Origin: an uncultured virus (IMG/VR IMGVR_UViG_3300024505_000605) | Lineage: Duplodnaviria > Heunggongvirae > Uroviricota > Caudoviricetes | Length of the DNA: 64,000 nt | Reading direction: 5' to 3' (one strand) | Virus record (IMG/VR): IMGVR_UViG_3300024505_000605 | Part shown: in pieces, positions 1 to 64,000 of the stretch | Layout: each line of letters starts with the position of its first letter | Position numbering within the stretch: position 1 is the first letter of the stretch | Notes under the pieces: generated by a model | Database searches by the model: none | Told to the model about the DNA's origin: nothing | What the model saw: only the letters and a program-made list of their open reading frames with translations | Translations under genes and position numbers: made by a program

Positions 1-474
1 GCACCCTCCACAGTTGCAAGCAACGTCACTTGGACACTGCCCAGTGCTGACGGCACCGCATCCCAAGTCCTAAGCACCGACGGCGCTGGAACACTGAGCT
101 GGACAACACCGGCCTCTGGTGCAGGACTAGATACCGCGCAGACTTGGACCAAAGGTCAACGCGGCGAGATTACAGTTCTCACGGATGGGGCTACGATCAC
201 GCCAGATTTCAGCGACAGCAACAACTACAGCGTGACTCTTGGCGGTAACCGCACTCTCGCCAATCCAACCAACTTGGTGGCTGGGCAGTCCGGCTGCATC
301 TGGATTACGCAGGACGGCACCGGCTCCCGCACGCTGGCCTACGGCAGCTACTGGGACTTCACCGGGGGCACCGCGCCGACATTAACCACAACGGCTAATG
401 CAAGGGATTGCTTGGTTTACGCAGTCCAGTCGGCTACGCAAATCACTGCCCAACTGATCACCAACCTGAGCTGA
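1..474 (+). CDS. 3' end of tail fibre gene (partial, starts before window)
   Basis: Near-identical to the 3' end of ORF 41516..43219; both end ITAQLITNLS*. Confidence 0.85.
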   Translation, partial: APSTVASNVTWTLPSADGTASQVLSTDGAGTLSWTTPASGAGLDTAQTWTKGQRGEITVLTDGATITPDFSDSNNYSVTLGGNRTLANPTNLVAGQSGCIWITQDGTGSRTLAYGSYWDFTGGTAPTLTTTANARDCLVYAVQSATQITAQLITNLS

Positions 475-475
475 G
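1..475 (+). repeat. Long imperfect direct repeat, copy 1 (copy 2 at 42746-43220)
   Basis: gcaccctccacagttgcaagc... aligns at offset 42745; first ~110 nt identical, then mostly third-position changes. Confidence 0.97.
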
Positions 476-2866
476 ATGTCGATTCCTGGTGCCGGCAACC
501 CACTCCTGCTTGGTGGTGCAGGTGGCTACAAGATTGAGCGCAGTCTGCGATTCAACTCAGCGGATTCGGCTTACCTGAGCCGCACCCCGGCATCAGCGGG
601 AAACAGGAAAACGTGGACGTGGAGCGGGTGGATCAAGAGGTCCGCGATAAGTGCGACCACTATATTGTTTTCAGTCGGTCTGAACACTGACGGGGATACT
701 GGCAGGCTGCTTTTGTATTTCGGTTCTGACAATAAGCTGGCAGTAGATGGAGGGGCGGTTTCATTCAGAACAACAACTGCTGTCTACAGAGATCCAAGCG
801 CTTGGTATCATGTTCTGATCAGTGTTGACACTACACTGGCAGCCGCAAATAGCCGGATTAGATTATATATAAACGGGTCAGAGATAACGACATTTGACGT
901 ACTAAACAACCCCTCGCAAAACGCTGATACTGGTGTAAATCGCACTAGCGCGCACAACATAGGACGCCGGGTGGATCCTGGCGACAATTACGCTAACTAC
1001 TACCTAGCCGAAGTCCACTTCATCGACGGCCAAGCCCTGACCCCCAGCAGCTTCGGTGAGTTCTCCGCTACCACCGGCGTGTGGATACCTAAGCGGTACG
1101 CCGGAACATACGGTACAAATGGATTCCACCTTGATTTCTCAAATAATGCCTCTGCCGCCGCATTAGGGACGGACTCTTCTGGCAACGGGAACACGTGGAC
1201 TGTCAACAACATTTCGGTTGCTGCTGGTGCAGGCAACGACAGCCTCGTAGACGTTCCCACTAATGGCAGCGAGGTTGATACGGGAAGTGGGGGGCAGGTG
1301 AGGGGGAATTACTGTACGTTGAATCCGTTGGCTAACGGCGGAAACACGCTTTCAAACGGCAATCTCCAAGCCGTTGGCGCTGTTGACAAAACAACTCTTG
1401 CCACTATCGGCATGAGTAGCGGCAAATGGTACTGCGAAGTAACCGTAGATAACGTAGGCGGATCTTGCCTTGTCGGAATAGCCAAAGGGGGAGTTGTTCT
1501 TTCTACCTGGATTGGCAGCAGCCCTGAAGGCTGGGCTTACGGAATGAATGGTCTTAAATATACAAACAATAACGGCGGCATAAGTTACGGAAATACATAT
1601 ACAACCGGTGACGTTATTGGTATTGCCTTCGATGCTGACGCCGGAAGTTTGTATTTTTACAAAAACGGAACTGTTCAGAATAGTGGCACTGCGGCGTTTA
1701 CTGGATTAACTAGTGGGCCGTATTTCTTCGCGTTTGGCTCAAATGCTCCTAGCTTTACTTGGAACTTCGGCCAACGCCCCTTCGCCTACACCGCCCCCAG
1801 CGGCTTCAAGGCGCTCTGCACGCAGAACTTGCCAACACCCACCATCACCAAGCCCAGCACCGTGATGGATGTGAAGCTCTACACCGGCAATGGTGGCACG
1901 CAGACAATTAGTGGGCTCGGGTTCTCGCCAGATTTTGTGTGGATCAAAAACCGCCAAGATAATTTGAGCTGGAATTTGTTTAACGATACGGTACGCGGTG
2001 CAAACAAAATACTGGCATCAAACGAAACAGGTGCTGAGTACAGCAACGACACTAACGGTTATCTATCTGCATTTACTTCTGACGGTTTTACACTTACCAA
2101 CGGGGGAAATGGAATTCAAGTCAACGGATCTGGCAAGTCTTTTGTCTCTTGGGCCTGGGACGCCGGCAGCAGCACCGTCACCAACACCTCCGGCACCATC
2201 AGCTCGCAGGTGCGGGCTAATCCAAGTGCGGGGTTTTCGGTGGTTACTTGGACTGGCAACGGGGCAAGTGCAACAGTAGGACATGGATTGGGTGTTGCAC
2301 CGTCGTTTTTAATTGTAAAAAGTAGAAGTACATCAAACTCTTGGGTTATTTACCACCGTGCATTGGGTGGTGCGTTCTATTTGCTGTTTGATACTTCGGC
2401 TGCAGGTGGTAGCGCAAACGCTACATGGGGAAGTGCAAATAGTGACCCAACAGCTTCAGTTTTTTCTGTTGGAAGTGGTGCTGCAACCAACGGCAATGGA
2501 TCTAATTTTGTTGCCTACTGCTTCGCCCCAGTCGCGGGCTACAGCGCCTTCGGTTCCTACACCGGCAACGGCAGCGCAGATGGTCCGTTTGTTTACTTGG
2601 GATTCCGTCCCGCGCTTGTCATTGTCAAAATGTCGAGCAGTACCGGTGACTGGACAATGCTTGATTACCAGCGCGAAGGTTACAACGTAGATAACGACCC
2701 GCTGTATCCAAACCGAAGCAATGTCGAAGGGACAACAGACCTGATCGACATCACGAGCAACGGTTTTAAGGTGCGCACCACCGACGCTACGTTCAATACA
2801 AATGCTGGCACTTATGTGTATGCCGCCTTCAGTGAGGTAGCATTTAATTTTGCTAGAGCGCGATGA
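476..2866 (+). CDS. Tail-associated lectin-like protein (ConA/LamG-like plus SPRY-like domains), putative receptor-binding protein
   Basis: SLRFNSADSAYL, WTWSGWIKR, RDPSAWYH, SGKWYCEV, GDVIGIAFDAD, NFGQRPFAYTAPSGF motifs; directly follows tail fibre. Confidence 0.75.
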   Translation: MSIPGAGNPLLLGGAGGYKIERSLRFNSADSAYLSRTPASAGNRKTWTWSGWIKRSAISATTILFSVGLNTDGDTGRLLLYFGSDNKLAVDGGAVSFRTTTAVYRDPSAWYHVLISVDTTLAAANSRIRLYINGSEITTFDVLNNPSQNADTGVNRTSAHNIGRRVDPGDNYANYYLAEVHFIDGQALTPSSFGEFSATTGVWIPKRYAGTYGTNGFHLDFSNNASAAALGTDSSGNGNTWTVNNISVAAGAGNDSLVDVPTNGSEVDTGSGGQVRGNYCTLNPLANGGNTLSNGNLQAVGAVDKTTLATIGMSSGKWYCEVTVDNVGGSCLVGIAKGGVVLSTWIGSSPEGWAYGMNGLKYTNNNGGISYGNTYTTGDVIGIAFDADAGSLYFYKNGTVQNSGTAAFTGLTSGPYFFAFGSNAPSFTWNFGQRPFAYTAPSGFKALCTQNLPTPTITKPSTVMDVKLYTGNGGTQTISGLGFSPDFVWIKNRQDNLSWNLFNDTVRGANKILASNETGAEYSNDTNGYLSAFTSDGFTLTNGGNGIQVNGSGKSFVSWAWDAGSSTVTNTSGTISSQVRANPSAGFSVVTWTGNGASATVGHGLGVAPSFLIVKSRSTSNSWVIYHRALGGAFYLLFDTSAAGGSANATWGSANSDPTASVFSVGSGAATNGNGSNFVAYCFAPVAGYSAFGSYTGNGSADGPFVYLGFRPALVIVKMSSSTGDWTMLDYQREGYNVDNDPLYPNRSNVEGTTDLIDITSNGFKVRTTDATFNTNAGTYVYAAFSEVAFNFARAR

Positions 2867-3516
2867 GCAATAAGATTCCGATGGTAGGCAAGCGTTTCGG
2901 CCGCTTGGTTGTCCTTGAAGAGGCTGGTCGACTTGGCTCGTTCCTTGCTTTTAACTGCCAGTGTGACTGCGGTAATACCGTCGTGGTGCGTGGACCTTCA
3001 CTTCGCAGCAAGAACACAACCAGTTGCGGATGCCTGCAAAAAGAAGTTGTAGGCAATCTGAATAAGACACACGGCATGTGTCAAAGTACGGAGTATCGCA
3101 TTTGGTCCAATATGCTTTCTCGCTGCACCAATCCAAATGTTGGATGCTATGAGCGCTATGGCGGCAAAGGGATAACAGTCAGCGAAGACTGGAAAGCCTT
3201 CGAGCAATTTTACGCGGATATGGGCGAGCGTCCAAAAGGTAAAACTTTAGATCGCATCGACAGCGATGGCCCATACTCTAAAGAAAACTGCCGATGGGCG
3301 ACAATAGCCGAACAGAATCGCAACACGCGACGAACGCAACTTGTGACATACGACGGGCGAACCATGTGCCTGAAGGATTGGGCGGAAGAACTTCAAATGC
3401 CGTACAAGACACTACACAAGCGAATTAGGGTGCAGAAATGGCCTGTTGAAAAAGCAATGACAACTCCTTTGCGTTCGATTAACCAGTCCCCTTTCTCCCT
3501 GGCTCGTGCCAGGTAA
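2863..3516 (+). CDS. HNH homing endonuclease
   Basis: GKRFGRLVV, CQCDCG, TSCGC, TLDRID..GPYSKENCRWAT..QNRN. Confidence 0.85.
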   Translation: MSNKIPMVGKRFGRLVVLEEAGRLGSFLAFNCQCDCGNTVVVRGPSLRSKNTTSCGCLQKEVVGNLNKTHGMCQSTEYRIWSNMLSRCTNPNVGCYERYGGKGITVSEDWKAFEQFYADMGERPKGKTLDRIDSDGPYSKENCRWATIAEQNRNTRRTQLVTYDGRTMCLKDWAEELQMPYKTLHKRIRVQKWPVEKAMTTPLRSINQSPFSLARAR

Positions 3517-3536
3517 CCCCTACCCATTAGCGAGCC

Positions 3537-3992
3537 ATGTTCATTCTTGACGGCAAGCCACTATCCCCGGATGTGGCCTTTACCCACGACGGCATCCAGT
3601 ACCCCGCCAACTGGCTGCGTCTTGCCACGCCTGAAGAGCGCACAGCCATCGGCATCACCGAAGAGCCCGACCCGCAGCCATACGATCAGCGGTTCTACTG
3701 GGGCTATGACTCAGACGGCAATCTGATCCCTAAAGATCACGCCCAACTGGTTGAACAGTGGTCGCAGCAGACACGTACCACCGCTGGTACGTTGCTGCAA
3801 CCAACGGATTGGATGATCATCCGCCAAGCAGATAACGGCGTCGAAGCTGATCCCGCCATCAAAACTTGGCGTGAAGATATTCGCCTAGCTACTGGCGACA
3901 AGATCACTGCCATCGAAGACACCACAACCACCGACGAACTCGCCGCCTACATCACTGGCGCTGACTACCCCGTATGGCCTGAGCAAAACTGA
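3537..3992 (+). CDS. Tail fibre assembly/chaperone-like protein, copy 1
   Basis: LLQPTDW...WREDIR...WP motif after fibre genes; 144/151 aa identical to 45692..46147. Confidence 0.6.
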   Translation: MFILDGKPLSPDVAFTHDGIQYPANWLRLATPEERTAIGITEEPDPQPYDQRFYWGYDSDGNLIPKDHAQLVEQWSQQTRTTAGTLLQPTDWMIIRQADNGVEADPAIKTWREDIRLATGDKITAIEDTTTTDELAAYITGADYPVWPEQN

Positions 3993-4129
3993 TGGCTGTA
4001 AAAAGTAAAACTGCCCTGGGACGTGTCGACCACAAAGCCGGCCGCCCAAAAACAACTTCTCAAGGCTATGGCCAACACTCGCGTCCTCGCCGTCGCGGCA
4101 AGAAAAAGCTAGTGGGCCAAGGCCGCTAA
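3992..4129 (+). CDS. Small basic protein (45 aa, MAVKSK...GQGR)
   Basis: Read by hand; TGATG coupling; homolog at 46147..46281. Confidence 0.75.
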   Translation: MAVKSKTALGRVDHKAGRPKTTSQGYGQHSRPRRRGKKKLVGQGR

Positions 4130-4160
4130 ATTAGGTAAAAGGTCGGCAGTATGCCTCGCA

Positions 4161-4415
4161 ATGGATCACCACGAAGAGGCTATTACTTCCGCAACTCCAC
4201 CAAATAACCCCTTAAACCAAGCCGTCCCAGCCCTGTTGACCGCAGCTGTGCTGGGTCTCGGCGGTCTTTTCATGCAAGTTGCAAAATTAGACCAGTCAGT
4301 AAGCACAGTAGCCGCCGATATTCAAGAACTAAAAAACGACTCTAAAGAACGCCTTAGCGATCTCGAAACCAGGGTGCGTCAGATTGAAATGACTGTCGGC
4401 ACCCAAAATAAATGA
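4161..4415 (+). CDS. Single-TM coiled-coil protein of the lysis region
   Basis: Hydrophobic AVPALLTAAVLGLGGLFM then heptads; homolog at 46314..46565. Confidence 0.65.
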   Translation: MDHHEEAITSATPPNNPLNQAVPALLTAAVLGLGGLFMQVAKLDQSVSTVAADIQELKNDSKERLSDLETRVRQIEMTVGTQNK

Positions 4416-4594
4416 GCGTCGTCCACACCACCGACTTCGGTAACGGCTACAGCTTGGACCAGCTGGAAAACGAACGCGGCGAACTGTACTACCGAGCCTG
4501 TTTAAACAGCGTCTGCCGTTATGCCGAAGACCATTACATCGCGATGATGTATCTCGAAGGCATGGGCTGGGACCCTAAAGCAACCCCCCAGTAA
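4412..4594 (+). CDS. Hypothetical protein
   Basis: ELYYRAC..VCRY motif shared with the ORF ending at 49206. Confidence 0.65.
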   Translation: MSVVHTTDFGNGYSLDQLENERGELYYRACLNSVCRYAEDHYIAMMYLEGMGWDPKATPQ

Positions 4595-4892
4595 TCCACT
4601 GCACAATCGCGTCCTCGCGGTGCGGCTCCCAAAAATCCTGATCTCTGTACCACTCAATCCAATCTTCCGCCGACTTCGAGATATTGCACGCGAAACAGCA
4701 CGCCACCAAATTCTGCTGGTGCGTATGCCCACCCCGCATTTTCGGGTGCACGTGATCCAGCGTTGCTGACCGTCCTAAATCAACAGAACAGTAAGCACAT
4801 TTGTTCTGCCAATGTTTAAGAATTGATTGCCTAAATCGCGCCTTTGCTTCTTTTTTGTTTAAGTATTCGCCATCTTCAATGCGATGGTCCAT
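4575..4892 (-). CDS. Small HNH endonuclease
   Basis: CAYC..TLDHVHP..GG...NLVACCFACN; homolog at 48869..49180; start taken at MDHRIE. Confidence 0.85.
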   Translation of the reverse strand: MDHRIEDGEYLNKKEAKARFRQSILKHWQNKCAYCSVDLGRSATLDHVHPKMRGGHTHQQNLVACCFACNISKSAEDWIEWYRDQDFWEPHREDAIVQWITGGLL

Positions 4893-4990
4893 ACCCAGCA
4901 GTGGCTCCACAGAATGTAGCGGTAGAAACTATTACGCGCACTAGCCTTCTTCTCTAGTACAGCTAAACTCAATAAAAGCCACAGCTTTTT

Positions 4991-5134
4991 ATGACCGACC
5001 AGCAAATCGCCATCATCGCCATCATCGTTGCCGCCGGTTCCGAACTAATCGGCATGAGCAAGTTGAAGTCCAACAGTTGGATTCAGCTGGGACTGCAGGC
5101 ACTAAAAATGGCGTTCCCAAAGCGTCGCCGCTAA
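4991..5134 (+). CDS. Putative holin (47 aa)
   Basis: MTDQQIAIIAIIVAAGSELIG...FPKRRR; hydrophobic with basic tail; precedes endolysin; homolog at 46598..46735. Confidence 0.6.
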   Translation: MTDQQIAIIAIIVAAGSELIGMSKLKSNSWIQLGLQALKMAFPKRRR

Positions 5135-5153
5135 TCCACGCGAGGGCCTTGTC

Positions 5154-6281
5154 ATGGCAAACAACAAACTCCGCCTCAACGACCTGTTTCGGTTTTACAA
5201 AGGTCTGCCCCACCAGATGGCAGCCATCACTGAGCTGGAGCAAGCCATCAACAAGGCCAACCCCCACATTCTTGGCCGCGACCAAGGCTGGTTCAAAACC
5301 TGGAGCGTTGCCGGCAAACAAACCAACTTTCCCAATAGCTGGGAGGGCATCCTCGAAGCTGCCCGCGTCGCTGGCGCAAAATTTCCAGAACTTGTAGCCG
5401 CCCAATGGGCGCTGGAATCCAACTACGGAAAACTGGTTTCCGGCAGAAACAACTTTTTCGGCCTCAAAGGCCAGGGTAGCGACAAGAAAACCCAAGAATT
5501 CATCAACGGCCAGTGGGTCACGATCACCGACAGCTTCATCGACTTCCCCGATCTGCTGTCCTGCGTGATGTATCTAGTCGACCACTGGTACAAGGACTAC
5601 AAGAACTACAAAGGCTGCAATAACGCCGCAACCCGAGATGAAGCTGCGAAATGGTTGCATAAAGAAGGATACGCAACCGATCCCAACTACCCGGGCAAAC
5701 TAATCGAGTTAATGAACCAGCACGCTGGCACGAAACCGCTGGTCGCACCAAAGGAAAAGATCCTGAAAGTCGCCTACGAATACCAGCTCGGTCCTGACGA
5801 TGGAGCGACTGGTTACCGCCAGTGCTTTAGTTCCAGCTGTGCAATGGTGGCCCGCTATTACGGCAAAATTTCAGGCGATTACCAGTACAACGCAATCCGC
5901 GCCCGCTTTGGAGACACCACCGACCCCAAAGCACAAATTGCCGCATTGAAATCCCTGGGACTAACCGCCACTTTCGAGATGGACGGCACAGTCGAAGACC
6001 TAGAGAACGAAATTACCCACGGTCACCCCGTTCCAGTCGGCTGGCTTCACAAAGGCCCGATTTCAAACCCTTCGGGCACAGGCCATTGGAGCGTTGTCGC
6101 TGGATATACACCAACGCACTTCATACATATGGACCCGTTCGGTGAGGCAAATCTAGTTGCTGGCGGCTACGTCAGTAATAAGGGAGGCGCTGGAATCGCG
6201 TATTCCCGCAAGAACTGGCTACCTCGCTGGCTCATCGAAGGCAACGACACGGGCTGGTTCATGCGTATCCGCCCGAGGTAA
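5154..6281 (+). CDS. Endolysin: GH73 glucosaminidase plus C39-like peptidase
   Basis: AAQWALES, NNFFGLKG, GYATDPNY; QCFSSSCAM...GHWSVV...MDP. Confidence 0.85.
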   Translation: MANNKLRLNDLFRFYKGLPHQMAAITELEQAINKANPHILGRDQGWFKTWSVAGKQTNFPNSWEGILEAARVAGAKFPELVAAQWALESNYGKLVSGRNNFFGLKGQGSDKKTQEFINGQWVTITDSFIDFPDLLSCVMYLVDHWYKDYKNYKGCNNAATRDEAAKWLHKEGYATDPNYPGKLIELMNQHAGTKPLVAPKEKILKVAYEYQLGPDDGATGYRQCFSSSCAMVARYYGKISGDYQYNAIRARFGDTTDPKAQIAALKSLGLTATFEMDGTVEDLENEITHGHPVPVGWLHKGPISNPSGTGHWSVVAGYTPTHFIHMDPFGEANLVAGGYVSNKGGAGIAYSRKNWLPRWLIEGNDTGWFMRIRPR

Positions 6282-6283
6282 CC

Positions 6284-6505
6284 ATGCGTCCCATCGAACA
6301 CAGCACGGAATCCAAATTCCACAAAGCTGCAACAGACCAGTGGCTGGTTGATCTTTTTAATAAGCAGGACTATCGCGGCCTACTTGAAGCTGCTTTGGTG
6401 CTGAACACGCTCCACCAGTTGGAACGAACAAAATCGGCCTGGGCAATCCGCGAAGCTGCAGAAAACCTGGCCGATCAATTCGGACTAGACCGCGACTCGG
6501 CCTAG
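6284..6505 (+). CDS. Hypothetical protein
   Basis: ORF abutting the endolysin. Confidence 0.6.
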   Translation: MRPIEHSTESKFHKAATDQWLVDLFNKQDYRGLLEAALVLNTLHQLERTKSAWAIREAAENLADQFGLDRDSA

Positions 6506-6675
6506 CGCTGGTTGTACTTTTCGTACAGCCCGGTGTAGGTGTGATGTTGCGGGTGCTCTGGATTGGAGCGTCCATCCCACTCGTACAACTTTTCGAGCAA
6601 ATCCATCCGGGAGTGATCAACGATCACCTGACCCCAGTTTTGCCGCGCCCAATCAGCGATTTCAGGGTTGCTCAT
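6502..6675 (-). CDS. Hypothetical protein (HTYTG motif)
   Basis: MSNPEIADW...HHTYTGLYEKY read by hand; motif shared with 49969..50229. Confidence 0.6.
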   Translation of the reverse strand: MSNPEIADWARQNWGQVIVDHSRMDLLEKLYEWDGRSNPEHPQHHTYTGLYEKYNQR

Positions 6676-6979
6676 TTTTACTCTCCACGAGTTTTAGCCG
6701 ACGCCGAGCCGATTCCTTCGGCCCATTGTTCGAGCGCACCAGCCTAGGCTTTTTCGCCACAGCATCCGGCACCTCAACCTTGCAATTTGGGTAACGATTT
6801 GCGGCAAACGTCAAAGCCTGCTGGAGCGACTCAGCCCGAATCAAATCCCGCATCGCGCCCTGCCCAGGCAACCAAATTTTCAACTCAAATAAAGCAGTTT
6901 TCGGTGCACTGGTACGTGAGCGACCTTCACCAAGGCGCAACTCAGGGTCGAGTTGCTGCTGGAACGGAGTTACTTCCAT
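6662..6979 (-). CDS. Hypothetical protein
   Basis: ORF in packed minus-strand operon. Confidence 0.6.
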   Translation of the reverse strand: MEVTPFQQQLDPELRLGEGRSRTSAPKTALFELKIWLPGQGAMRDLIRAESLQQALTFAANRYPNCKVEVPDAVAKKPRLVRSNNGPKESARRRLKLVESKNEQP

Positions 6980-7185
6980 GATTTGAAGTAGGCGGGTTCG
7001 TCGATGCTATGAACAGCAACAGCGCTGTTAGTGCACTCAGCAACAACTCTCGCCGCAGCGACAGCTCGCTCATACGTGACCCAGCTGGATGCATCCTCCT
7101 TGGATGCGGTGAGACCAATACCTTTGCCAGGGCCGTAAACCGCCGTAACCCAGCGATCCTCAACCATGACGACATAGCGCGTCAT
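6970..7185 (-). CDS. Hypothetical protein
   Basis: ORF in packed minus-strand operon (start at MTRYVV). Confidence 0.55.
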   Translation of the reverse strand: MTRYVVMVEDRWVTAVYGPGKGIGLTASKEDASSWVTYERAVAAARVVAECTNSAVAVHSIDEPAYFKSWK

Positions 7186-7263
7186 TACCTTCAAATGAAT
7201 TACTGTGTAAGCCTAGTGAGTTTAGCCTACCAGAACCAGACTATGAAGACATTTCACTAAGTC

Positions 7264-7539
7264 TCATGCGTCCATTTCTGACACATCTTCTGATTGCTTG
7301 GAGCGCATCCTTCCCTGCACCCGTCGTTGCACCGACTCCGCCCAAGCCGCCTTATCAGCAGCCTCTGCAGCCTTGTAATCCGACACTGGAACAGCCTTTT
7401 CCAAAGCGGCGTAAACCATATCCCTCAACATTCCAGTTACCCGCTTGCCTTCGCTGGCTGCAAGCTGTTCCGCCAACTTGTACCTATTACTGTCCAACAG
7501 TAGCTGGCAATAAATTTTCGACCCGTGCTTCAGGGGCAT
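7264..7539 (-). CDS. Hypothetical protein, possibly ribbon-helix-helix
   Basis: Beta-strand then two predicted helices. Confidence 0.55.
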   Translation of the reverse strand: MPLKHGSKIYCQLLLDSNRYKLAEQLAASEGKRVTGMLRDMVYAALEKAVPVSDYKAAEAADKAAWAESVQRRVQGRMRSKQSEDVSEMDA

Positions 7540-7582
7540 TACTGGTCCTCTAGTCTCCTACACAATAGCATAGTGCGACACA

Positions 7583-7798
7583 TTAGACCCGCCACCGCAC
7601 ATCCTCATCCACCCCTTTCCGCCACGCATTGGACTGCGCCGCCCTCGCACTGGAACGCTGCTTGGTGCAATCCTTCCGAATACCCCGCGCCCACTCCAAA
7701 AAAGCCGCAGCCCGATGCAAATCCGCAGTCTTCGCCTGCCGAATCTCCTTCATCAGCCACTCCATCACCAATTCTCTACCCGTGCGGCTGCGACTCAT
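7583..7798 (-). CDS. Hypothetical protein
   Basis: ORF in operon downstream of the polymerase. Confidence 0.55.
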   Translation of the reverse strand: MSRSRTGRELVMEWLMKEIRQAKTADLHRAAAFLEWARGIRKDCTKQRSSARAAQSNAWRKGVDEDVRWRV

Positions 7799-7961
7799 GC
7801 GTTTAACTCTGAGACTCGCAAGATCGACTGAACGTGCTGATCAGGGCAAAGCTCCAGTGCCTTCATCCTTGCGGAGAAAGCATCTGGAGCGATAACAAAC
7901 AGATCGTGAGTACCACCGTGACGCGGGTGCATCCGCACGCGGTACTCGATCTGCTCCTGGT

Positions 7962-9788
7962 TCACTTTGCCTGATCCCAGCTATCCCCGACCTTAGCTTC
8001 GGCAAGCGGCGGAATCTCACCCAACCACATAGCTTCCGCCTCCTCCATCACTGACTGGAGCTGGAGTGCCCAGGCATCGGCGTGTTTTTCAGCGACAAGC
8101 AGGATGATTTCATCGTGCACCACGCCGGCCAAACGCACCACGTCCTCCCCGTCGGCGTGGAGTAACGGCCACAGTTTGCCGAGCGTAAGTTTGAGGACTG
8201 CTGCACCAGCTCCCTGGATTGGAGTGTTGCAGCGCGTGGTGAGTTTGTTGTTCTCGCCCGGTAAAAACCGCCGCAAGCCCGAGATGCGTATGCGGATAGA
8301 TGGATTGTCCTTAGCCGCATCAGCATCGCGAGCATTTTTGCGCTGCCATGCGGAGATGCCTTTATATGCAGCGTGAAACTTTTCCCGCACTTCCGCAGCC
8401 TCAGCAAGATCCATCTGTACTCCGGTCGAGGCCGCATAGTTTCGGAGTCCTTTTGCACCCGAGCCATAGAGCAACCCGAAATTCGCCGACTTACTGATCT
8501 GACGCTGCTCCTTTGTAACTTCACCCTCTGCGACCCCATAAATCTGCGTCGCCGTAATCGTATGAAGGTCTTTCCCCTGCTGGAACACCTGAGTCATAAG
8601 AGAATCCTTAGCTTCCGCCGCCGCCAACCTCAACTCCATCTGCCCATAGTCCGCCACCACAAATTTCCATCCTTCTGGCGCTTGAACACAAGCCCTAAAC
8701 CGTTGATCCCTTGGAATCTGTTGCAAGTTGGGACTCATGCAACTCATCCTTCCGGTATCAGCCCCCATTTGCATATAGCTGGCACGAATAAACCCATCCT
8801 TCGCCAAACTTTTCAATAACGACTCCGCCATCTGGCGCTTCTTTTCAACTTTTTTCCACCGCAAATAATCAGCCACAATCTTGTGATCCCCAACATATTC
8901 CTGGAGCGCCATCCGACTAGCACTGGGCTTTCCGTTCTTTGCGTCAATCGGCGCCTCGCCCAACAACGCAGTGAATTTTTTCAACAGCTGCGCCGGACTA
9001 TTGAGGTTGAACACGTTTGGATCGACCTTTTTACCCTTCGGCCCAGGCTTTGTCTGGTACAGCAACTTCCCATCAATCCCACGGCACAGCTTGTCACCTT
9101 CGGACAGTGCAGCATCAAAATCCTCAATAAACTTTTCGCCTACTTCGTAATGCTCAATATCGAGATCTTCAATCAACTGCTTTAGGTCTTTCTCATTAAA
9201 AGGAAGGCCAGTTCGCCACAACTGCGCCATAGCTGGCAACGCATTGCACTCCAGATACCAAGCCGGGTGGAGCGCAGCCGTCGCCATCCTCTGCTGGATC
9301 TGATCAAACAAATCCAACAACACCAACACATCCTTTGCCGCATATTCCAGCTGGCTCTCGGTCAGATCACCCGACCAATCGCTCTTCTGCTCTTCCTTAG
9401 AAATATCCTCGTGCAGGTAGCGTTTTACCAAGTGCTGGAGCCCGTGCTTCACGTTGGGCATCCCGTTGGTAAGAATCCGACTCGCCAGCATGGTGCACAA
9501 CACTTTGCCCGCCGGATAAATCTCGTGCTCTTGCAGCCAGCCGAGATCAAACACCGCGTTGTGCGCCACCCATGTGCGCTCCACGCTGAAAAATTCTTCG
9601 ACTGTGATCCAGTCGTTGTCGTCCAAATCAAAGCAGTCGAGCACCACAGGCGGTTTGCCTGGAGCACCCAACTGCAGTAACCGCATCCCGCCCATTTTCG
9701 GCTGGAGCTGCGTCGTCTCCGAGTCAAACGCGATCAGCCGTTCATCGTCGAGCGTGTGGAGATGCTCGATGCCAAGAAGAAAGTCCAA
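7962..9788 (-). CDS. polA: Family A DNA polymerase with 3'-5' exonuclease
   Basis: ExoI FDSET, HNAVFD, YAAKD; TGRMSC..PNLQQIP, DYGQMELR, KSANFGLLYG, VHDEI. Confidence 0.96.
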   Translation of the reverse strand: MDFLLGIEHLHTLDDERLIAFDSETTQLQPKMGGMRLLQLGAPGKPPVVLDCFDLDDNDWITVEEFFSVERTWVAHNAVFDLGWLQEHEIYPAGKVLCTMLASRILTNGMPNVKHGLQHLVKRYLHEDISKEEQKSDWSGDLTESQLEYAAKDVLVLLDLFDQIQQRMATAALHPAWYLECNALPAMAQLWRTGLPFNEKDLKQLIEDLDIEHYEVGEKFIEDFDAALSEGDKLCRGIDGKLLYQTKPGPKGKKVDPNVFNLNSPAQLLKKFTALLGEAPIDAKNGKPSASRMALQEYVGDHKIVADYLRWKKVEKKRQMAESLLKSLAKDGFIRASYMQMGADTGRMSCMSPNLQQIPRDQRFRACVQAPEGWKFVVADYGQMELRLAAAEAKDSLMTQVFQQGKDLHTITATQIYGVAEGEVTKEQRQISKSANFGLLYGSGAKGLRNYAASTGVQMDLAEAAEVREKFHAAYKGISAWQRKNARDADAAKDNPSIRIRISGLRRFLPGENNKLTTRCNTPIQGAGAAVLKLTLGKLWPLLHADGEDVVRLAGVVHDEIILLVAEKHADAWALQLQSVMEEAEAMWLGEIPPLAEAKVGDSWDQAK

Positions 9789-9813
9789 GCCTGGTAGGGC
9801 AACTTGTACCCTA

Positions 9814-10089
9814 CTACTCTAGCAGGCTGTCAACCTCCCGCGCCGAACACAACACCGCCGCCGCGAGTGTCCCACCCTCGGGAAGTCCCAGCAAACACCG
9901 CTTTTCCCAATGAACGCAGTGCTTACACGGCCCACCACCTTCCTGAGGCTTGTAACTCTGGCGCAACCGATCCATCCGAATCTCCTCCAAGCCAGCAGGA
10001 CTGGAGCGATAACACCTCATACACATGACCGGATTTGTCGTGTGTTTACCGCACTGCTGGCACGGCCTGCTGTTAATTGTGACTGCCAT
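9814..10089 (-). CDS. Cys-rich hypothetical protein
   Basis: Three CxxC motifs. Confidence 0.6.
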   Translation of the reverse strand: MAVTINSRPCQQCGKHTTNPVMCMRCYRSSPAGLEEIRMDRLRQSYKPQEGGGPCKHCVHWEKRCLLGLPEGGTLAAAVLCSAREVDSLLE

Positions 10090-10295
10090 TACGAAAAATG
10101 AACACGTAAAAATCCAGGTAAGCGCTTAAGGGTGAATTGCTGTGAATGACATGCCGCCCCATCCGGTAGTTCTACTTCCACCGTAAAAACGGTGTGACCA
10201 CACTCCGGGCATTTGCGTTTACGCAGTATTGACTCGGCTGTATCCCGACAAGTGCGGTCTACATCCATCCGCTTGAAATCGCACTTAGCGCACCT
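10089..10295 (-). CDS. Zinc-ribbon protein (NrdR N-terminal-like)
   Basis: MRCAKC...RKRKCPECGH.VFTVE. Confidence 0.6.
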   Translation of the reverse strand, partial: RCAKCDFKRMDVDRTCRDTAESILRKRKCPECGHTVFTVEVELPDGAACHSQQFTLKRLPGFLRVHFS

Positions 10296-10923
10296 CATCG
10301 AAAGCAGCCTCCGCAATAACTGGAAAGCACTGAGTAAAAATGTCTTTGCACTGGAGCGCAATCTGTCTGTGTTCCAGCTGCGTCCCAGGATCAGTCCGCA
10401 CCTCGATGTAGTGCAGCCATGACCGCAACGTTCCATGCATGTACATCGTCGTTGGCGTGCACAACGGCAAAATACGGCGTGCTGTTTCTTTAGCTATACC
10501 TGCATCTAGAAGTGTTTGATACAGCATGTAACTTTGCATGATTACTTCGCCAGTCTCATTCGCCCAAAACGCCTGCGTAGCGTTATCAAGCCCGTCCAAA
10601 CTGTTCTGCCTATTTTTCTCATCTTGCAACCGCATGTGAGGACATTCCGCTGGAGAAGTCTTCGCATAGCGCTGACTAAATTCCTGGAATGAAAAACTCC
10701 TATGACGCAAAATCTGCGCCGCTATATCACGCTCAGTTTGAATTTCGACGCACATCGAAGCCATCTCAAACGGGCTCCAGTGCTTGTGTTTGATGAGATA
10801 CCTGAGCAATTTTGGCCCGGTATCCCAGTTCTCTTGGTTCTGCGGGTTGCTGACGCGAGCCATCTTGACGATGAGCTTTTCAGCGTCCGGCGTGCAGTGG
10901 ATCAGCTTGACAGTTTTGGTCAT
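10285..10923 (-). CDS. thyX: Flavin-dependent thymidylate synthase
   Basis: HWSPFE, RHRSFSFQEFSQRY, ETARRILP, TQLEHR. Confidence 0.96.
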   Translation of the reverse strand: MTKTVKLIHCTPDAEKLIVKMARVSNPQNQENWDTGPKLLRYLIKHKHWSPFEMASMCVEIQTERDIAAQILRHRSFSFQEFSQRYAKTSPAECPHMRLQDEKNRQNSLDGLDNATQAFWANETGEVIMQSYMLYQTLLDAGIAKETARRILPLCTPTTMYMHGTLRSWLHYIEVRTDPGTQLEHRQIALQCKDIFTQCFPVIAEAAFDEVR

Positions 10924-11080
10924 TCCAGTGACGGATAACGCCTGCGCAAATGAAAATGTTTGTGATCATGTAGGCCGCCAAGATACAAAAACGCACCAGT
11001 GCAACCTGATCAGCAATCTGGTCACGCTGGTGCGCCTTCTCTCCAAGGGCCTTGGCGACAATTCGCCACCAATGCCTCAT
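10880..11080 (-). CDS. Small membrane protein
   Basis: MRHWWRIVAKALGEKA...TNIFICAGVIRHW. Confidence 0.6.
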   Translation of the reverse strand: MRHWWRIVAKALGEKAHQRDQIADQVALVRFCILAAYMITNIFICAGVIRHWNDQNCQADPLHAGR

Positions 11081-11319
11081 CGGTCTTGGTACGCCTCCGT
11101 AGCCAAGGTATTGATGAGGCGGTTTAGGTACCAACGAGCCTTACAAAAATCCTCATAAGGATCTTTTTTCAGCCACGCCCGACTGATGTATTTAATGACC
11201 TGCCAATGCAAGCCACCAACAACAGCATCTGGAGCTGGCCTAACCCAGTCTTCAATAACGTCGATTACTTCGACTTTGCCCGCCGTGTAGTGCGACGGAT
11301 GGTTGACTGGATCGCTCAT
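11077..11319 (-). CDS. DUF3310-family protein
   Basis: MSDPVNHPSHY...KYISR...KARWYL. Confidence 0.85.
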   Translation of the reverse strand: MSDPVNHPSHYTAGKVEVIDVIEDWVRPAPDAVVGGLHWQVIKYISRAWLKKDPYEDFCKARWYLNRLINTLATEAYQDR

Positions 11320-11825
11320 CCTTTTGAAGCCTGAACGGTTTTGTCCCCCTGGTACCTCCCAGTGTGGGAGTAGTCCTTGCTGGGCAGCATCGTCATCCGA
11401 TGGAACACGATCTGCGCAATCCGCATCCCAGGCCACAGTGCAACCGGGTGCATCATCCGCGCATTTTGCAGTTCCAGCGTTAGCCTCCCACAGTATCCGG
11501 GGTCGATATACCCAGCAAGGAGATGCTCAATCCCCTCCCTGGCACGACTGGACTTCAGCGCCAGCTGCCCAGCAATACAGTCCGGCAACCGGAACTCCTC
11601 GACCGTCTCCGCAAGGATGAACTCATGCGGCTGGAGCATGAACGGCTTTTCCTGCGTGTGCCCAGCAATGGAAAAGGGCACCAGCTGGGGCGTTGATGGC
11701 AACTCCACCAGCAGATTCTCACCGAGTCTCACATCAAGACTCGCGGGATTCACCAGCTCCTTATCGAAGGGAGTGACTAGCTCCCTCCGCGCCAGCGTGA
11801 AAATGTCGATGTCCGCCAGGATCAC
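11316..11825 (-). CDS. dcd: dCTP deaminase
   Basis: NPASLDVRLG, LKSSRAREG, AGYIDPGY.G.LTLE, RYQGD; GTG start assumed. Confidence 0.92.
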   Translation of the reverse strand: MILADIDIFTLARRELVTPFDKELVNPASLDVRLGENLLVELPSTPQLVPFSIAGHTQEKPFMLQPHEFILAETVEEFRLPDCIAGQLALKSSRAREGIEHLLAGYIDPGYCGRLTLELQNARMMHPVALWPGMRIAQIVFHRMTMLPSKDYSHTGRYQGDKTVQASKG

Positions 11826-12227
11826 GCCGCAGCCGCCGCAACGGTTTCCTGCTGGATCGCCACATGCCGCCAAGTCTTCCCGGACTTAATGCAGTTGATC
11901 GTGGTGGGATGCACCGCAAACTCCTTAGCGATCTTCGCCACCGACTTCCCACCAGCAGCCAGCTGGCGCTTAATCTCCAGCACCTTGGGCTCCGTCAGCA
12001 CCGCCACCCCACGCTGTCCCTTGCGGCTGGACTTACGAGTCTTACTTTGAGACTGGCGTACGGCAGTTGTACGTACAATTTTCTCGCCAGCGGGCAGCGG
12101 GATCGTCTGCTTGGGATTGGTCAGATCCAGCTCAACGTGCTGGCACGTATCAAGAGCAAAGCGAGCAGCATCAAGAGCTTTGATGACCTGATCAAACTGA
12201 GCTTCCGAAAGGATGTACATGTTCATC
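11822..12227 (-). CDS. C-terminal HTH DNA-binding protein
   Basis: LTEPKVLEIK...IAKEFAVHPTTINCIKSGKTW; homolog at 51854..52198; start approximate. Confidence 0.7.
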
Positions 12228-12272
12228 GGTTTGGAACGTGTGCAGTGTAGTAGGGAAGAGCGGGTCTGTGTC

Positions 12273-12301
12273 AACTCCTAATTAGGCGGAAATTAGGAGC
12301 T
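12273..12301. repeat. Inverted repeat with 11-7-11 architecture
   Basis: AACTCCTAATT-AGGCGGA-AATTAGGAGCT (10/11 complementary). Confidence 0.85.
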
Positions 12302-12316
12302 GGCTAGTGGGTTTGA

Positions 12317-12514
12317 CTAAGGAAGCGGCGGGGAACTATCTGGAGATCCCGGAGGGTTGACTAAACCGCAACGGCCCCAGTAACCCTTCCGCATTGCTGA
12401 GCCAATCCAACGCCTGTGAATCCAGTCTGGCCAGCGGGTGTCTGAATTGACCCAGCGGAAATTACCGATCTTCCCTGCGTGGCTGCAGACGTAGATAAAT
12501 GGAAACTCAGACAT
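12317..12514 (-). CDS. Hypothetical cassette gene
   Basis: ORF bounded by TAGT-N7-ACTA sites. Confidence 0.55.
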   Translation of the reverse strand: MSEFPFIYVCSHAGKIGNFRWVNSDTRWPDWIHRRWIGSAMRKGYWGRCGLVNPPGSPDSSPPLP

Positions 12515-12528
12515 CGGAGTTGATCGGA

Positions 12529-12738
12529 CTACTCGGCGTGTTGCCAGTCAGTATCTGGTTGGTGTTTGCGTAGAAACTCCACCAATAAACGGTGCGCTTC
12601 GCCTGCATCAGCGATGAACTGGCCTCGGTAATGGAAGCCTTTGGCGTCGATTCGGATGACTTCCTCAGAAGCCGGGCTCATATGGAAACTGATAGAAGAG
12701 CTATCTGGAGAATCGACGGATAAACAAAAGTCAGTCAT
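12529..12738 (-). CDS. Hypothetical cassette gene
   Basis: ORF bounded by sites; EVIRIDAKGFHYRGQFIADAGEAHRL. Confidence 0.65.
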   Translation of the reverse strand: MTDFCLSVDSPDSSSISFHMSPASEEVIRIDAKGFHYRGQFIADAGEAHRLLVEFLRKHQPDTDWQHAE

Positions 12739-12756
12739 GGTGGTTAGTGATGTTGA

Positions 12757-13125
12757 CTAATCAGGTAGGGATTCAAGTGCGCGGCGGATGGGCCGCAATG
12801 CGTCAGAGACAGTGATGCAGTCACCACGCATTACCGCTTCGTCTAACGCCGCTAATGCCTGCTCCTTCAAGCTCGGCGGCTCGGGGCGGCGATGGCGACG
12901 GAGACCGTCTGCACAGTCGGTTGAATAAACCGTTGCCTCATACTCACAGCACGCCTCCAGCTCCTGATCAGCGCCCCAGCGGGCGGCTTGGGTGGCGATG
13001 TCTTGAAGCTTGTTTGTTGTGATATTGACTGTGAAAAGCTTTTCTGAGATGCTGGCATACTCAGGCATTTCTCGCCACTGCTTCACGAGCTCAGGCGGTG
13101 GGGTGATCGGGTGTTCTTGAGTCAT
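12757..13125 (-). CDS. HPITPPPELV-family hypothetical protein
   Basis: Homolog at 61010..61399. Confidence 0.75.
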   Translation of the reverse strand: MTQEHPITPPPELVKQWREMPEYASISEKLFTVNITTNKLQDIATQAARWGADQELEACCEYEATVYSTDCADGLRRHRRPEPPSLKEQALAALDEAVMRGDCITVSDALRPIRRALESLPD

Positions 13126-13153
13126 TCGTGAACCTCGTAGTGTGTAGAACTGA

Positions 13154-13411
13154 TCAATCTTGTAGTTCAAGTTTGATAGCGGCCTGAAAATAACCAGCCA
13201 CCTTCAGCCTGCGGTATGCCGGACGAGCTTCCTCGGACTGCTTGTTTTCGATGTTGTCGTACTCATGCCGCGCCTCTTGGAGCGCAGCCATGGTGTCAAC
13301 GTTGAGAAGGTGCAGCTCCGAGTCCGAAAGCTCGGAAAGCTTGTCCAAATAAATGGTCCGCCCGTTCAGCAAATAGGAACGGTAAAACGGCACCATCGAA
13401 TTTTCAGTCAT
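13154..13411 (-). CDS. Hypothetical protein
   Basis: Packed operon ORF. Confidence 0.6.
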   Translation of the reverse strand: MTENSMVPFYRSYLLNGRTIYLDKLSELSDSELHLLNVDTMAALQEARHEYDNIENKQSEEARPAYRRLKVAGYFQAAIKLELQD

Positions 13412-13840
13412 CAGCGTGTTCAACAACGTAGGAATTACGGAGCTGGCTCCGGATTTTGATGGTCTCGTCGTGCCCCACGTTGCCGAGGTAATCAGCAGCG
13501 CGAAGCGCGACCATGTGCGCCATCAGCGCTGGATCGTGCTTGTACTGACCGATGGTGTCCATCAGCTCGTACACGTAGGAGTCACATGCTTGGAACTCCT
13601 CGGGAAACGGTAGCGCCAAAGTGTCGTACCAGTCCGACTCCAGCACGTCTTGACCGGGCTCCAGTGGGTTGGGTCCCCACTCCCCACCGTCATCCCCTTC
13701 CCAGCCGTAGTCCTGTCGAATCGACCACTTTTCGTAATCCAGGCCCATCGCCAGCTCGACAGCACCAACGTGCTCGTACCAGTTAGAGCGACTCTCCAGT
13801 TGCTGGAGATTGAAAGCTGCGTCAGTCATTGAAATCTCAT
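13404..13840 (-). CDS. Acidic hypothetical protein
   Basis: Packed operon ORF; start uncertain. Confidence 0.6.
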
Positions 13841-14086
13841 GCAAAAAAGTTTGGATCTTGCTGCCTCAACCGGGTGAGATCCGTGAGTCTCAACTTGAGA
13901 ATCTCGTGGATAGCCAGCTTGGCTAAGCGGGTGGAACTAATGGTGTCGCTGGTGGCGAACACGTAAATGAGGTGGCGGTAAAGCTGGGTCAGAGTTTTGA
14001 TCCTGACCCAGTGCGTATCGCCGGGGATTGGCTCGGTGCCGTAGTCCCAGTCGTCGTAATCGTCTGAGTTACGAAGCTCGCGGGAT

Positions 14087-14341
14087 TCAGTCGTACCAAT
14101 CAGACGTGTCGACTGGAGCCCAGTCATCAATGCGGTCGGTGAGCATGGCTCGGAGTTCGGCATCGGTGGCTGGAATCAAGTCTTCATCTGAAAAGTAGAG
14201 GGTGCCTCGGCACAGGGCAGGCCCCCACTCTGGTGGGTCGAGTTGCGTCTGCGGATAGACCAGAACAGCGTCATCAACAACGGCATCGACAACGAGATGG
14301 TCGCCTTCAAATCGCAGCTCCTCAATGTCCAGTACCTTCAT
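14087..14341 (-). CDS. Hypothetical protein
   Basis: DPPEWGPALC motif; ATGA coupling. Confidence 0.6.
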   Translation of the reverse strand: MKVLDIEELRFEGDHLVVDAVVDDAVLVYPQTQLDPPEWGPALCRGTLYFSDEDLIPATDAELRAMLTDRIDDWAPVDTSDWYD

Positions 14342-14577
14342 TTGACCTCCTGTGCAGTTTCGCTGGTTTCATAACGAGCCAGCCACATGTCCCAGCTCAT
14401 CTTCAAGAACTGCTCCAGATCCTGCAGCTGCTCCAGCTGTTTGATGTCGTAGATCGGGTTGAGGCCGCGAGCCTCCATCTCTGTGATCTTCTGCTGGAGC
14501 GTGATGATGCCCCAGTTGACCGCGAAGAACCACGGACTGAGCTTGGTGTTTTCGACTTGAGTGTGCAACGTGTCCAT
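14338..14577 (-). CDS. Hypothetical protein
   Basis: First ORF after an intergenic region. Confidence 0.6.
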   Translation of the reverse strand: MDTLHTQVENTKLSPWFFAVNWGIITLQQKITEMEARGLNPIYDIKQLEQLQDLEQFLKMSWDMWLARYETSETAQEVK

Positions 14578-14747
14578 TTGTAATTCAGTAGTAACGGCGC
14601 CCGCTCTCCGGGCGTGCTCTTAGTGTTGCACACGAACAGCCCAACCGCAAGGCCGGGCTGTCGCATTTCGTTACATCCGCGTGAGGTAGACGGTGACTGC
14701 CAGCATCCCCAGTAGCCACGTCAACCCGAACACGATCACGGGCGGGA

Positions 14748-15086
14748 TCACGTTGGAACCCCTAGCTCCTCCGGCTGGTACTGCGTCAGCACGCACACGT
14801 CGGCGCCTTGTTTGAGGGCCGTGCCAACGACGTAGTGGAACTGATCTTGGGCGTCCTCGGACTCCTCGATCTTGTATTCCTCAACTTCGTAGGCCATGCC
14901 CTTGCGGTACCAGGAGACCCGGACCACGGCCATCAGCTCAAACGGAATGTCGCCAACGGTGTACCCCAGGATCGGCTTCCTGGGACGCTTCGGCTGGGGC
15001 GGTTCAGGCTTAGCCACGGGATCTCTCCAAAAAGCCCATGCCACGACGCGCATGAGCCCTAGGAAAAAGTTAGGCGGGTTGAACAT
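14748..15086 (-). CDS. Hypothetical protein
   Basis: ORF. Confidence 0.6.
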   Translation of the reverse strand: MFNPPNFFLGLMRVVAWAFWRDPVAKPEPPQPKRPRKPILGYTVGDIPFELMAVVRVSWYRKGMAYEVEEYKIEESEDAQDQFHYVVGTALKQGADVCVLTQYQPEELGVPT

Positions 15087-15094
15087 CGGGAGTT

Positions 15095-15298
15095 TTAGTG
15101 AGGAGACAGAACCCGAACGTCGGATAGCTGTGCATAGACCTCAGCGCGTTCCTCATGAGTCATGGCCTGCAACTGGCGCTCAATTTCTTGACTCAACAGG
15201 AAAGCAAGCAGGTTGGAGGGCTTGCGCATGGTGCGTTTGGATAGCCACTCCAAGCCGTTTGCGGTCACATCCGAAAAAGAAACAGTGATGCGGTTCAT
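15095..15298 (-). CDS. Putative ribbon-helix-helix regulator
   Basis: RITVSFSD...LEWLS...KPSNLLAFLL. Confidence 0.55.
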   Translation of the reverse strand: MNRITVSFSDVTANGLEWLSKRTMRKPSNLLAFLLSQEIERQLQAMTHEERAEVYAQLSDVRVLSPH

Positions 15299-15331
15299 AC
15301 AACTGTGCATAACCGCATCACTTTAGCGCGT

Positions 15332-17767
15332 TTACCAGATGTCGGCCTCCTTTGTAAGCCGCTCCATTTCTTCGGGAGTGCGCCAGTTCTCGCGCGTGAA
15401 GATAGAGCTGTCTTCTTGTCCCAAACTCTCAGAAACGTTGCGCTGCAATAGATCTGCCGTTTTTAGCTGTCCCGTTTTGTCCCGTTTTGTCCCAACCTGT
15501 CCTTTTGGTGTCCCAGAAGCCGGTTTTGGCTCCAATTCGGGACAACTTGGGACAGAACGGGACAAAGTGGGACAAGCCATTTCTTCAGATCCAGCTCCAG
15601 CACTGGATTCTTCTTCTTTGGGACAACTTGTACCTCCTCCCCCCCTGCGCGCGAGAACTGCTGAGTAGCGCTTGCTGGAACGTTCTCCTTCAACAGAGAC
15701 CAGCCCACGGTCGATCAAACGCTGGAGCGACTTCGAGATGGCGTTGACGCTGCCGCCCAGCAGAGGGTCAGCGTTCAGCTCGGCTTTAGTCATCGGCACG
15801 CCCTTGGTACGCAGCCGCTGGAGCACCCGGTCGATGATCGAGGCAGGTGCAGCGGAATCCACGCCTTCCGCAGCCGGTAGATCCTGGAGCGAGAACGTGA
15901 GGTCTTCCTTCTGGCGCAGCACCAGTTGCTTGCCCTCATTACCCTCGCGGCTTTTACCGATGGTGATGAGGCGTGCAGAAGCCCCTACACGTTCCAGCTC
16001 GGACTTTTCCGGACGGTTGATAGCCCAAGACTCATCCACGGCGTCTTGGAGCGCTGAGGTGCCCCTGAAGTCCCCGCTCTTGGCGGCATGGTGGATGAAA
16101 ACGATGGTGGTTGCCGGGAAGCTCTCGCCGTTTTCCGCGCTGTACCAGTAGATCGGCTCGGCGTATTCGGCCTTGTTCTGGTCGTACGCACAACCACGCA
16201 TACAAGCGGTTACCGAATCCCAAACCACGAGCTTGGGGCGATGCTCCTCAATCTGCTGGATAAACCAGGGATACCAAAGCATCGAAACTTTGTTCTGTAC
16301 TACAACCGGATCATCAGCAGTGAAGTCCAAGTCCTTGAACTGCTTACGCATCCGGCGGCTGTTCTGATCGCCGTTAAGCCACAGCACCTTGCCCTGCTCG
16401 ACAGGCACTTCTGCACCGCGTACAGAGAACGGAATCCCCCGTGCGATGTGCTTAGCCAACGTCAGCACCGCCATGGTCTTGCCACAGCCACCACGCCCGT
16501 GGATCAACACAGTGCCTGGCTTAGGCAGCAAATCGGGAATCAGGTACTCGATTGGCGCGTCCTCCATGGCAAAAATTTCCTGCAGGCTGCCTCCCTGTGA
16601 TCCGCGTCGGTACTCCTGGTCTGCGATCAGCAAGCGCACAACAGCCGCAGCTTCCCGATAACCAGCCTCCAGGGCGATCTCGTGGAGCTTGTGCTGCACT
16701 TCCGACGGATTCGGCAGCGCCATCGCAGCAGTAGCGCGATTAACGATTTCTTCGTGCGAAAGACCGGTGGTGCGGAACCGCTGCACCCGATCTTGCTCAG
16801 CCTCAGAAACAACCTTCCGCAGATCCTCCGAAAGCCACATGCGGCCAGGCATCTGCTGATCCGCCAGCCAGAACAGCGAGCCAAGGCTCACCGGCCCCTT
16901 GCGGAAGGATTTCCAAACCTCTTCACAGGGATTGCCTTCTGCCCAATCCTGAAAAAATTCGGGGTCTTCCGAAGACCAAGCGGACCAAAGCGTCAAACCG
17001 AGGTCAGTCGGCAACTCCGAGTGAATCGCCATCCCCACCTTGACCCAGTGATCCCGGCTGCCACTGCCTTGGCCGGGAATCACCCGCAGCGCCGACTGAA
17101 TGATCTCAGCCACCTCAGCCGGGTCTCGATCCGAGAAATCCAGCGCCTTGCGGTTCTTAATGAAGCCGCCATCCTGCACATCCTTCCCACTGGCATCCCG
17201 CATTTCCGCCAGCAGCCACTCAGGAGCCACCGGAATGGCCTCCATGTCGCCTTCAAAGCCGTAATGGCCTGCCGGAGCCTTCCCATCACTGGAGCCCGGA
17301 TAAGCCCCGTAGAGAAGCCCCTGACGGCCCCAGAGCACCTCGTAACCAGCGCCGGTATCCGACAGCCCAAAACCCTTCACCGAGCCCCACAGGGCCTCAG
17401 GGACGCGGAAGAGGTACTTCGCCGCGTTCGCCTTGGTCGAGGTAACGACTGGAGCACCCTCCAGCGAGTCTCCCCACTTTTTCTTGAGACGACTGAGATT
17501 CCGATCCACGTCGAGAATCACGAGTCCCATGCTGCGACCGCCCGTAAAAACGCCCACCGCCTGGAACACCTCAGGCTTGCGCTCGATCTGGAGCGCCACA
17601 TCCGACGGCGCCAACACTTGGTGGTGGCTGCGCTCTAGCGGGGTCTTGCCTTTTGAAATTTTCCCGGACTGGATCGCCTGATCCTTGGCGTAGATCGGCG
17701 CATACGCCATCCCCACAGGCAGCTGGCGCACAAAAGCCAGCAAATCCTGCGTCTTACCTTGCGACAT
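15332..17767 (-). CDS. Primase-helicase (Prim-Pol, PriCT-2, AAA helicase, winged helix)
   Basis: LVILDVD; WVKVGMAIH...WSAWS; GRGGCGKT Walker A; LVVWDS Walker B; FIHHAAK..RGTSAL. Confidence 0.9.
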   Translation of the reverse strand: MSQGKTQDLLAFVRQLPVGMAYAPIYAKDQAIQSGKISKGKTPLERSHHQVLAPSDVALQIERKPEVFQAVGVFTGGRSMGLVILDVDRNLSRLKKKWGDSLEGAPVVTSTKANAAKYLFRVPEALWGSVKGFGLSDTGAGYEVLWGRQGLLYGAYPGSSDGKAPAGHYGFEGDMEAIPVAPEWLLAEMRDASGKDVQDGGFIKNRKALDFSDRDPAEVAEIIQSALRVIPGQGSGSRDHWVKVGMAIHSELPTDLGLTLWSAWSSEDPEFFQDWAEGNPCEEVWKSFRKGPVSLGSLFWLADQQMPGRMWLSEDLRKVVSEAEQDRVQRFRTTGLSHEEIVNRATAAMALPNPSEVQHKLHEIALEAGYREAAAVVRLLIADQEYRRGSQGGSLQEIFAMEDAPIEYLIPDLLPKPGTVLIHGRGGCGKTMAVLTLAKHIARGIPFSVRGAEVPVEQGKVLWLNGDQNSRRMRKQFKDLDFTADDPVVVQNKVSMLWYPWFIQQIEEHRPKLVVWDSVTACMRGCAYDQNKAEYAEPIYWYSAENGESFPATTIVFIHHAAKSGDFRGTSALQDAVDESWAINRPEKSELERVGASARLITIGKSREGNEGKQLVLRQKEDLTFSLQDLPAAEGVDSAAPASIIDRVLQRLRTKGVPMTKAELNADPLLGGSVNAISKSLQRLIDRGLVSVEGERSSKRYSAVLARRGGGGTSCPKEEESSAGAGSEEMACPTLSRSVPSCPELEPKPASGTPKGQVGTKRDKTGQLKTADLLQRNVSESLGQEDSSIFTRENWRTPEEMERLTKEADIW
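15384..15660. repeat. Mirror-symmetric TGTCCC/GGGACA iteron array, putative replication origin
   Basis: 10-bp phased hexamers in inverted sets plus a perfect 13-bp outer inverted repeat. Confidence 0.8.
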
Positions 17768-17795
17768 GTTAGAGTCTCACACGAGAATGTTCATC

Positions 17796-17831
17796 ACGCC
17801 CTGCAGCTTTTCCGCTGTGGGGCGTTTTTTT
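17796..17831 (+). terminator. Hairpin plus T-tract between divergent genes
   Basis: acgccctgcagc/gctgtggggcgt followed by a T run. Confidence 0.6.
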
Positions 17832-17888
17832 AGCCTAGCCATCGTTGTCAAGGCGTGTTAGTGTGTTACTCGTTGGCACTCAGCCGAC

Positions 17889-18490
17889 CACACCAAACAC
17901 CTACACAAATGGCTTTCCTTTCAAAATCCGCATCTGCAAACGTCAACGGCGGCAACAGTGGCGGCGGTTACCTGAGCCTCAGCAAGCTCCCCGATGGTGG
18001 ATCCGTCCGCTTCGCCCTACTCACTGACGAACCTCTGGAGTTCTACGAAGCCTGGGGCGCTGCCAACGGCGCCAACAAGCCTTTCCGCTTCGACTTCGAG
18101 CCCACCTACGAGGACGTGGTTGCCGAAATGGGCGAGTTCGAGCCCCGCGAAGGACGCGGCGGCCCCGGCACCGCAGACGTGAAATTCGCCATCGCCTGCC
18201 CGGTTTACAACTACGAATCCGGCAAAGTTCAAGTCCTACAGATCACTCAAAAGTCGATCCTGAAGGAAATCGACCAGATCTCCCAAATGGAGGACTATTC
18301 CAACCTGCTGGAGTGGGACTTCACGATCAGCAAAAAGGGCAGCGGCCTCACCACCGAGTACACCGTTCGCCCCGTCCCCCGCAAAAAAGGCAGCCAAGAG
18401 CACATCGACGCCGCCTGGATCGAGGCAAAGGCCGAGGGCTTCGATCTCACCCGCCTTCTGTCCGGGGGTAATCCCTTCAAGGCCGCCTGA
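17889..18490 (+). CDS. Putative single-stranded DNA-binding protein
   Basis: Divergent from primase; VRFALL...YNYE..VQVLQITQ...DFTISKKGSG..TEYTV resembles gp32-like OB folds. Confidence 0.55.
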
Positions 18491-18492
18491 AC

Positions 18493-19089
18493 ATGAAGGT
18501 GCTCGTCGCCTGTGAGTACAGCGGACGAGTGCGTGATGCTTTCGCAGCTCAAGGTCATTACGCCCTGAGCTGCGATTTACTGCCTACAGAGTCACCAGGG
18601 CATCACTATCAAGGCGATGTAACCGCTTTATTGCACTCGGACCACAACTGGGACATGCTCATCGCGTTTCCGCCTTGCACATACTTAGCTGCGTCCGGGA
18701 TGCACTGGACCACAAGGGGTATCCGCGATCCTCAGCTAACCGAGGACGCCTTAAATTTCGTGCAAATGTTACTCAATGCACCTGTAAAGTACATCGCACT
18801 GGAGAATCCTGTCGGCTGCATTTCCAGCCGCATACGCAAGCCAGATCAATACATCCACCCTTGGCAATTCGGCCACCAAGAATCAAAGAAGACGTGCCTT
18901 TGGCTCAAAAACCTACCTAAACTACAACCCACTAATGTGGTACAAAAACCTGAATCAGGTGTGTGGCTGAATCAAACACCGTCCGGCCAGAACAAGCTGG
19001 GACCATCAGCCACCCGCGCCAAGCAACGCAGCCTCACTTACACCGGCATTGCCCAAGCGATGGCAGATCAGTGGGGCAACCTGAACTGA
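18493..19089 (+). CDS. Cytosine-C5 DNA methyltransferase-like protein
   Basis: VLVACEYSG, SCDL, FPPCTYL (motif IV), LENPV (motif VI). Confidence 0.75.
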   Translation: MKVLVACEYSGRVRDAFAAQGHYALSCDLLPTESPGHHYQGDVTALLHSDHNWDMLIAFPPCTYLAASGMHWTTRGIRDPQLTEDALNFVQMLLNAPVKYIALENPVGCISSRIRKPDQYIHPWQFGHQESKKTCLWLKNLPKLQPTNVVQKPESGVWLNQTPSGQNKLGPSATRAKQRSLTYTGIAQAMADQWGNLN

Positions 19090-19097
19090 AATTTTCA

Positions 19098-19122
19098 AGG
19101 GGCCTAACAAGCCCCTTTTTTA
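19098..19122 (+). terminator. Intrinsic terminator
   Basis: aaggggc-ctaacaa-gcccctt plus T run. Confidence 0.6.
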
Positions 19123-19155
19123 GTGGTACTATAAGTATGGGAAAAACTATTCAAA

Positions 19156-19994
19156 TGGCCTCCAATACGCAAGACACACTGGCATCACTGCGTAAATGGA
19201 GACTGGAACAAGACAACTCTGGCCCCTTCCGGGTCTACCGAGACATTAACGGCAATATCTACCATAGTGTTACACACATCCTAAAGGAAACAAGCGATAA
19301 AACCGGACTGGAACGCTGGGAAGCCCGCCTCGGCCCAATCGAAGCCACTCAACAGCGAAATGTTGCCGCCACCCGAGGCAACATGGCCCATTCACAGGCT
19401 GAGTATCTCCTCAAAACCTCAATGCAGCTGGCGCGATCCACTGCAAACAAGCGCAATTCCATCCGCTGGGACGAACAGGGCTTGGCGCGTATCCCCACCC
19501 CCATCACGCAGTGGGCACTGAAGAGGGTCCGCCCCAATGTCCCCCGAGTTGGCTGGAGCGCCTCAGGTTACGCCCGCAGCTTGTCTGACTGGATCGCCGA
19601 AAACGTCACCGAAATTTTTGCCAGCGAATTTTCCATTCACCACCCCGCCGGCTTCGCTGGAACCTGCGATGCCCTCATCGGCATGAAGAACAACGAGCTG
19701 GTGCTAGCGGACTGGAAGACCAGCGTGGGACGCAAAACGGCCATTCATGACGGCCAGGAACGCCTCCCCAACGGCCATTCATACATCGACCAGTGCGGCG
19801 CCTACTCACTGGGCCTCAAACACCTCACAGGGCTTTCACCAACTGGAGCAGCCATCGTGTTAGCCCGCCGTTGCGGTCAGCCAAACATTCATTACATGTC
19901 GGCTCGTGAACTCGCCGACGCAGAAAAGTCATTCATGGCTCGGGTGGAGCTTTATTTCGAAAATCTCCAGAAAGCCATTCAAGAGACTGCCTAA
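19156..19994 (+). CDS. PD-(D/E)XK exonuclease
   Basis: SVTHIL, RGNMAH, FAGTCD, ADWKTS, QCGAY. Confidence 0.85.
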
Positions 19995-20162
19995 AAACCA
20001 TTCATGCTGGAGCGGTCAAGGTTCCCTGGGGGCCATTCAACGGGCCCCTTTTTTGCTGGAGCACACAAAAACACTACCCAGGCAATAGGTGTTTGTACCT
20101 AGTCCCGGATACGGCAAAGCCCCAGACTGCTGGAGCCTGGGGGATCGTACCCACTGGAGCGT

Positions 20163-20581
20163 TCACCCTTGCGGGGTTCGCACCTTGCGGGAGGGCTGGC
20201 GCTTGCCAGCGTTTGCGCGGCGTTTTTTGTTTCCCACAAGTTGAACTTGTGGATTTTGGGGAAAACCGCCAGCGGCCAGAACCGCCTCAGCCGTCAGAGT
20301 CTGCTGGCTCACCTTGGCGCGAGCCAACACATCCTCAAATGCTGCAGCCTGCCTGAGCTGTTGCTGGCGCTTATGGAGGTTCGGCAAGGTTTCCAGATGC
20401 CAGCGGCTGGAGCCTATTTTTGAAGCCTCGGCGCGATTCTCGCTCAGCCAGGCCAGCACAGCATCATCACAGGGATGGTTCTGAGCCAGCCATAGCTTGT
20501 CGGCGAATTCAATCAGCAAGCGGCGCTTAGCCTCTCGCGCTTCCTCGCGGTTTTCCTTACGCTGGCGCTGTGTGACCCATT
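20163..20581 (-). CDS. Hypothetical protein
   Basis: ORF; start uncertain. Confidence 0.5.
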
Positions 20582-20590
20582 CGCCGCCGC

Positions 20591-20845
20591 TCACGCCAGA
20601 ACCTCCTGCAGCCATGCCTGGCACGCTGCTACGGCTTCCGGGCTGAGATCCTGGCGGTTAATGCGGTCACCCTCCAGGCAAAGCCCGGCGGTGATGGCGT
20701 TAAAGGTCGAAAGGTAGTAGCTGGAGCAAAGCACCCCGCCGCCATAGCGAAATTCAACTATCGGCTCTGGATGGCCGCCTGGTACGCGGTGAAATGCTGT
20801 CAGCTGAACCGTCAGAACGGTCCCCTGGCGCGTTGTGATGTGCAT
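20591..20845 (-). CDS. Hypothetical protein
   Basis: ORF (MHITTRQG). Confidence 0.55.
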   Translation of the reverse strand: MHITTRQGTVLTVQLTAFHRVPGGHPEPIVEFRYGGGVLCSSYYLSTFNAITAGLCLEGDRINRQDLSPEAVAACQAWLQEVLA

Positions 20846-20986
20846 GTTGCCTAAGGGTAGGGCAATACCCTCTAACAATAACACCACGCGGCGGGACCGC
20901 CAGCCACATTAAGATGTGCAACAGTAAGGGCAGGGAATGACTGGAGCTGAGGTTAGGATTGCGGTCAAGCCACACCCAGGCACAAG

Positions 20987-21376
20987 ATGACAATCCTCCG
21001 AATCACAGAACCGCGCGGCACTTTCCGAGTGACCTACGAAACGGTGACCGCAGAATCTGCCGAGCAGGGAGACTCCGCAGAATCCGGCTGGCTCAGCTGG
21101 AACGGCAGCCCCGCGGATGGCTACTCAGATTCTGTCTGGGACTTGCGCGACCTTACCGACAAGCTGGCAGGTTGCTACGCGGAAGGTGACGGCGATACCG
21201 TGCCACGTTGGGTGACGCTGGATCCGCAGTCTGACCTCTGGCTTTCCCCCTTCTGGCGTGATCTGGCAGGAGAGGATGCCCTGAGCGTTACGGCTTCGGT
21301 GCATCGGCCGGACTGGATCACCGATTCCAGTTGGCTCAGGGTTTGCCGCCTATTGGGCTGGCGCTCCCGGTATTGA
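20987..21376 (+). CDS. Hypothetical early protein
   Basis: VTYETVTAESAEQGD..ESGW motif. Confidence 0.65.
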   Translation: MTILRITEPRGTFRVTYETVTAESAEQGDSAESGWLSWNGSPADGYSDSVWDLRDLTDKLAGCYAEGDGDTVPRWVTLDPQSDLWLSPFWRDLAGEDALSVTASVHRPDWITDSSWLRVCRLLGWRSRY

Positions 21377-21433
21377 CGCCGGGCCGGATCCGGTTTTACA
21401 CTCACACATAAGCCCAACCCATAGGCTCACACC

Positions 21434-22087
21434 ATGACCCGTTACACCACCGAACAGCTGGCATCCTTCCCCTGGATCGTCAGCACTGACACGCTTCGCA
21501 TTGATCACTTGGCGGATGCCTACCTAGGCGCTTTCGACCGCTTGGGGCAAGACGTGCCGGAACCGTTCCGCTCAGATTTGCAGCAGTGCGCTGCCTACGC
21601 TTCGGACCTTACCGGGCCGGAACCCTGCGACGCCTGGGAGATTGCAACCGCTTGGGCGTTTGACCGCTTGGGCGAGCTGGCGCCCACGGGCTTTTACTTC
21701 GGCGCTTCAGAAGGCGATGGCGCGTGTTTTGGTTTCTGGTTGCAGGAAGAATGGGCAGAGTGCCTGGAGCATTGCGGTTTTGCTGCAGACTCTGACCCTG
21801 CGGCTTTGGTGCCGATCATCTCTGAGCTGTGCAGTTCTGGCGTCGATCCCGATACCTACGAAGACTGCTACCAAGGCGAGGCAGAAGGCTACAGCTCAGA
21901 ACAAGCTGGCGCAGACTACGCTCAGCAGCTGGCCGATGAATTAGGACTGCCCCCCAAGCTTGACGGCGCCAGCTGGCCAATGAGTTGTATTGACTGGCAG
22001 GCTGCCTGGCGCGAACTAGAGCTTGGCGATGCCTATTGGTTGCAGCGTATTAACGGGAGCCAATGGGCAGTATTCCGGCCTTGCTGA
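21434..22087 (+). CDS. Acidic protein with ArdA-like C-terminus (possible anti-restriction DNA mimic)
   Basis: YQGE...DYAQQLADE...IDWQAAWREL; strongly acidic. Confidence 0.5.
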   Translation: MTRYTTEQLASFPWIVSTDTLRIDHLADAYLGAFDRLGQDVPEPFRSDLQQCAAYASDLTGPEPCDAWEIATAWAFDRLGELAPTGFYFGASEGDGACFGFWLQEEWAECLEHCGFAADSDPAALVPIISELCSSGVDPDTYEDCYQGEAEGYSSEQAGADYAQQLADELGLPPKLDGASWPMSCIDWQAAWRELELGDAYWLQRINGSQWAVFRPC

Positions 22088-22109
22088 CTGGCGCCCCCAC
22101 CGATCAACG

Positions 22110-22134
22110 GCCCGGCCAGTAGGTCGGGCTTTTT
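22110..22134 (+). terminator. Intrinsic terminator
   Basis: gcccggcc-agta-ggtcgggc-ttttt. Confidence 0.75.
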
Positions 22135-22201
22135 CGCGGCGCTCGCTTCGCTCGCTTGCGAAACGTGACAGCAGAGAGGTTAGCATTGACCTATAGAGTT
22201 T

Positions 22202-22666
22202 GTGACTCAAACGGTGCCCGATTCTGACGAGTTGGAAGTAACGAAACCGACGACCGTTGCTAATGACGAGTCGAAGCGCTGGCGCGGTGGTAAGGGGTCA
22301 AGCGTACGCGTAGAGGAACGGGCGAATTGGTGTTACGCGGAGATTCTGAATGGTGGCACGCGTAGGCAAATCACGCAGAAACTAGCGGATCGCTTCGGGG
22401 TGTCTGTGCGCACGGCAGACGACGACTACAGCCGCGCAGCAGAGATGCTTAAAACGGAGCAAATTGCAACGAGAGGCGATCTGCTGAACCAAATACAGGC
22501 ATTGCGTCTTTCTGCCTGCCGAAAAGCCATGGCAAAAGGCCAGTTGCAGACAGTGGCGATGCTGCTCAAGGACATGGGCGCTGTGATTGGAGAGGCCGCG
22601 CCAGAGCAACAGGCAGCCGCTGCCCCCACGCTGAACATCACGGTGGAAGATCGGCGCCAGCCCTAG
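22202..22666 (+). CDS. Putative terminase small subunit (HTH)
   Basis: LADRFGVSVRTADDDY HTH; similar to 58178..58495; upstream of terL. Confidence 0.6.
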   Translation: MTQTVPDSDELEVTKPTTVANDESKRWRGGKGSSVRVEERANWCYAEILNGGTRRQITQKLADRFGVSVRTADDDYSRAAEMLKTEQIATRGDLLNQIQALRLSACRKAMAKGQLQTVAMLLKDMGAVIGEAAPEQQAAAAPTLNITVEDRRQP

Positions 22667-22716
22667 CCGCTGGCCGCTTTTGTGATACAGTAGGGGCAAG
22701 CTCACCACGCTCCCCC

Positions 22717-22860
22717 ATGCACAAGCTCCACCTATTCGCGCTGCTCACCATCGGCGCTGGCATCCTGGCGATGGGCGCCGACAACACAGCCCAGCTGGAA
22801 CGCTGCGAGGCTACCGGCCGCGGCCAGGAGACTTGCCGCCTGCTGGTGCTCGGCCGCTAG
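22717..22860 (+). CDS. Small membrane/secreted protein (47 aa)
   Basis: MHKLHLFALLTIGAGILAMG...C...C read by hand. Confidence 0.55.
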   Translation: MHKLHLFALLTIGAGILAMGADNTAQLERCEATGRGQETCRLLVLGR

Positions 22861-22962
22861 CGAGACTAGTACGGCTGCACTACGTTACAGTGTATTACAG
22901 CAGCAGCCACACGCGCTGCTCTGTTGTGCTACAATACAAGAGTCACCAAGGGAAACCAACCC

Positions 22963-23280
22963 GTGAACCTCACCGAACTGCACCCCGCCTTCACCATCCG
23001 CCAAGCTGGCGCCGGCTTTGTCGTCAACCACTGGGAGCAACCCGGCGGTGCTATCGGCATGATCATGCGAACCGAAGCCCGCTGCTGGGAGCTGACCCTT
23101 ACCACCACCGCCGCTCTGCTGCTGGCGCTGATCCTGCTCCCCCTGCTGGTGCTTCTCTGGGCCAGTGAGTCCCGCCAGCAGCGCGCCCGCCGCTGGCGCC
23201 GCGCCGGCCTCACACAGCAAGCCATCGCCGACCGCCTCGGCTGCTCACGCTCCACCGTCCGCCGCCTACTCGCCACCTAG
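22963..23280 (+). CDS. Membrane-anchored HTH protein
   Basis: TM stretch then TQQAIADRLGCSRSTVRRLL. Confidence 0.6.
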   Translation: MNLTELHPAFTIRQAGAGFVVNHWEQPGGAIGMIMRTEARCWELTLTTTAALLLALILLPLLVLLWASESRQQRARRWRRAGLTQQAIADRLGCSRSTVRRLLAT

Positions 23281-23457
23281 CGCCAGGCGGCCGAGACTGA
23301 TAACGGTTCTCACTCCCAGGGGGAGGGTTGCGGATTCTGCGCGTGCGGTGTCAGTCCCTAGGAACCTACTGATATAACTCCATTTCCTTCCTCTGTTACA
23401 CACCGGGGGGAGGGGTTGAATTCCTGTAATAACCTAGAAGGTACCCGTCTACTACAA

Positions 23458-24708
23458 ATGCCCGAATCTGCTGGAGCACTCACCCTCCGTTACGCCCAGG
23501 GTCAAGTCTTCGGCAGTCGAAAACGCTTCAGAGTGCTGGTAGCAGGCCGCCGCTTCGGAAAAAGCTACCTCTCATGCATCGAATTATTGCGTGGGGCGAT
23601 AGAGCGGCCGGGCGAAACCTTCTTTTACGCGGCCCCTACATACCGGATGGCGAAGGACATTGCCTGGAAAGTCCTAAAAAAGCTAGTCCCGAAAGCCTGG
23701 GTAAAGAGCAAGAACGAAACGGACCTGAAGCTGGAGCTAGTGAACGGCTCAACAATCGAACTGAAGGGCACTGAAAACGCTATGGCCCTGCGAGGCAGAA
23801 GTCTCGCTGGCGTGGTACTCGACGAAGCCGCATTTATGAGCGCCGACGTCTGGTTCGAGGTCATCCGTCCCGCATTAGCCGACAAACAAGGCTGGGCCTT
23901 ATTCATCTCCACCCCGGATGGCACAGCTAGCTGGTTCTACGAACTCTGGCAATACGCGGACAGCGGCGACGACAACTGGAGCCGCTGGCAATTCACCACG
24001 ATTGACGGCGACAACGTCCCCCCGGAAGAAATTGAAGCCGCCCGCGGCCAACTCGACGCCCGCACATTCCGCCAAGAATTCGAAGCCAGCTTCGAGAACC
24101 TCAGCGGTCTCGTCGCAGTCTCCTTTGGAGACGAGAACATCAGCCCCGAAGCCGAAGACATTTCCGTCCTCCCACTTTTACTTGGCGTCGACTTCAACGT
24201 GGACCCCATGTCTGGCATCTGCGCCGTCCGCAAGGACGACACGCTGTATGTATTCGACGAAATCATGCTCACTGGTGGCGCCACCACCTGGGACTTCGCG
24301 GAGGAGGTAACGCGCCGCTTCGGCGTGGATCGCCGCGTCATCGCCTGCCCAGACCCCACGGGTGGAGCGCGAAAGACCAGCGGCGTGGGCCTCACGGACC
24401 ACAACATCTTGCGCCGCAGCGGTTTTAGCGTCTCCAGCCCAAAAGCCCCTTGGAAAATCCGCGACAAGATCACCGCCGTCAACACCGCCCTTTTGGATGC
24501 TGCTGGAACACGCCGCACCGTAATCCACCCCCGCTGCAAGGAGTTAATCAAATCCCTCCGCACCTTGACCTATGCCCCTGGAACGGGCCTCCCCAACAAA
24601 AACCTAGGCGTAGACCACGCTTTCGACGCCTTCGGCTACTTATGCCTCCAACAATTCAACCTCGCCAACATCGGCACCCTAGGCCAAACCAACTACCGCC
24701 TCTACTAA
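23458..24708 (+). CDS. terL: Terminase large subunit (unit 1)
   Basis: AGRRFGKS, VVLDEAA, ISTP, GVDFN, DHAFDAFGY. Confidence 0.95.
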   Translation: MPESAGALTLRYAQGQVFGSRKRFRVLVAGRRFGKSYLSCIELLRGAIERPGETFFYAAPTYRMAKDIAWKVLKKLVPKAWVKSKNETDLKLELVNGSTIELKGTENAMALRGRSLAGVVLDEAAFMSADVWFEVIRPALADKQGWALFISTPDGTASWFYELWQYADSGDDNWSRWQFTTIDGDNVPPEEIEAARGQLDARTFRQEFEASFENLSGLVAVSFGDENISPEAEDISVLPLLLGVDFNVDPMSGICAVRKDDTLYVFDEIMLTGGATTWDFAEEVTRRFGVDRRVIACPDPTGGARKTSGVGLTDHNILRRSGFSVSSPKAPWKIRDKITAVNTALLDAAGTRRTVIHPRCKELIKSLRTLTYAPGTGLPNKNLGVDHAFDAFGYLCLQQFNLANIGTLGQTNYRLY

Positions 24709-24741
24709 CCCCTCATAGACTGGTACAAATACCGCAACACC

Positions 24742-24921
24742 ATGGCCAAAAAACCCACAAAAGCGGAGAAAAAGGTCTCCAAGGTCATGCGCGAATACGG
24801 CGCTGGAACGCTTAAGTCCAGCTCAGGCAAAAAAGTAACCAGCCGTAAGCAAGCAATCGCGATTGCACTAAGCGAAGCGGGCAAATCCCGCCCCAAAACC
24901 ACCAAAAAAGGAAAGAAATAA
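24742..24921 (+). CDS. Small basic protein (DUF6496-like)
   Basis: KVMREYGAGTLKSSSGKKVTSRKQAIAIALSEA. Confidence 0.75.
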   Translation: MAKKPTKAEKKVSKVMREYGAGTLKSSSGKKVTSRKQAIAIALSEAGKSRPKTTKKGKK

Positions 24922-24923
24922 CA

Positions 24924-25091
24924 ATGGCACCCAAGAAAAAGGGTTTATACGCAAATATCGCGGCCAAACGCAAGCGCATTGAGGCTGGCTCGGGCGAAAA
25001 GATGCGCAAACCGGGCAGCAAAGGCGCCCCAACCGCCGCTGACTTCCGCAAAGCGGCCAAAACCGCCAAGCGACCTAAAGGTCGCAAGTAA
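24924..25091 (+). CDS. Small basic protein
   Basis: GLYANIAAKRKRI...GEKMRKPGSKGAPT. Confidence 0.75.
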   Translation: MAPKKKGLYANIAAKRKRIEAGSGEKMRKPGSKGAPTAADFRKAAKTAKRPKGRK

Positions 25092-25109
25092 ACCCCTCAA
25101 AAAAGACCC

Positions 25110-25463
25110 ATGGCTACCGGAACTGGCACCATTTACGACGGCGAACTAACCATCTACGACGCTGGCACGCGAACAAGTGCCGGATTCTTCACTGCTATCG
25201 ACGCAACAGCCAATTACTGGTCATTTCAAATAACTGTAACCAATCACACCAGCGGCAACATCAACTTCGACTTTGATGGTAGCCTTGATGGCACAAATTG
25301 GGGACACATTACAGTTACCACTAAACATGCTGGCAACTTAGTAATTAACGAAAATACAACTGTCATGTATTTCGCAACAAGTAGTCCTTGCCGCTATGTT
25401 CGTGCCCACGTTGTTTCTATGCCAGATGGCCCAACTATTGCCTGTAAGGTAGGGGCAATCTAA
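25110..25463 (+). CDS. Hypothetical beta-rich protein
   Basis: ORF with lower GC than neighbours; GSLDGTNW. Confidence 0.65.
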   Translation: MATGTGTIYDGELTIYDAGTRTSAGFFTAIDATANYWSFQITVTNHTSGNINFDFDGSLDGTNWGHITVTTKHAGNLVINENTTVMYFATSSPCRYVRAHVVSMPDGPTIACKVGAI

Positions 25464-25660
25464 TGGCTATCCAGACAATAAATGGTGGTTGCGTTCACAT
25501 CGAAATCGACGCCGAGGACGGTTTAACGCACGCCACCTTCGTATTTAAGACCCCACAAAACCCTGAGATTATCGGCGGCTTTGTAACTATGTTGACCCAA
25601 GGTATCGAAGTGCTGGTACCTATCACCGACCCCGACGACGAGGAGGAAGACGATGATTGA
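25463..25660 (+). CDS. Hypothetical protein with acidic tail
   Basis: Coupled ORF. Confidence 0.6.
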   Translation: MAIQTINGGCVHIEIDAEDGLTHATFVFKTPQNPEIIGGFVTMLTQGIEVLVPITDPDDEEEDDD

Positions 25661-25925
25661 GTACCGTGGCGAGCGTTTCGAGGGCTATAACAAACCAAAA
25701 CGCACCCCAAATCACCCCACTAAATCACACGCAGTCCTCGCAAAAGAAGGCACCGAAGTAAAACTAATCCGCTTCGGCCAACAGGGCGTATCTGGTTCAC
25801 CAAAGAAAGCTGGTGAAAGCGACGCCGACCGCAAACGGCGCGAAGCATTTAAAGCACGCCATGCGGCTAACATTAAAAAAGGAAAGATGTCGGCTGCCTA
25901 CTGGGCCAACCGCGAAAAATGGTGA
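25653..25925 (+). CDS. Basic phage protein
   Basis: KLIRFGQQG...FKARH...SAAYWA. Confidence 0.75.
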   Translation: MIEYRGERFEGYNKPKRTPNHPTKSHAVLAKEGTEVKLIRFGQQGVSGSPKKAGESDADRKRREAFKARHAANIKKGKMSAAYWANREKW

Positions 25926-25929
25926 CTAA

Positions 25930-27489
25930 ATGACCTACGCAGTCCCGGGCCGCTACCCAACCAACATCGTCTCCACCACCTACCAGGGTGGAACGGACAG
26001 CCCGTTCAACCGCACGGCAGCGGTCCTGAACATGATGAAGGGCTGGGAGATTATGAAAGCGGTCAGCCGCGGCACGGAATATCTGCGTGAAAACAGCGAA
26101 GCCTTCCTCCCCTTGGAACCCCGCGAGGATTACACGGCATACCTAAGCCGCGTCAACCGCGCCGTCTTTTCTCCCTACACGCAGCGCTTGGTCCGCGCCG
26201 CTGCCGGACTGATCATGCGCAAGCCGATTGCGCTTGAGGGCGACCCGTACTGGCGCGAAGTCTTCGCCCGCGACGTTGACGGCTGCGGCTCTGATCTAGA
26301 CGAATTTGCCCGCCGGCTGGTGATTTGCAGCCTGACTTACGGGCACGCGAATGTACTAATCGACTTCCCGGCCCCCACCGAAATCCGCAGCCTCGCGGAA
26401 GAACGCGCCCTAGGCCGCCGCCCCTACTGGGTCGAAGTCGACCCTTACGACGTCTACGGCTGGCGCCTAGACCGCGAAGCCGCATACGGCACCTTGACCC
26501 AGGTGCGTATCCACGAGCAAGCGATTGTCCCGGACGGCAAATTCGGCGAAAAGGTTTACGACCAAATCCGCGTTATCTACCCGGGCCGCTATGAAATCTA
26601 CCGCCAACGCAACGAACAAAAGCCACTGGGCCACGGCTTCGCTGAACCCCTTAACAACAGCACCGACTACGAACTCATCGACTCGGGCACCTACAGCCTC
26701 AACCAAATCCCGCTGGTTACTACTTACAGCAACAAAGTCGACACCCTCGTCAGCCGCCCCCCACTCCTGGACGTCGCCTACCTAAACCTGGCGCACTTCC
26801 AACGCCAAGCGGACCTCATCCACAGCCTCCACATCGCATCCCAGCCGATGCTTGTCCTTGAGGGCTGGGACGACCAGACCAAGGACATGGCGGTAAGCGT
26901 GAACTACGCGATGGCCACCGCCCCAGGCAACAAGGTCTACTACGTGGAGCCTGCGGCTAGTGCATTTGAAGCACAGAGCAACGAAATCCGCGAACTACAG
27001 CAGCAAATGGCAACGCTCGGCATTAGCACGCTGAGCCAGCAGAAGTTCGTGGCGGAATCTGCCGACGCCCGCCGCCTGGACCGCGTCGACACCAACTCAA
27101 TGCTGGCTGCCGTCAGCCTCGACCTGGAACAAACCCTCCAAAAAGCGTTCGACTACGCCGCGGCCTACCTCGGCCTGGAACCGCCTGAGGTGAGCATCAG
27201 CCGCGACTTCGACATTGACCGCCTGATCGGCCAAGACGTCACGGCAATCACGGCCCTCTTCGACAAGGGCGTCATCACGCTGGAAGAGGTCCGCGCCATT
27301 TTGACCCAAGGCGAAATCCTCCCCTCGATGGAACTTGGCGCCCTTCCCGAGGAGGAGCCCGGCGAAATGGAATCCCAGGATGACGAACCCGAAGGTGAAG
27401 AATCCCCCGGCGAAATGCAGGACGAGAACGAATCCGATCTCACCCCAGACCGGATGGAACAACTGATGCAAGCACTGCTGGGGCAGTAA
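25930..27489 (+). CDS. Portal protein (DUF4055-like, unit 1)
   Basis: LPLEPRE..Y..R, DVDGCG, RPYW, SRPPLLD..LNL.H; position; homolog at 62201. Confidence 0.88.
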   Translation: MTYAVPGRYPTNIVSTTYQGGTDSPFNRTAAVLNMMKGWEIMKAVSRGTEYLRENSEAFLPLEPREDYTAYLSRVNRAVFSPYTQRLVRAAAGLIMRKPIALEGDPYWREVFARDVDGCGSDLDEFARRLVICSLTYGHANVLIDFPAPTEIRSLAEERALGRRPYWVEVDPYDVYGWRLDREAAYGTLTQVRIHEQAIVPDGKFGEKVYDQIRVIYPGRYEIYRQRNEQKPLGHGFAEPLNNSTDYELIDSGTYSLNQIPLVTTYSNKVDTLVSRPPLLDVAYLNLAHFQRQADLIHSLHIASQPMLVLEGWDDQTKDMAVSVNYAMATAPGNKVYYVEPAASAFEAQSNEIRELQQQMATLGISTLSQQKFVAESADARRLDRVDTNSMLAAVSLDLEQTLQKAFDYAAAYLGLEPPEVSISRDFDIDRLIGQDVTAITALFDKGVITLEEVRAILTQGEILPSMELGALPEEEPGEMESQDDEPEGEESPGEMQDENESDLTPDRMEQLMQALLGQ

Positions 27490-27493
27490 GTCG

Positions 27494-28213
27494 ATGCCAA
27501 CTGCAGCCGACTACCTCACGCTGGCGCAGGTAGCGACACTGCTGCGCTTGGCCAAACGCCTTGAGGCCATCGAGTCCCAAGGCCCACCAGCACCCGGCGA
27601 GCCAGGCCCTGCTGGAGCGGACGGCCTACAAGGCCCCAAAGGCGACCCCGGCCCCCGCGGTCCCACTGGAGCGCAAGGCCCGCAAGGCCCACAGGGCGAC
27701 GTCGGCCCCCGCGGTGAACGTGGAGAGAAAGGCGACCGCGGCGAAATCGGCCCTAAGGGTGAACGCGGCGAGATCGGCCCCGCCGGCCCTCAAGGCCCAA
27801 AAGGCGACAAAGGCGACGCTGGCGCACCCGGCCCCGAAGGCCGCCCTGGCATCAACGGCCTAAACGGCCCCACTGGAGCAAGCGCCTACGAACTTGCGGT
27901 TTCCGACGGCTTCGACGGCACCGAATCTGAATGGCTGGAAAGCCTGGTCGGCCCACCGGGCAAAAAGGGTAAGGACGGCGCAGACGGCTTGAACGGCCGC
28001 CCCGGAATCGGCATTGCCAGCGGCGGCACCACTGGCCAAGCGCTCGTCAAAACCACCGACACCAGCTACGACACCGGCTGGGCCAACGTCCTGACCTCCA
28101 ACACCACCGGCATCACTGGAGCAACAGCAATCACAAACATCATCAAGATCAGCCAAGCCGACTACGACGCCCTACCAACCAAAAGCGCTACGACGCTGTA
28201 CGTCATCGTCTAA
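27494..28213 (+). CDS. Collagen-like fibre protein
   Basis: Long G-X-Y run; SAYELAV..GF.GTE.EWL. Confidence 0.85.
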   Translation: MPTAADYLTLAQVATLLRLAKRLEAIESQGPPAPGEPGPAGADGLQGPKGDPGPRGPTGAQGPQGPQGDVGPRGERGEKGDRGEIGPKGERGEIGPAGPQGPKGDKGDAGAPGPEGRPGINGLNGPTGASAYELAVSDGFDGTESEWLESLVGPPGKKGKDGADGLNGRPGIGIASGGTTGQALVKTTDTSYDTGWANVLTSNTTGITGATAITNIIKISQADYDALPTKSATTLYVIV

Positions 28214-28458
28214 TGGCCTTCCGGCTCGGCAACGAAGAAGTCCAATCCCTGTACTTAGGCAGTACCGAAGTCACTCAAATTTTCATCGACAGTACCGAAA
28301 TCCTGCCCGAAATAACTGATTACCACTTGCTACTAGAAGACGGTTTCTCGCTCTTAACAGAGGACGCATATCTATTGCTACTGGAGCGGGCAGTTCTGTT
28401 GCTTACAGAAACCTCCGAACCACTCCTTACTGAGGCCGGCGACTTTATAGCGACCTAA
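28213..28458 (+). CDS. Acidic LLxE-repeat protein
   Basis: LLLEDG..LLTED...LLTET..LLTEAG. Confidence 0.65.
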   Translation: MAFRLGNEEVQSLYLGSTEVTQIFIDSTEILPEITDYHLLLEDGFSLLTEDAYLLLLERAVLLLTETSEPLLTEAGDFIAT

Positions 28459-28502
28459 ACAGCCCGTACTCCTATACTACAAGAGTCACAAAACCCTTTG
28501 TC

Positions 28503-28679
28503 ATGGCCGAATCGCTAGACAAAGTTCTGCAGCCCGACGGCACCTACAAGTGGCAACTTGTGGAGTTGCGGGCCGAGAACTTGTACGAAAAGGACAAACC
28601 CGCTCCCGAACCCGAGCCCTTGGTGCGCAAGACCCGCCGCACCAAAACCGACGAAACCCCCACTGACACTGAATTCTGA
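28503..28679 (+). CDS. Hypothetical protein (58 aa)
   Basis: MAESLDKVLQPDGTYKW read by hand. Confidence 0.6.
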   Translation: MAESLDKVLQPDGTYKWQLVELRAENLYEKDKPAPEPEPLVRKTRRTKTDETPTDTEF

Positions 28680-28681
28680 GT

Positions 28682-29404
28682 ATGGACGAGCAAGTCATCC
28701 AGGAGACACCCGTGGTGACTCCTGACCAGCCCGTGGCTGGAGTCGACACCGCTCCCCCGATTGACACTTCTGCCTCGTTACGCAACGAGTACGAAGCGCA
28801 AATCAACGCTTTGAAGGCGCAAGCCACCGAAGCCGAGGAACGTTTCCAAGGCATCAAGGCCAAACTCGACGAGGTCTACAAACGCCAGGACGACCAGCGC
28901 AAGAAAACGCTGGAAGACCAAGGCCAATGGAAAGACCTCTGGGAAGAGGCCAACCGAACCGGCCAAGAAAAAGACCAAGAAATTGCCGACCTCAAGCGCC
29001 AACTTGAGGATCTCCGCCAAAGCAACGAGAACGCTGCAGTACGCACCAAGGCAATGGCTGCCATCAGCCAGGCTGGTGCAATCAACGCCGAGCAAATGCT
29101 CCAGCTACTTCAAAGTAGCCTCCGTAAAAACGAGTCCGGCAATGTCGTCATCCTCAATGGCGGCGTGGAGCAAGACCTGGCGACTTACATCGCCAACCTA
29201 AAAGCCCCTGGCTCGGGATACGAACATCACTTCAAACCCAGCTCTGCAGCTGGGATGGGAGCGAAACCGAATCCCACATCTGTTGTTTCTTCAGGTGTAT
29301 CAAACCCCTGGAAAGAAGGTTCAATCAACCTCACACAACAGATGCTAATTTCTAGTCAGGACCCTGACCTCGCAGCTGTGCTGAAGAGGGAAGCAGGACT
29401 CTAA
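28682..29404 (+). CDS. Capsid scaffolding protein
   Basis: Coiled coil, NPW..NLTQQ tail, precedes the capsid gene. Confidence 0.75.
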   Translation: MDEQVIQETPVVTPDQPVAGVDTAPPIDTSASLRNEYEAQINALKAQATEAEERFQGIKAKLDEVYKRQDDQRKKTLEDQGQWKDLWEEANRTGQEKDQEIADLKRQLEDLRQSNENAAVRTKAMAAISQAGAINAEQMLQLLQSSLRKNESGNVVILNGGVEQDLATYIANLKAPGSGYEHHFKPSSAAGMGAKPNPTSVVSSGVSNPWKEGSINLTQQMLISSQDPDLAAVLKREAGL

Positions 29405-29474
29405 TTTTTGCACCCGTGGTGCTTGCCAAGTCTGTGACTTGGACCCGCAAAACCCCATCCCCTGGTACTAAGAA

Positions 29475-30554
29475 ATGGCCGCACCATTTCAGAACTATTC
29501 CGGCGGCGTCCTTCTCGCGGACGTCGTCAAGCGCAATAACCTCAGCACCTATGTGTCTGAGGCAATCAAGGACCGCAGCCTGTTCCTAAAGAGCGGCGCT
29601 GTTGTTCGCAACCCTCTGCTGGATGCCCGCGAAGGCGGCACCCGCATCCAGGTTCCCGAGTTCAATCCCGTGGCTCCCACTGAGGAGATCATGGACGGCA
29701 CCGCGACCTGGGGCACCAGCACCGCCGGCTATCTGACTCCTCAGAAGATCGGCACCGCCACCCAGGTTGCCACCATCTGCCACCGCGGTTTCGCGTATGC
29801 AGTGGACGACGTCGCGATGCTTGCGGCCGGTGAAGACCCCATGCTTCACATCCGCAACCAGCTTGCCGACGCCATCAACAAACTGAACAGCCAGCGTCTG
29901 TTCAGCCAACTGGCTGGTCTGTTTGGTTCTGCCCTGTCGGCTAACAGCCTGGACCTCGGCGTGGCCGCCGCCTCTGGCGCTGGCGAAGCCAACTTCCTGA
30001 CTGGCGCCGCTGTGGCCCGCGCCCGCAACCTGCTGGGTGAGCGCGGCGACGAACTGGACACCCTGGTGGTGCACCCCACCGTGGGCTTCTACCTGTACCA
30101 GGTAGGCCTGCTGACCTTCTCCACCTCTGCCCTGGCCGCCTCCGGCGCCGTGGTGTGGGGCGCTGGCGGCGTGGGCATTGGTGCCCGTGCAATCGGCGAA
30201 TTCGCTGGCTGCCGCGTGATCATGGACCCCCTGGTCAACACCGTTGCCCCTGGCACGGCCGGCCACCAGCGCGAGTTCTACTGCTACCTCACCAAGTCGG
30301 GCACGATTCTGGAAGGCAACCAGCAGGACCTGCGCATCGAAGCCGACCGCAACATCCTGTCCAAGCAGGACGTGCTCTCGGTCGACTACCACTCTGCCTA
30401 CCACGTGATGGGCACCAAGTGGAACTCGGGCTCCGACAACCCGACCAACGGCGGCCTCGCCACCTCCGGCAACTGGCAAGCCACCTACGACATCGACCTG
30501 ATCCCCCTGGTTCAAGTCACAGTCAACAGCCCCCTCGACACCAGCACCATCTGA
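29475..30554 (+). CDS. Major capsid protein
   Basis: 359 aa, strong codon bias, position, followed by terminator. Confidence 0.88.
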   Translation: MAAPFQNYSGGVLLADVVKRNNLSTYVSEAIKDRSLFLKSGAVVRNPLLDAREGGTRIQVPEFNPVAPTEEIMDGTATWGTSTAGYLTPQKIGTATQVATICHRGFAYAVDDVAMLAAGEDPMLHIRNQLADAINKLNSQRLFSQLAGLFGSALSANSLDLGVAAASGAGEANFLTGAAVARARNLLGERGDELDTLVVHPTVGFYLYQVGLLTFSTSALAASGAVVWGAGGVGIGARAIGEFAGCRVIMDPLVNTVAPGTAGHQREFYCYLTKSGTILEGNQQDLRIEADRNILSKQDVLSVDYHSAYHVMGTKWNSGSDNPTNGGLATSGNWQATYDIDLIPLVQVTVNSPLDTSTI

Positions 30555-30575
30555 TAATCAGAGTGCGTGTACACC

Positions 30576-30601
30576 AGGCCCCACTTCGGTGGGGCTTTTT
30601 T
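30576..30601 (+). terminator. Intrinsic terminator
   Basis: ggccccac-ttcg-gtggggct-ttttt. Confidence 0.9.
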
Positions 30602-30639
30602 GTTGGCGCTACACTGAAACAAAGGTGGACTAAGTAGCT

Positions 30640-31170
30640 GTGCCCGCGACGATCAACGCCACTTTGAGTAGCGCGTCGGCCAACAGCTACGTAACGCTTG
30701 CCGACGCGGACGCATATTTCGAAACCGTCCCCAATTCAGCCACCTGGATCGACAAAACCACCGACCAGAAAAACCGCGCCCTGATCTCCGCAACGCGCTG
30801 GATCGACACGCTGAATTTCTACGGCGACCGCTGCGACGCCGGCCAAGCATTGAAATGGCCGCGCACCAACTACGACGTCGACAATATCTCGCTGAGCTGC
30901 AGCGTTATCCCGAACGACATTAAGTACGCAACGTATGAACTAGCCCGGGCTCTCGCCAACGACACCGACGCAATCACCAACACCGAAAGCGACCCCAACG
31001 AGCTGTACCAAGAGGTCACATTGGGCGATCTCAAAGTCCGCTACAAGGACGACAAGGTTGACAATCCCATCAACAACATCTTCGACGTCTACCCCTGGCT
31101 CCAGTCCTACCTTGGCGCCTACTGCGCAGGCGGCTCGGGCGGTTACCAACTGCGCGTCTTTAGGGGTTAA
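30640..31170 (+). CDS. Head-tail adaptor (DnaT-like family)
   Basis: ANSYVTLADADAYF...QALKWPR. Confidence 0.75.
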   Translation: MPATINATLSSASANSYVTLADADAYFETVPNSATWIDKTTDQKNRALISATRWIDTLNFYGDRCDAGQALKWPRTNYDVDNISLSCSVIPNDIKYATYELARALANDTDAITNTESDPNELYQEVTLGDLKVRYKDDKVDNPINNIFDVYPWLQSYLGAYCAGGSGGYQLRVFRG

Positions 31171-31172
31171 TT

Positions 31173-31550
31173 ATGAGCCTCGTCGACTCCACATTCGCCG
31201 CAATCCCTGCCCAGCTTTTAGCTGACTGGGGCCAAAACGTGACCTACCTCAAGGCCAACACCGCCCCGACCTATAACACCACAACGGGTGAAGTTTCTGG
31301 AGCCGACACCAGCCTTACGGTTCGCGCCCTAATTTTCCAAGCCCGCCCAGAAGAATTCGAATCGTTTTATCAGACCAATGACCTAAAGGTCATCATCGGC
31401 AACGCCGAACTTGGAGCGTATTCACCAAGCATCCGCGACCGCATCCAGTACAGCGAAAACAGCAAAACCCGCACGGGCCGCATCATCAGCTGCAAAACAT
31501 CCCGCGGCGAAAATCCAGTTGTCCACACGATCCTATTGAGGCCCCAATAA
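31173..31550 (+). CDS. Head closure protein
   Basis: Size and position. Confidence 0.55.
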   Translation: MSLVDSTFAAIPAQLLADWGQNVTYLKANTAPTYNTTTGEVSGADTSLTVRALIFQARPEEFESFYQTNDLKVIIGNAELGAYSPSIRDRIQYSENSKTRTGRIISCKTSRGENPVVHTILLRPQ

Positions 31551-32074
31551 TGGCCCGCAATGGACTCTGGAACTTAGCCAAAGAATTGGATCGCGTTGCT
31601 GCGACAACGGTTTATAACGGCCCGAAGCGTGCCGCCGAAAAAATTGTGCGTGATTTACAAGAACGTGGCCCCGCTTGGACGGGCCAATTCTCAAATTCTT
31701 GGCAAATCGCATCCCCTACAGGCATCAAAGGAGGCACTGGAGCAGCCGGCCGCCCTGTCCCAATCACTGTCCCAGTGCTTACTGGCCAACAAGTAACGCG
31801 ATCTTTACTGACAAAAAACAAAGTTGTATTCACCATCAGCAACTTTGCTTCCTATGCAGGAGTTGCCACTGACATGGAGCCTGGCACGTTCATCAATCCA
31901 GGAACAGATCCAATCAAACCTGTCGACAAAACCGGCAAACGTCAAAAAGGTATCCGTGGTCTACTGACCGGACAAGGCGGTAACCGCAGAACCGCCCCAT
32001 TGGACTGGTTCAGTATTTATCTGAAAGCCGGTGCTATTGATAAGGCAATCCAAGTTGCCATGCAGACACGATGA
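31550..32074 (+). CDS. Neck/tail completion protein
   Basis: GPAWTGQFSNSW, ISNFASYA. Confidence 0.6.
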   Translation: MARNGLWNLAKELDRVAATTVYNGPKRAAEKIVRDLQERGPAWTGQFSNSWQIASPTGIKGGTGAAGRPVPITVPVLTGQQVTRSLLTKNKVVFTISNFASYAGVATDMEPGTFINPGTDPIKPVDKTGKRQKGIRGLLTGQGGNRRTAPLDWFSIYLKAGAIDKAIQVAMQTR

Positions 32075-32538
32075 ACTACCAAGCCATCCGCGCCGTATTC
32101 GAGACTCCGCTTTTGACGGCGTATAACAGCCTGTCACCAGCAGTCCCGGTCTACTTTGACAACGTAATGAACGATGGTGCCGACAGCGCCGAAGAATTCG
32201 TCGACATCAATATCCAATTCGGCCTTACAACCGAAAGTACGCTGACGACAAGTTTGGACATGGTGCGCGGCGTGATTGTTATTCGCACGTACACCCCAAA
32301 AGGCCGTGGTCCTGCCCGCAACCAGACGCTAATCAACGTCGCCACCACCGCCCTTCAGACCATCAACGCCACACCAAAACCGGCGTCCGGCGTCTACGTC
32401 CGCACTGGATCCATCGACGGCCCGGCCTTCAGCCCTGACTTCGGTGGCACTACTCCAGATCAACAATCCCGTCGCGCATTTACACCCTTCTTTATTTCAC
32501 GAATCGAGGCAGGATTCCAAGCACAAGTTATCTCTTAA
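32071..32538 (+). CDS. Tail terminator-like protein
   Basis: Position; VYFDNV, YTPKGRG. Confidence 0.6.
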   Translation: MNYQAIRAVFETPLLTAYNSLSPAVPVYFDNVMNDGADSAEEFVDINIQFGLTTESTLTTSLDMVRGVIVIRTYTPKGRGPARNQTLINVATTALQTINATPKPASGVYVRTGSIDGPAFSPDFGGTTPDQQSRRAFTPFFISRIEAGFQAQVIS

Positions 32539-32615
32539 TCCCCAACTGCACTGGAGCTAACCTGTATTAAGCCGGGCTGTGCCCGCGTCACTGTCCCATC
32601 CATTCGGTACAACCA

Positions 32616-33362
32616 ATGGCCACCGTTCTCTCGGGCACTTCCGGCGCCCTGTATTACACCCCTGCCGGCACCTCCGTCACCACTCTGACTGCTGGCGCCT
32701 TCCCTTCTACTGGCGCCAACATCACCGTCGGCTCCTACTTGGGCTTCAAGGTCAATGACCCTGTGACCCTGACCTACCCCGTAGGCGCCACGACCACCAA
32801 CGCAATTCCCGCTGGTCCGTACTTCGTCAAGACGTACAACGCCGCAACCGGCATCATGACTCTTAGCGCCACCGCTGGCGGCGTGGCCGTTACCGCAACT
32901 GCAGCACCCAGCGGCTTTGGCGCAAACTTCGCCAGCATTGCGTACACCGCCCCCGCAGCTGTGGGCTCTGTGCGCGAGTGGAGCTTCGAAATCACACGAA
33001 GCGAAATTGACGTCACAACCATCGGTCAGGAAGCCGGTCAGTACGCCCCCTTCCGCAGCTATATCACTGGCTTCGCCGACGGCTCTGGTTCTGCCACGGT
33101 GTACACCACCGACGACGACACCAACCTGTCCAGCCGGATGATCGAGGACGTCATCCAGGCAACCCAGGCTGGCGCGACGATGAAGCTCTACATCGACCGC
33201 ATTGTTGCTTCTGGCTCGGTGAACGACACCACCAGCCGCAGCATCACGGTGCCTGTGATTCTGACCTCGGCCAGCCTGACCGTGAACCCGGACGACGGCC
33301 AGAGCGTGGAAATCGCCTTCCGCCCCAGCGCCGCCCCCACCTTCGACCTGTCGAAGTCCTGA
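32616..33362 (+). CDS. Major tail tube protein
   Basis: VREWSFEITRSEIDVTT...GSGSATVY; strong codon bias; followed by terminator. Confidence 0.8.
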   Translation: MATVLSGTSGALYYTPAGTSVTTLTAGAFPSTGANITVGSYLGFKVNDPVTLTYPVGATTTNAIPAGPYFVKTYNAATGIMTLSATAGGVAVTATAAPSGFGANFASIAYTAPAAVGSVREWSFEITRSEIDVTTIGQEAGQYAPFRSYITGFADGSGSATVYTTDDDTNLSSRMIEDVIQATQAGATMKLYIDRIVASGSVNDTTSRSITVPVILTSASLTVNPDDGQSVEIAFRPSAAPTFDLSKS

Positions 33363-33394
33363 TAGGCTGCTACTCAGCCAGTTCAGCACACCGC

Positions 33395-33423
33395 GCCCCA
33401 GCCCTCGCCGGCTGGGGCTTTTT
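33395..33423 (+). terminator. Intrinsic terminator
   Basis: gccccagcc-ctcgcc-ggctggggc-ttttt. Confidence 0.85.
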
Positions 33424-33468
33424 ATTTCTATTGCGCTACACTACTTCTGTCTTAAGTAGCAGTTTTTT

Positions 33469-33813
33469 ATGCCTGCCGCGCTTCGTGCAATCGACCGTCT
33501 CCGCAAGGCAGCAAACCTGGAGCCCACCAAAAAAGAAGTGGAACTCAGCGACGGCTCCACTTTCGAAATGTGGGTCACTCCTCTGACCATGGCTGAGCGC
33601 GAACGCGCCCAGAAGCAAGCCAAGTCCGAGGACGCCACCGCCTTCGCCCTCCAGCTGTTGCTGCAAAAAGCCTGCGACGAGACCGGAGCCAAGCTGTTCA
33701 GTGCCGCCGAAATCGACGTCCTCAAAAACGAAGTCAAGGATAAGGATCTCCAGGTATTGATGCTGGCCGTCTTGACCGATGATTCGGAGGAGTTGGACAC
33801 CAAAAGCGCTTGA
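33469..33813 (+). CDS. Tail assembly chaperone (G-like)
   Basis: Between tail tube and tape measure genes. Confidence 0.75.
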   Translation: MPAALRAIDRLRKAANLEPTKKEVELSDGSTFEMWVTPLTMAERERAQKQAKSEDATAFALQLLLQKACDETGAKLFSAAEIDVLKNEVKDKDLQVLMLAVLTDDSEELDTKSA

Positions 33814-34000
33814 AGAGGAGCTTAAAAAGGACGGTTACCTGCGCATCCAGTTTTTCGTTGCCGAAAAGCTCAGCCTAACGTTGAGCGACCTGCGCAACCG
33901 GATGACAGACACCGAACTCTTGGGCTGGTTCACCTACTTCAAGATCCAGTCGGACGAAGAGCAAGCTGCCTACGAAAAAGCCAAGCGCGGCCGCCGCTAA
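33779..34000 (+). CDS. Tail assembly chaperone T-like segment, probably a frameshift extension
   Basis: Overlaps the G ORF in the +1 frame. Confidence 0.65.
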   Translation: MIRRSWTPKALEEELKKDGYLRIQFFVAEKLSLTLSDLRNRMTDTELLGWFTYFKIQSDEEQAAYEKAKRGRR

Positions 34001-34053
34001 CCCGGCGGCTTTCTAACGGGATAGACTGCTAAACAGAAGTCCGTCCGGCCAGC

Positions 34054-37000
34054 GTGGCTTACCAAGCCGATATTTTAATTAACGTACGCGGCTTCCAAGA
34101 TCTGGCGCGTATTCAAAAACAATTAGAAGGTACTGCCCGCAAGATTGATGAAGTAAATGAAGCAGCCGCCCGTATGGGCGCACCAAACAGAACCATCGAG
34201 CGTTTTTCCGCTCAACTACAACTTGCCGAACGGTCACTCCAAAAAGTTGCTATTGGCTCTGTACAAGAACAACGTGCAATCAGTAACTATGTAACCGCTT
34301 TAAACAATTCGAATGTAGCGAGAGACCGACAAAACAAACTTATTCAGGCAGAAATAAACACACGTAACGCGGCTACAAATGCAATTCGCGCAAATGTAGA
34401 AGCCAATATCGCAGAAAGCCAAGCTTCTAGAGCCGCTCGTGCCGAAGCCCAACAATTAAACGCGCAGCTTATACAACAGGAGCGTCTACGCAGAAAACTC
34501 GCTGAGCGCGGGCTCATGCAACTTAGTGGTGGCGGCGTCGCCAAAGGGGTTGCCGACGCCGGCTTCGGTGTACAAGGACCAGCTCGTCCACCAACAAAAA
34601 AACCTACGGGTCTTCAAGCCCCAGGCGTCATGGACGCCATTTTGGGTGGCGGCTTCCCGATGCTGTTCGGCGGCGGCCCCGGCGCCGTTCTGGGTGGCGC
34701 AGCCGGAGGTTTTATTGGTGGTGCTATGGGCGGCATGGCCGGCATGGCCCTCAGCATCGGCCTATCTGCCGTGGGGCAACAATTAGACGCCGCCGTTGTA
34801 AAAGTAAAAGAAGTAGGCGACGCCATCAACGCAATCAGCACTAATGATTTGCGCGATAGTTTTATCGTCGTTAACGCAGAGCTTGATACCACAGTACGCC
34901 GTCTACTCGAAGCGGGTCAAATCGACAAAGCCCGCGCCACACTTGCCGCTGAAGTAGCAGCTCAGACTGGCGCAAGCACGCAGGCCATTTCTGGCGTTAC
35001 TGCTAGCACCCAAAAGCTATTTACTGCGTGGGATCGCTTTACTAGCGCGGTCTCGACGACAGCCGGAATCATAGGGCAACCGTTACTAGACGGTTTAACA
35101 GCGGTATTGAATGTTGTGACCTTGGCTGCACAAGGTGCAAATACACTACTAAGTCTTTTCGCCAAAGTAGGTCCAATCTTAGAAACAGGCCTTGCACCAT
35201 TATTACCTATTATTCCTTTACTTAAGCAACTATCAAATGCTATGCCTAGTGGAGTAAATGAAGGCGTAGAAAAGCGTAAAGCTGCTTTAGAGGAAGAAAC
35301 AGATAATCGTATGTACAATCTTGTCCTAATGGGCAAACAAGAACGGATAGACAAACGGATGAATAGAGGTACAACGGCAGCAGCCCAAATACAGAATAAC
35401 GAACTGGATCGCCAAAAACAGATCAACTCTTTAGTTGCTAAGAGAGATGCAGATCTACGTGCTGCACGTAAAGAGTTCGGTGGTGTTGACGATACGCAGT
35501 TAGCTGTACTTGAAAAACAGATCCAAGTTGAATTCAAACTTAATCAAAGGCTCGTGGAGCGCGAGGCACTCCGTAAACGGGAACGCTTGGAACTGGAGCA
35601 AACCCTAGATGTAATTCGTGCTACAGCAACGGCAGAACTCGGGGCAATTAACCGTAAAGAACAAATTCGCCAACAAGATTTAAAACTATCCCAAGCTCTT
35701 CTCGAATCGGGGCAAAACTCTACCCGTCTAGAGGAAAGTAGTGCAAATAGTCGTCTTAAGGGTTATCAAACACAACTAAAATTTAGTACATCACTAAACG
35801 AAACATACGCTATATACGGCGCTATGTCTAATAAAGTAAACGAAATAGCCTCTACACAACAAGAAAGTGCACGAAATGAAGCTGAAATGACAAAATTACG
35901 TGCAGACGCAAGTGTGCGTGAAGCTGTAGCGGAAGCAGACCGTGCTAGTGTAATGGCCAGGGCTGCTGAAGCTGATAAAGAGGCTTTACGTGCCGCTGGA
36001 GACCTTACAGCATTAAAAGAAGTAGAGTTGAACAACATTATTGCTCAAGAGGCAATAGCTCAGCGCAATATAGGTATAACGCGAGAAACAGCTCAACTAG
36101 CTAAAGAAGATGCTGATGCCCAACTTGTAGTTTCAAAGGCTCTTATCGAAAGAAATAGACTTGAAGAACAACGGGCTATTACTGTACAAAAAGTAGCTGC
36201 CTACGCTGCTGACGCAGCACGCCAAACTGAGGCTTTCAATCGTGCCGCAAATGAGGCCACCAATGCTCTTAACAATCGCCTACAAGTAAGTGACGCTTTA
36301 ACACAAACAGCATTACAAATAAACAACATTGAAATTGAAAGTCTTCAAAACAAACTGGCTCAGGCCAAAACTGAAGGTCAGCGTATTGATATTTTGGATG
36401 CTATTCGAGAAATTGAAATCGAAAATGCGCGTATAACGCTTGAGTCAACTCGTACACAAATACGCGCAGAAGTAGAACGTCAGCGCATCGCCCTGTCCAT
36501 GGCGGAAGTCAAATACAGGGAACTCCAGTCCGTAGTCGCTTTGGCACGTGCACAAAAAGTCCTAACGATTGATCACATCGAAGCACTGCGTGCTCAAGAA
36601 TCCGCTCTCCGAATTGCAAAAGATAACTACGCAACTACGCTTCGTGTTGCCGACGCTCAATTACGTGCAGCAGATGCGGTATACAACGCTTCTGTTAATG
36701 CTGCAAATCTCAAAGCCAGCATGGAAGGTACCGCAGCCGCTGCCGAGCGCACAGCAGCCGCACTCCAGCAAGCCACAGGCACTGGAACAGCATCAACTCC
36801 GGCGCTGATTGCATTTGGCGAAGCGGGTAAAAACCTCGAATTTGCTAACGCCTGGTATGAACGTCTTAAGCAACTAGACGCCCAAACTGGCACTGTCGCC
36901 GGCAAGCAACGCGACTACAACAGAGCCTTTGAAGAATTCTTGGCACTGGCTGAACGGTATAACCGCATCCAAGCCGGCCAACGCCGCCAGCAAGCCCAAG

Positions 37001-37296
37001 CTGAAATTAGCGATCTAGGCTTCTACATGCCAGGAGCTGGTAGCAGTTCCAGTCGCGTATCCTCTGCCATGGAGCGCTTCGGTCCTAGCAGTGCTGGCGG
37101 CGCTGGTTCTGCAGGAATCAATCCGCAAGTCAGCATTACGACTGGTCCGGTGATGCGCATGGGCGATCAAAACTACGTTTCCCAAGGCGATCTAATGTCT
37201 GCGACAAGCTCCGCCGCAAAGCAAGGTGCTGCACTGGCACTCTCCAGGCTGAAAAACGACCCGGAAGCCCGTAGGAGCGTTGGTATTCTGCGATGA
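34054..37296 (+). CDS. Tape measure protein
   Basis: 1080 aa, Ala/Gln-rich helical, follows chaperones. Confidence 0.88.
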   Translation: MAYQADILINVRGFQDLARIQKQLEGTARKIDEVNEAAARMGAPNRTIERFSAQLQLAERSLQKVAIGSVQEQRAISNYVTALNNSNVARDRQNKLIQAEINTRNAATNAIRANVEANIAESQASRAARAEAQQLNAQLIQQERLRRKLAERGLMQLSGGGVAKGVADAGFGVQGPARPPTKKPTGLQAPGVMDAILGGGFPMLFGGGPGAVLGGAAGGFIGGAMGGMAGMALSIGLSAVGQQLDAAVVKVKEVGDAINAISTNDLRDSFIVVNAELDTTVRRLLEAGQIDKARATLAAEVAAQTGASTQAISGVTASTQKLFTAWDRFTSAVSTTAGIIGQPLLDGLTAVLNVVTLAAQGANTLLSLFAKVGPILETGLAPLLPIIPLLKQLSNAMPSGVNEGVEKRKAALEEETDNRMYNLVLMGKQERIDKRMNRGTTAAAQIQNNELDRQKQINSLVAKRDADLRAARKEFGGVDDTQLAVLEKQIQVEFKLNQRLVEREALRKRERLELEQTLDVIRATATAELGAINRKEQIRQQDLKLSQALLESGQNSTRLEESSANSRLKGYQTQLKFSTSLNETYAIYGAMSNKVNEIASTQQESARNEAEMTKLRADASVREAVAEADRASVMARAAEADKEALRAAGDLTALKEVELNNIIAQEAIAQRNIGITRETAQLAKEDADAQLVVSKALIERNRLEEQRAITVQKVAAYAADAARQTEAFNRAANEATNALNNRLQVSDALTQTALQINNIEIESLQNKLAQAKTEGQRIDILDAIREIEIENARITLESTRTQIRAEVERQRIALSMAEVKYRELQSVVALARAQKVLTIDHIEALRAQESALRIAKDNYATTLRVADAQLRAADAVYNASVNAANLKASMEGTAAAAERTAAALQQATGTGTASTPALIAFGEAGKNLEFANAWYERLKQLDAQTGTVAGKQRDYNRAFEEFLALAERYNRIQAGQRRQQAQAEISDLGFYMPGAGSSSSRVSSAMERFGPSSAGGAGSAGINPQVSITTGPVMRMGDQNYVSQGDLMSATSSAAKQGAALALSRLKNDPEARRSVGILR

Positions 37297-37742
37297 CAAC
37301 AGCCCTAGCTACTTATCTACAAATCACAACTGCAAACGGCACAAGTGTGTACAAGTGGCAAAGTTTTTGGCCCGATCAAACAGTTGATACCTACACTTTT
37401 TATCCGTTTGATGTTGGGTCTTTGATTTCTGCCCGCAACAGTATGCAGACAGATCTGGACATACGTTTACCGATGAACGCCACCACAGTGGCGCTAGCGG
37501 AGACGGGAATCGAGGATGGTTACTTAGCCACCGTCACGCTTTACAAATTCACGCTGGCACCTGGCGATACACTGCCCGCCAGCAAAACCGCTATCGCTGG
37601 CTATACAGGCCAAATCATCGGCGCTAGTCTTGATCAGACTGTCCTAACGCTGACACTTGGTTCCCCACTTGATGCCAGGGAAGCCCAAGCACCACCCCGT
37701 AAATTTACAACCGCTCTCGTTGGAACACCTCCGCTGGTGTAA
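37293..37742 (+). CDS. Minor tail protein
   Basis: Position after tape measure gene. Confidence 0.6.
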   Translation: MTTALATYLQITTANGTSVYKWQSFWPDQTVDTYTFYPFDVGSLISARNSMQTDLDIRLPMNATTVALAETGIEDGYLATVTLYKFTLAPGDTLPASKTAIAGYTGQIIGASLDQTVLTLTLGSPLDAREAQAPPRKFTTALVGTPPLV

Positions 37743-37748
37743 ACGCTA

Positions 37749-39809
37749 ATGACAGTCCCATCCAAAAATCCAACATCAGCGATTGCGGTATCTGTCTCCA
37801 GAGACGAACTCGGAGCAATTAAACAATCTCGTTCACCAGACGACGCATTTCTCAACGCACAAAAATACGTTGAAATCGGTCTTCCGATTCCGATTGTATT
37901 TGCCAAACAGATTAGTGGTGTAGGCGGTGTCTGGCTTTACCCTTATGGCATCCGGTACGGCTCACAGTACAACTCAGCTCTTGGCACAGATAGTTCTACT
38001 GCATACGTAATTAGTGAAGGCCAACTAGGTGCTATTACTACAGCCGACATTTATAAAGGGCAAATACTTCTATCCGACATACCAAATAGCGCAGCAACTA
38101 CGGCGTACGGCAGTATCCCAACAGCTGGTTTTAACTACACAATTTCTGCGGAAGTTCTAAAAAATGTAGATTTTTACGTTGCCACAGCTGTCACTACTTC
38201 TCCTTATACTTTAACACAAACAAATGCCACCTATATTTCTATCGAAAACCTTCGGGTATTCACACCATCATCAAGTGTATCGCAACAATTCAGTTACACG
38301 TTGACTGCCGACGGCGTGACTATCGCCACCAGTGGAGCCAGCACTGTTTCATCTCTTAACTACACCACTACATTCACAAGTTTAAAAACTTTAGTCCTTA
38401 CTATTATTCCTAGCGCAGCACCCGCTGGCACGACACTTTACAGCCGTTTTGTTGTTCAAAAACTGGTTGCTGCAACACCAGAAGATAGCCTGGCATATTC
38501 AGGTGAACCGCGTACACCAGGTTCCGGCGGTACATTTGCAGGTCTGACGTGTCTTGCTGTAAAAGGTTCCTTTGTTGGCACAGCCGGTTATAGCACTTCA
38601 AGTATTGATAACTTCTCTTCGAGCGTAGTAACGCAAGTAACTATAACAAAAAATGGTATTACAAAACTTGACATTGACAATCTACGTGTACTTAGTGGGA
38701 TTGTCAGTCAGCAGTTTGCGTACGATATTTACGTAGATGGAGTATTAGCGGATGGTACGTCAGCTACAGCCACTGTATCGGTTTCTTCTCTCAATTACAC
38801 GCGCACTTATTATGAGGCGGTAGATGTTCAAATCATTATTAGTCATCCTAGCGGAGGTAGTTTCCCGGGCGGTTCAACGCTCACAGCCACTATTACAACA
38901 GAAGCATCCGCAGAGGCCAATGCTGTTTCTGCACTTTCTCAAGATTCACTACGCTGCTTGGTCCGCAATGGTATTCAGGTCTACAACCTTCTCACTACAA
39001 GCACGGCTAGTAGCAGCAACTTTTTAGACCTCGCTTACTACTTACTTCAGCAGGCAGATGTGCCCGTGGGGCTAATCAACACTGCTGACTTTACGGCTGC
39101 CGCTACATTTACAAATTATCACTCAATGTACTTCAACGGAGCACTTACTGCAGCAACAAACTTAAAGACTTTTTTTGAAGAAACATCACCCTTTTTCTTG
39201 CTGCGCAGTCTGACCGTAGACGGAAAATACTCTTTCAAACCTGTTCTGCCAGTCAACGGAAACGGTAGCTTTAACGATGGCGTAATTACAGCTGTCCACA
39301 CATTTGACATGGACGACATCACAGAAGGTAGCTATAGCCGAACATATATTCCATTTACTGAGCGTAAAAGTATTTGTGCTTTGCTGGAATGGCGCAATCA
39401 ATCTTCTACGGACGTCATTGGCAACATGCTGGAAGTGCGCTATTCCGGTGAAGCCCCGGATGGTCCGTTTGAGTCGTACGACATGTATAACTTCTGTGTT
39501 TCCGAAGCACACGCAGCACTTATTGGTAAATATATCCTTGCAAGCCGTAAACACATTACCCATACAGTGAGATTTTCTACAACTGTAGATGTCTTAAATC
39601 TGACACCTCTGGACATCATCAAGATTGACTGGAACTATGCAGACGCTCTAGATACAGCAGGTGGTGAATCGTATTTTTACCAAATTGACACGATCACTGA
39701 AGTAACTACAGGTGAAGTAGAAGTTACGGCAACACATTTCCCAATAAACGAAGAAGGAAAAAGCACGATCATTGCTGACATCCTCACAGCCAGTTACACT
39801 GAAGATTAA
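37749..39809 (+). CDS. Tail tip/hub protein
   Basis: GLPIPIVFAK, FAGLT, DLAYYLL, PFFLL; position. Confidence 0.65.
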   Translation: MTVPSKNPTSAIAVSVSRDELGAIKQSRSPDDAFLNAQKYVEIGLPIPIVFAKQISGVGGVWLYPYGIRYGSQYNSALGTDSSTAYVISEGQLGAITTADIYKGQILLSDIPNSAATTAYGSIPTAGFNYTISAEVLKNVDFYVATAVTTSPYTLTQTNATYISIENLRVFTPSSSVSQQFSYTLTADGVTIATSGASTVSSLNYTTTFTSLKTLVLTIIPSAAPAGTTLYSRFVVQKLVAATPEDSLAYSGEPRTPGSGGTFAGLTCLAVKGSFVGTAGYSTSSIDNFSSSVVTQVTITKNGITKLDIDNLRVLSGIVSQQFAYDIYVDGVLADGTSATATVSVSSLNYTRTYYEAVDVQIIISHPSGGSFPGGSTLTATITTEASAEANAVSALSQDSLRCLVRNGIQVYNLLTTSTASSSNFLDLAYYLLQQADVPVGLINTADFTAAATFTNYHSMYFNGALTAATNLKTFFEETSPFFLLRSLTVDGKYSFKPVLPVNGNGSFNDGVITAVHTFDMDDITEGSYSRTYIPFTERKSICALLEWRNQSSTDVIGNMLEVRYSGEAPDGPFESYDMYNFCVSEAHAALIGKYILASRKHITHTVRFSTTVDVLNLTPLDIIKIDWNYADALDTAGGESYFYQIDTITEVTTGEVEVTATHFPINEEGKSTIIADILTASYTED

Positions 39810-39823
39810 AGGAGGACAAGTCT

Positions 39824-40201
39824 GTGGCCATCGCCAACTTCCCAAGCCTGGCACCCACAACTCGTGCTTGGACTCCTGGCGTCCCACCATCCTCACGCTT
39901 CAGCTCGCTAAACGGAAAAGAAGTTCGCATCTTGCACGGCACCACACCCGTAAATACCACGCTGGTACTGCAGTTTGAAAATCTCACAGAAGCAAACGCG
40001 AAACTGATCACAGACCACTACGAACTTGCCCGTGGTCCGTTTGAACTTTTCTCCCTTCCCGCACAGGTCTACGCGGGTTTAAGCGTTTACAACAACATCC
40101 AGCCCGCCCTTACCAGCTGGCGCTACTCCACCACACCATCCGTAACTTATCCAAGTCCCGGTATTGTTAGTGTGTCCGTCGAGCTGGTGGCTGTGTTCTA
40201 A
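39824..40201 (+). CDS. Distal tail protein
   Basis: FPSLAPT.R, DHY..ARG.F..F.LP, WRY. Confidence 0.6.
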   Translation: MAIANFPSLAPTTRAWTPGVPPSSRFSSLNGKEVRILHGTTPVNTTLVLQFENLTEANAKLITDHYELARGPFELFSLPAQVYAGLSVYNNIQPALTSWRYSTTPSVTYPSPGIVSVSVELVAVF

Positions 40202-40629
40202 TGGCAGCCCGCTACTTCACTGGAATTGACGGTGCGTTGTTGATCAACGGCACTCAAGTTGCAAAAGTCCGCAGCTGGACCCTTAACGCCACTGCCGAAA
40301 CACTAGAGACAACTACCACAGGCGACTACGCCCGCACCTACGTCTTCGGCCGCCAAGGCTGGAGCGGCAGTTGCACTGTCCTGTACTACCAAGACAGCAC
40401 TGGAGCACTGGCGATGCAGCCGCTGCTGGCTAACACGATCCGCACAACGTCACTGCCCAGCACAACGACGCATGTTTTGAAGTTGCAGCTGACCTCAGCC
40501 CGCGCTATCCAGGCCAATGTGCTGATCAACTCTGCCTCGATCAGCGCCAGTAGCGGTGAAGTTGTGGAGGTTTCCGTAGACTTTGTTGTGACAGGGCTGC
40601 TGACCGAAGCCACGATGGGAGCCTCCTAA
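40201..40629 (+). CDS. Tail-tube-like protein
   Basis: KVRSWTL...LETTTTGD...WSGSCTV. Confidence 0.65.
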   Translation: MAARYFTGIDGALLINGTQVAKVRSWTLNATAETLETTTTGDYARTYVFGRQGWSGSCTVLYYQDSTGALAMQPLLANTIRTTSLPSTTTHVLKLQLTSARAIQANVLINSASISASSGEVVEVSVDFVVTGLLTEATMGAS

Positions 40630-41492
40630 TGTCTGGCATCTATCTCGGCAATGGTGGACTCATCAAACTACGCCGACTATCCGGGCGTTCCTTCGATTCA
40701 GTAATCAACGATAACGCTGTAAACGTTTCCGCCAGTCGACTGGAACTCGACTTCGGCTCCAACGTATTCACAACTGGCGACAGAATTTCTATAACAAGCA
40801 GTACCGCGCTTGATTTCATTAGCGGCTACACACAAAATTCTGTAAGTGCTTACGTCAACGTAGATACTTTGGGCGGAATCCGCCTTTACAACACCTGGAA
40901 AAAGTCCATCAATAATGACCCCAACGAAGCATTTTTACTTGCCGATCCAGCAAGCCCCTACACAGCAACATTTGAACTACTAGGTGACGGCTACCGCGAT
41001 CTAGGTCAAATCCTCTCGTACACACTTAGCACTAACAGAAATTCTGCAGACGTCACTGCACTAGGTGACGCCTACTCCGCACAAATAGGGACGCTAATCA
41101 GCGGCAGTGGCAGCATTGAGTGCCTGTGGGATTACAGCGCAGGTGCGGGAGACGTCGAAAATTCGATGTACTTCCACCAGTTAATCCTGCGTCAGCAACT
41201 AGGTAGCACGTTTAAGGCAGCCCTGGTACTAAAAACCGCAGACAGTGCCCCTGCTGGAGGCGTAAGCGGCAACCCAACGGAATCTCTGTACTACTTAATT
41301 AACGCCGTCGTCACAAACGTGGCGATGTCCTTTGAGCCTTCAGAGCCAGTTCGATCCACGATTGAATTTGCAACGACCGGACTGATCGCAATTCGTTACG
41401 GCGACGTAGCCGATGCGCTACTTCTGCAGGAGTCCGAAGACGAAATTCTGCTGGAGCAAAGCTCAGGCAGCTTGGAGCTTGAAGCGGCTTAA
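40629..41492 (+). CDS. Tail protein with tube-like domain
   Basis: QILSYTL...ADVTALGD...GSGSIEC. Confidence 0.6.
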   Translation: MSGIYLGNGGLIKLRRLSGRSFDSVINDNAVNVSASRLELDFGSNVFTTGDRISITSSTALDFISGYTQNSVSAYVNVDTLGGIRLYNTWKKSINNDPNEAFLLADPASPYTATFELLGDGYRDLGQILSYTLSTNRNSADVTALGDAYSAQIGTLISGSGSIECLWDYSAGAGDVENSMYFHQLILRQQLGSTFKAALVLKTADSAPAGGVSGNPTESLYYLINAVVTNVAMSFEPSEPVRSTIEFATTGLIAIRYGDVADALLLQESEDEILLEQSSGSLELEAA

Positions 41493-41515
41493 ACTGTACA
41501 CACGGAGGCTTTGCT

Positions 41516-43219
41516 ATGGCCAATCTCAAGATCAGTCAGCTGGCAGCCATAGCGGAAGCGGACGTTGTATCCGCCGACGTTTTGGCTGTTGCGGATATTT
41601 CGGCAACCGAGACCAAAAAGATCACCGCTGCCGACCTCGTTAAGGCTGGCGCCCGACTGAACGCTGGCCCAGTCACCTTCGGCGATGACGTCGTTATCAC
41701 TGGCGACCTTACGGTCAACGGCACCAGCACAACGATTGAAAGCACAACAGTCGTAGTTGACGACAAAAATATCGAGCTTGGCGCAGTCGCCACTCCCACC
41801 GATGTAACTGCTGACGGTGGCGGCATCACTCTGCGTGGTGCGACAAACAAAACACTGAACTGGGTCAACGCCACGGATGCGTGGACCAGCAGTGAGCACG
41901 TCGACCTCGCCAGCGGCAAGAGCTACTACATCAACGGCAGCCAGGTCCTAAGCAGCACAACACTCGGCAGCGGCGTCACCGGCTCCAGCCTTACCAGCCT
42001 CGGCACCGTCACCACAGGTACCTGGAGCGCTTCGACTATTGCTGTCGATAAAGGAGGCACTGGCCAAACCAGCTATACCAACGGTCAACTGCTGATTGGT
42101 AACAGCACAGGTAACACGCTGACGAAAGCAACGTTGACCGCTGGGGCCGGCGTCACGATCACCAACGGCAACGGCTCAATCACCATTGCAGCCGCTGGAT
42201 CTGGCGGAACAGTTACCGGCGTCACCGGCACCGCTCCAATCGCAAGTTCGGGTGGCACAGCCCCCGATATTTCGCTGAGTCTTAAGGCGAATGGCGGTCT
42301 TGTTACCGAGACCAACGCACTGGCTGTTGACCTTGGCGCCAGCAGCATCACTGGAACACTTGGTGTTGCAGACGGCGGCACCGGGCAAACCACCTATACC
42401 GACGGCCAACTGCTGATTGGCAATAGCACCGGCAACACTCTTACCAAAGCAACACTGAGTGCCGGTACCGGCATCACAATCACGAACGGCAGCGGCTCAA
42501 TTTCCGTAGCTGGCACCGCCGCTTCTACTTCTGTTGCCGGCGTCGTACAGCTAACCGATAGCACTAGCAGCACCAGCACTACAACTGCTGCTACTCCCAA
42601 CAGCGTCAAGTCTGCATACGACTTGGCCAACGCAGCACTCCCCAAAGCCGGTGGAACGCTTACAGGCGATCTACTGCTGGATAACCAGTCAGATCTGCGT
42701 TTCGGGGAAGCCACCGGACATGGCGGCAACTGGGTTGCTTTCCAAGCACCCTCCACAGTTGCAAGCAACGTCACTTGGACACTGCCCAGTGCTGACGGCA
42801 CCGCATCCCAAGTCCTAAGCACCGACGGCGCTGGAACACTGAGCTGGACAACACCTGCCTCTGGTGCAGGACTAGATACCGCGCAGACTTGGACCAAAGG
42901 TCAACGCGGCGAGATTACAGCTCTTACTGATGGGGCTACGATCACGCCAGATTTCAGCGACAGCAACAACTACAGCGTGACTCTTGGCGGTAACCGCACC
43001 CTCGCCAACCCCACCAACTTGGTGGCTGGGCAGTCCGGCTGCATCTGGATCACGCAGGACGGCACCGGCTCCCGCACGCTGGCATACGGCAGCTACTGGG
43101 ACTTCACCGGCGGTACCGCGCCGACATTAACCACAACGGCTAACGCCGTGGACTGCTTGGTGTATGCCGTGCAGAGCAGCACCAAGATCACTGCCCAACT
43201 GATCACCAACCTGAGCTGA
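41516..43219 (+). CDS. Tail fibre protein
   Basis: MANLKISQL, GDLTVNGT, GVVQLTDST..AATPNSVK fibre repeat. Confidence 0.85.
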   Translation: MANLKISQLAAIAEADVVSADVLAVADISATETKKITAADLVKAGARLNAGPVTFGDDVVITGDLTVNGTSTTIESTTVVVDDKNIELGAVATPTDVTADGGGITLRGATNKTLNWVNATDAWTSSEHVDLASGKSYYINGSQVLSSTTLGSGVTGSSLTSLGTVTTGTWSASTIAVDKGGTGQTSYTNGQLLIGNSTGNTLTKATLTAGAGVTITNGNGSITIAAAGSGGTVTGVTGTAPIASSGGTAPDISLSLKANGGLVTETNALAVDLGASSITGTLGVADGGTGQTTYTDGQLLIGNSTGNTLTKATLSAGTGITITNGSGSISVAGTAASTSVAGVVQLTDSTSSTSTTTAATPNSVKSAYDLANAALPKAGGTLTGDLLLDNQSDLRFGEATGHGGNWVAFQAPSTVASNVTWTLPSADGTASQVLSTDGAGTLSWTTPASGAGLDTAQTWTKGQRGEITALTDGATITPDFSDSNNYSVTLGGNRTLANPTNLVAGQSGCIWITQDGTGSRTLAYGSYWDFTGGTAPTLTTTANAVDCLVYAVQSSTKITAQLITNLS

Positions 43220-43220
43220 G
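42746..43220 (+). repeat. Long imperfect direct repeat, copy 2
   Basis: Aligns to 1-475. Confidence 0.97.
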
Positions 43221-43223
43221 CTA

Positions 43224-43349
43224 ATGATTCCCGGAAGCGCTAATCCTCTCCTGCTTGCTACTGCTGCAGCCGGAGGATATTCCATTAGCAGAAGCCTTCG
43301 ATTCAATTCAAGTGACAGTGCCTACGATGGCCAGGAGGTGGCAGCATGA
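43224..43349 (+). pseudogene. 41-aa stub matching the lectin tail protein N-terminus
   Basis: MIPGSANPLLLATAAAGGYSISRSLRFNSSDSAYDGQEVAA* matches the start of 476..2866. Confidence 0.7.
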
Positions 43350-44227
43350 CTATTCCAGGAAGTGCAAATCCGCTGCTTTTGGCTGCCGCCGTCGTAAATG
43401 TCACTCCCACAGTTGAATACTTAGTAGTTGCTGGCGGCGGCGGTGGCGGCGCGGGTGGTGGTGGTGGCGGCGGAGCAGGAGGCTTTTTAACGGCATCCAG
43501 TTTTTCGGTTTCACCTGGAATTTCCTATACGGTCACAGTTGGAGCTGGAGGAACGGGTGCAGAAGGAAGCGCAACTCCTGGGCCTGGAGGAACTGGCAAC
43601 AATTCAGTATTCTCATCAATTACTGCAACCGGAGGAGGTGGCGGTGGTAGCAAAGTAGGTAATTCAGCACCAACCACTGGCGGATCTGGTGGTGGAGCTT
43701 ACGGAGACACCCTATCTTCGGTAACTGGTGCCAACGGAACCACTGGGCAAGGCAATAAGGGTGGCAACAATATAAGCACTGGCCAGGGCTACCCCGCTGG
43801 CGGCGGCGGTGGAGCTAGCGCAGCGGGATCAAATGGGTCAACGAATCAATCAGGCAAGGGCGGAGATGGAACAGCATCATCAATTACTGGTTTATCAGTT
43901 ACCTATGCAGGAGGTGGCGGTGGCGGTGGTACTGCGAATGGTGCTGTAGCTGGTGCTGGTGGCTCTGGTGGCGGCGGCGCTGGAGGCGCGTATCTAGCAA
44001 ACGGAACTTCAGGTAGCGTGAATACAGGAGGCGGCGGTGGCGGCAGTGGCGCAAATGTTTCACCACCTCCTTATTATTTAGGAGGCAACGGCGGGTCGGG
44101 AATAGTGGTCATCCGCTATCTTGATACTTATCCTGCTGCCGCCGCAACTACAGGAAGCCCAACGGTTACAACATCGGGGGGTTACCGCATTTACAAATTT
44201 ACTAGCTCCGGGAGCATTACTTTCTAA
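43346..44227 (+). CDS. Glycine-rich tail-associated protein
   Basis: VEYLVVAGGGGG...GGSGIVVIRY...YKFTSSGSITF. Confidence 0.8.
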   Translation: MTIPGSANPLLLAAAVVNVTPTVEYLVVAGGGGGGAGGGGGGGAGGFLTASSFSVSPGISYTVTVGAGGTGAEGSATPGPGGTGNNSVFSSITATGGGGGGSKVGNSAPTTGGSGGGAYGDTLSSVTGANGTTGQGNKGGNNISTGQGYPAGGGGGASAAGSNGSTNQSGKGGDGTASSITGLSVTYAGGGGGGGTANGAVAGAGGSGGGGAGGAYLANGTSGSVNTGGGGGGSGANVSPPPYYLGGNGGSGIVVIRYLDTYPAAAATTGSPTVTTSGGYRIYKFTSSGSITF

Positions 44228-44604
44228 TGGCACACTTCGCACAAATAGACACTAACTGGGTTGTGCAACAAGTCATTGTTGTTGACAATTCAATTTTGCT
44301 CAACGAGCAGGGCATTGAGTGTGACTGGCTGGGCGAACAGTTTTGTCAACAGCTTTATGGCGCCCATACTAAATGGATTCAGACCAGTTACAACGGTAAT
44401 AAGTACAAGAACTTTGCCGGCATTAGCTTTACATTTGATCCGCATCGCAACGCTTTTATCCCGCCAAAGCCTTATCCGTCATGGTTGCTTAACGAAGGAT
44501 CCTGCAGATGGGAGGCGCCAGAGCCATATCCAACAGATGGCCAACTTTATCAATGGAACGAAGACTCTTTGAGCTGGATTCTTTCAGAACAGTTGCCTCA
44601 GTAG
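44227..44604 (+). CDS. MAHFA-family protein, partner of Gly-rich tail proteins
   Basis: MAHFAQ...WIQTSYN...NFAGI...FIPPKPYPSW..WEAP..YP. Confidence 0.75.
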   Translation: MAHFAQIDTNWVVQQVIVVDNSILLNEQGIECDWLGEQFCQQLYGAHTKWIQTSYNGNKYKNFAGISFTFDPHRNAFIPPKPYPSWLLNEGSCRWEAPEPYPTDGQLYQWNEDSLSWILSEQLPQ

Positions 44605-44772
44605 TGGAACAAATAGTGTGCCCCACCAGTGAGCAGATGTAACAACCTGAACTAATGACCCACTCCTTCTCTGAACTCACCAAAGGCATCAGCCAAAAGC
44701 GCCGTGAACAGATCGAACAGCGTAAAGAAGAGATCCGACGCAAGTGGTTTGAAACCCCATTAGGGAACAAGG

Positions 44773-45627
44773 TTAAAGCGTCGGCATTTCGTAGTCCTGT
44801 GTCGTATTGCAGTAGTGCTTCCAAATAACCTCAGCTGTATTACCAGCCCATTTAGCGACTTGCGCCACAGGTATTCCCGCCTCAATCCACCGGCTGATTG
44901 CTGTATGGCGCAGATCGTATGGCCGGTAACGGTGGCTAGTTAATCCGGCGCTGTGCAATTCCTTCGCTCTGTCATAGAAAAAGCTTTGGAACGCATATCT
45001 GTTGTACGGGAAAATATATTCGTTGTCCTTGTCAACAGATTCAAGAATATCCATGCACTTTTCGTTTAAAGGCACAACGCGTTTTTTGTTTGTTTTTGTG
45101 GAAAGTTTTAAGCCGTGCGTAAGGGTGTAATTGCAGTGGATCAACAGTTTTCCATCCTTTAGGTCAGTCCACTTGGCAGCGCGAACCTCGCCTGTACGCA
45201 TTGCTGTCTGCAACATAAATTCTGAATAAGCTGACCACCGTGCGCCACGTTTTGTTTGGCGAGCTTCCAATGCAGTAAGCAAAAGCGCCACTTCACTGCG
45301 CGGAATCACGATAATCTCTTCATCCATCTGGGGCGCTTTCGGCATCCGAAAACTAGCAATCGGATTTTTAGGCAGGTAGGCAATGTCTTCGCTGCTGACC
45401 CAGCGGTAAAGGGCCTTGACATACATCGCCACACGGCGGCTGGACTTGACGGGCTGCTGACCCAAAATCCATGTAAGAACCTGTCTGCCTTGCTCCAGTT
45501 CCGTAACCGGACAGCGCTCGATCCACTTATCGACTTGCCTGTAGTCCGCCATGAGACTGGTGGGACACAAGACGGCGGAACGTTCCGCGTGGAACTCGGC
45601 CCATGCGCTTTGGAGGGTGTGTGGCAC
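44773..45627 (-). CDS. Tyrosine recombinase (short, no arm-binding domain)
   Basis: TAMRTGE (R), KT, YDLRHT, WAGNT, KHY (Y). Confidence 0.9.
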   Translation of the reverse strand: MPHTLQSAWAEFHAERSAVLCPTSLMADYRQVDKWIERCPVTELEQGRQVLTWILGQQPVKSSRRVAMYVKALYRWVSSEDIAYLPKNPIASFRMPKAPQMDEEIIVIPRSEVALLLTALEARQTKRGARWSAYSEFMLQTAMRTGEVRAAKWTDLKDGKLLIHCNYTLTHGLKLSTKTNKKRVVPLNEKCMDILESVDKDNEYIFPYNRYAFQSFFYDRAKELHSAGLTSHRYRPYDLRHTAISRWIEAGIPVAQVAKWAGNTAEVIWKHYCNTTQDYEMPTL

Positions 45628-45650
45628 AGTAGTCGCCTACAAGGCCGAGT

Positions 45651-45679
45651 AAAGTACAGCCATACGTGCCTCCTGTCTA
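45651..45679 (-). promoter_or_regulatory. Sigma70-like promoter of the recombinase
   Basis: TAGACA-N17-TACTTT on the minus strand. Confidence 0.5.
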
Positions 45680-45691
45680 GGTCCAGTACAG

Positions 45692-46147
45692 ATGTTTCTG
45701 TTAGACGGCAAGCCACTGAGCCCAGACGTGGCGTTCACCCACGACGGCATCCAGTACCCCGCCAACTGGCTGCGTCTAGCAACACCTGAAGAGCGCACCG
45801 CCATCGGCATCACTGAAGAGCCTGATGCGCAGCCATATGATCAGCGCTTCTACTGGGGCTATGACGCCGAAGGAAATCTGATCCCCAAAGATCACGTCCA
45901 GCTGGTTGAGGAGTGGTCGCAGCAGACACGCACCACTGCTGGCACTTTGCTGCAGCCGACGGATTGGATGATCATCCGCCAAGCAGACAACGGCGTCGAA
46001 GCTGATCCCGCCATCAAAACTTGGCGTGAAGATATTCGCCTAGCTACTGGCGACAAGATCACTGCCATCGAGGCCACCACAACCACCGACGAACTTGCCG
46101 CCTACATCACTGGCGCTGACTACCCCGTATGGCCTGAGCAGAACTGA
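45692..46147 (+). CDS. Tail fibre assembly/chaperone-like protein, copy 2
   Basis: 144/151 aa identical to 3537..3992. Confidence 0.6.
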   Translation: MFLLDGKPLSPDVAFTHDGIQYPANWLRLATPEERTAIGITEEPDAQPYDQRFYWGYDAEGNLIPKDHVQLVEEWSQQTRTTAGTLLQPTDWMIIRQADNGVEADPAIKTWREDIRLATGDKITAIEATTTTDELAAYITGADYPVWPEQN

Positions 46148-46281
46148 TGGCCGTCAAGAGTAAAACCGGCACCGCGCGAATCGACCATCAGCCCGGCAAG
46201 CCTAAAAAAACTCGTCAAGGGCAAGGGCAAAATAGCCTGCCTAACCACGGTCGCAAAAAGACACGTGGGCAAGGTCGCTAA
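46147..46281 (+). CDS. Small basic protein (MAVKSK...GQGR)
   Basis: Homolog of 3992..4129. Confidence 0.75.
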   Translation: MAVKSKTGTARIDHQPGKPKKTRQGQGQNSLPNHGRKKTRGQGR

Positions 46282-46313
46282 ATTAGAAGCACGGGTTGAT
46301 GTTATGCCTCCAA

Positions 46314-46565
46314 ATGGACAACCACGAAGAGGCATACACGGCATCGCCTGAACCACCAAATCCGTTTAATCAAGCCGTCCCAGCTCTATTGACCGCAGCG
46401 GTCATTGGGTTGGGCGGTCTTTTTATGCAGGTTGCCAAGCTTGATCAATCGGTCAGTACAGTTGCCGCCGATATTCAAGAGCTAAAGAACGACAGCAAAG
46501 AGCGACTGGCTGATCTTGAGGGGAGGGTTAGGCAAATCGAAATGATGGTTGGCAGGCAAAAATAA
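46314..46565 (+). CDS. Single-TM coiled-coil protein
   Basis: Homolog of 4161..4415. Confidence 0.65.
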   Translation: MDNHEEAYTASPEPPNPFNQAVPALLTAAVIGLGGLFMQVAKLDQSVSTVAADIQELKNDSKERLADLEGRVRQIEMMVGRQK

Positions 46566-46597
46566 CGCCGTACACTGAAGAAAAGCGTTAATTCGCC

Positions 46598-46735
46598 ATG
46601 GATCCCACCACTGCTGCCGTTATTGCGATCATCATTGCTGCTGGCTCTGAGATCATCAGTCTGTTGCCGATCAAGGAAAACAGCTGGATTCAACTGATTC
46701 TGAAAGCCCTTAAGGTACTGTTCCCAAAGCGTTGA
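46598..46735 (+). CDS. Putative holin
   Basis: MDPTTAAVIAIIIAAGSE...NSWIQL...FPKR. Confidence 0.6.
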   Translation: MDPTTAAVIAIIIAAGSEIISLLPIKENSWIQLILKALKVLFPKR

Positions 46736-47013
46736 ATGCTGATACGGTATGGCTGGCGCGGTTTGGCGATAAGGACTGGCGGCATCATTTACGCCGCTGG
46801 GCGCAGGATCAGAAGTTTGAGAAGACGCTCAAGCCGCGCTTAGACCGTGAAGAGCAAGGGTGGCATCAGGCGCAACCGGAAGAGCTGAAGCCTGTTGTTG
46901 TGCACCACGAAATTGACGATACGCTGCAGACTGGCGACAGCCGCTTGTTAGGTGGCGCCATGAGCATTCACGCCCCTTGGAGCAATGACGCAGAATCAGA
47001 TTCGCCTGATTGA
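46732..47013 (+). CDS. Hypothetical lysis-region protein
   Basis: Coupled ORF between holin and endolysin. Confidence 0.55.
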   Translation: MNADTVWLARFGDKDWRHHLRRWAQDQKFEKTLKPRLDREEQGWHQAQPEELKPVVVHHEIDDTLQTGDSRLLGGAMSIHAPWSNDAESDSPD

Positions 47014-48037
47014 TCTGTTCAGGTTCTATAAGGCGGGCTTGCCACATCAGATGGCCGCCGTTAGCGAGCTTGAGGAGGCGATCAACAAGGCAAATCCGCA
47101 CATCCTTGGCCGTGATCAGGCGTGGTTTAAGACTTGGAGCCAATCTGGCAAGCAAGAGGAAAATAATCTGCAGCCTGCGCTTGATCTGATCAAAAAATGG
47201 GAAGGTCTGCGGCTTGAAGGTTATATCTGTCCTGCTGGTGTACCGACTGTTGGTTATGGCCATACCGGGCCAACTGTGAAGGAAGGAATGAAGATCACGG
47301 AAGCTGATGCTGAGGCGTTGCTTCTGTCTGATGTTGAGCGTTTTGCCCGTGCTGTTGATTCACAGATCCGCGTGCCGCTGACAGACAATCAGCGTTGTGC
47401 TTTGATCAGCTTTGCGTTCAATGTTGGTACTGGTGCATTGATGGATAGCACGTTGCGTAAGCGGCTAAACAATGGCGAAAATGCGCAAAAGGTGGCGATG
47501 GAAGAGCTGCCGAGGTGGAACAAAGGTGGCGGCAAAGTGCTGGAAGGCTTGGTACGCCGTCGGCGTGATGAACTTGATCTGTTCCTCAAAGGCACTAAAC
47601 CGCTGACGAATGATGTGCGTTTTACGCCTGATAAGCCGTTCAATTTTCAGGTAACGCCGAACATTAAATACGGCGAGTTGACATTAAACCAAGAGGCCAG
47701 AAGATTTAATAAGCAACATCAATGCGATACGGCGCTGATGCTTTGCCAATTTGCTGAGCGTGCACGTACGGCGTTTGGCAATAAGCCAGTAGTAATTACA
47801 AGCGGCTACAGGCCAGCGAAGATCAACGCTGAGGCTGGCGGATCAGCTAGGTCGGAGCATTTGTACGACGCACCTGATACTGGAGCCATTGATTTTTACG
47901 TTGAAGGCGTAAATACTTATGAGCTGCAGAAGTGGGCTGATGCTCACTGGGGTTACTCGCTTGGATATGGCGCACCTAAAGGTTTCATTCACGTCGGCAT
48001 CCGGCCAGGGCGTCCTAGAGTCCGCTGGGATTATTGA
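46985..48037 (+). CDS. Endolysin: GH24 lysozyme plus peptidase M15
   Basis: IKKWEGLRL..Y.CPAGVPTVGYGHT, FNVG, GLVRRR; TSGYR, SEH..AID, FIHV. Confidence 0.9.
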   Translation: MTQNQIRLIDLFRFYKAGLPHQMAAVSELEEAINKANPHILGRDQAWFKTWSQSGKQEENNLQPALDLIKKWEGLRLEGYICPAGVPTVGYGHTGPTVKEGMKITEADAEALLLSDVERFARAVDSQIRVPLTDNQRCALISFAFNVGTGALMDSTLRKRLNNGENAQKVAMEELPRWNKGGGKVLEGLVRRRRDELDLFLKGTKPLTNDVRFTPDKPFNFQVTPNIKYGELTLNQEARRFNKQHQCDTALMLCQFAERARTAFGNKPVVITSGYRPAKINAEAGGSARSEHLYDAPDTGAIDFYVEGVNTYELQKWADAHWGYSLGYGAPKGFIHVGIRPGRPRVRWDY

Positions 48038-48043
48038 GTTTGA

Positions 48044-48595
48044 ATGCTGCTGCCTGATTCGGAGATTCGCGCACTGTGCCAAAGCCATGCGCTGATTCAT
48101 CCGTTTGATCCTGAGCGCCTTAACCCGGCTAGTTATGACGTGGCCTTGGGTGACAACATCATGCTTGAGGTTGCGGAAACGCCCGAGCTGATCAGGCACA
48201 GCATTGCCGGCCACACAAAGGAAGATCCGTATTGGCTGCAGCCAGGTGAATTCATCCTTGCCGAAACGGAAGAGATCTTCAACCTGCCTGATGACCCGGC
48301 GATTGCTGCGCAGTTTGTACTGAAATCAAGCCGTGCCCGTTCTGGCATTCAGCACATGCTGGCCGGATTTTGTGATCCTGGGTGGCATGGCAGCAGGCTG
48401 ACGCTTGAGCTTAAAAATGTACGCGTAAAGCACAAGGTTGCTTTGTGGCCTGGCCTACTAATTGGTCAAATGGTCTTCATGCCACTTTCTGATAACCCTG
48501 AGCGGTCCTACGCCGAGATCGGTCATTACAACGGTCATACAACCGTCATGCCATCTTGGGAAACTTTTAAGGCTTCTGTTGTCGTCACTCCCTAG
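48044..48595 (+). CDS. dcd: dCTP deaminase (unit 2)
   Basis: NPASYDV, LKSSRAR.G, AGFCDPG..G..LTLE. Confidence 0.9.
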   Translation: MLLPDSEIRALCQSHALIHPFDPERLNPASYDVALGDNIMLEVAETPELIRHSIAGHTKEDPYWLQPGEFILAETEEIFNLPDDPAIAAQFVLKSSRARSGIQHMLAGFCDPGWHGSRLTLELKNVRVKHKVALWPGLLIGQMVFMPLSDNPERSYAEIGHYNGHTTVMPSWETFKASVVVTP

Positions 48596-48616
48596 ATTGA
48601 GCTGGGAGAAGGATCC

Positions 48617-48649
48617 AACCGCTCAGAGTCAAGGCTGGGCGGTTTTTTT
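48617..48649 (+). terminator. Intrinsic terminator
   Basis: aaccgctcag...ctgggcggtt plus T run. Confidence 0.75.
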
Positions 48650-48654
48650 ATTGC

Positions 48655-48825
48655 TCAGTGATCTGGCCCTTGCTCGTGTCGTAGCTCATTGGGTAGATCG
48701 GGACTCTGCAGGAAATGTATAGAAAATTCCTGATACCCACGCTGGTGAGCCCATAGCTGAACGGCGCCAACTGTACGGAATGGCCCGACCCGTGTTCTGT
48801 CAGGAAGCTTGATGTAGTAATTCAT
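48655..48825 (-). CDS. Hypothetical protein (56 aa)
   Basis: MNYYIKLPDRTRVGPF read by hand. Confidence 0.5.
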   Translation of the reverse strand: MNYYIKLPDRTRVGPFRTVGAVQLWAHQRGYQEFSIHFLQSPDLPNELRHEQGPDH

Positions 48826-48868
48826 ATCGGTGGTCGTGGCTACCGTTTAGAAAATCAGTGGCTACCGC

Positions 48869-49180
48869 GTGGTTGAGCACATTGATGGCACCGAGCTTGT
48901 ACGCAAACGTGATGCAAAGCGAAGATTCCGTGATCAGGTATTGCTGCACTTTAATTATCACTGCGCGTATTGCTTTGAACCATTAGGCAGGTCACCAACG
49001 CTTGATCACGTATTGCCGAAAGCCAAAGGTGGCACGAGCGAAATGAATAACCTTGTGGCGTGTTGTTTCGGGTGCAATATGTCAAAAGGACATAAAGATT
49101 GGAGGGTTTGGTATAGAAGTTTGCCGTTTTGGTCGGAGATTGGCGAGGCAAGGATCATGGACTGGGTTAATCAGGAATAA
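48869..49180 (+). CDS. Small HNH endonuclease
   Basis: CAYC..TLDHVLP..GG..NLVACCFGCN. Confidence 0.85.
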   Translation: MVEHIDGTELVRKRDAKRRFRDQVLLHFNYHCAYCFEPLGRSPTLDHVLPKAKGGTSEMNNLVACCFGCNMSKGHKDWRVWYRSLPFWSEIGEARIMDWVNQE

Positions 49181-49205
49181 AAAAGCGGCTTGCGCCGCCA
49201 GTGAC

Positions 49206-49379
49206 TTAAGGGCTTGTCATTTGATGTTGGTAAACCTGCGCCTGCCAAAGATCACTTGAATACCTACACATTCCTTGGTAGCAAGTGCGGTAGTACATTT
49301 CACCGCCATCAGCAGGTTCAAGGGTTTCGATATAACTACCATCGTCAAATTCAGTCTTGCTCAGCACTATCGGTTCCAT
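49206..49379 (-). CDS. Hypothetical protein
   Basis: Homolog of 4412..4594; start at MEPIVL. Confidence 0.6.
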   Translation of the reverse strand: MEPIVLSKTEFDDGSYIETLEPADGGEMYYRTCYQGMCRYSSDLWQAQVYQHQMTSP

Positions 49380-51501
49380 CGTCATACAGGTGGCATTGGG
49401 CAGCGAACTTACCGTAGGCGGTCTGCTTGGCTTCGGGGAATTCAAATTCACAGCCATTGCCGCCATTGTTGACGCGCAAAACCGACCAATGACAGCAATC
49501 CCAGCAGCTCAGGTGCGTCAACGCAGGTGGATCGAGCTGTTCGTATTGTTGGCCTTTTTTTAGGCTTTGGTAGATATTGTGAGCCCGAACAAAGGCGGTC
49601 TTCAGGTTCGTGGTCTGAAGGTCGATAACGACAAAGGCACCGCCTTGTTTGGGCAGTTTGACTTTGGCACGCCAGTTTTCAACGAGCGTTCGCCGTTCTA
49701 AAACAACTCGGCCGTTGAAAAGGTTGATCATTTCATTCGTCTTCGCCGTAGGACGGCATATGAAACAGCCGCTCTAGGTTGAAATGATCTGGTGCCATCT
49801 CGTCAGGTTGTTGGCCTTCAACGCACGGATCGTTGAGATCGCGCACGATGTAGGTCACCGGTGTGTGCCGCAGCCTGACTTGAATAGTGCCGACACGCTT
49901 ACTGCGAGCAAGGACGTTAAAGCACCAATTTTCAAAACGATTGAGGAATGGAACTTTGACGGCCATGTTTAGTTGCGTGGCAGTAGGTGACTTGTCAAAA
50001 CGGTGATAGCAGTATCAGCGTACCGGCTAGCCAGCTCACTGTCAGTAACACCAAGAGCACGGATGAGATCAGCGCGAAGCACGCTGTAATCCAAGTCACG
50101 AATAGTTCCGGCAACGTCATAGGCGAAACGCTCCCACACACCCGTGTAGGTGTGATCAGTGCTGTACTGCTGGTAGAGGGTTTCCATGAAATCAGCGCGG
50201 CGCCGGTCAAGTTCAACACGATTCAGCATGGGTTTTGGCTAGTGCGAGTGCTTCTGATCTTGTGTCGCAGAGTGGACCACGCCATACGGCTGTGCCATCC
50301 CAGCACCACGGTTCAAAGGCTGAGTTGAGACCATAACCGACCCAATCAGCTCCGTAGCAGTAATGCCTTGGGCTGTCATATCGGTTGGCTTCCGCCTTGA
50401 TCGGCGCCATTGGCTATCGGGCAGTTTGCCTGTTGATAGCGGATAAATGGCTGTAGTGCAGCGTGCATACGGGCGTAATGATCAATCGTGTGATTGTTGA
50501 ACCGTGGCGCCCAGTATTCGGCAAGGCACTGTTGAAGAATGGTCTGGATTTCGGCTGTAGAGGTAACAGGCTGAGGCGAATTCGGGTTCATCTATTGCCT
50601 CTGGGAAGCCGTAGGAGCATTCGCCGCGTCTGTATTCGGTGCAGTTGTGGCAGTGCTTGGCATCAGCAAGACGGGATTTGGGAATGCTGTTTTTAATGCG
50701 AACTGGAATACGCGGGATTTCTGGGGCAACGTCCGTCCATAATTTGCCATTGCGTACCAAAGAAATCGCCTGCCGAGTCACACCGAATTCCTGCCCCAAC
50801 GTGTAATTGTCTTTGTCGGATTGCAGGATGTAGATGATGTCAGTAGGCGAGAGCTTGGCGTTGTGAGGGCGTGCCATCAAAAACGAGGGAGTTTGACCTC
50901 ACTATGGCGATCAGGCGTTAGCCACTGCAGTTCGCGGTAATGGGTGCCCCATGTTTCGTGCGCCAGTTGCTTTGCTTCAGTGAAGCCGCAGGCCACCACC
51001 CAGTCGTAGATGTTGATTGACGGGATGGTGAAGTAGAAGCGACGGGGTTGGGGCTGAAGTTGAGTTTTCATCGTTGTTCGATGGGACGTTTGGAGAGATA
51101 GAGCTGGGAGACTTGATAGCTGGCACCGGTAGAAAAGCTTTGAACGATGTAGGTGGGCCATGAGCAGCCCTCTACCTTGGCAATCACTGTTGCCTCTACT
51201 TGCGGCCAGCCACGGACGTAACAAGGCATGCCGGGATGGAAACGCCATAGATCACGTTCAGCTCTAACGCCGCGTGAATTAGGCGACATTTTGTAGGTCT
51301 TTTGGCCGAGCGGAATCACAGGCGCAACCATGCCGGCGCACTGGGCGGAAAGAACGACGTAGCTCATTTTGTGGTGGTGTAGATGGCGTGCTGAGTGCCG
51401 CTGTGGTGAGCGGTTTTGAGTGTCAATCCGTCGTGAATGATGACGCCGAAGATTGCTGCCGGAAGGACAAACAGCAGCAGGTTGTAGACAGTGTTTTTCA
51501 T
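49351..51501 (-). other. Operon of about nine small hypothetical genes, including HTH/Cys protein 50482..50880
   Basis: Abutting minus-strand ORFs ending at 49351, 49733, 49969, 50213, 50376, 50482, 50877, 51068 and 51364. Confidence 0.6.
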
Positions 51502-51567
51502 GGTGCGGTGTGGGTTGTCGGTTGGCCAGGTCGCCCCGGTTGCGTGAATGGTAGCGGCTATTTGGGC

Positions 51568-51579
51568 GGAGTAAACCCC
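51568..51579. promoter_or_regulatory. Operator palindrome copy GGAGTAAACCCC
   Basis: One of four intergenic copies. Confidence 0.55.
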
Positions 51580-51647
51580 GAAAACAGTGCTGTTGCAATT
51601 CGTGATGTAGACACGGCCTCTAGCGTGAATGTGCTACCGCCACTGCC

Positions 51648-51869
51648 ATGGATCACGAAGCATGGGATTGGATGACTCTTAAGGTCGATCCAACCTCCCA
51701 ATTCAACGTAGAAAAAGAGGCCAGACGCTTGGAGAACACCCCCAACGCCGGCCCCATTGCCGCTCAGTTGTACAGAGCCTGGAATATGCAGCAAACGCTG
51801 CTGCAGCAGGCAACCAACCGAATCGCAGCCCTAGAGCTGCAACTGATGAAAGATCAAGCGGATGCCTGA
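51648..51869 (+). CDS. Hypothetical protein
   Basis: Lone plus-strand ORF with coiled-coil end. Confidence 0.6.
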   Translation: MDHEAWDWMTLKVDPTSQFNVEKEARRLENTPNAGPIAAQLYRAWNMQQTLLQQATNRIAALELQLMKDQADA

Positions 51870-52198
51870 ACGTTCTTCCAAGTCTTGCCGTACTTGATCA
51901 GATTCACGGTTGTGACATGAACGCCGTAATCATTGGCGATCTTTTGTGCTGATTCTCCGCCAGCAGCCAGGCGGGCTTTGATCTCAGCCACCTTCTGTTC
52001 GTTGAGTGCACCGCGCTTACGCTTGGCCTTGCGAGGTTTGCTGACGATAGAAGGTGTTTCGGCTGCGTCGGTTACTGCCTTGGGTTGAGCCGCGCCGGCT
52101 TTGATGACCTGTGCGCTTTCGATCAGGCGCTGAATCTGGCCGATGCGATTGTTCAGCTCAACAAGTTGGGAATCGGTAAGGATGATCATGGTTGACAT
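51854..52198 (-). CDS. HTH DNA-binding protein
   Basis: Homolog of the ORF ending at 11822. Confidence 0.7.
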   Translation of the reverse strand: MSTMIILTDSQLVELNNRIGQIQRLIESAQVIKAGAAQPKAVTDAAETPSIVSKPRKAKRKRGALNEQKVAEIKARLAAGGESAQKIANDYGVHVTTVNLIKYGKTWKNVQASA

Positions 52199-52494
52199 CA
52201 GAAAGAGGATTCAGGGGATTCGGGCTTGAGCGGTGTAAAGGAGCCCTTGTTGCCCCACTTTCCGCCCCACAACGAAAAACCGATCTGCTCGGTGTATTCG
52301 TCTTTGCCGGTGTAAATGCGGATCTTCTGGCCTTTGGCTTCCGCCTGTTCGGCCATTGTCATCAGGTAGCTGGCCGCGGCCATGGCCTGTTCTGAGGTGA
52401 AGTCCACCACGATGTTTTCCTCGGGTGACTTGTCGCTTTTGCGGTTGCGATTTTCCTGGATTCGGAATTTCGCCGTGAAGGCAGTTTCAGCCAT
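52198..52494 (-). CDS. Hypothetical protein
   Basis: Coupled ORF next to the annealase operon. Confidence 0.65.
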   Translation of the reverse strand: MAETAFTAKFRIQENRNRKSDKSPEENIVVDFTSEQAMAAASYLMTMAEQAEAKGQKIRIYTGKDEYTEQIGFSLWGGKWGNKGSFTPLKPESPESSF

Positions 52495-52669
52495 GAGTAG
52501 CTAGGAAGGTTGCGATGATGTGGCGAAGGGCTTGATTGATGTTCTGCCCCGATTTGGCGCAGTAAGCCCTTAGTTGACGGTGAAGATCAGCCGGAAGTTT
52601 TGCCGCTACACAAAAGCGGTTTTTCTTGCGGTTGAGTTCCTCTGCGGTTTTGGGCCGGCGCCCTGTCAT
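52487..52669 (-). CDS. Ribbon-helix-helix protein
   Basis: VAAKLPADLHRQL...NINQALR. Confidence 0.65.
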   Translation of the reverse strand: MTGRRPKTAEELNRKKNRFCVAAKLPADLHRQLRAYCAKSGQNINQALRHIIATFLATHG

Positions 52670-53376
52670 ACGGGATTTTCAGCGATGTACTTTTCAATGA
52701 ATTCCTTGTGTTCGGGGAATTGGATGCGATCAGCAATACGCGGCGCCATGATCTTGAACTGCTTTTTGAAGGCAGCAATCAGATCGTCACGCTTGTCGTA
52801 TGCCTTCACCATGGCCTTCACTTCCTCAACCTGATCGTCGGTCAGGAAAGTGATCTTGGATTCAGGCTTGGCCTTGGTCTTGGGTTCAGGCTTTGGCTGA
52901 GTGTCCTGCACTTGGGACGGTTCGGCCTTGGGCGCTTCCTGCTGCAGTGCAGGCTTGGTATCACGGTGCGGATTTTCTACCGGCTCCCGCGCCCAGAGTT
53001 GCCAGCCAAGACCAAACTGAGCAGCAGCAGCGGTACAAAGACAACGGCGGTGCGCATCGGTGAGATCACGCGCTGTGACCTTTTCAAACGCAATCGCGTT
53101 GTTGCGGTTGTCCATAACCGCCTGAGGGAAGTACGGCGTTTCGTGGCCGCTGGCGTGCTCAAAGAACCCGACCACATAAGCGGTTCCGTCGGGGGCCTTC
53201 CATGCGTGACCTGTTTCGTGATGAGCCTGTAAAGCGAACTGCCAGCCAGGCGCATGGTCGTGAAGTAGGTGGGAAACGCGACACCAGTTGATGTAATCAG
53301 CGGCGTAGGAGCCGGTTCCTTTGGTTGATACATCAGCCTGAGTGATCACATCCCCGAGGTTGGGGTAATCAGTCAT
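52666..53376 (-). CDS. Sak/Rad52-like single-strand annealing protein (DUF1071-like)
   Basis: DYINW, VMDNRNNAI, D..RRCL...A.FGLG..LW. Confidence 0.7.
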   Translation of the reverse strand: MTDYPNLGDVITQADVSTKGTGSYAADYINWCRVSHLLHDHAPGWQFALQAHHETGHAWKAPDGTAYVVGFFEHASGHETPYFPQAVMDNRNNAIAFEKVTARDLTDAHRRCLCTAAAAQFGLGWQLWAREPVENPHRDTKPALQQEAPKAEPSQVQDTQPKPEPKTKAKPESKITFLTDDQVEEVKAMVKAYDKRDDLIAAFKKQFKIMAPRIADRIQFPEHKEFIEKYIAENPV

Positions 53377-53428
53377 AAGCGTGCGGTGATGTGTGGTGAT
53401 CGGAGAGGACGGGGCTTCGGACCCATCT

Positions 53429-53459
53429 GGAGTATACCCTTAAATTTGAGATACGACAA
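53429..53459 (-). promoter_or_regulatory. Promoter with overlapping operator
   Basis: TTGTCG-N17-TATACT; GGAGTATACCCT. Confidence 0.65.
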
Positions 53460-54186
53460 CCCAGTGGTAACCGCCTGCCCTGTGGCCATGCTTAGCCGAT
53501 GCGTAAATGGCCGACGGATCAACAAACACCTCCCTGGCCGCCGCCCTATAGCTCTTGTAGATATTTCCTGTTTCCACGCACCTAACCGTTGTGGGGTTGT
53601 AGCGATTGGGTAGGTGCACCTTGGGTTGCGCCATGATCAGCTCAACAAGCTTGCGATCCTCAAGCGCGACAAACAGGCCATCTGGATTGAAGTGCCTGAA
53701 CAGTTCAGGGCGCTTGCGGGCGAAACGCCTTAGCTCTGCGCGGCTTACAAACCAAGGCTGATTTGGGTGGTCTGATTCGCGTTCAGCCCTCAAACCTTTT
53801 TTCACCAACTTGTAAACCAAGTGTCTTGTTGTATCGAACATCTCGGCCAACTGATTCAGTTTGTACCAGTCCAGCTCCGGCATCAAAGGAATGCCAAGCA
53901 ACCGCAGCTTGCAGCGAAACGCGGCCTCTGATCGTTTGGGGAATCCACGCTCTGCCGCCATTCGGCAATACGTCATGTACAACCGCTTCGGCGGCATTGA
54001 GGTGCTGAGCTGTTCGATAATGTCCAATTCACCTTTGACCCAACGCCTTGCATTTCTGCTGACATAACGGCGATGGCAAAGCGCACTGCAGGTCAGTCGT
54101 TGACTTTTGTGATTTCCCTTCAAGATTGGGATAACAAAGACTGACTGGCAAACGACGCATTCCCGTCGATTCTTTGATCCTTTCAC
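53440..54186 (-). CDS. DNA-binding protein with N-terminal Zn finger and C-terminal NUMOD1-like domain
   Basis: CVVC...TCSALC; VRCVETGNIYKS..AAA...AGGYHW. Confidence 0.65.
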   Translation of the reverse strand: MKGSKNRRECVVCQSVFVIPILKGNHKSQRLTCSALCHRRYVSRNARRWVKGELDIIEQLSTSMPPKRLYMTYCRMAAERGFPKRSEAAFRCKLRLLGIPLMPELDWYKLNQLAEMFDTTRHLVYKLVKKGLRAERESDHPNQPWFVSRAELRRFARKRPELFRHFNPDGLFVALEDRKLVELIMAQPKVHLPNRYNPTTVRCVETGNIYKSYRAAAREVFVDPSAIYASAKHGHRAGGYHWVVVSQI

Positions 54187-54596
54187 AGTGGGTTGATGGT
54201 AATCAGTGCGCCTGGTAATTCACCCTCATTGGTGTAGACCTTATTGCAGATCAAGTTGACAACCTGCGAATCGTCTTTGATCAAGACGCCTGTGATGCCG
54301 TCAAGCGTTGACCTGCACAGTTTGTCCAAATCGGGCTTTGTGCTTTTGTAGAACGGAGCCTTTGGTTTCAGCTCGCCCTTGCTGTTGTAATGCGCCTTGG
54401 GTCGATTGAACAGGAAAGTGATTTGCACTGACACCTGCCCGTCGGTGATGGCCTCTCCGGTCGCCAAGGCTGCTTGGCTGACAGCAAAACGCCATGGCTT
54501 GACCTTTGCTGATGCCTCAACCATTCGCCCGTTGCCAACGTGTCGTTTGCTGCCTTGCGGGGCGGGTTCAATGCCTTGAACGGCAAACTTCATTTC
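54183..54596 (-). CDS. rusA: RusA-like Holliday junction resolvase
   Basis: PAPQGSKR, KPDLDKL.R..LD, DDSQV. Confidence 0.88.
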   Translation of the reverse strand, partial: EMKFAVQGIEPAPQGSKRHVGNGRMVEASAKVKPWRFAVSQAALATGEAITDGQVSVQITFLFNRPKAHYNSKGELKPKAPFYKSTKPDLDKLCRSTLDGITGVLIKDDSQVVNLICNKVYTNEGELPGALITINPL

Positions 54597-54725
54597 GTAT
54601 GGCTGAGGCAACGCGATAGGTGATCAACTGGCGTCGTCAAGTTAATGGCGGCTACGTCAGGGCGCTTTGATAGCAGCCAAAACAAAAACCGCGTCTGCCA
54701 CGTCAGGTTGTACAGGTTGTACGGA

Positions 54726-54932
54726 TTAGCCATGGGAGCGAATCAGGCAGTTTTCTAGGTGAATCTTTTCGCGTGCGGACTTGTAGTACAGACTGCGTGC
54801 CTCTTCTTTGGGGTCAACGGTCAGCAGGTAGCTCGCAAGCTCGGCAACGGCATTGGTGTATTGCTCTGGATCCCATAGGTCGTACTTGGCCAGGATGGCT
54901 TCGATCTGATCGTCTATGGGAGAGCCAGCCAT
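54726..54932 (-). CDS. Hypothetical protein
   Basis: ORF. Confidence 0.55.
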   Translation of the reverse strand: MAGSPIDDQIEAILAKYDLWDPEQYTNAVAELASYLLTVDPKEEARSLYYKSAREKIHLENCLIRSHG

Positions 54933-55240
54933 CAGAACTCTGCCTTTGGCAGCGTCACTCTCCAGTATTCTGTTTCGCGCTTCGTGGCGACGCCTTCAAA
55001 CTGCTCTAGCTGCTGCAGCTCTTTGACGGCATTGCTGTACTGCCAACTCGTGCGTGTGCAGCGGGATACTTTGATTCCGTGAGCACTGAGGTTGCCGTCG
55101 TCATCTTTGAGATCGTCTAGGTCACCTGTGGTGTACATCAGGGCCAGATCCTCCATAAGGCGATCAAGGATTTCCTGATGGCGGGCAATTTCGATCTTGG
55201 TGCTTGCGATAACGCCGAGCAGTGATTCGGGGTTTTTCAT
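54932..55240 (-). CDS. Hypothetical protein
   Basis: MKNPESLL...WQYS.AVKELQ..EQFEG.A. Confidence 0.65.
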   Translation of the reverse strand: MKNPESLLGVIASTKIEIARHQEILDRLMEDLALMYTTGDLDDLKDDDGNLSAHGIKVSRCTRTSWQYSNAVKELQQLEQFEGVATKRETEYWRVTLPKAEF

Positions 55241-55246
55241 GGCGAG

Positions 55247-55270
55247 AAAAGAAAAGCCCCCGAAGGGGCT
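55247..55270 (-). terminator. Intrinsic terminator
   Basis: agcccc-ttcg-ggggct-tttctttt on the minus strand. Confidence 0.8.
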
Positions 55271-55275
55271 GATGA

Positions 55276-55440
55276 TCAGAACAGGAGGCCGAGGCAGAAG
55301 CTGACGGCCGCAATCCACAGCGCAATGCTGACCTGTTCCTTGGATTCGTTCACCTGTTTCTCAAGTGTTGTGGTGGTGCCGGCCTGCTCGGTAATCAGCT
55401 CAAGCAACTGAGCCTTTGTAGCGCGGTTGAGGTTTGTCAT
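55276..55440 (-). CDS. Small membrane protein (54 aa)
   Basis: MTNLNRATKAQL...IALWIAAVSFCLGLLF; has its own promoter and terminator. Confidence 0.65.
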   Translation of the reverse strand: MTNLNRATKAQLLELITEQAGTTTTLEKQVNESKEQVSIALWIAAVSFCLGLLF

Positions 55441-55477
55441 TGGGGTTTGTGTGTAGTGAGGGCATCGCTGCCCATAT

Positions 55478-55508
55478 GGAGTATACCCCTAAGCGCAAGA
55501 CCCGTCAA
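55478..55508 (-). promoter_or_regulatory. Near-consensus sigma70 promoter with operator
   Basis: TTGACG-N17-TATACT; GGAGTATACCCC. Confidence 0.75.
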
Positions 55509-55596
55509 CCCTGCATGGCAACCCAGGCCAGCAGCGCCGTCACGCCAAGCAAGCCAATGCCGATCAGCACCATCACTGGCCAGACGGGATCGGTCA

Positions 55597-56277
55597 TCAA
55601 AACTCCGGCGCGTTCAACATCAGAAATGCATCCCTAGCGCCCTGCCACTCAATCACCGCCTCATCTACGTCGACCTTCTGCAGCGTCGTACTGCCAGGCC
55701 GGGACCACAGCACACCAGCCTTCTGGATGTACAGCTTGGGCCAGTGCAGGCTCATCATCCCCAGGTAGCCACCGAGCTGCGTGCTCACGTCGTATGGACT
55801 GGCATCAGGCTTGCCCTGCGTCTTCAGGTCCACCAGCACAAGCTGTTGATGATCGTCCTTACGACGCAATAGGCAATCAAAGCTGCCGGCGATGCTGCGC
55901 TCTACGTCGCACAATCGGTATTCACACGCGATGGCCTCATAGGTCTGCCAAACGGAATGGCCCAGTAACGGCTCAATCCATTCCGCATATTCAGCAGGCC
56001 ATTCGCCGGCATCACCAGTCGTCAGAAAATCCTCCAACGCCTTGTGTACTGCCTTCCCACGCGGCTCCCAGATGTGCTTCGTCTCCATGATCCGCCGCAT
56101 CGCCCACGGGTCCTTCGTGCCCTTGCACACCTGCGTCACCGAATGATTCAGCCACTGCCCCGTCGGCTCGTGGTAGTAGCGGTGCGCTTCCTCGTTGAAC
56201 AGGATCGGGAGGGGTTGCAGCCACCGGGAAGTCTCTTGGGCTGACGACTTCAACGCGCTCTGTTGGTGTGGGCTCAT
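55597..56277 (-). CDS. PD-(D/E)XK exonuclease (unit 2)
   Basis: FNEEAHRY, SVTQV, RGKAVH, AGSFD, VDLKT, QLGGY. Confidence 0.85.
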   Translation of the reverse strand: MSPHQQSALKSSAQETSRWLQPLPILFNEEAHRYYHEPTGQWLNHSVTQVCKGTKDPWAMRRIMETKHIWEPRGKAVHKALEDFLTTGDAGEWPAEYAEWIEPLLGHSVWQTYEAIACEYRLCDVERSIAGSFDCLLRRKDDHQQLVLVDLKTQGKPDASPYDVSTQLGGYLGMMSLHWPKLYIQKAGVLWSRPGSTTLQKVDVDEAVIEWQGARDAFLMLNAPEF

Positions 56278-56452
56278 CTCTGAGGGGATTGCGGTGAATC
56301 GGTGGTGTGAAACCGGGAATGCGCTTGGCATCCTCCATTGTGATGACCCAGCCCTGTGATGGCACGTCTAGATCCTCGATGGTTATGTAATTTTTATCAA
56401 CCATTCGCCGTAATAAAATGCGGACCGTAGCCAAATCAAATGCTTTCTTCAT
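56012..56452 (-). CDS. Hypothetical protein overlapping the exonuclease
   Basis: MKKAFDL ATGA-coupled to the HNH gene. Confidence 0.5.
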   Translation of the reverse strand: MKKAFDLATVRILLRRMVDKNYITIEDLDVPSQGWVITMEDAKRIPGFTPPIHRNPLRDEPTPTERVEVVSPRDFPVAATPPDPVQRGSAPLLPRADGAVAESFGDAGVQGHEGPVGDAADHGDEAHLGAAWEGSTQGVGGFSDDW

Positions 56453-57051
56453 GCACAATTACTCCACTGAGTCCCTTTTATTAAATTATCTTTAGCCCAA
56501 AGCGGCTGCAAGTTTGTAAAGTGAAAACAAGCTTTTCGCTGCTCTACATCGCTTAAGTCAAAACTTGCGCATGGCCTTATGTGATCCAAATGCCACTGGC
56601 CGTAATTGTCCCAAGTCATGCCATCTGTAAACATTTTTTCCAAATAATCCATTAACTCAAGTGGTGTCATTCCGACCAGTTCAATAAATTTCTCACTTTT
56701 AGATAAACCATTTCTTTTGAGAACCCTAATAATTCTTTGGCGAGCATTGAACTCAAATCTGCCAGCGCTGGTCTGGGATTTTCTTTTTATATAATCAATT
56801 CTTCTTTTTGATTCAAGCGCTTTTGCGCAATCGTCAGAGCAAGTTTTATATCTGTATCTTCCATAAAAAATAGACCCGCAGTTACGGCATGTTTTCTTTG
56901 CCTTTCTTGCCGCTTGATTTTCTTTTTCACAAACGACACAAACGCCATTTTGGGTTCTTCGAGTGCTTCCGTGCCCTTTCGAGCATTGACTGCCTGTGTA
57001 AAACATTTCACCATTTGCAATGGCCAAGGCTCTCGCTCCAGATTTCGCCAT
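56449..57051 (-). CDS. HNH/endonuclease VII-like homing endonuclease
   Basis: MTWDNYGQWHLDHIRPCASFDL...FHFTNLQPLW..DN; AT-rich. Confidence 0.85.
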   Translation of the reverse strand: MAKSGARALAIANGEMFYTGSQCSKGHGSTRRTQNGVCVVCEKENQAARKAKKTCRNCGSIFYGRYRYKTCSDDCAKALESKRRIDYIKRKSQTSAGRFEFNARQRIIRVLKRNGLSKSEKFIELVGMTPLELMDYLEKMFTDGMTWDNYGQWHLDHIRPCASFDLSDVEQRKACFHFTNLQPLWAKDNLIKGTQWSNCA

Positions 57052-57338
57052 CAGATGTGGCTCCAAAGCCGTTCCTTGTCTGCGTTGTCACGTTCTGACG
57101 CAGCAAGGGGATGCACGACATAACGCGCTGCCAGCGGGCTCTTGGGGTCATCAGCGCCCACGTTCGGGCAGAAGGTCATGTACAAGCCCTGGTCGTCGTA
57201 TTTCCCCATCGGGTGCCCGTAGCAGGCGTTTGGCGGTGGCGTGCGGCTGGTGGTCACGGAGTAGCTGACCTGTCTGGTCTTCTCGTCCGATACCTGCCAC
57301 ACGTATTTCCCTTTGGCATCGGGCTGATAAAGCTTCAT
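57051..57338 (-). CDS. Hypothetical protein
   Basis: ORF MKLYQPDAKG. Confidence 0.6.
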   Translation of the reverse strand: MKLYQPDAKGKYVWQVSDEKTRQVSYSVTTSRTPPPNACYGHPMGKYDDQGLYMTFCPNVGADDPKSPLAARYVVHPLAASERDNADKERLWSHI

Positions 57339-57370
57339 GGTGAGTCTCAGATGATTAACAAGGGACAGGA

Positions 57371-57979
57371 TCAGTCGTCGTAAACCCAGCAGCCCATCTC
57401 CGCGTTCCACACCGGGCCAACCTGCTGCTGCTTGTGCCCTTCGAGATACACCTCGTACTTCCCATCACGAAGCCAGCGAAACAGGTCAGGAAGGCTGCCC
57501 ACGAACTCCCCGGCGCCCTTCTTGCGCTTCTGCTCGTCAATCGCCCTTCCTGCGGCTTCTAGGAGGGTCTCAGGGCCTTCAAGGGCAACGATGGCCTTCC
57601 ACTCGTCAAATGCCTTGGGTTTCGTCTGAGATGAGACGCGATCAGGCGCAGATTGGTACAGCTTCCAAAAGGCCTCAAACTCCTCGGTGTAGGCCGGCTT
57701 TTTCCTCGATTTGCCGATTTTGGGCTCTTTTTCGGCGTTTTCCTTAACTTTTTCCGACCGTTCTATATTATTTAGATTATAAGATTCTTTATTAGTAATA
57801 CTAGAAGAAGAATTAGAGGCTTCGCTCCCTGTCGGTCGCTCCGCCAGCGTAACCTCCCTGTCAACCCCTAGTTCGATCAAAAAGGCGCAATACCCAGTCA
57901 GGGACATCGTTTTGGGTTTGTAACGCTCCAAGTCACAAATCAAATCCTCGGGAAGGCGCAGAAAAACAGGTTTGCTCAT
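57371..57979 (-). CDS. Putative replication initiator
   Basis: RHH-like N-terminus; YTEEFEAFWKLY...KAFDEW...RWLRDGKYE; internal AT-rich tract. Confidence 0.65.
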   Translation of the reverse strand: MSKPVFLRLPEDLICDLERYKPKTMSLTGYCAFLIELGVDREVTLAERPTGSEASNSSSSITNKESYNLNNIERSEKVKENAEKEPKIGKSRKKPAYTEEFEAFWKLYQSAPDRVSSQTKPKAFDEWKAIVALEGPETLLEAAGRAIDEQKRKKGAGEFVGSLPDLFRWLRDGKYEVYLEGHKQQQVGPVWNAEMGCWVYDD

Positions 57980-58177
57980 GCTTGCAAAAAATTGCTTTGT
58001 GCTAGTGATGCTTGCAAAAGCTAGCGTTTTGACGCAAAAACGCAAATGTGCCTGTGGACAGTGTGATAATCGTCCTAAATCGAGGGTTTTCCACAGCCCG
58101 CTCGTCTCACTTGCGTCTCACGCCTCGCCATTTATTGCTTTTGGGTTTATCCTTTATTCATTCGTTTTTCTGCAACA

Positions 58178-58495
58178 TTGGCGCGTTCAACCGCTGCCGA
58201 AGTCAACTTCCGTGTTGACACTATTTACGGTCTTTTGACCGAAGGACAATCCCGTGGACAAATTGTTCAATTCGGGTCGAAACAATGGAATATCACTCCC
58301 CGTCAAGTTGATGAATACATTCAACGCGCAAGAATCCGCCTAGAAGAAGACGCCGCCATGACGCGCCCCTCATGGATCGCTGAAGCCCTAGGTCGTGCTC
58401 GCACCTACGAACAGTCCGCCTACAAACGCGGTCAAACGCAGGTCGCACTCAACGCCATCCAGCTCCAAGCCAAACTGATCGGCCTTGAAATTTGA
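58178..58495 (+). CDS. Putative terminase small subunit (unit 2)
   Basis: HTH WNITPRQVDEYI; upstream of terL. Confidence 0.6.
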   Translation: MARSTAAEVNFRVDTIYGLLTEGQSRGQIVQFGSKQWNITPRQVDEYIQRARIRLEEDAAMTRPSWIAEALGRARTYEQSAYKRGQTQVALNAIQLQAKLIGLEI

Positions 58496-58548
58496 GCCTG
58501 CTCTTACCCGGTCTTACCTTCCTCGCCGTCACGGGCTACTATAAAGGA

Positions 58549-59127
58549 ATGGCAAAGCTTACGACCGCGCAGTTCGTTGAACGCGCAAAAGCCGCCCATG
58601 GCGACCGATTTGACTACTCCTGTTCTGATTACCAAGGCGCACTTACGAAAATTGCCATCGTTTGCCCTTCTCACGGGCTGTTTATGCAATTGCCTACAAA
58701 TCACTGGCGCGGTGCAGGCTGCAAGGAATGCAGGAAAACAAGCAGCCCCGAAATTCGTCGCACCAATGCAGCCAAAAGGCAAGCAAGAATGCGCGAACGC
58801 CAGCGGCATACGCCTGAATACAAGATCGCCAATTTTTCCCGTGTTCGTCTTTACAAGGCTTTGTCTTCTCAAGGCATAAGAAAAAATTGCCGTACTGCCG
58901 ATTGGCTTGGTTGTTCACCTACTGAACTTCGTGATTACATTGCTGCCAAGTTTGAGGACGGTATGACTTGGGAAAATTTCGGTGAATGGGAGGTTGATCA
59001 CATTCGTCCTTGCGCCAGTTTTGATTTAACCGATCCCGTGCAACGACTTTCTTGTTTCCATTTCACAAACCTTCAACCGCTTTGGAGGGGCGACAATCGC
59101 CGCAAAAGCGCCAAGTTGCTGGCATGA
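58549..59127 (+). CDS. HNH/endonuclease VII-like homing endonuclease
   Basis: HGDRFDYS..IVCPSHG..CKEC; WEVDHIRPCASFDL...NLQPLW; AAGGA before ATG. Confidence 0.85.
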   Translation: MAKLTTAQFVERAKAAHGDRFDYSCSDYQGALTKIAIVCPSHGLFMQLPTNHWRGAGCKECRKTSSPEIRRTNAAKRQARMRERQRHTPEYKIANFSRVRLYKALSSQGIRKNCRTADWLGCSPTELRDYIAAKFEDGMTWENFGEWEVDHIRPCASFDLTDPVQRLSCFHFTNLQPLWRGDNRRKSAKLLA

Positions 59128-60449
59128 GCCCATCCATACTTGACGGCTGTCCTGGCGGCTTTTTACTTGAAGCTCCGATCACAGTTTGCAACGAAAGGGA
59201 TTGGACTCCTTTCGCGGAACGTCTTTACGATTCGCTAACTCCACCACAGCGAGAAGTGTGGAACGCGCCAGAACGCTTCAAACTTCTTTGTTCTGGTCGT
59301 CGTTTTGGTAAAACCTACCTTTGCATTGCCCGTTTGGTCGCTTGGGCAATTGAGCATCCAAATTCCCTTAATTGGTACTGCACGCAAACCTATAAATCGG
59401 CAAAACAAATTGCGTGGCGCCAGCTTCGTGCCATGGTGCCGCCCGAAATGTTTGCCAGAAAAAACGAATCCGAACTGTCCGTTGAATTGAGCAACGGCAG
59501 CGTGATCGCCTTGAAAGGTGCCGAGTCCGCCGATGCCCTCCGTGGTGTATCGCTCAGCAGCCTGATCGTTGACGAAGCCGCATACGTCAAGCAGGAAGCA
59601 TGGGAGATGGTGCTGCGCCCAGCCTTGTCTGATCAAGGTGGCCCCGCATGGTTTATCACCACCCCTGCTGGCCTGAACTGGTTTCACGATCTATGGGAAC
59701 AGGCGCAAGACCAACCCGACTGGTCAACCTTCAGTTACACCACGATCCAAGGCGGCAACGTTCCCGAGGATGAGGTTGAGGCTGCCCGTCGCACGCTTGA
59801 TGACCGCACCTTCCGCCAGGAATACCTTGCCAGCTTTGAAACCCTCTCGGGCCGTGTCTACCCCGATTTCAGCGACGACAACATTTCCGATACTGTCTGC
59901 GATACCGGCGGTCCGATCCTGTGGGGCACTGACTTCAACGTGAGCGTGCTGGCCGGTGTGCTCGGTAGCCGCGTGGGCGACACACTCCATATATGGGATG
60001 AGGTGTCGGTAACGCAGACCAACACCGATGAGGTGTGCGCCATGCTGCGTGAGCGGTTCAGAGATCGAAAGCTGATCGCCTACCCGGATCCAACCGGTAG
60101 TGCCCGCAAGACTTCATCGGCTGGCCGCACTGACCACGAGATCATTCGCCAGTACGGGTTTGGCTGCGTCAGCCCCAAGGCGCCCTGGGCAGTGAAGGAC
60201 AAGATCAACGCCACTAACAGCCTGATCCGTAACGCCAATGGCCAGATCCGCCTGTTCGTTCACCCGCGCTGCAAGAACACGATCAAGGCGCTGCGCAACG
60301 TGACCTACAAGCAGGGGGCTGATGATTACGTGATCGACAAGTCGGCTGGTATCGAGCACTGGACAGACGGGCTGGGGTATCTGGTCATGTCGGAGTACAA
60401 CCCGCTGTACGCCAACGCGGGCAAGGGCACGGGCATCAGGCTATATTGA
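59124..60449 (+). CDS. terL: Terminase large subunit (unit 2)
   Basis: SGRRFGKT, IVDEAA, ITTP, GTDFN, EHWTDGLGY. Confidence 0.95.
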   Translation: MSPSILDGCPGGFLLEAPITVCNERDWTPFAERLYDSLTPPQREVWNAPERFKLLCSGRRFGKTYLCIARLVAWAIEHPNSLNWYCTQTYKSAKQIAWRQLRAMVPPEMFARKNESELSVELSNGSVIALKGAESADALRGVSLSSLIVDEAAYVKQEAWEMVLRPALSDQGGPAWFITTPAGLNWFHDLWEQAQDQPDWSTFSYTTIQGGNVPEDEVEAARRTLDDRTFRQEYLASFETLSGRVYPDFSDDNISDTVCDTGGPILWGTDFNVSVLAGVLGSRVGDTLHIWDEVSVTQTNTDEVCAMLRERFRDRKLIAYPDPTGSARKTSSAGRTDHEIIRQYGFGCVSPKAPWAVKDKINATNSLIRNANGQIRLFVHPRCKNTIKALRNVTYKQGADDYVIDKSAGIEHWTDGLGYLVMSEYNPLYANAGKGTGIRLY

Positions 60450-60634
60450 CGCCACCAGCAAAGTCCCCTGCTGGGTGCTGTCAGAAGTCGGATCAACACA
60501 CGCCTTGCGTCTGTCCCGAGGGAAGCCAGCCAACTGAAACTGAAGTCGGGCAACCGCTGCGTGCGATCCAAGGGATGGTTCAGATTCACCTGCGTCGGGC
60601 GAGAGAGCCCCTGCTCAAGCGGGGGTTTTCTTTT
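60447..60634 (+). ncRNA. Candidate structured ncRNA with terminator
   Basis: Nested helices, GCAA tetraloop, terminator at 60603-60634. Confidence 0.45.
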
Positions 60635-60639
60635 GCCTG

Positions 60640-60669
60640 TTGACGGATGACAGGGGTATACCCCATAAT
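60640..60669 (+). promoter_or_regulatory. Promoter with perfect operator palindrome
   Basis: TTGACG-N18-CATAAT; GGGGTATACCCC at 60653-60664. Confidence 0.7.
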
Positions 60670-60705
60670 TAGGGGAGAGGGGGCGACCCCACCACACACA
60701 AGACC

Positions 60706-60978
60706 ATGACCCGCACTTCCATCACCGACAACATGACCGCCGCTGAGCTGGCCGCATGGAAGGAAAACAACCGCAAGCAAGCACACTGCGGCACGATCAT
60801 CATTGAAACCGCCAAGCCTGTCCGCAAGTCACAGCGCCAACAATGGCAAGAGTTCCGCACCGAAACCCTTGGCATGATCGAAGCCGCGAAGCGTGAGCGT
60901 CACTTCCACATCCTTCCTCAACTGATCCAGCGCCTGAACACCGCAAACGAAATGCTCAACAATCGCGCACTGTCCTGA
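60706..60978 (+). CDS. Hypothetical protein
   Basis: Has its own promoter and terminator. Confidence 0.7.
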   Translation: MTRTSITDNMTAAELAAWKENNRKQAHCGTIIIETAKPVRKSQRQQWQEFRTETLGMIEAAKRERHFHILPQLIQRLNTANEMLNNRALS

Positions 60979-60986
60979 ACGTCACC

Positions 60987-61006
60987 GGCCCCTTCGGGGG
61001 CCTTTT
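60987..61006 (+). terminator. Intrinsic terminator
   Basis: ggcccc-ttcg-ggggcc-tttt. Confidence 0.8.
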
Positions 61007-61009
61007 CTT

Positions 61010-61399
61010 ATGACACAACAACATCCCATCACCCCACCGCCGGAGCTGGTGCAGCAGTGGGACCGCGAATGGAGGGAGCAGCAAAACGCACCAGTTATCG
61101 GCTGGTCGGCCAATCTTCTTGCCTATGTCGCCACCCGCGCCGCCCAATGGGGCGCAGATCAAGAGCTGGAGGCGTGCTGTGAGTGGCTTCACTGGCAAAA
61201 CCTGGCCACACATCCCGAACTGATCCCTTCGCTCCGCGCCGACCGCCGCCCCAAGCCGCCGAGCTTGAAGGAGCAGGCGCTAGCGCTCGTTGAGCAGCAC
61301 GAAGACGGCTGGCGGCCGTCACCCAAGGACTGGGACACCATCCGCCGCGCATTGGAGGCACTGCCCGACAGCATTGTTGTATTTCCTTCTCAGTGTTAA
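61010..61399 (+). CDS. HPITPPPELV-family protein
   Basis: Homolog of 12757..13125. Confidence 0.75.
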   Translation: MTQQHPITPPPELVQQWDREWREQQNAPVIGWSANLLAYVATRAAQWGADQELEACCEWLHWQNLATHPELIPSLRADRRPKPPSLKEQALALVEQHEDGWRPSPKDWDTIRRALEALPDSIVVFPSQC

Positions 61400-61576
61400 A
61401 AGCATTAAAAAGCGGCAGGATGTCACCCCCACCGCTCTTGCAACTGGATCTCACTCCAGTCGCTTTGCTGCTTTCTGATCAGCCCCAGCACTGTAGCACA
61501 CGGCAGGTATCAGCATGTATTACCTGAAAACAGGAATCAGCTAATACTTGCCCGCTTACGACCCGTCTCAATTTCC

Positions 61577-61822
61577 ATGTCTGAACTTTCCTCCGCCGCG
61601 CAGGCGGTGATTACTGCCAGCAACTGTGCTGGGTCTCGAATCGTGCAGTTGCACATTGCCGCCGCCCTGCGAGCTGCTGCGGATCAGGTGGCGCCTCTGC
61701 AGCTCCCACCCGAAGGCGCTGTTGATGCCAAGCACCCAACAGTTGAATGGCACGTCTGGAACGCTGAGCAGCAAGCTCGATTCGCCCTCTTGGCTATTGC
61801 CACCGAACTAGAAGCCCAGTAG
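61577..61822 (+). CDS. Hypothetical protein (LS.AAQAV...AAALRAAADQV...AIATELE)
   Basis: ORF ends in a TAGT-N7-ACTA site. Confidence 0.7.
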   Translation: MSELSSAAQAVITASNCAGSRIVQLHIAAALRAAADQVAPLQLPPEGAVDAKHPTVEWHVWNAEQQARFALLAIATELEAQ

Positions 61823-61885
61823 TCAGACCCACTAACCTGATCCTGTTCCCGCTCTGCCTCGGCATCGGGCTGCCACATCCGACTC

Positions 61886-62077
61886 ATGGCCAAGCACCTC
61901 TGGCACGATCTTCAAGGCGCCTTTGACTCCGCCGTTGATTCCGACGGTGATTACGAATTCAGCCTTGCCGCCGCTGCCATGCTCACCGCTGTTCAGCAGT
62001 GGCTATATGACGAAGGCTTTGACGAAGCTGGCGACGCCCTAGACGAAGAAATTCAAACCGCCGAAGCCCACGGTTAA
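61886..62077 (+). CDS. Acidic hypothetical protein
   Basis: ORF. Confidence 0.6.
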   Translation: MAKHLWHDLQGAFDSAVDSDGDYEFSLAAAAMLTAVQQWLYDEGFDEAGDALDEEIQTAEAHG

Positions 62078-62086
62078 ATTCAATCT

Positions 62087-62145
62087 GCTGGGTCGGTTCT
62101 GACCGTAAGGCTGAACGCCGTGTGTGGCGGTATCGGAGGCCCAGC
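62087..62145 (+). ncRNA. Candidate three-way-junction RNA upstream of the portal
   Basis: 8-bp closing stem, GUAA tetraloop. Confidence 0.4.
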
Positions 62146-62200
62146 CATCATTCACGATTAACCTATACCCATAGACTTTGTGCATGGCTAGGCGCAAAAG

Positions 62201-63700
62201 ATGACGTACACCGGTTTCAGGCACTACGACCGGAATCTGACGCGCACGGCCACGCAGGTTCAAGATCCCAACGCAGCTTGGCAGGCACAAGAGGCCCATT
62301 GGATCCTGATCGAAGATCTCTTGCAGGGCACCTATGGAATGCGCCGTAAACACCGGCGTTACCTGCCGCAGGAACCACGCGAGCAAGACGACAGCTACGA
62401 CAACCGCCTAGCGCGTTCTGTTTGTCCGCCGTACTACCAGCGGCTTGAACGCATGTTGGCGGGCATGTTGACCCGTAAGCCTGTGCGTCTTGACGACGTG
62501 CCCGATGTTATTCGTGAGCAACTATTTGACGTAGACCTTCAGGGCAATGACCTGAACATTTACGTCTACGAATTAGCGCGAAAAATTATTCGGTACGGCC
62601 ACGCTGGTGTTCTTGTTGATTTCCCTAGCCAAGACGACAGCGAGCTGCAAAACATCACCGACGTCTCTGCATTGCGTCCTTATTGGGTTACCTATACGCC
62701 GCGTGACATTCTTGGTTGGCGTTCGGAGGTGGTAAACGGCGCACAACAACTCACTCAACTGCGTCTGATGGAGCGCGTAACCATCGCTGACGGTGAATAC
62801 GGCGAAAAGGTTGTTGAACAGGTGCGTGTACTGAAGCCAGGCTCTTATGCATTGTTCCGTCAAGATGACACACGCGGAAGCTTTGAAAAAGTGGCTGAAG
62901 GCACCACCAGCCTTGATTACATTCCGTTCGCCACTGCCTACTCAAACCGCGTTGGCCTGTTGGAATCACGCCCGCCGCTGGAAGACATTGCTGAACTGAA
63001 CCTCAAGACCTACCAAATCCAGAGCGATCTGGACAACATGTTGCACATCTCGGCAGTGCCGATGCTGGCATTCTTCGGCTTCCCGTCCAGTGCTGAGGAA
63101 GTAAGCGCCGGTCCTGGTGAGGCCATCGCCTTCCCGTCTGAAGGCCGTGCCGAATACATCGAACCCAGCGGCAACAGCTTCAAGTCGCAGTTTGATCGTC
63201 TTGCTCAACTGGCAGCGCAGATCAATGAACTTGGCCTGTCCGCCATCCTTGGCCAAAAGCTAAGTGCCGAAACTGCCGAGGCAAAGCGCATTGATCGGAG
63301 CCAAGGCGATTCCACCATGATGGTGATTGCACAGCAGGTGCAAGATCTAATTGATAACTGCCTGCGCTATCACGCTGACTACCTGGGCCAAGCGCAATCC
63401 GGCAGCAGCTATGTCAACCGTGACTTTATCGGTGCACGTCTTGAACCTGCCGAAATCACCGCGTTGCTGCAGACTTACACCGCCGGCGTGATCAGTCAGA
63501 AAACCTTGCTTGATCAGCTCGCTCAAGGTGAAGTGCTGGGCGATGACTTCGATGTTGAGGAAGAACTAGAAGCCACGCAATCTGGTGGATTGATTGAGCT
63601 TGGCGGCCCTGAAAACCTTGGCTCTGAAGACGTGATGGGCGAAGAAATGCCCAACGATCAGAGCTATGAAGATCAAAGTTCTAACGATCAAATGCAATGA
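62201..63700 (+). CDS. Portal protein (unit 2)
   Basis: YLPQEPRE..Y.NRL, DVDLQG, RPYW, SRPPLED..LNL. Confidence 0.88.
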   Translation: MTYTGFRHYDRNLTRTATQVQDPNAAWQAQEAHWILIEDLLQGTYGMRRKHRRYLPQEPREQDDSYDNRLARSVCPPYYQRLERMLAGMLTRKPVRLDDVPDVIREQLFDVDLQGNDLNIYVYELARKIIRYGHAGVLVDFPSQDDSELQNITDVSALRPYWVTYTPRDILGWRSEVVNGAQQLTQLRLMERVTIADGEYGEKVVEQVRVLKPGSYALFRQDDTRGSFEKVAEGTTSLDYIPFATAYSNRVGLLESRPPLEDIAELNLKTYQIQSDLDNMLHISAVPMLAFFGFPSSAEEVSAGPGEAIAFPSEGRAEYIEPSGNSFKSQFDRLAQLAAQINELGLSAILGQKLSAETAEAKRIDRSQGDSTMMVIAQQVQDLIDNCLRYHADYLGQAQSGSSYVNRDFIGARLEPAEITALLQTYTAGVISQKTLLDQLAQGEVLGDDFDVEEELEATQSGGLIELGGPENLGSEDVMGEEMPNDQSYEDQSSNDQMQ

Positions 63701-64000
63701 CGCAATCGGGCGTTACACCTCGCCTGCTCAACGTTGAGCAATTCAAGCGGAAGATTGACCGCAGCAATCCTGTTGCCAACATCTACCGAAACGCCATTGA
63801 TCTGAACCGCTTCAGCAATGCTGTCGCCCGTCAGATTGTGCGGGATTACAACGCCATCATCCTGAGCGCCGTTGACGATCTAAAGCGCATTGATTTTGGC
63901 GAAGCCACAGCAGGCGCAGGCATTGTCAGCCCGTCATCGGTGCAGGCGCAGCGTCTACGTGTGATCCTTGCTCAGCTCAAGCAATCACTAGATGGCTGGG
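63697..64000 (+). CDS. Putative head morphogenesis (MuF/gp7-like) protein, truncated by window end
   Basis: MTQSGV...YRNAIDLNRFSNAVARQI..., ATGA-coupled to the portal. Confidence 0.55.
   Translation, partial: MTQSGVTPRLLNVEQFKRKIDRSNPVANIYRNAIDLNRFSNAVARQIVRDYNAIILSAVDDLKRIDFGEATAGAGIVSPSSVQAQRLRVILAQLKQSLDGW

Follow-up and report, generated by a model that had tools for sequence, protein, structure and literature searches.

Ordered 14-nt sites at stop-start junctions of small phage genes: candidate crossover points for cassette exchange

A family of 14-nt sites, TAGT-N7-ACT, lies at stop-start junctions in arrays of small accessory genes of uncultured tailed phages. We propose, with even chances in our estimate, that these sites are linkers, i.e. 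crossover points for a homology-dependent, like-with-like exchange of gene cassettes. That the same 14-mer is found between unrelated genes, that the different alleles keep a fixed order and that exchanged segments end on the sites indicates that these are real cassette joints. A literature search found no description of these sites. The window, i.e. the whole stretch of DNA that was analysed, is 64,000 nt long and contains two phage units; all positions refer to whole-window numbering.

Results

Table 1. Sites, genes and other elements of the two phage units, in the order in which they are read on the strand indicated.
Feature	Position	Strand	Sequence or remarks
Upstream small gene, 90 aa	13154..13426	minus	Stop precedes degenerate site A'
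Site A'	13138..13152	minus	CAGTTCTACACACTA; degenerate copy of allele A (TAGTTCTACACACT)
Family-0 gene, 122 aa, anchor of the arrays	12757..13125	minus	phrog_32006-like, unknown function
Site B	12745..12759	minus	TAGTCAACATCACTA; TAG is the stop of the family-0 gene
Cassette gene 1, 69 aa	12529..12738	minus	From the ORF list; no family match
Site C	12517..12531	minus	TAGTCCGATCAACTC
Cassette gene 2, 65 aa	12317..12514	minus	From the ORF list; no family match
Site D	12305..12319	minus	TAGTCAAACCCACTA; one base off allele E
Array-closing hairpin, 12-bp stem, 7-nt loop	12272..12302	minus	From RNA fold
TTGACA hexamer	12269..12274	minus	Read from sequence, directly 3' of the hairpin
Next gene, 134 aa from ATG	11822..12226	minus	C-terminal helix-turn-helix, as in phage HNH endonucleases
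Second family-0 gene, 129 aa	61010..61399	plus	Other phage unit; without site at both ends
Family-1 gene, 81 aa, ends ...ELEAQ	61577..61822	plus	Second common array resident
Site E	61820..61834	plus	TAGTCAGACCCACTA

Sites and their gene context

The five sites reported in a preliminary description of this DNA (beginning at 13152, 12759, 12531 and 12319 on the minus strand and at 61820 on the plus strand) are all present (Table 1). As it had also stated, the upstream gene ends on the TAG of a site; this holds for ORFs 12757-13170, 12529-12738, 12317-12514 and 61577-61822 of the ORF list. The next start codon follows 12, 6 and 2 nt after sites A', B and C, respectively. The motif had been given as 15 bp. 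It is indeed conserved, but the conserved unit is 14 nt, TAGT-N7-ACT, and the final A varies. Site A' has degenerated: relatives have gatTAGTT where the window has gatTGATCAGTT, in which TGATCAG replaces TAG. The relatives carry gatTAGTTCTACACACTA at the A position, followed by a cgaggtt...ATGACTCA leader that is the same as in the window. In total, 19 matches with one mismatch were found in the window versus 8.8 +/- 2.8 expected, five being real sites and 14 background. The sequence TAGTGTGCCCCACCA at 44614-44628, which had been taken as a further site, belongs to this background. Because it lies off any stop codon and has a G-rich middle, it was excluded from the site set.

Exact TAGT-N7-ACTA occurs three times in the window versus 0.24 expected (p=0.002), a count that ranks 13th of 3328 among four-base-arm and spacing combinations. 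Palindrome statistics on the window alone give no significance once multiple testing is counted. Chance is rejected by the control for TAG stops and by the relatives, not by the raw window count. T-N7-ACT follows the TAG of 4 of the 16 TAG-terminated ORFs in the window versus 9 of all 1103 TAG trinucleotides (binomial 7e-6), and a set of 80 viral contigs or loci with the neighbouring gene (774,069 bases) holds 67 exact copies of TAGT-N7-ACTA versus 2.7 expected. Position 5 on the gene strand is C in 60 of these 67 exact sites, and the middle is poor in G. The sites are on the coding strand. Of 70 exact sites, 61 end an ORF of at least 30 aa with their TAG, and 53 have a start codon at most 20 nt away. 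A site within two mismatches was present at all 25 family-0 genes with a TAG stop (exact in 18) and at none of the 54 with a TGA or TAA stop. The exact 14-mer of allele C was found in at least 118 viral-contig stretches, with a frame of at least 30 codons open to its TAG in 53 of the 80 stretches fetched. Against the linker reading counts that 32 of 77 distinct loci (28 of 77 by a second scan) lack a site at a called gene end. Of the cultured phages, S-CBS2 has none and S-H1 has one background-like match, distant from its family-0 gene; no laboratory system with sites came to light.

Alleles and their order

At least nine exact alleles were distinguished. Their arms are invariant, and they differ in the 7-nt middle, which is exactly kept within each allele. 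Each 14-mer was found in several distinct flank contexts: 12 for allele B (compared over 135-nt contexts), 11 for C, 8 for E, 7 for H, 7 for I and 9 for J. Identity between these contexts extends from TAG to ACT only; 3-4 bases are conserved per arm, TAGT(C) and (C)ACT, and the DNA beyond is unrelated. The alleles follow the order A<B<K<C<E in 47 of 47 adjacent pairs from 37 distinct arrays, with no pair reversed and no allele present twice in an array. The same gene end can be found with different alleles, and within an allele lineage decay strikes the arms as often as the middle. An unbiased search for 12-mers with many flanks recovered the site alleles together with conserved coding motifs, and was not clean in this respect.

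Genes and elements of the arrays

The sites are confined to arrays of 1-1.5 kb with 1-5 sites each. The small accessory genes of an array form an operon, located where freshwater and estuarine tailed phages encode replication and nucleotide metabolism. Phages with unrelated structural genes and backbones share these sites. For host or prophage context, six MAG contigs only were available, from mixed bins including Synechococcus and Cyanobium. Relatives of the family-0 gene are encoded in 610 of 615 candidate stretches of viral contigs. The family-0 protein gave no match in Pfam, only phrog_32006 in PHROGs and only viral hypothetical clusters in the Atlas. Its AlphaFold2 model is predicted to be all-helical (pLDDT 82), and Foldseek found no match for it in the PDB at E<=0.001. 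Hypervariable blocks alternate with conserved blocks in this protein. This mosaic of conserved and swapped variable blocks indicates that short conserved stretches serve as intragenic crossover points too.

The upstream small gene has a homologue in locus L049, namely the gene preceding the A-type site there (76-80% DNA identity). The start of cassette gene 2 is also found behind site C in loci L096 and L147, with other genes upstream. The hairpin closing the array has a folding energy of -15.7 kcal/mol (z -4.9), and none of 200 shuffles was equally stable; the same element stands behind the last site of L049-type arrays. The TTGACA hexamer could serve the next gene as a -35 box. The product of that gene matches phrog_20467 (2.6e-7) and, only below the cut-off, Pfam HTH_38. 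Its family occurs in seven loci with a site and one without, a tie that is not significant (p=0.25).

Breakpoints in relatives

The breakpoints of relatives fall on the sites, in line with the earlier proposal that small, co-oriented, promoterless genes are gained, lost or replaced from site to site. The window and L049 are 76-80% alike as far as site B and then unrelated; their homology returns outside the site, 5 nt beyond site D on the window side and 8 nt beyond site C on the L049 side. Locus L040 shares with L041 and L043 a segment of 310 bp at 99.0% identity that begins with the first base of C and ends 2 nt beyond E. Outside this cassette, the family-0 gene alone is common to them (81%). 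A match of 556 bp at 96% identity between L041 and L042 ends at the last base of B. Among the ends of high-identity matches, 16 of 215 lie on sites versus 0.69 expected, and 16 of 115 sites versus 48 of 1872 other gene ends carry such an end (odds ratio 6.1, p=3e-7); these 16 collapse to six distinct ends and four locus-pair events, which form the whole basis for recent exchange.

Further variants were read from assembled contigs of river and freshwater runs. In these, cassette 2 is missing, cassette 1 is replaced or the whole array is absent, and the joints lie at or beside sites, the array-less variant excepted. The slot of cassette gene 1 holds a different gene in L049 and in a contig of run X9, and cassette gene 2 is missing in the L049-type and run X9 variants. 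Run X2 has a 94%-identical copy of cassette gene 1, followed by allele E rather than C, and in a variant of run X2 allele E is joined straight to the TTGACA hexamer. Family-0 genes are followed by 14 families at 29 site junctions versus 38 at 59 site-less junctions. Turnover of neighbouring families was considered as a sign of site-driven shuffling and rejected: the apparent excess is a family-size effect, and a matched comparison showed no specificity.

Recombination genes and RNA structure

A single PF00589 (Phage_integrase family) gene is present in the window, at 44773-45627 (63.5 bits). Its position is where the two phage units meet, about 32 kb away from the array. Five related records that include the neighbouring gene gave no PF00589 match; exact sites are present in four of these records, and one is 100% complete with a four-site array. 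When the 47 ORFs of at least 70 aa in the complete genome G006 were searched, none matched an integrase, a serine recombinase or a transposase; a RecE-like and a RecT-like gene are situated about 3 kb away from its array. Unit 2 of the window encodes a Sak-like annealing protein, RusA and an exonuclease, and unit 1 an exonuclease and a single-strand-binding protein. A search for a partner by co-occurrence in 77 distinct loci found no family within +/-6 kb that is tied to the sites, the best positive being ThyX (p=0.08).

RNA folds of the sites were no better than shuffles: site D had a z of -1.6 and the other four sites folded a z of ~0, and the arms were unpaired in the minimum free energy folds of three of the five. 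Rfam gave no match in 11500-14000 at E<=1. The sites have no Shine-Dalgarno core or purine-rich core, and by eye no -35/-10 pair is visible within the 14 nt.

Discussion

Linkers as proposed crossover points

On the sequence comparisons presented here, the demonstrable role of the linkers is that of crossover points. In this role, a linker recombines with its own allele in a second genome, and whatever gene lies between two linkers is swapped as a cassette, with the linker order A, B, K, C, E unchanged. Such exchange is likely to depend on homology and to proceed by general recombination, probably through the genes that the phages themselves carry for a single-strand-annealing protein and an exonuclease, and the many HNH endonucleases of these phages could perhaps help by making breaks. 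Minimal lengths for efficient pairing are given as 23-27 bp for Red-beta and 31-34 bp for RecA (PMC3945230). Since 14 nt is shorter than this quoted minimum, homologous exchange at the linkers should be rare.

The purifying selection on all 14 positions goes beyond what a crossover role alone would explain. The linkers may be kept by an added role in expression at the stop-restart junction, with UAG and a G-poor, unstructured leader. The distance from site to start (0-16 nt) fits poorly with a precise ribosome-binding element. Alternatively, lineages that retain linkers may be those that stay able to exchange cassettes.

Could the sites be purely regulatory, i.e. DNA or RNA sites bound by a protein or a signal for stop-restart translation, with the mosaic joints being incidental? 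We consider this unlikely. Phage mosaic joints do tend toward gene borders, and site-less junctions show equal turnover of neighbours. A regulatory role would also fit the selection on all 14 positions, the fixed register with the stop, the start close by, the single orientation and the G-poor middle, as well as a likeness to the start-associated sequences (SAS) of Cluster K mycobacteriophages (PMC3203893). However, incidental joints would not keep stopping at both edges of the 14-mer amid unrelated DNA, would not bound a 99%-identical cassette and would not give a 6-fold enrichment of recent breakpoints over other gene ends. A single regulator also leaves at least nine exact alleles in a fixed order unaccounted for. 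Any hairpin of the sites is unstable, and the Shine-Dalgarno core and an Rfam match are lacking.

Less probable again is a dedicated site-specific system, in which an enzyme of phage or host reads the TAGT and ACT arms and makes its cut within the 7-nt middle or next to it; rejoining would then be limited to sites whose middles agree. Such a system would be nature's version of cassette exchange between heterospecific recombination sites. Arms that are invariant over at least nine alleles, each with an exact middle, the sharp edges of identity at TAG and ACT, the cassette whose 99% identity spans precisely one site to the next, the strict order without repeated alleles and a length under that quoted for general recombinases all speak for it. 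Yet no candidate enzyme was found, whether as PF00589 in the five related records, as a recombinase or transposase match in G006 or as a gene family tied to the sites within +/-6 kb in the 77 loci. The 3-4 conserved bases per arm are far below the arms of known recombinase sites. Moreover, decay within an allele lineage strikes arms and middle equally often, and one gene end can carry different alleles. More doubtful still is the specific form in which the linkers are heterospecific exchange sites, where the enzyme that reads TAGT and ACT and cuts the 7-nt middle, allowing only like alleles to rejoin, is perhaps a viral-only small protein of the arrays. Viral-only small proteins with alternating conserved and hypervariable blocks always accompany the arrays. 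Mutant lox and FRT pairs are artificial constructions of this heterospecific principle in biotechnology. If true, cassettes would be swapped slot by slot, never deleted or reordered.

An integron places IntI beside an array of small, co-oriented, promoterless genes, each with a 3' site. The attC sites are long and imperfect inverted repeats whose folding takes place in the single strand, and the order of integron cassettes is free. In the core site of a tyrosine recombinase, a 6-8 bp overlap is enclosed by two inverted recombinase-binding arms, each about 7-13 bp long. The preliminary description had inferred an integron-like but attC-free array with core-type sites, in which genes are inserted, excised or reordered by the tyrosine integrase 44773-45627. 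This is hardly credible, since, although the window does encode a PF00589 protein, the genes are small, co-oriented and promoterless with a site at each 3' end and the 7-bp middle fits, PF00589 is absent from all five related records including the complete four-site genome, the integrase is about 32 kb off at the unit border rather than next to the array as IntI would be, the presumed site beside it is background, the 14-nt sites have no long attC-like fold, their arms of 3-4 conserved bases amid unrelated outer flanks are too short for a core site, and the order is never scrambled (47 pairs in order, none reversed, no allele twice per array).

Comparison with known phage repeats

Close precedents of exchange at short repeats are the promoter-early stem-loops (PeSLs) of T4-type phages, described as a sigma-70-like promoter combined with a terminator stem-loop, where exchange between nearby repeats gives rise to mini-circles (PMC2839356, PMC4122927). 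Like the linkers, PeSLs are short repeats between small non-essential genes in a hyperplastic region, and the breakpoints of indels and replacements coincide with them; in the accounts cited, PeSL exchange is attributed to homologous recombination (PMC2839356, PMC4122927). The linkers differ in being 14 nt long, without visible promoter or stable hairpin, in lying within an operon and in overlapping the stop codon. They also form distinct alleles in a fixed order, whereas PeSLs are presented as one repeated consensus.

The idea of boundary linkers in lambdoid phages is the same in principle, namely that short conserved sequences at module borders lead to in-register swaps by general recombination (PMC3029335). 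The linkers described here agree with what is expected of boundary sequences, with 7-12 contexts per major allele and identity limited to the 14-mer. According to the treatment of mosaicism in that source, linkers cannot be found at most mosaic boundaries (PMC3029335). Compared with the lambdoid proposal as set out there, the present linkers are explicit and exact, and occur in dozens of contigs on unrelated phage backbones.

The SAS of Cluster K mycobacteriophages are 13 bp long, with symmetric outer triplets around seven bases, and are located 3-7 bp before starts, in one orientation and in the non-structural half of the genome only (PMC3203893). Both SAS and linkers are thus 13-14 nt long with symmetric outer triplets, lie near starts, sometimes hold the upstream stop, and have a single orientation, a non-structural location, varied neighbour families and a function that is not known. 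The SAS, as described, are one consensus with a Shine-Dalgarno core, whereas the linkers are without this core, begin with TAG and comprise at least nine alleles, with one to five per array. Stoperators of Cluster A mycobacteriophages are likewise short, oriented and located in tight intergenic gaps (PMC9283540, PMC6550527). They are reported as many genome-wide copies of one repressor-binding sequence, in contrast to the linkers, which are found in one array and to which no repressor could be tied.

Significance

It is a long-standing question whether phage mosaicism arises through conserved linkers or whether joins are made illegitimately at random and then selected. The set of linkers described here is explicit, abundant and exact to the base, sits in the stop codon, is ordered and bounds recent cassette transfers. 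With such an explicit, ordered set that bounds transfers, this question becomes directly testable. If a dedicated enzyme exists, the sites would represent a new class of programmable DNA-exchange site. The linkers also provide a handle for finding accessory genes that turn over fast in uncultured freshwater phages and that may act in host takeover or anti-defence.

Sites in the window

The window holds five sites, four on the minus strand and one on the plus strand, exactly where a preliminary description had placed them; it had read TAGT-N7-ACTA as the core of an integron-like, tyrosine-recombinase system. Palindrome statistics from the window alone are unconvincing: exact TAGT-N7-ACTA occurs three times versus 0.24 expected (p=0.002) and ranks 13th among 3328 combinations of four-base arms and spacing. 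The enrichment at TAG stops is convincing. In the control for TAG stops that had been proposed, T-N7-ACT follows 4 of the 16 TAG-terminated ORFs versus 9 of all 1103 TAG trinucleotides (binomial 7e-6). Allowing one mismatch, 19 matches are found versus 8.8 ± 2.8 expected, 5 being real sites and 14 background. One of these 14 is the match beside the integrase gene that had been put forward as a further site; its middle is G-rich and no stop codon lies there, so it falls outside the set. At A', the degenerate form of allele A, TGATCAG replaces TAG. The upstream gene therefore ends at TGA and the site has no stop-codon role.

PHROG and Pfam scans and self-comparison revealed two different, but related, tailed-phage gene sets in tandem, which could represent two phages in tandem, one larger composite genome or an assembly chimera. 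Among named phages, the Synechococcus siphoviruses S-H1 and S-CBS2 come closest, but match in a single gene and only in part of it; the stretch is found in river and freshwater metagenomes. A hairpin closes the array of small genes, as it does after the last site in arrays of the type of L049, a related viral-contig locus, and could be an operator or terminator before the helix-turn-helix gene.

Features of the window
Feature	Position (strand)	Remarks
Unit 1	borders of units near 4500 and 45650	endolysin, DNA polymerase, ThyX, dCTP deaminase, array, primase-helicase, single-strand-binding protein, exonuclease, large terminase, portal, capsid and tail genes
Tyrosine integrase	44773-45627	between the two gene sets
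Unit 2		endolysin, dCTP deaminase, Sak-like annealing protein, RusA, exonuclease, second large terminase, second portal
Genes present twice	23416/59052; 25930/62201; 5154/46985; 11316/48044	large terminases; portals; endolysins; dCTP deaminases
Self-matches	1-512 vs 42746-43257; 3549-4408 vs 45704-46561	92%; 81%
Site A'	13152-13138 (-)	start codon after 12 nt; TGATCAG within 13138-13156
Site B	12759-12745 (-)	TAG is ORF stop; start codon after 6 nt
Site C	12531-12517 (-)	TAG is ORF stop; start codon after 2 nt
Site D	12319-12305 (-)	TAG is ORF stop
Site E	61820-61834 (+)	TAG is ORF stop
Background match	44614-44628	
Family-0 genes	12757-13125 (-); 61010-61399 (+)	first lies between A' and B
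Cassettes 1 and 2	12529-12738; 12317-12514	
Hairpin	12269-12302 (-)	12-bp stem, 7-nt loop, -15.7 kcal/mol, z -4.9; TTGACA hexamer directly after
HNH or endonuclease VII-like genes	2863-3516; 4575-4910; 48869-49180; 56449-57066; 58492-59124	five, over both units
Inverted pair	56497-56625 / 59085-58957	74% identical
Tail-fibre gene	41516-43219	internal direct repeat 42053-42180 / 42374-42501, 81% identity

Site alleles in related phages

The question is decided by the relatives and not by the window alone. The anchor gene of the array, family 0 (122 aa, phrog_32006), has 610 or more relatives among viral contigs, and in the best 80 family-0 loci of these (774,069 bases) exact TAGT-N7-ACTA occurs 67 times versus 2.7 expected. 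The matches form a small set of exact sequences rather than a loose consensus, and we labelled these alleles by their 7-nt middles: A (TCTACAC), B (CAACATC), C (CCGATCA), E (CAGACCC), H (CATTACC), I (CGCTTCC), J (CACCTTC), K (CCACCTC) and L (CACTGTC), with a handful of one-base variants that include the window's site D. The sites are strand-specific: on the gene strand, C is present at position 5 in 60 and at position 11 in 54 of the 67, and G is rare within the middle. Of 70 exact sites, 61 use their TAG to terminate an ORF of 30 aa or more, and 53 of the 70 have a start codon no further than 20 nt downstream. Since the last A varies, what is conserved is the 14-mer TAGT-N7-ACT. A search begun at gene ends instead of at the motif gave a site with no more than two mismatches (none in 18, one in 4, two in 3) for each of the 25 family-0 genes ending in TAG and for none of the 54 ending in TGA or TAA, and the distances at family-0 gene ends were bimodal. 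The sites lie together in one local array of 1-5 (median spacing 263 nt) and are not scattered genome-wide.

An independent search with the exact C 14-mer returned at least 118 viral-contig stretches. In 53 of the 80 examined, a frame open over 30 codons or more ends at the TAG of C; on visual inspection, some 50 are genuine stop-codon junctions close to other alleles and about 22-27 look random. A 9-mer, ATGACTGAC (Met-Thr-Asp), often forms the shared start of unrelated cassette genes, for instance at 12738-12730 of the window, and recurs in related loci with many differing flanks.

Sites as joints between genes

Each major allele is an identical 14-mer between unrelated flanks, identity running from TAG to ACT, in 12 distinct contexts for B, 11 for C, 8 for E, 7 each for H and I, 9 for J and 3 for A. 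Such comparisons show that the 14-mer sites are joints between genes. The breakpoints of relatives, proposed beforehand as a check, bear this out, homology breaking at or near sites. The window and L049 are 76-80% identical until the end of site B and unrelated thereafter; homology returns 5 nt past site D (8 nt past C in L049) and then reaches 80-92%. The related locus L040 has 310 bp in common with L041 and L043 (99.0%), from the first base of C to 2 nt past E, and outside this segment only the family-0 gene (81%). L041 and L042 have 556 bp in common at 96%, terminating at the last base of B. Considering internal ends of matches of at least 90% identity and counting those within 4 nt of a site, 16 of 215 ends were at sites versus 0.69 expected, although these 16 are inflated by redundant loci and collapse to 6 distinct ends and 4 events. 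The comparison with other called gene ends, among which are spurious ORFs, gave 16 of 115 sites versus 48 of 1872 (odds ratio 6.1, p=3e-7).

Four public runs from comparable water yielded contigs with an L049-type variant, with another gene in the B-C slot, cassette 2 absent and C followed by the closing hairpin, and a variant with a 94%-identical cassette 1, then allele E, then directly the TTGACA hexamer. An abundant relative, about 86% identical, is without the entire 902-bp array in a weak alignment, the matching side being just 24 nt.

Order of alleles

A<B<K<C<E holds for each of the 47 adjacent pairs that these five alleles form in 37 distinct arrays, with none reversed and no allele present twice, a result whose generality is limited by ascertainment of the arrays via family 0 and allele C. 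H, I and J gave 5 pairs in order and 1 reversed. The same site pair encloses different genes in different phages, and a slot may hold almost nothing, as where 86 nt separate B from C. Fixed order with varying slot genes is as predicted by like-with-like exchange and is the opposite of what insertion at any site, as in integrons, would give. In a related 41-kb record (G002, locus L010), two arrays about 18 kb apart (15444-15727 and 33232-34080) both hold B and C in the same orientation; were recombination between the sites free, the stretch enclosed by direct repeats like these ought to be lost.

Possible mechanisms of exchange

Homology-dependent crossover at short conserved stretches is favoured, because recombination genes are present, the family-0 protein is a mosaic and a tyrosine recombinase is unlikely. 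Crossover would depend on homology at such stretches, the 14-mers being their putative intergenic members. General recombination genes occur in all three phages examined; RecE-like and RecT-like genes lie about 3 kb from the array in G006 (a related record rated 100% complete, with a four-site array), and the window has several HNH endonuclease genes. The family-0 protein is built of conserved blocks (median identity 0.70-0.88) and, in alternation with these, hypervariable ones (0.09-0.17), the latter common to relatives in different combinations. In alignment it has four conserved and three hypervariable blocks, which repeats the linker-and-cassette plan within a gene. At residues 61-78 it is identical to L010, and the other variable blocks match best elsewhere. 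Against homology-dependent crossover, 14 nt is short of the pairing length that PMC3945230 gives as the least needed for Red-beta and RecA, the exact conservation at each of the 14 positions calls for an explanation, and long-term neighbour turnover is as high at junctions without sites as at junctions with them.

The sites may have a role in stop-restart translation or protein binding, for which they could be conserved. A dedicated enzyme, recognising the arms and joining only sites with like middles, would be a less likely but possible agent. Each arm has only 3-4 conserved bases, the presence of sites is not associated with any gene family within ±6 kb, and none of the 47 ORFs of 70 aa or longer in G006 matched an integrase, serine recombinase or transposase. 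The tyrosine recombinase first suggested is unlikely to act at the sites on these grounds and because PF00589 is absent from all five related records, including G006. An RNA hairpin at the sites was not supported by folding, and Rfam gave no match.

No description of these sites was found in the literature covered. Related themes there are PeSLs, boundary sequences, stoperators and start-associated sequences; the last, from Cluster K mycobacteriophages, are the nearest analogue in form described there (PMC3203893). The structural genes of G006 belong to PHROGs other than those of the window, and the arrays thus move between unrelated backbones. The sites are classed here with the conserved-linker type of modular exchange, unusual in their embedding in stop codons, their discrete alleles, their fixed order and their spread across unrelated backbones.
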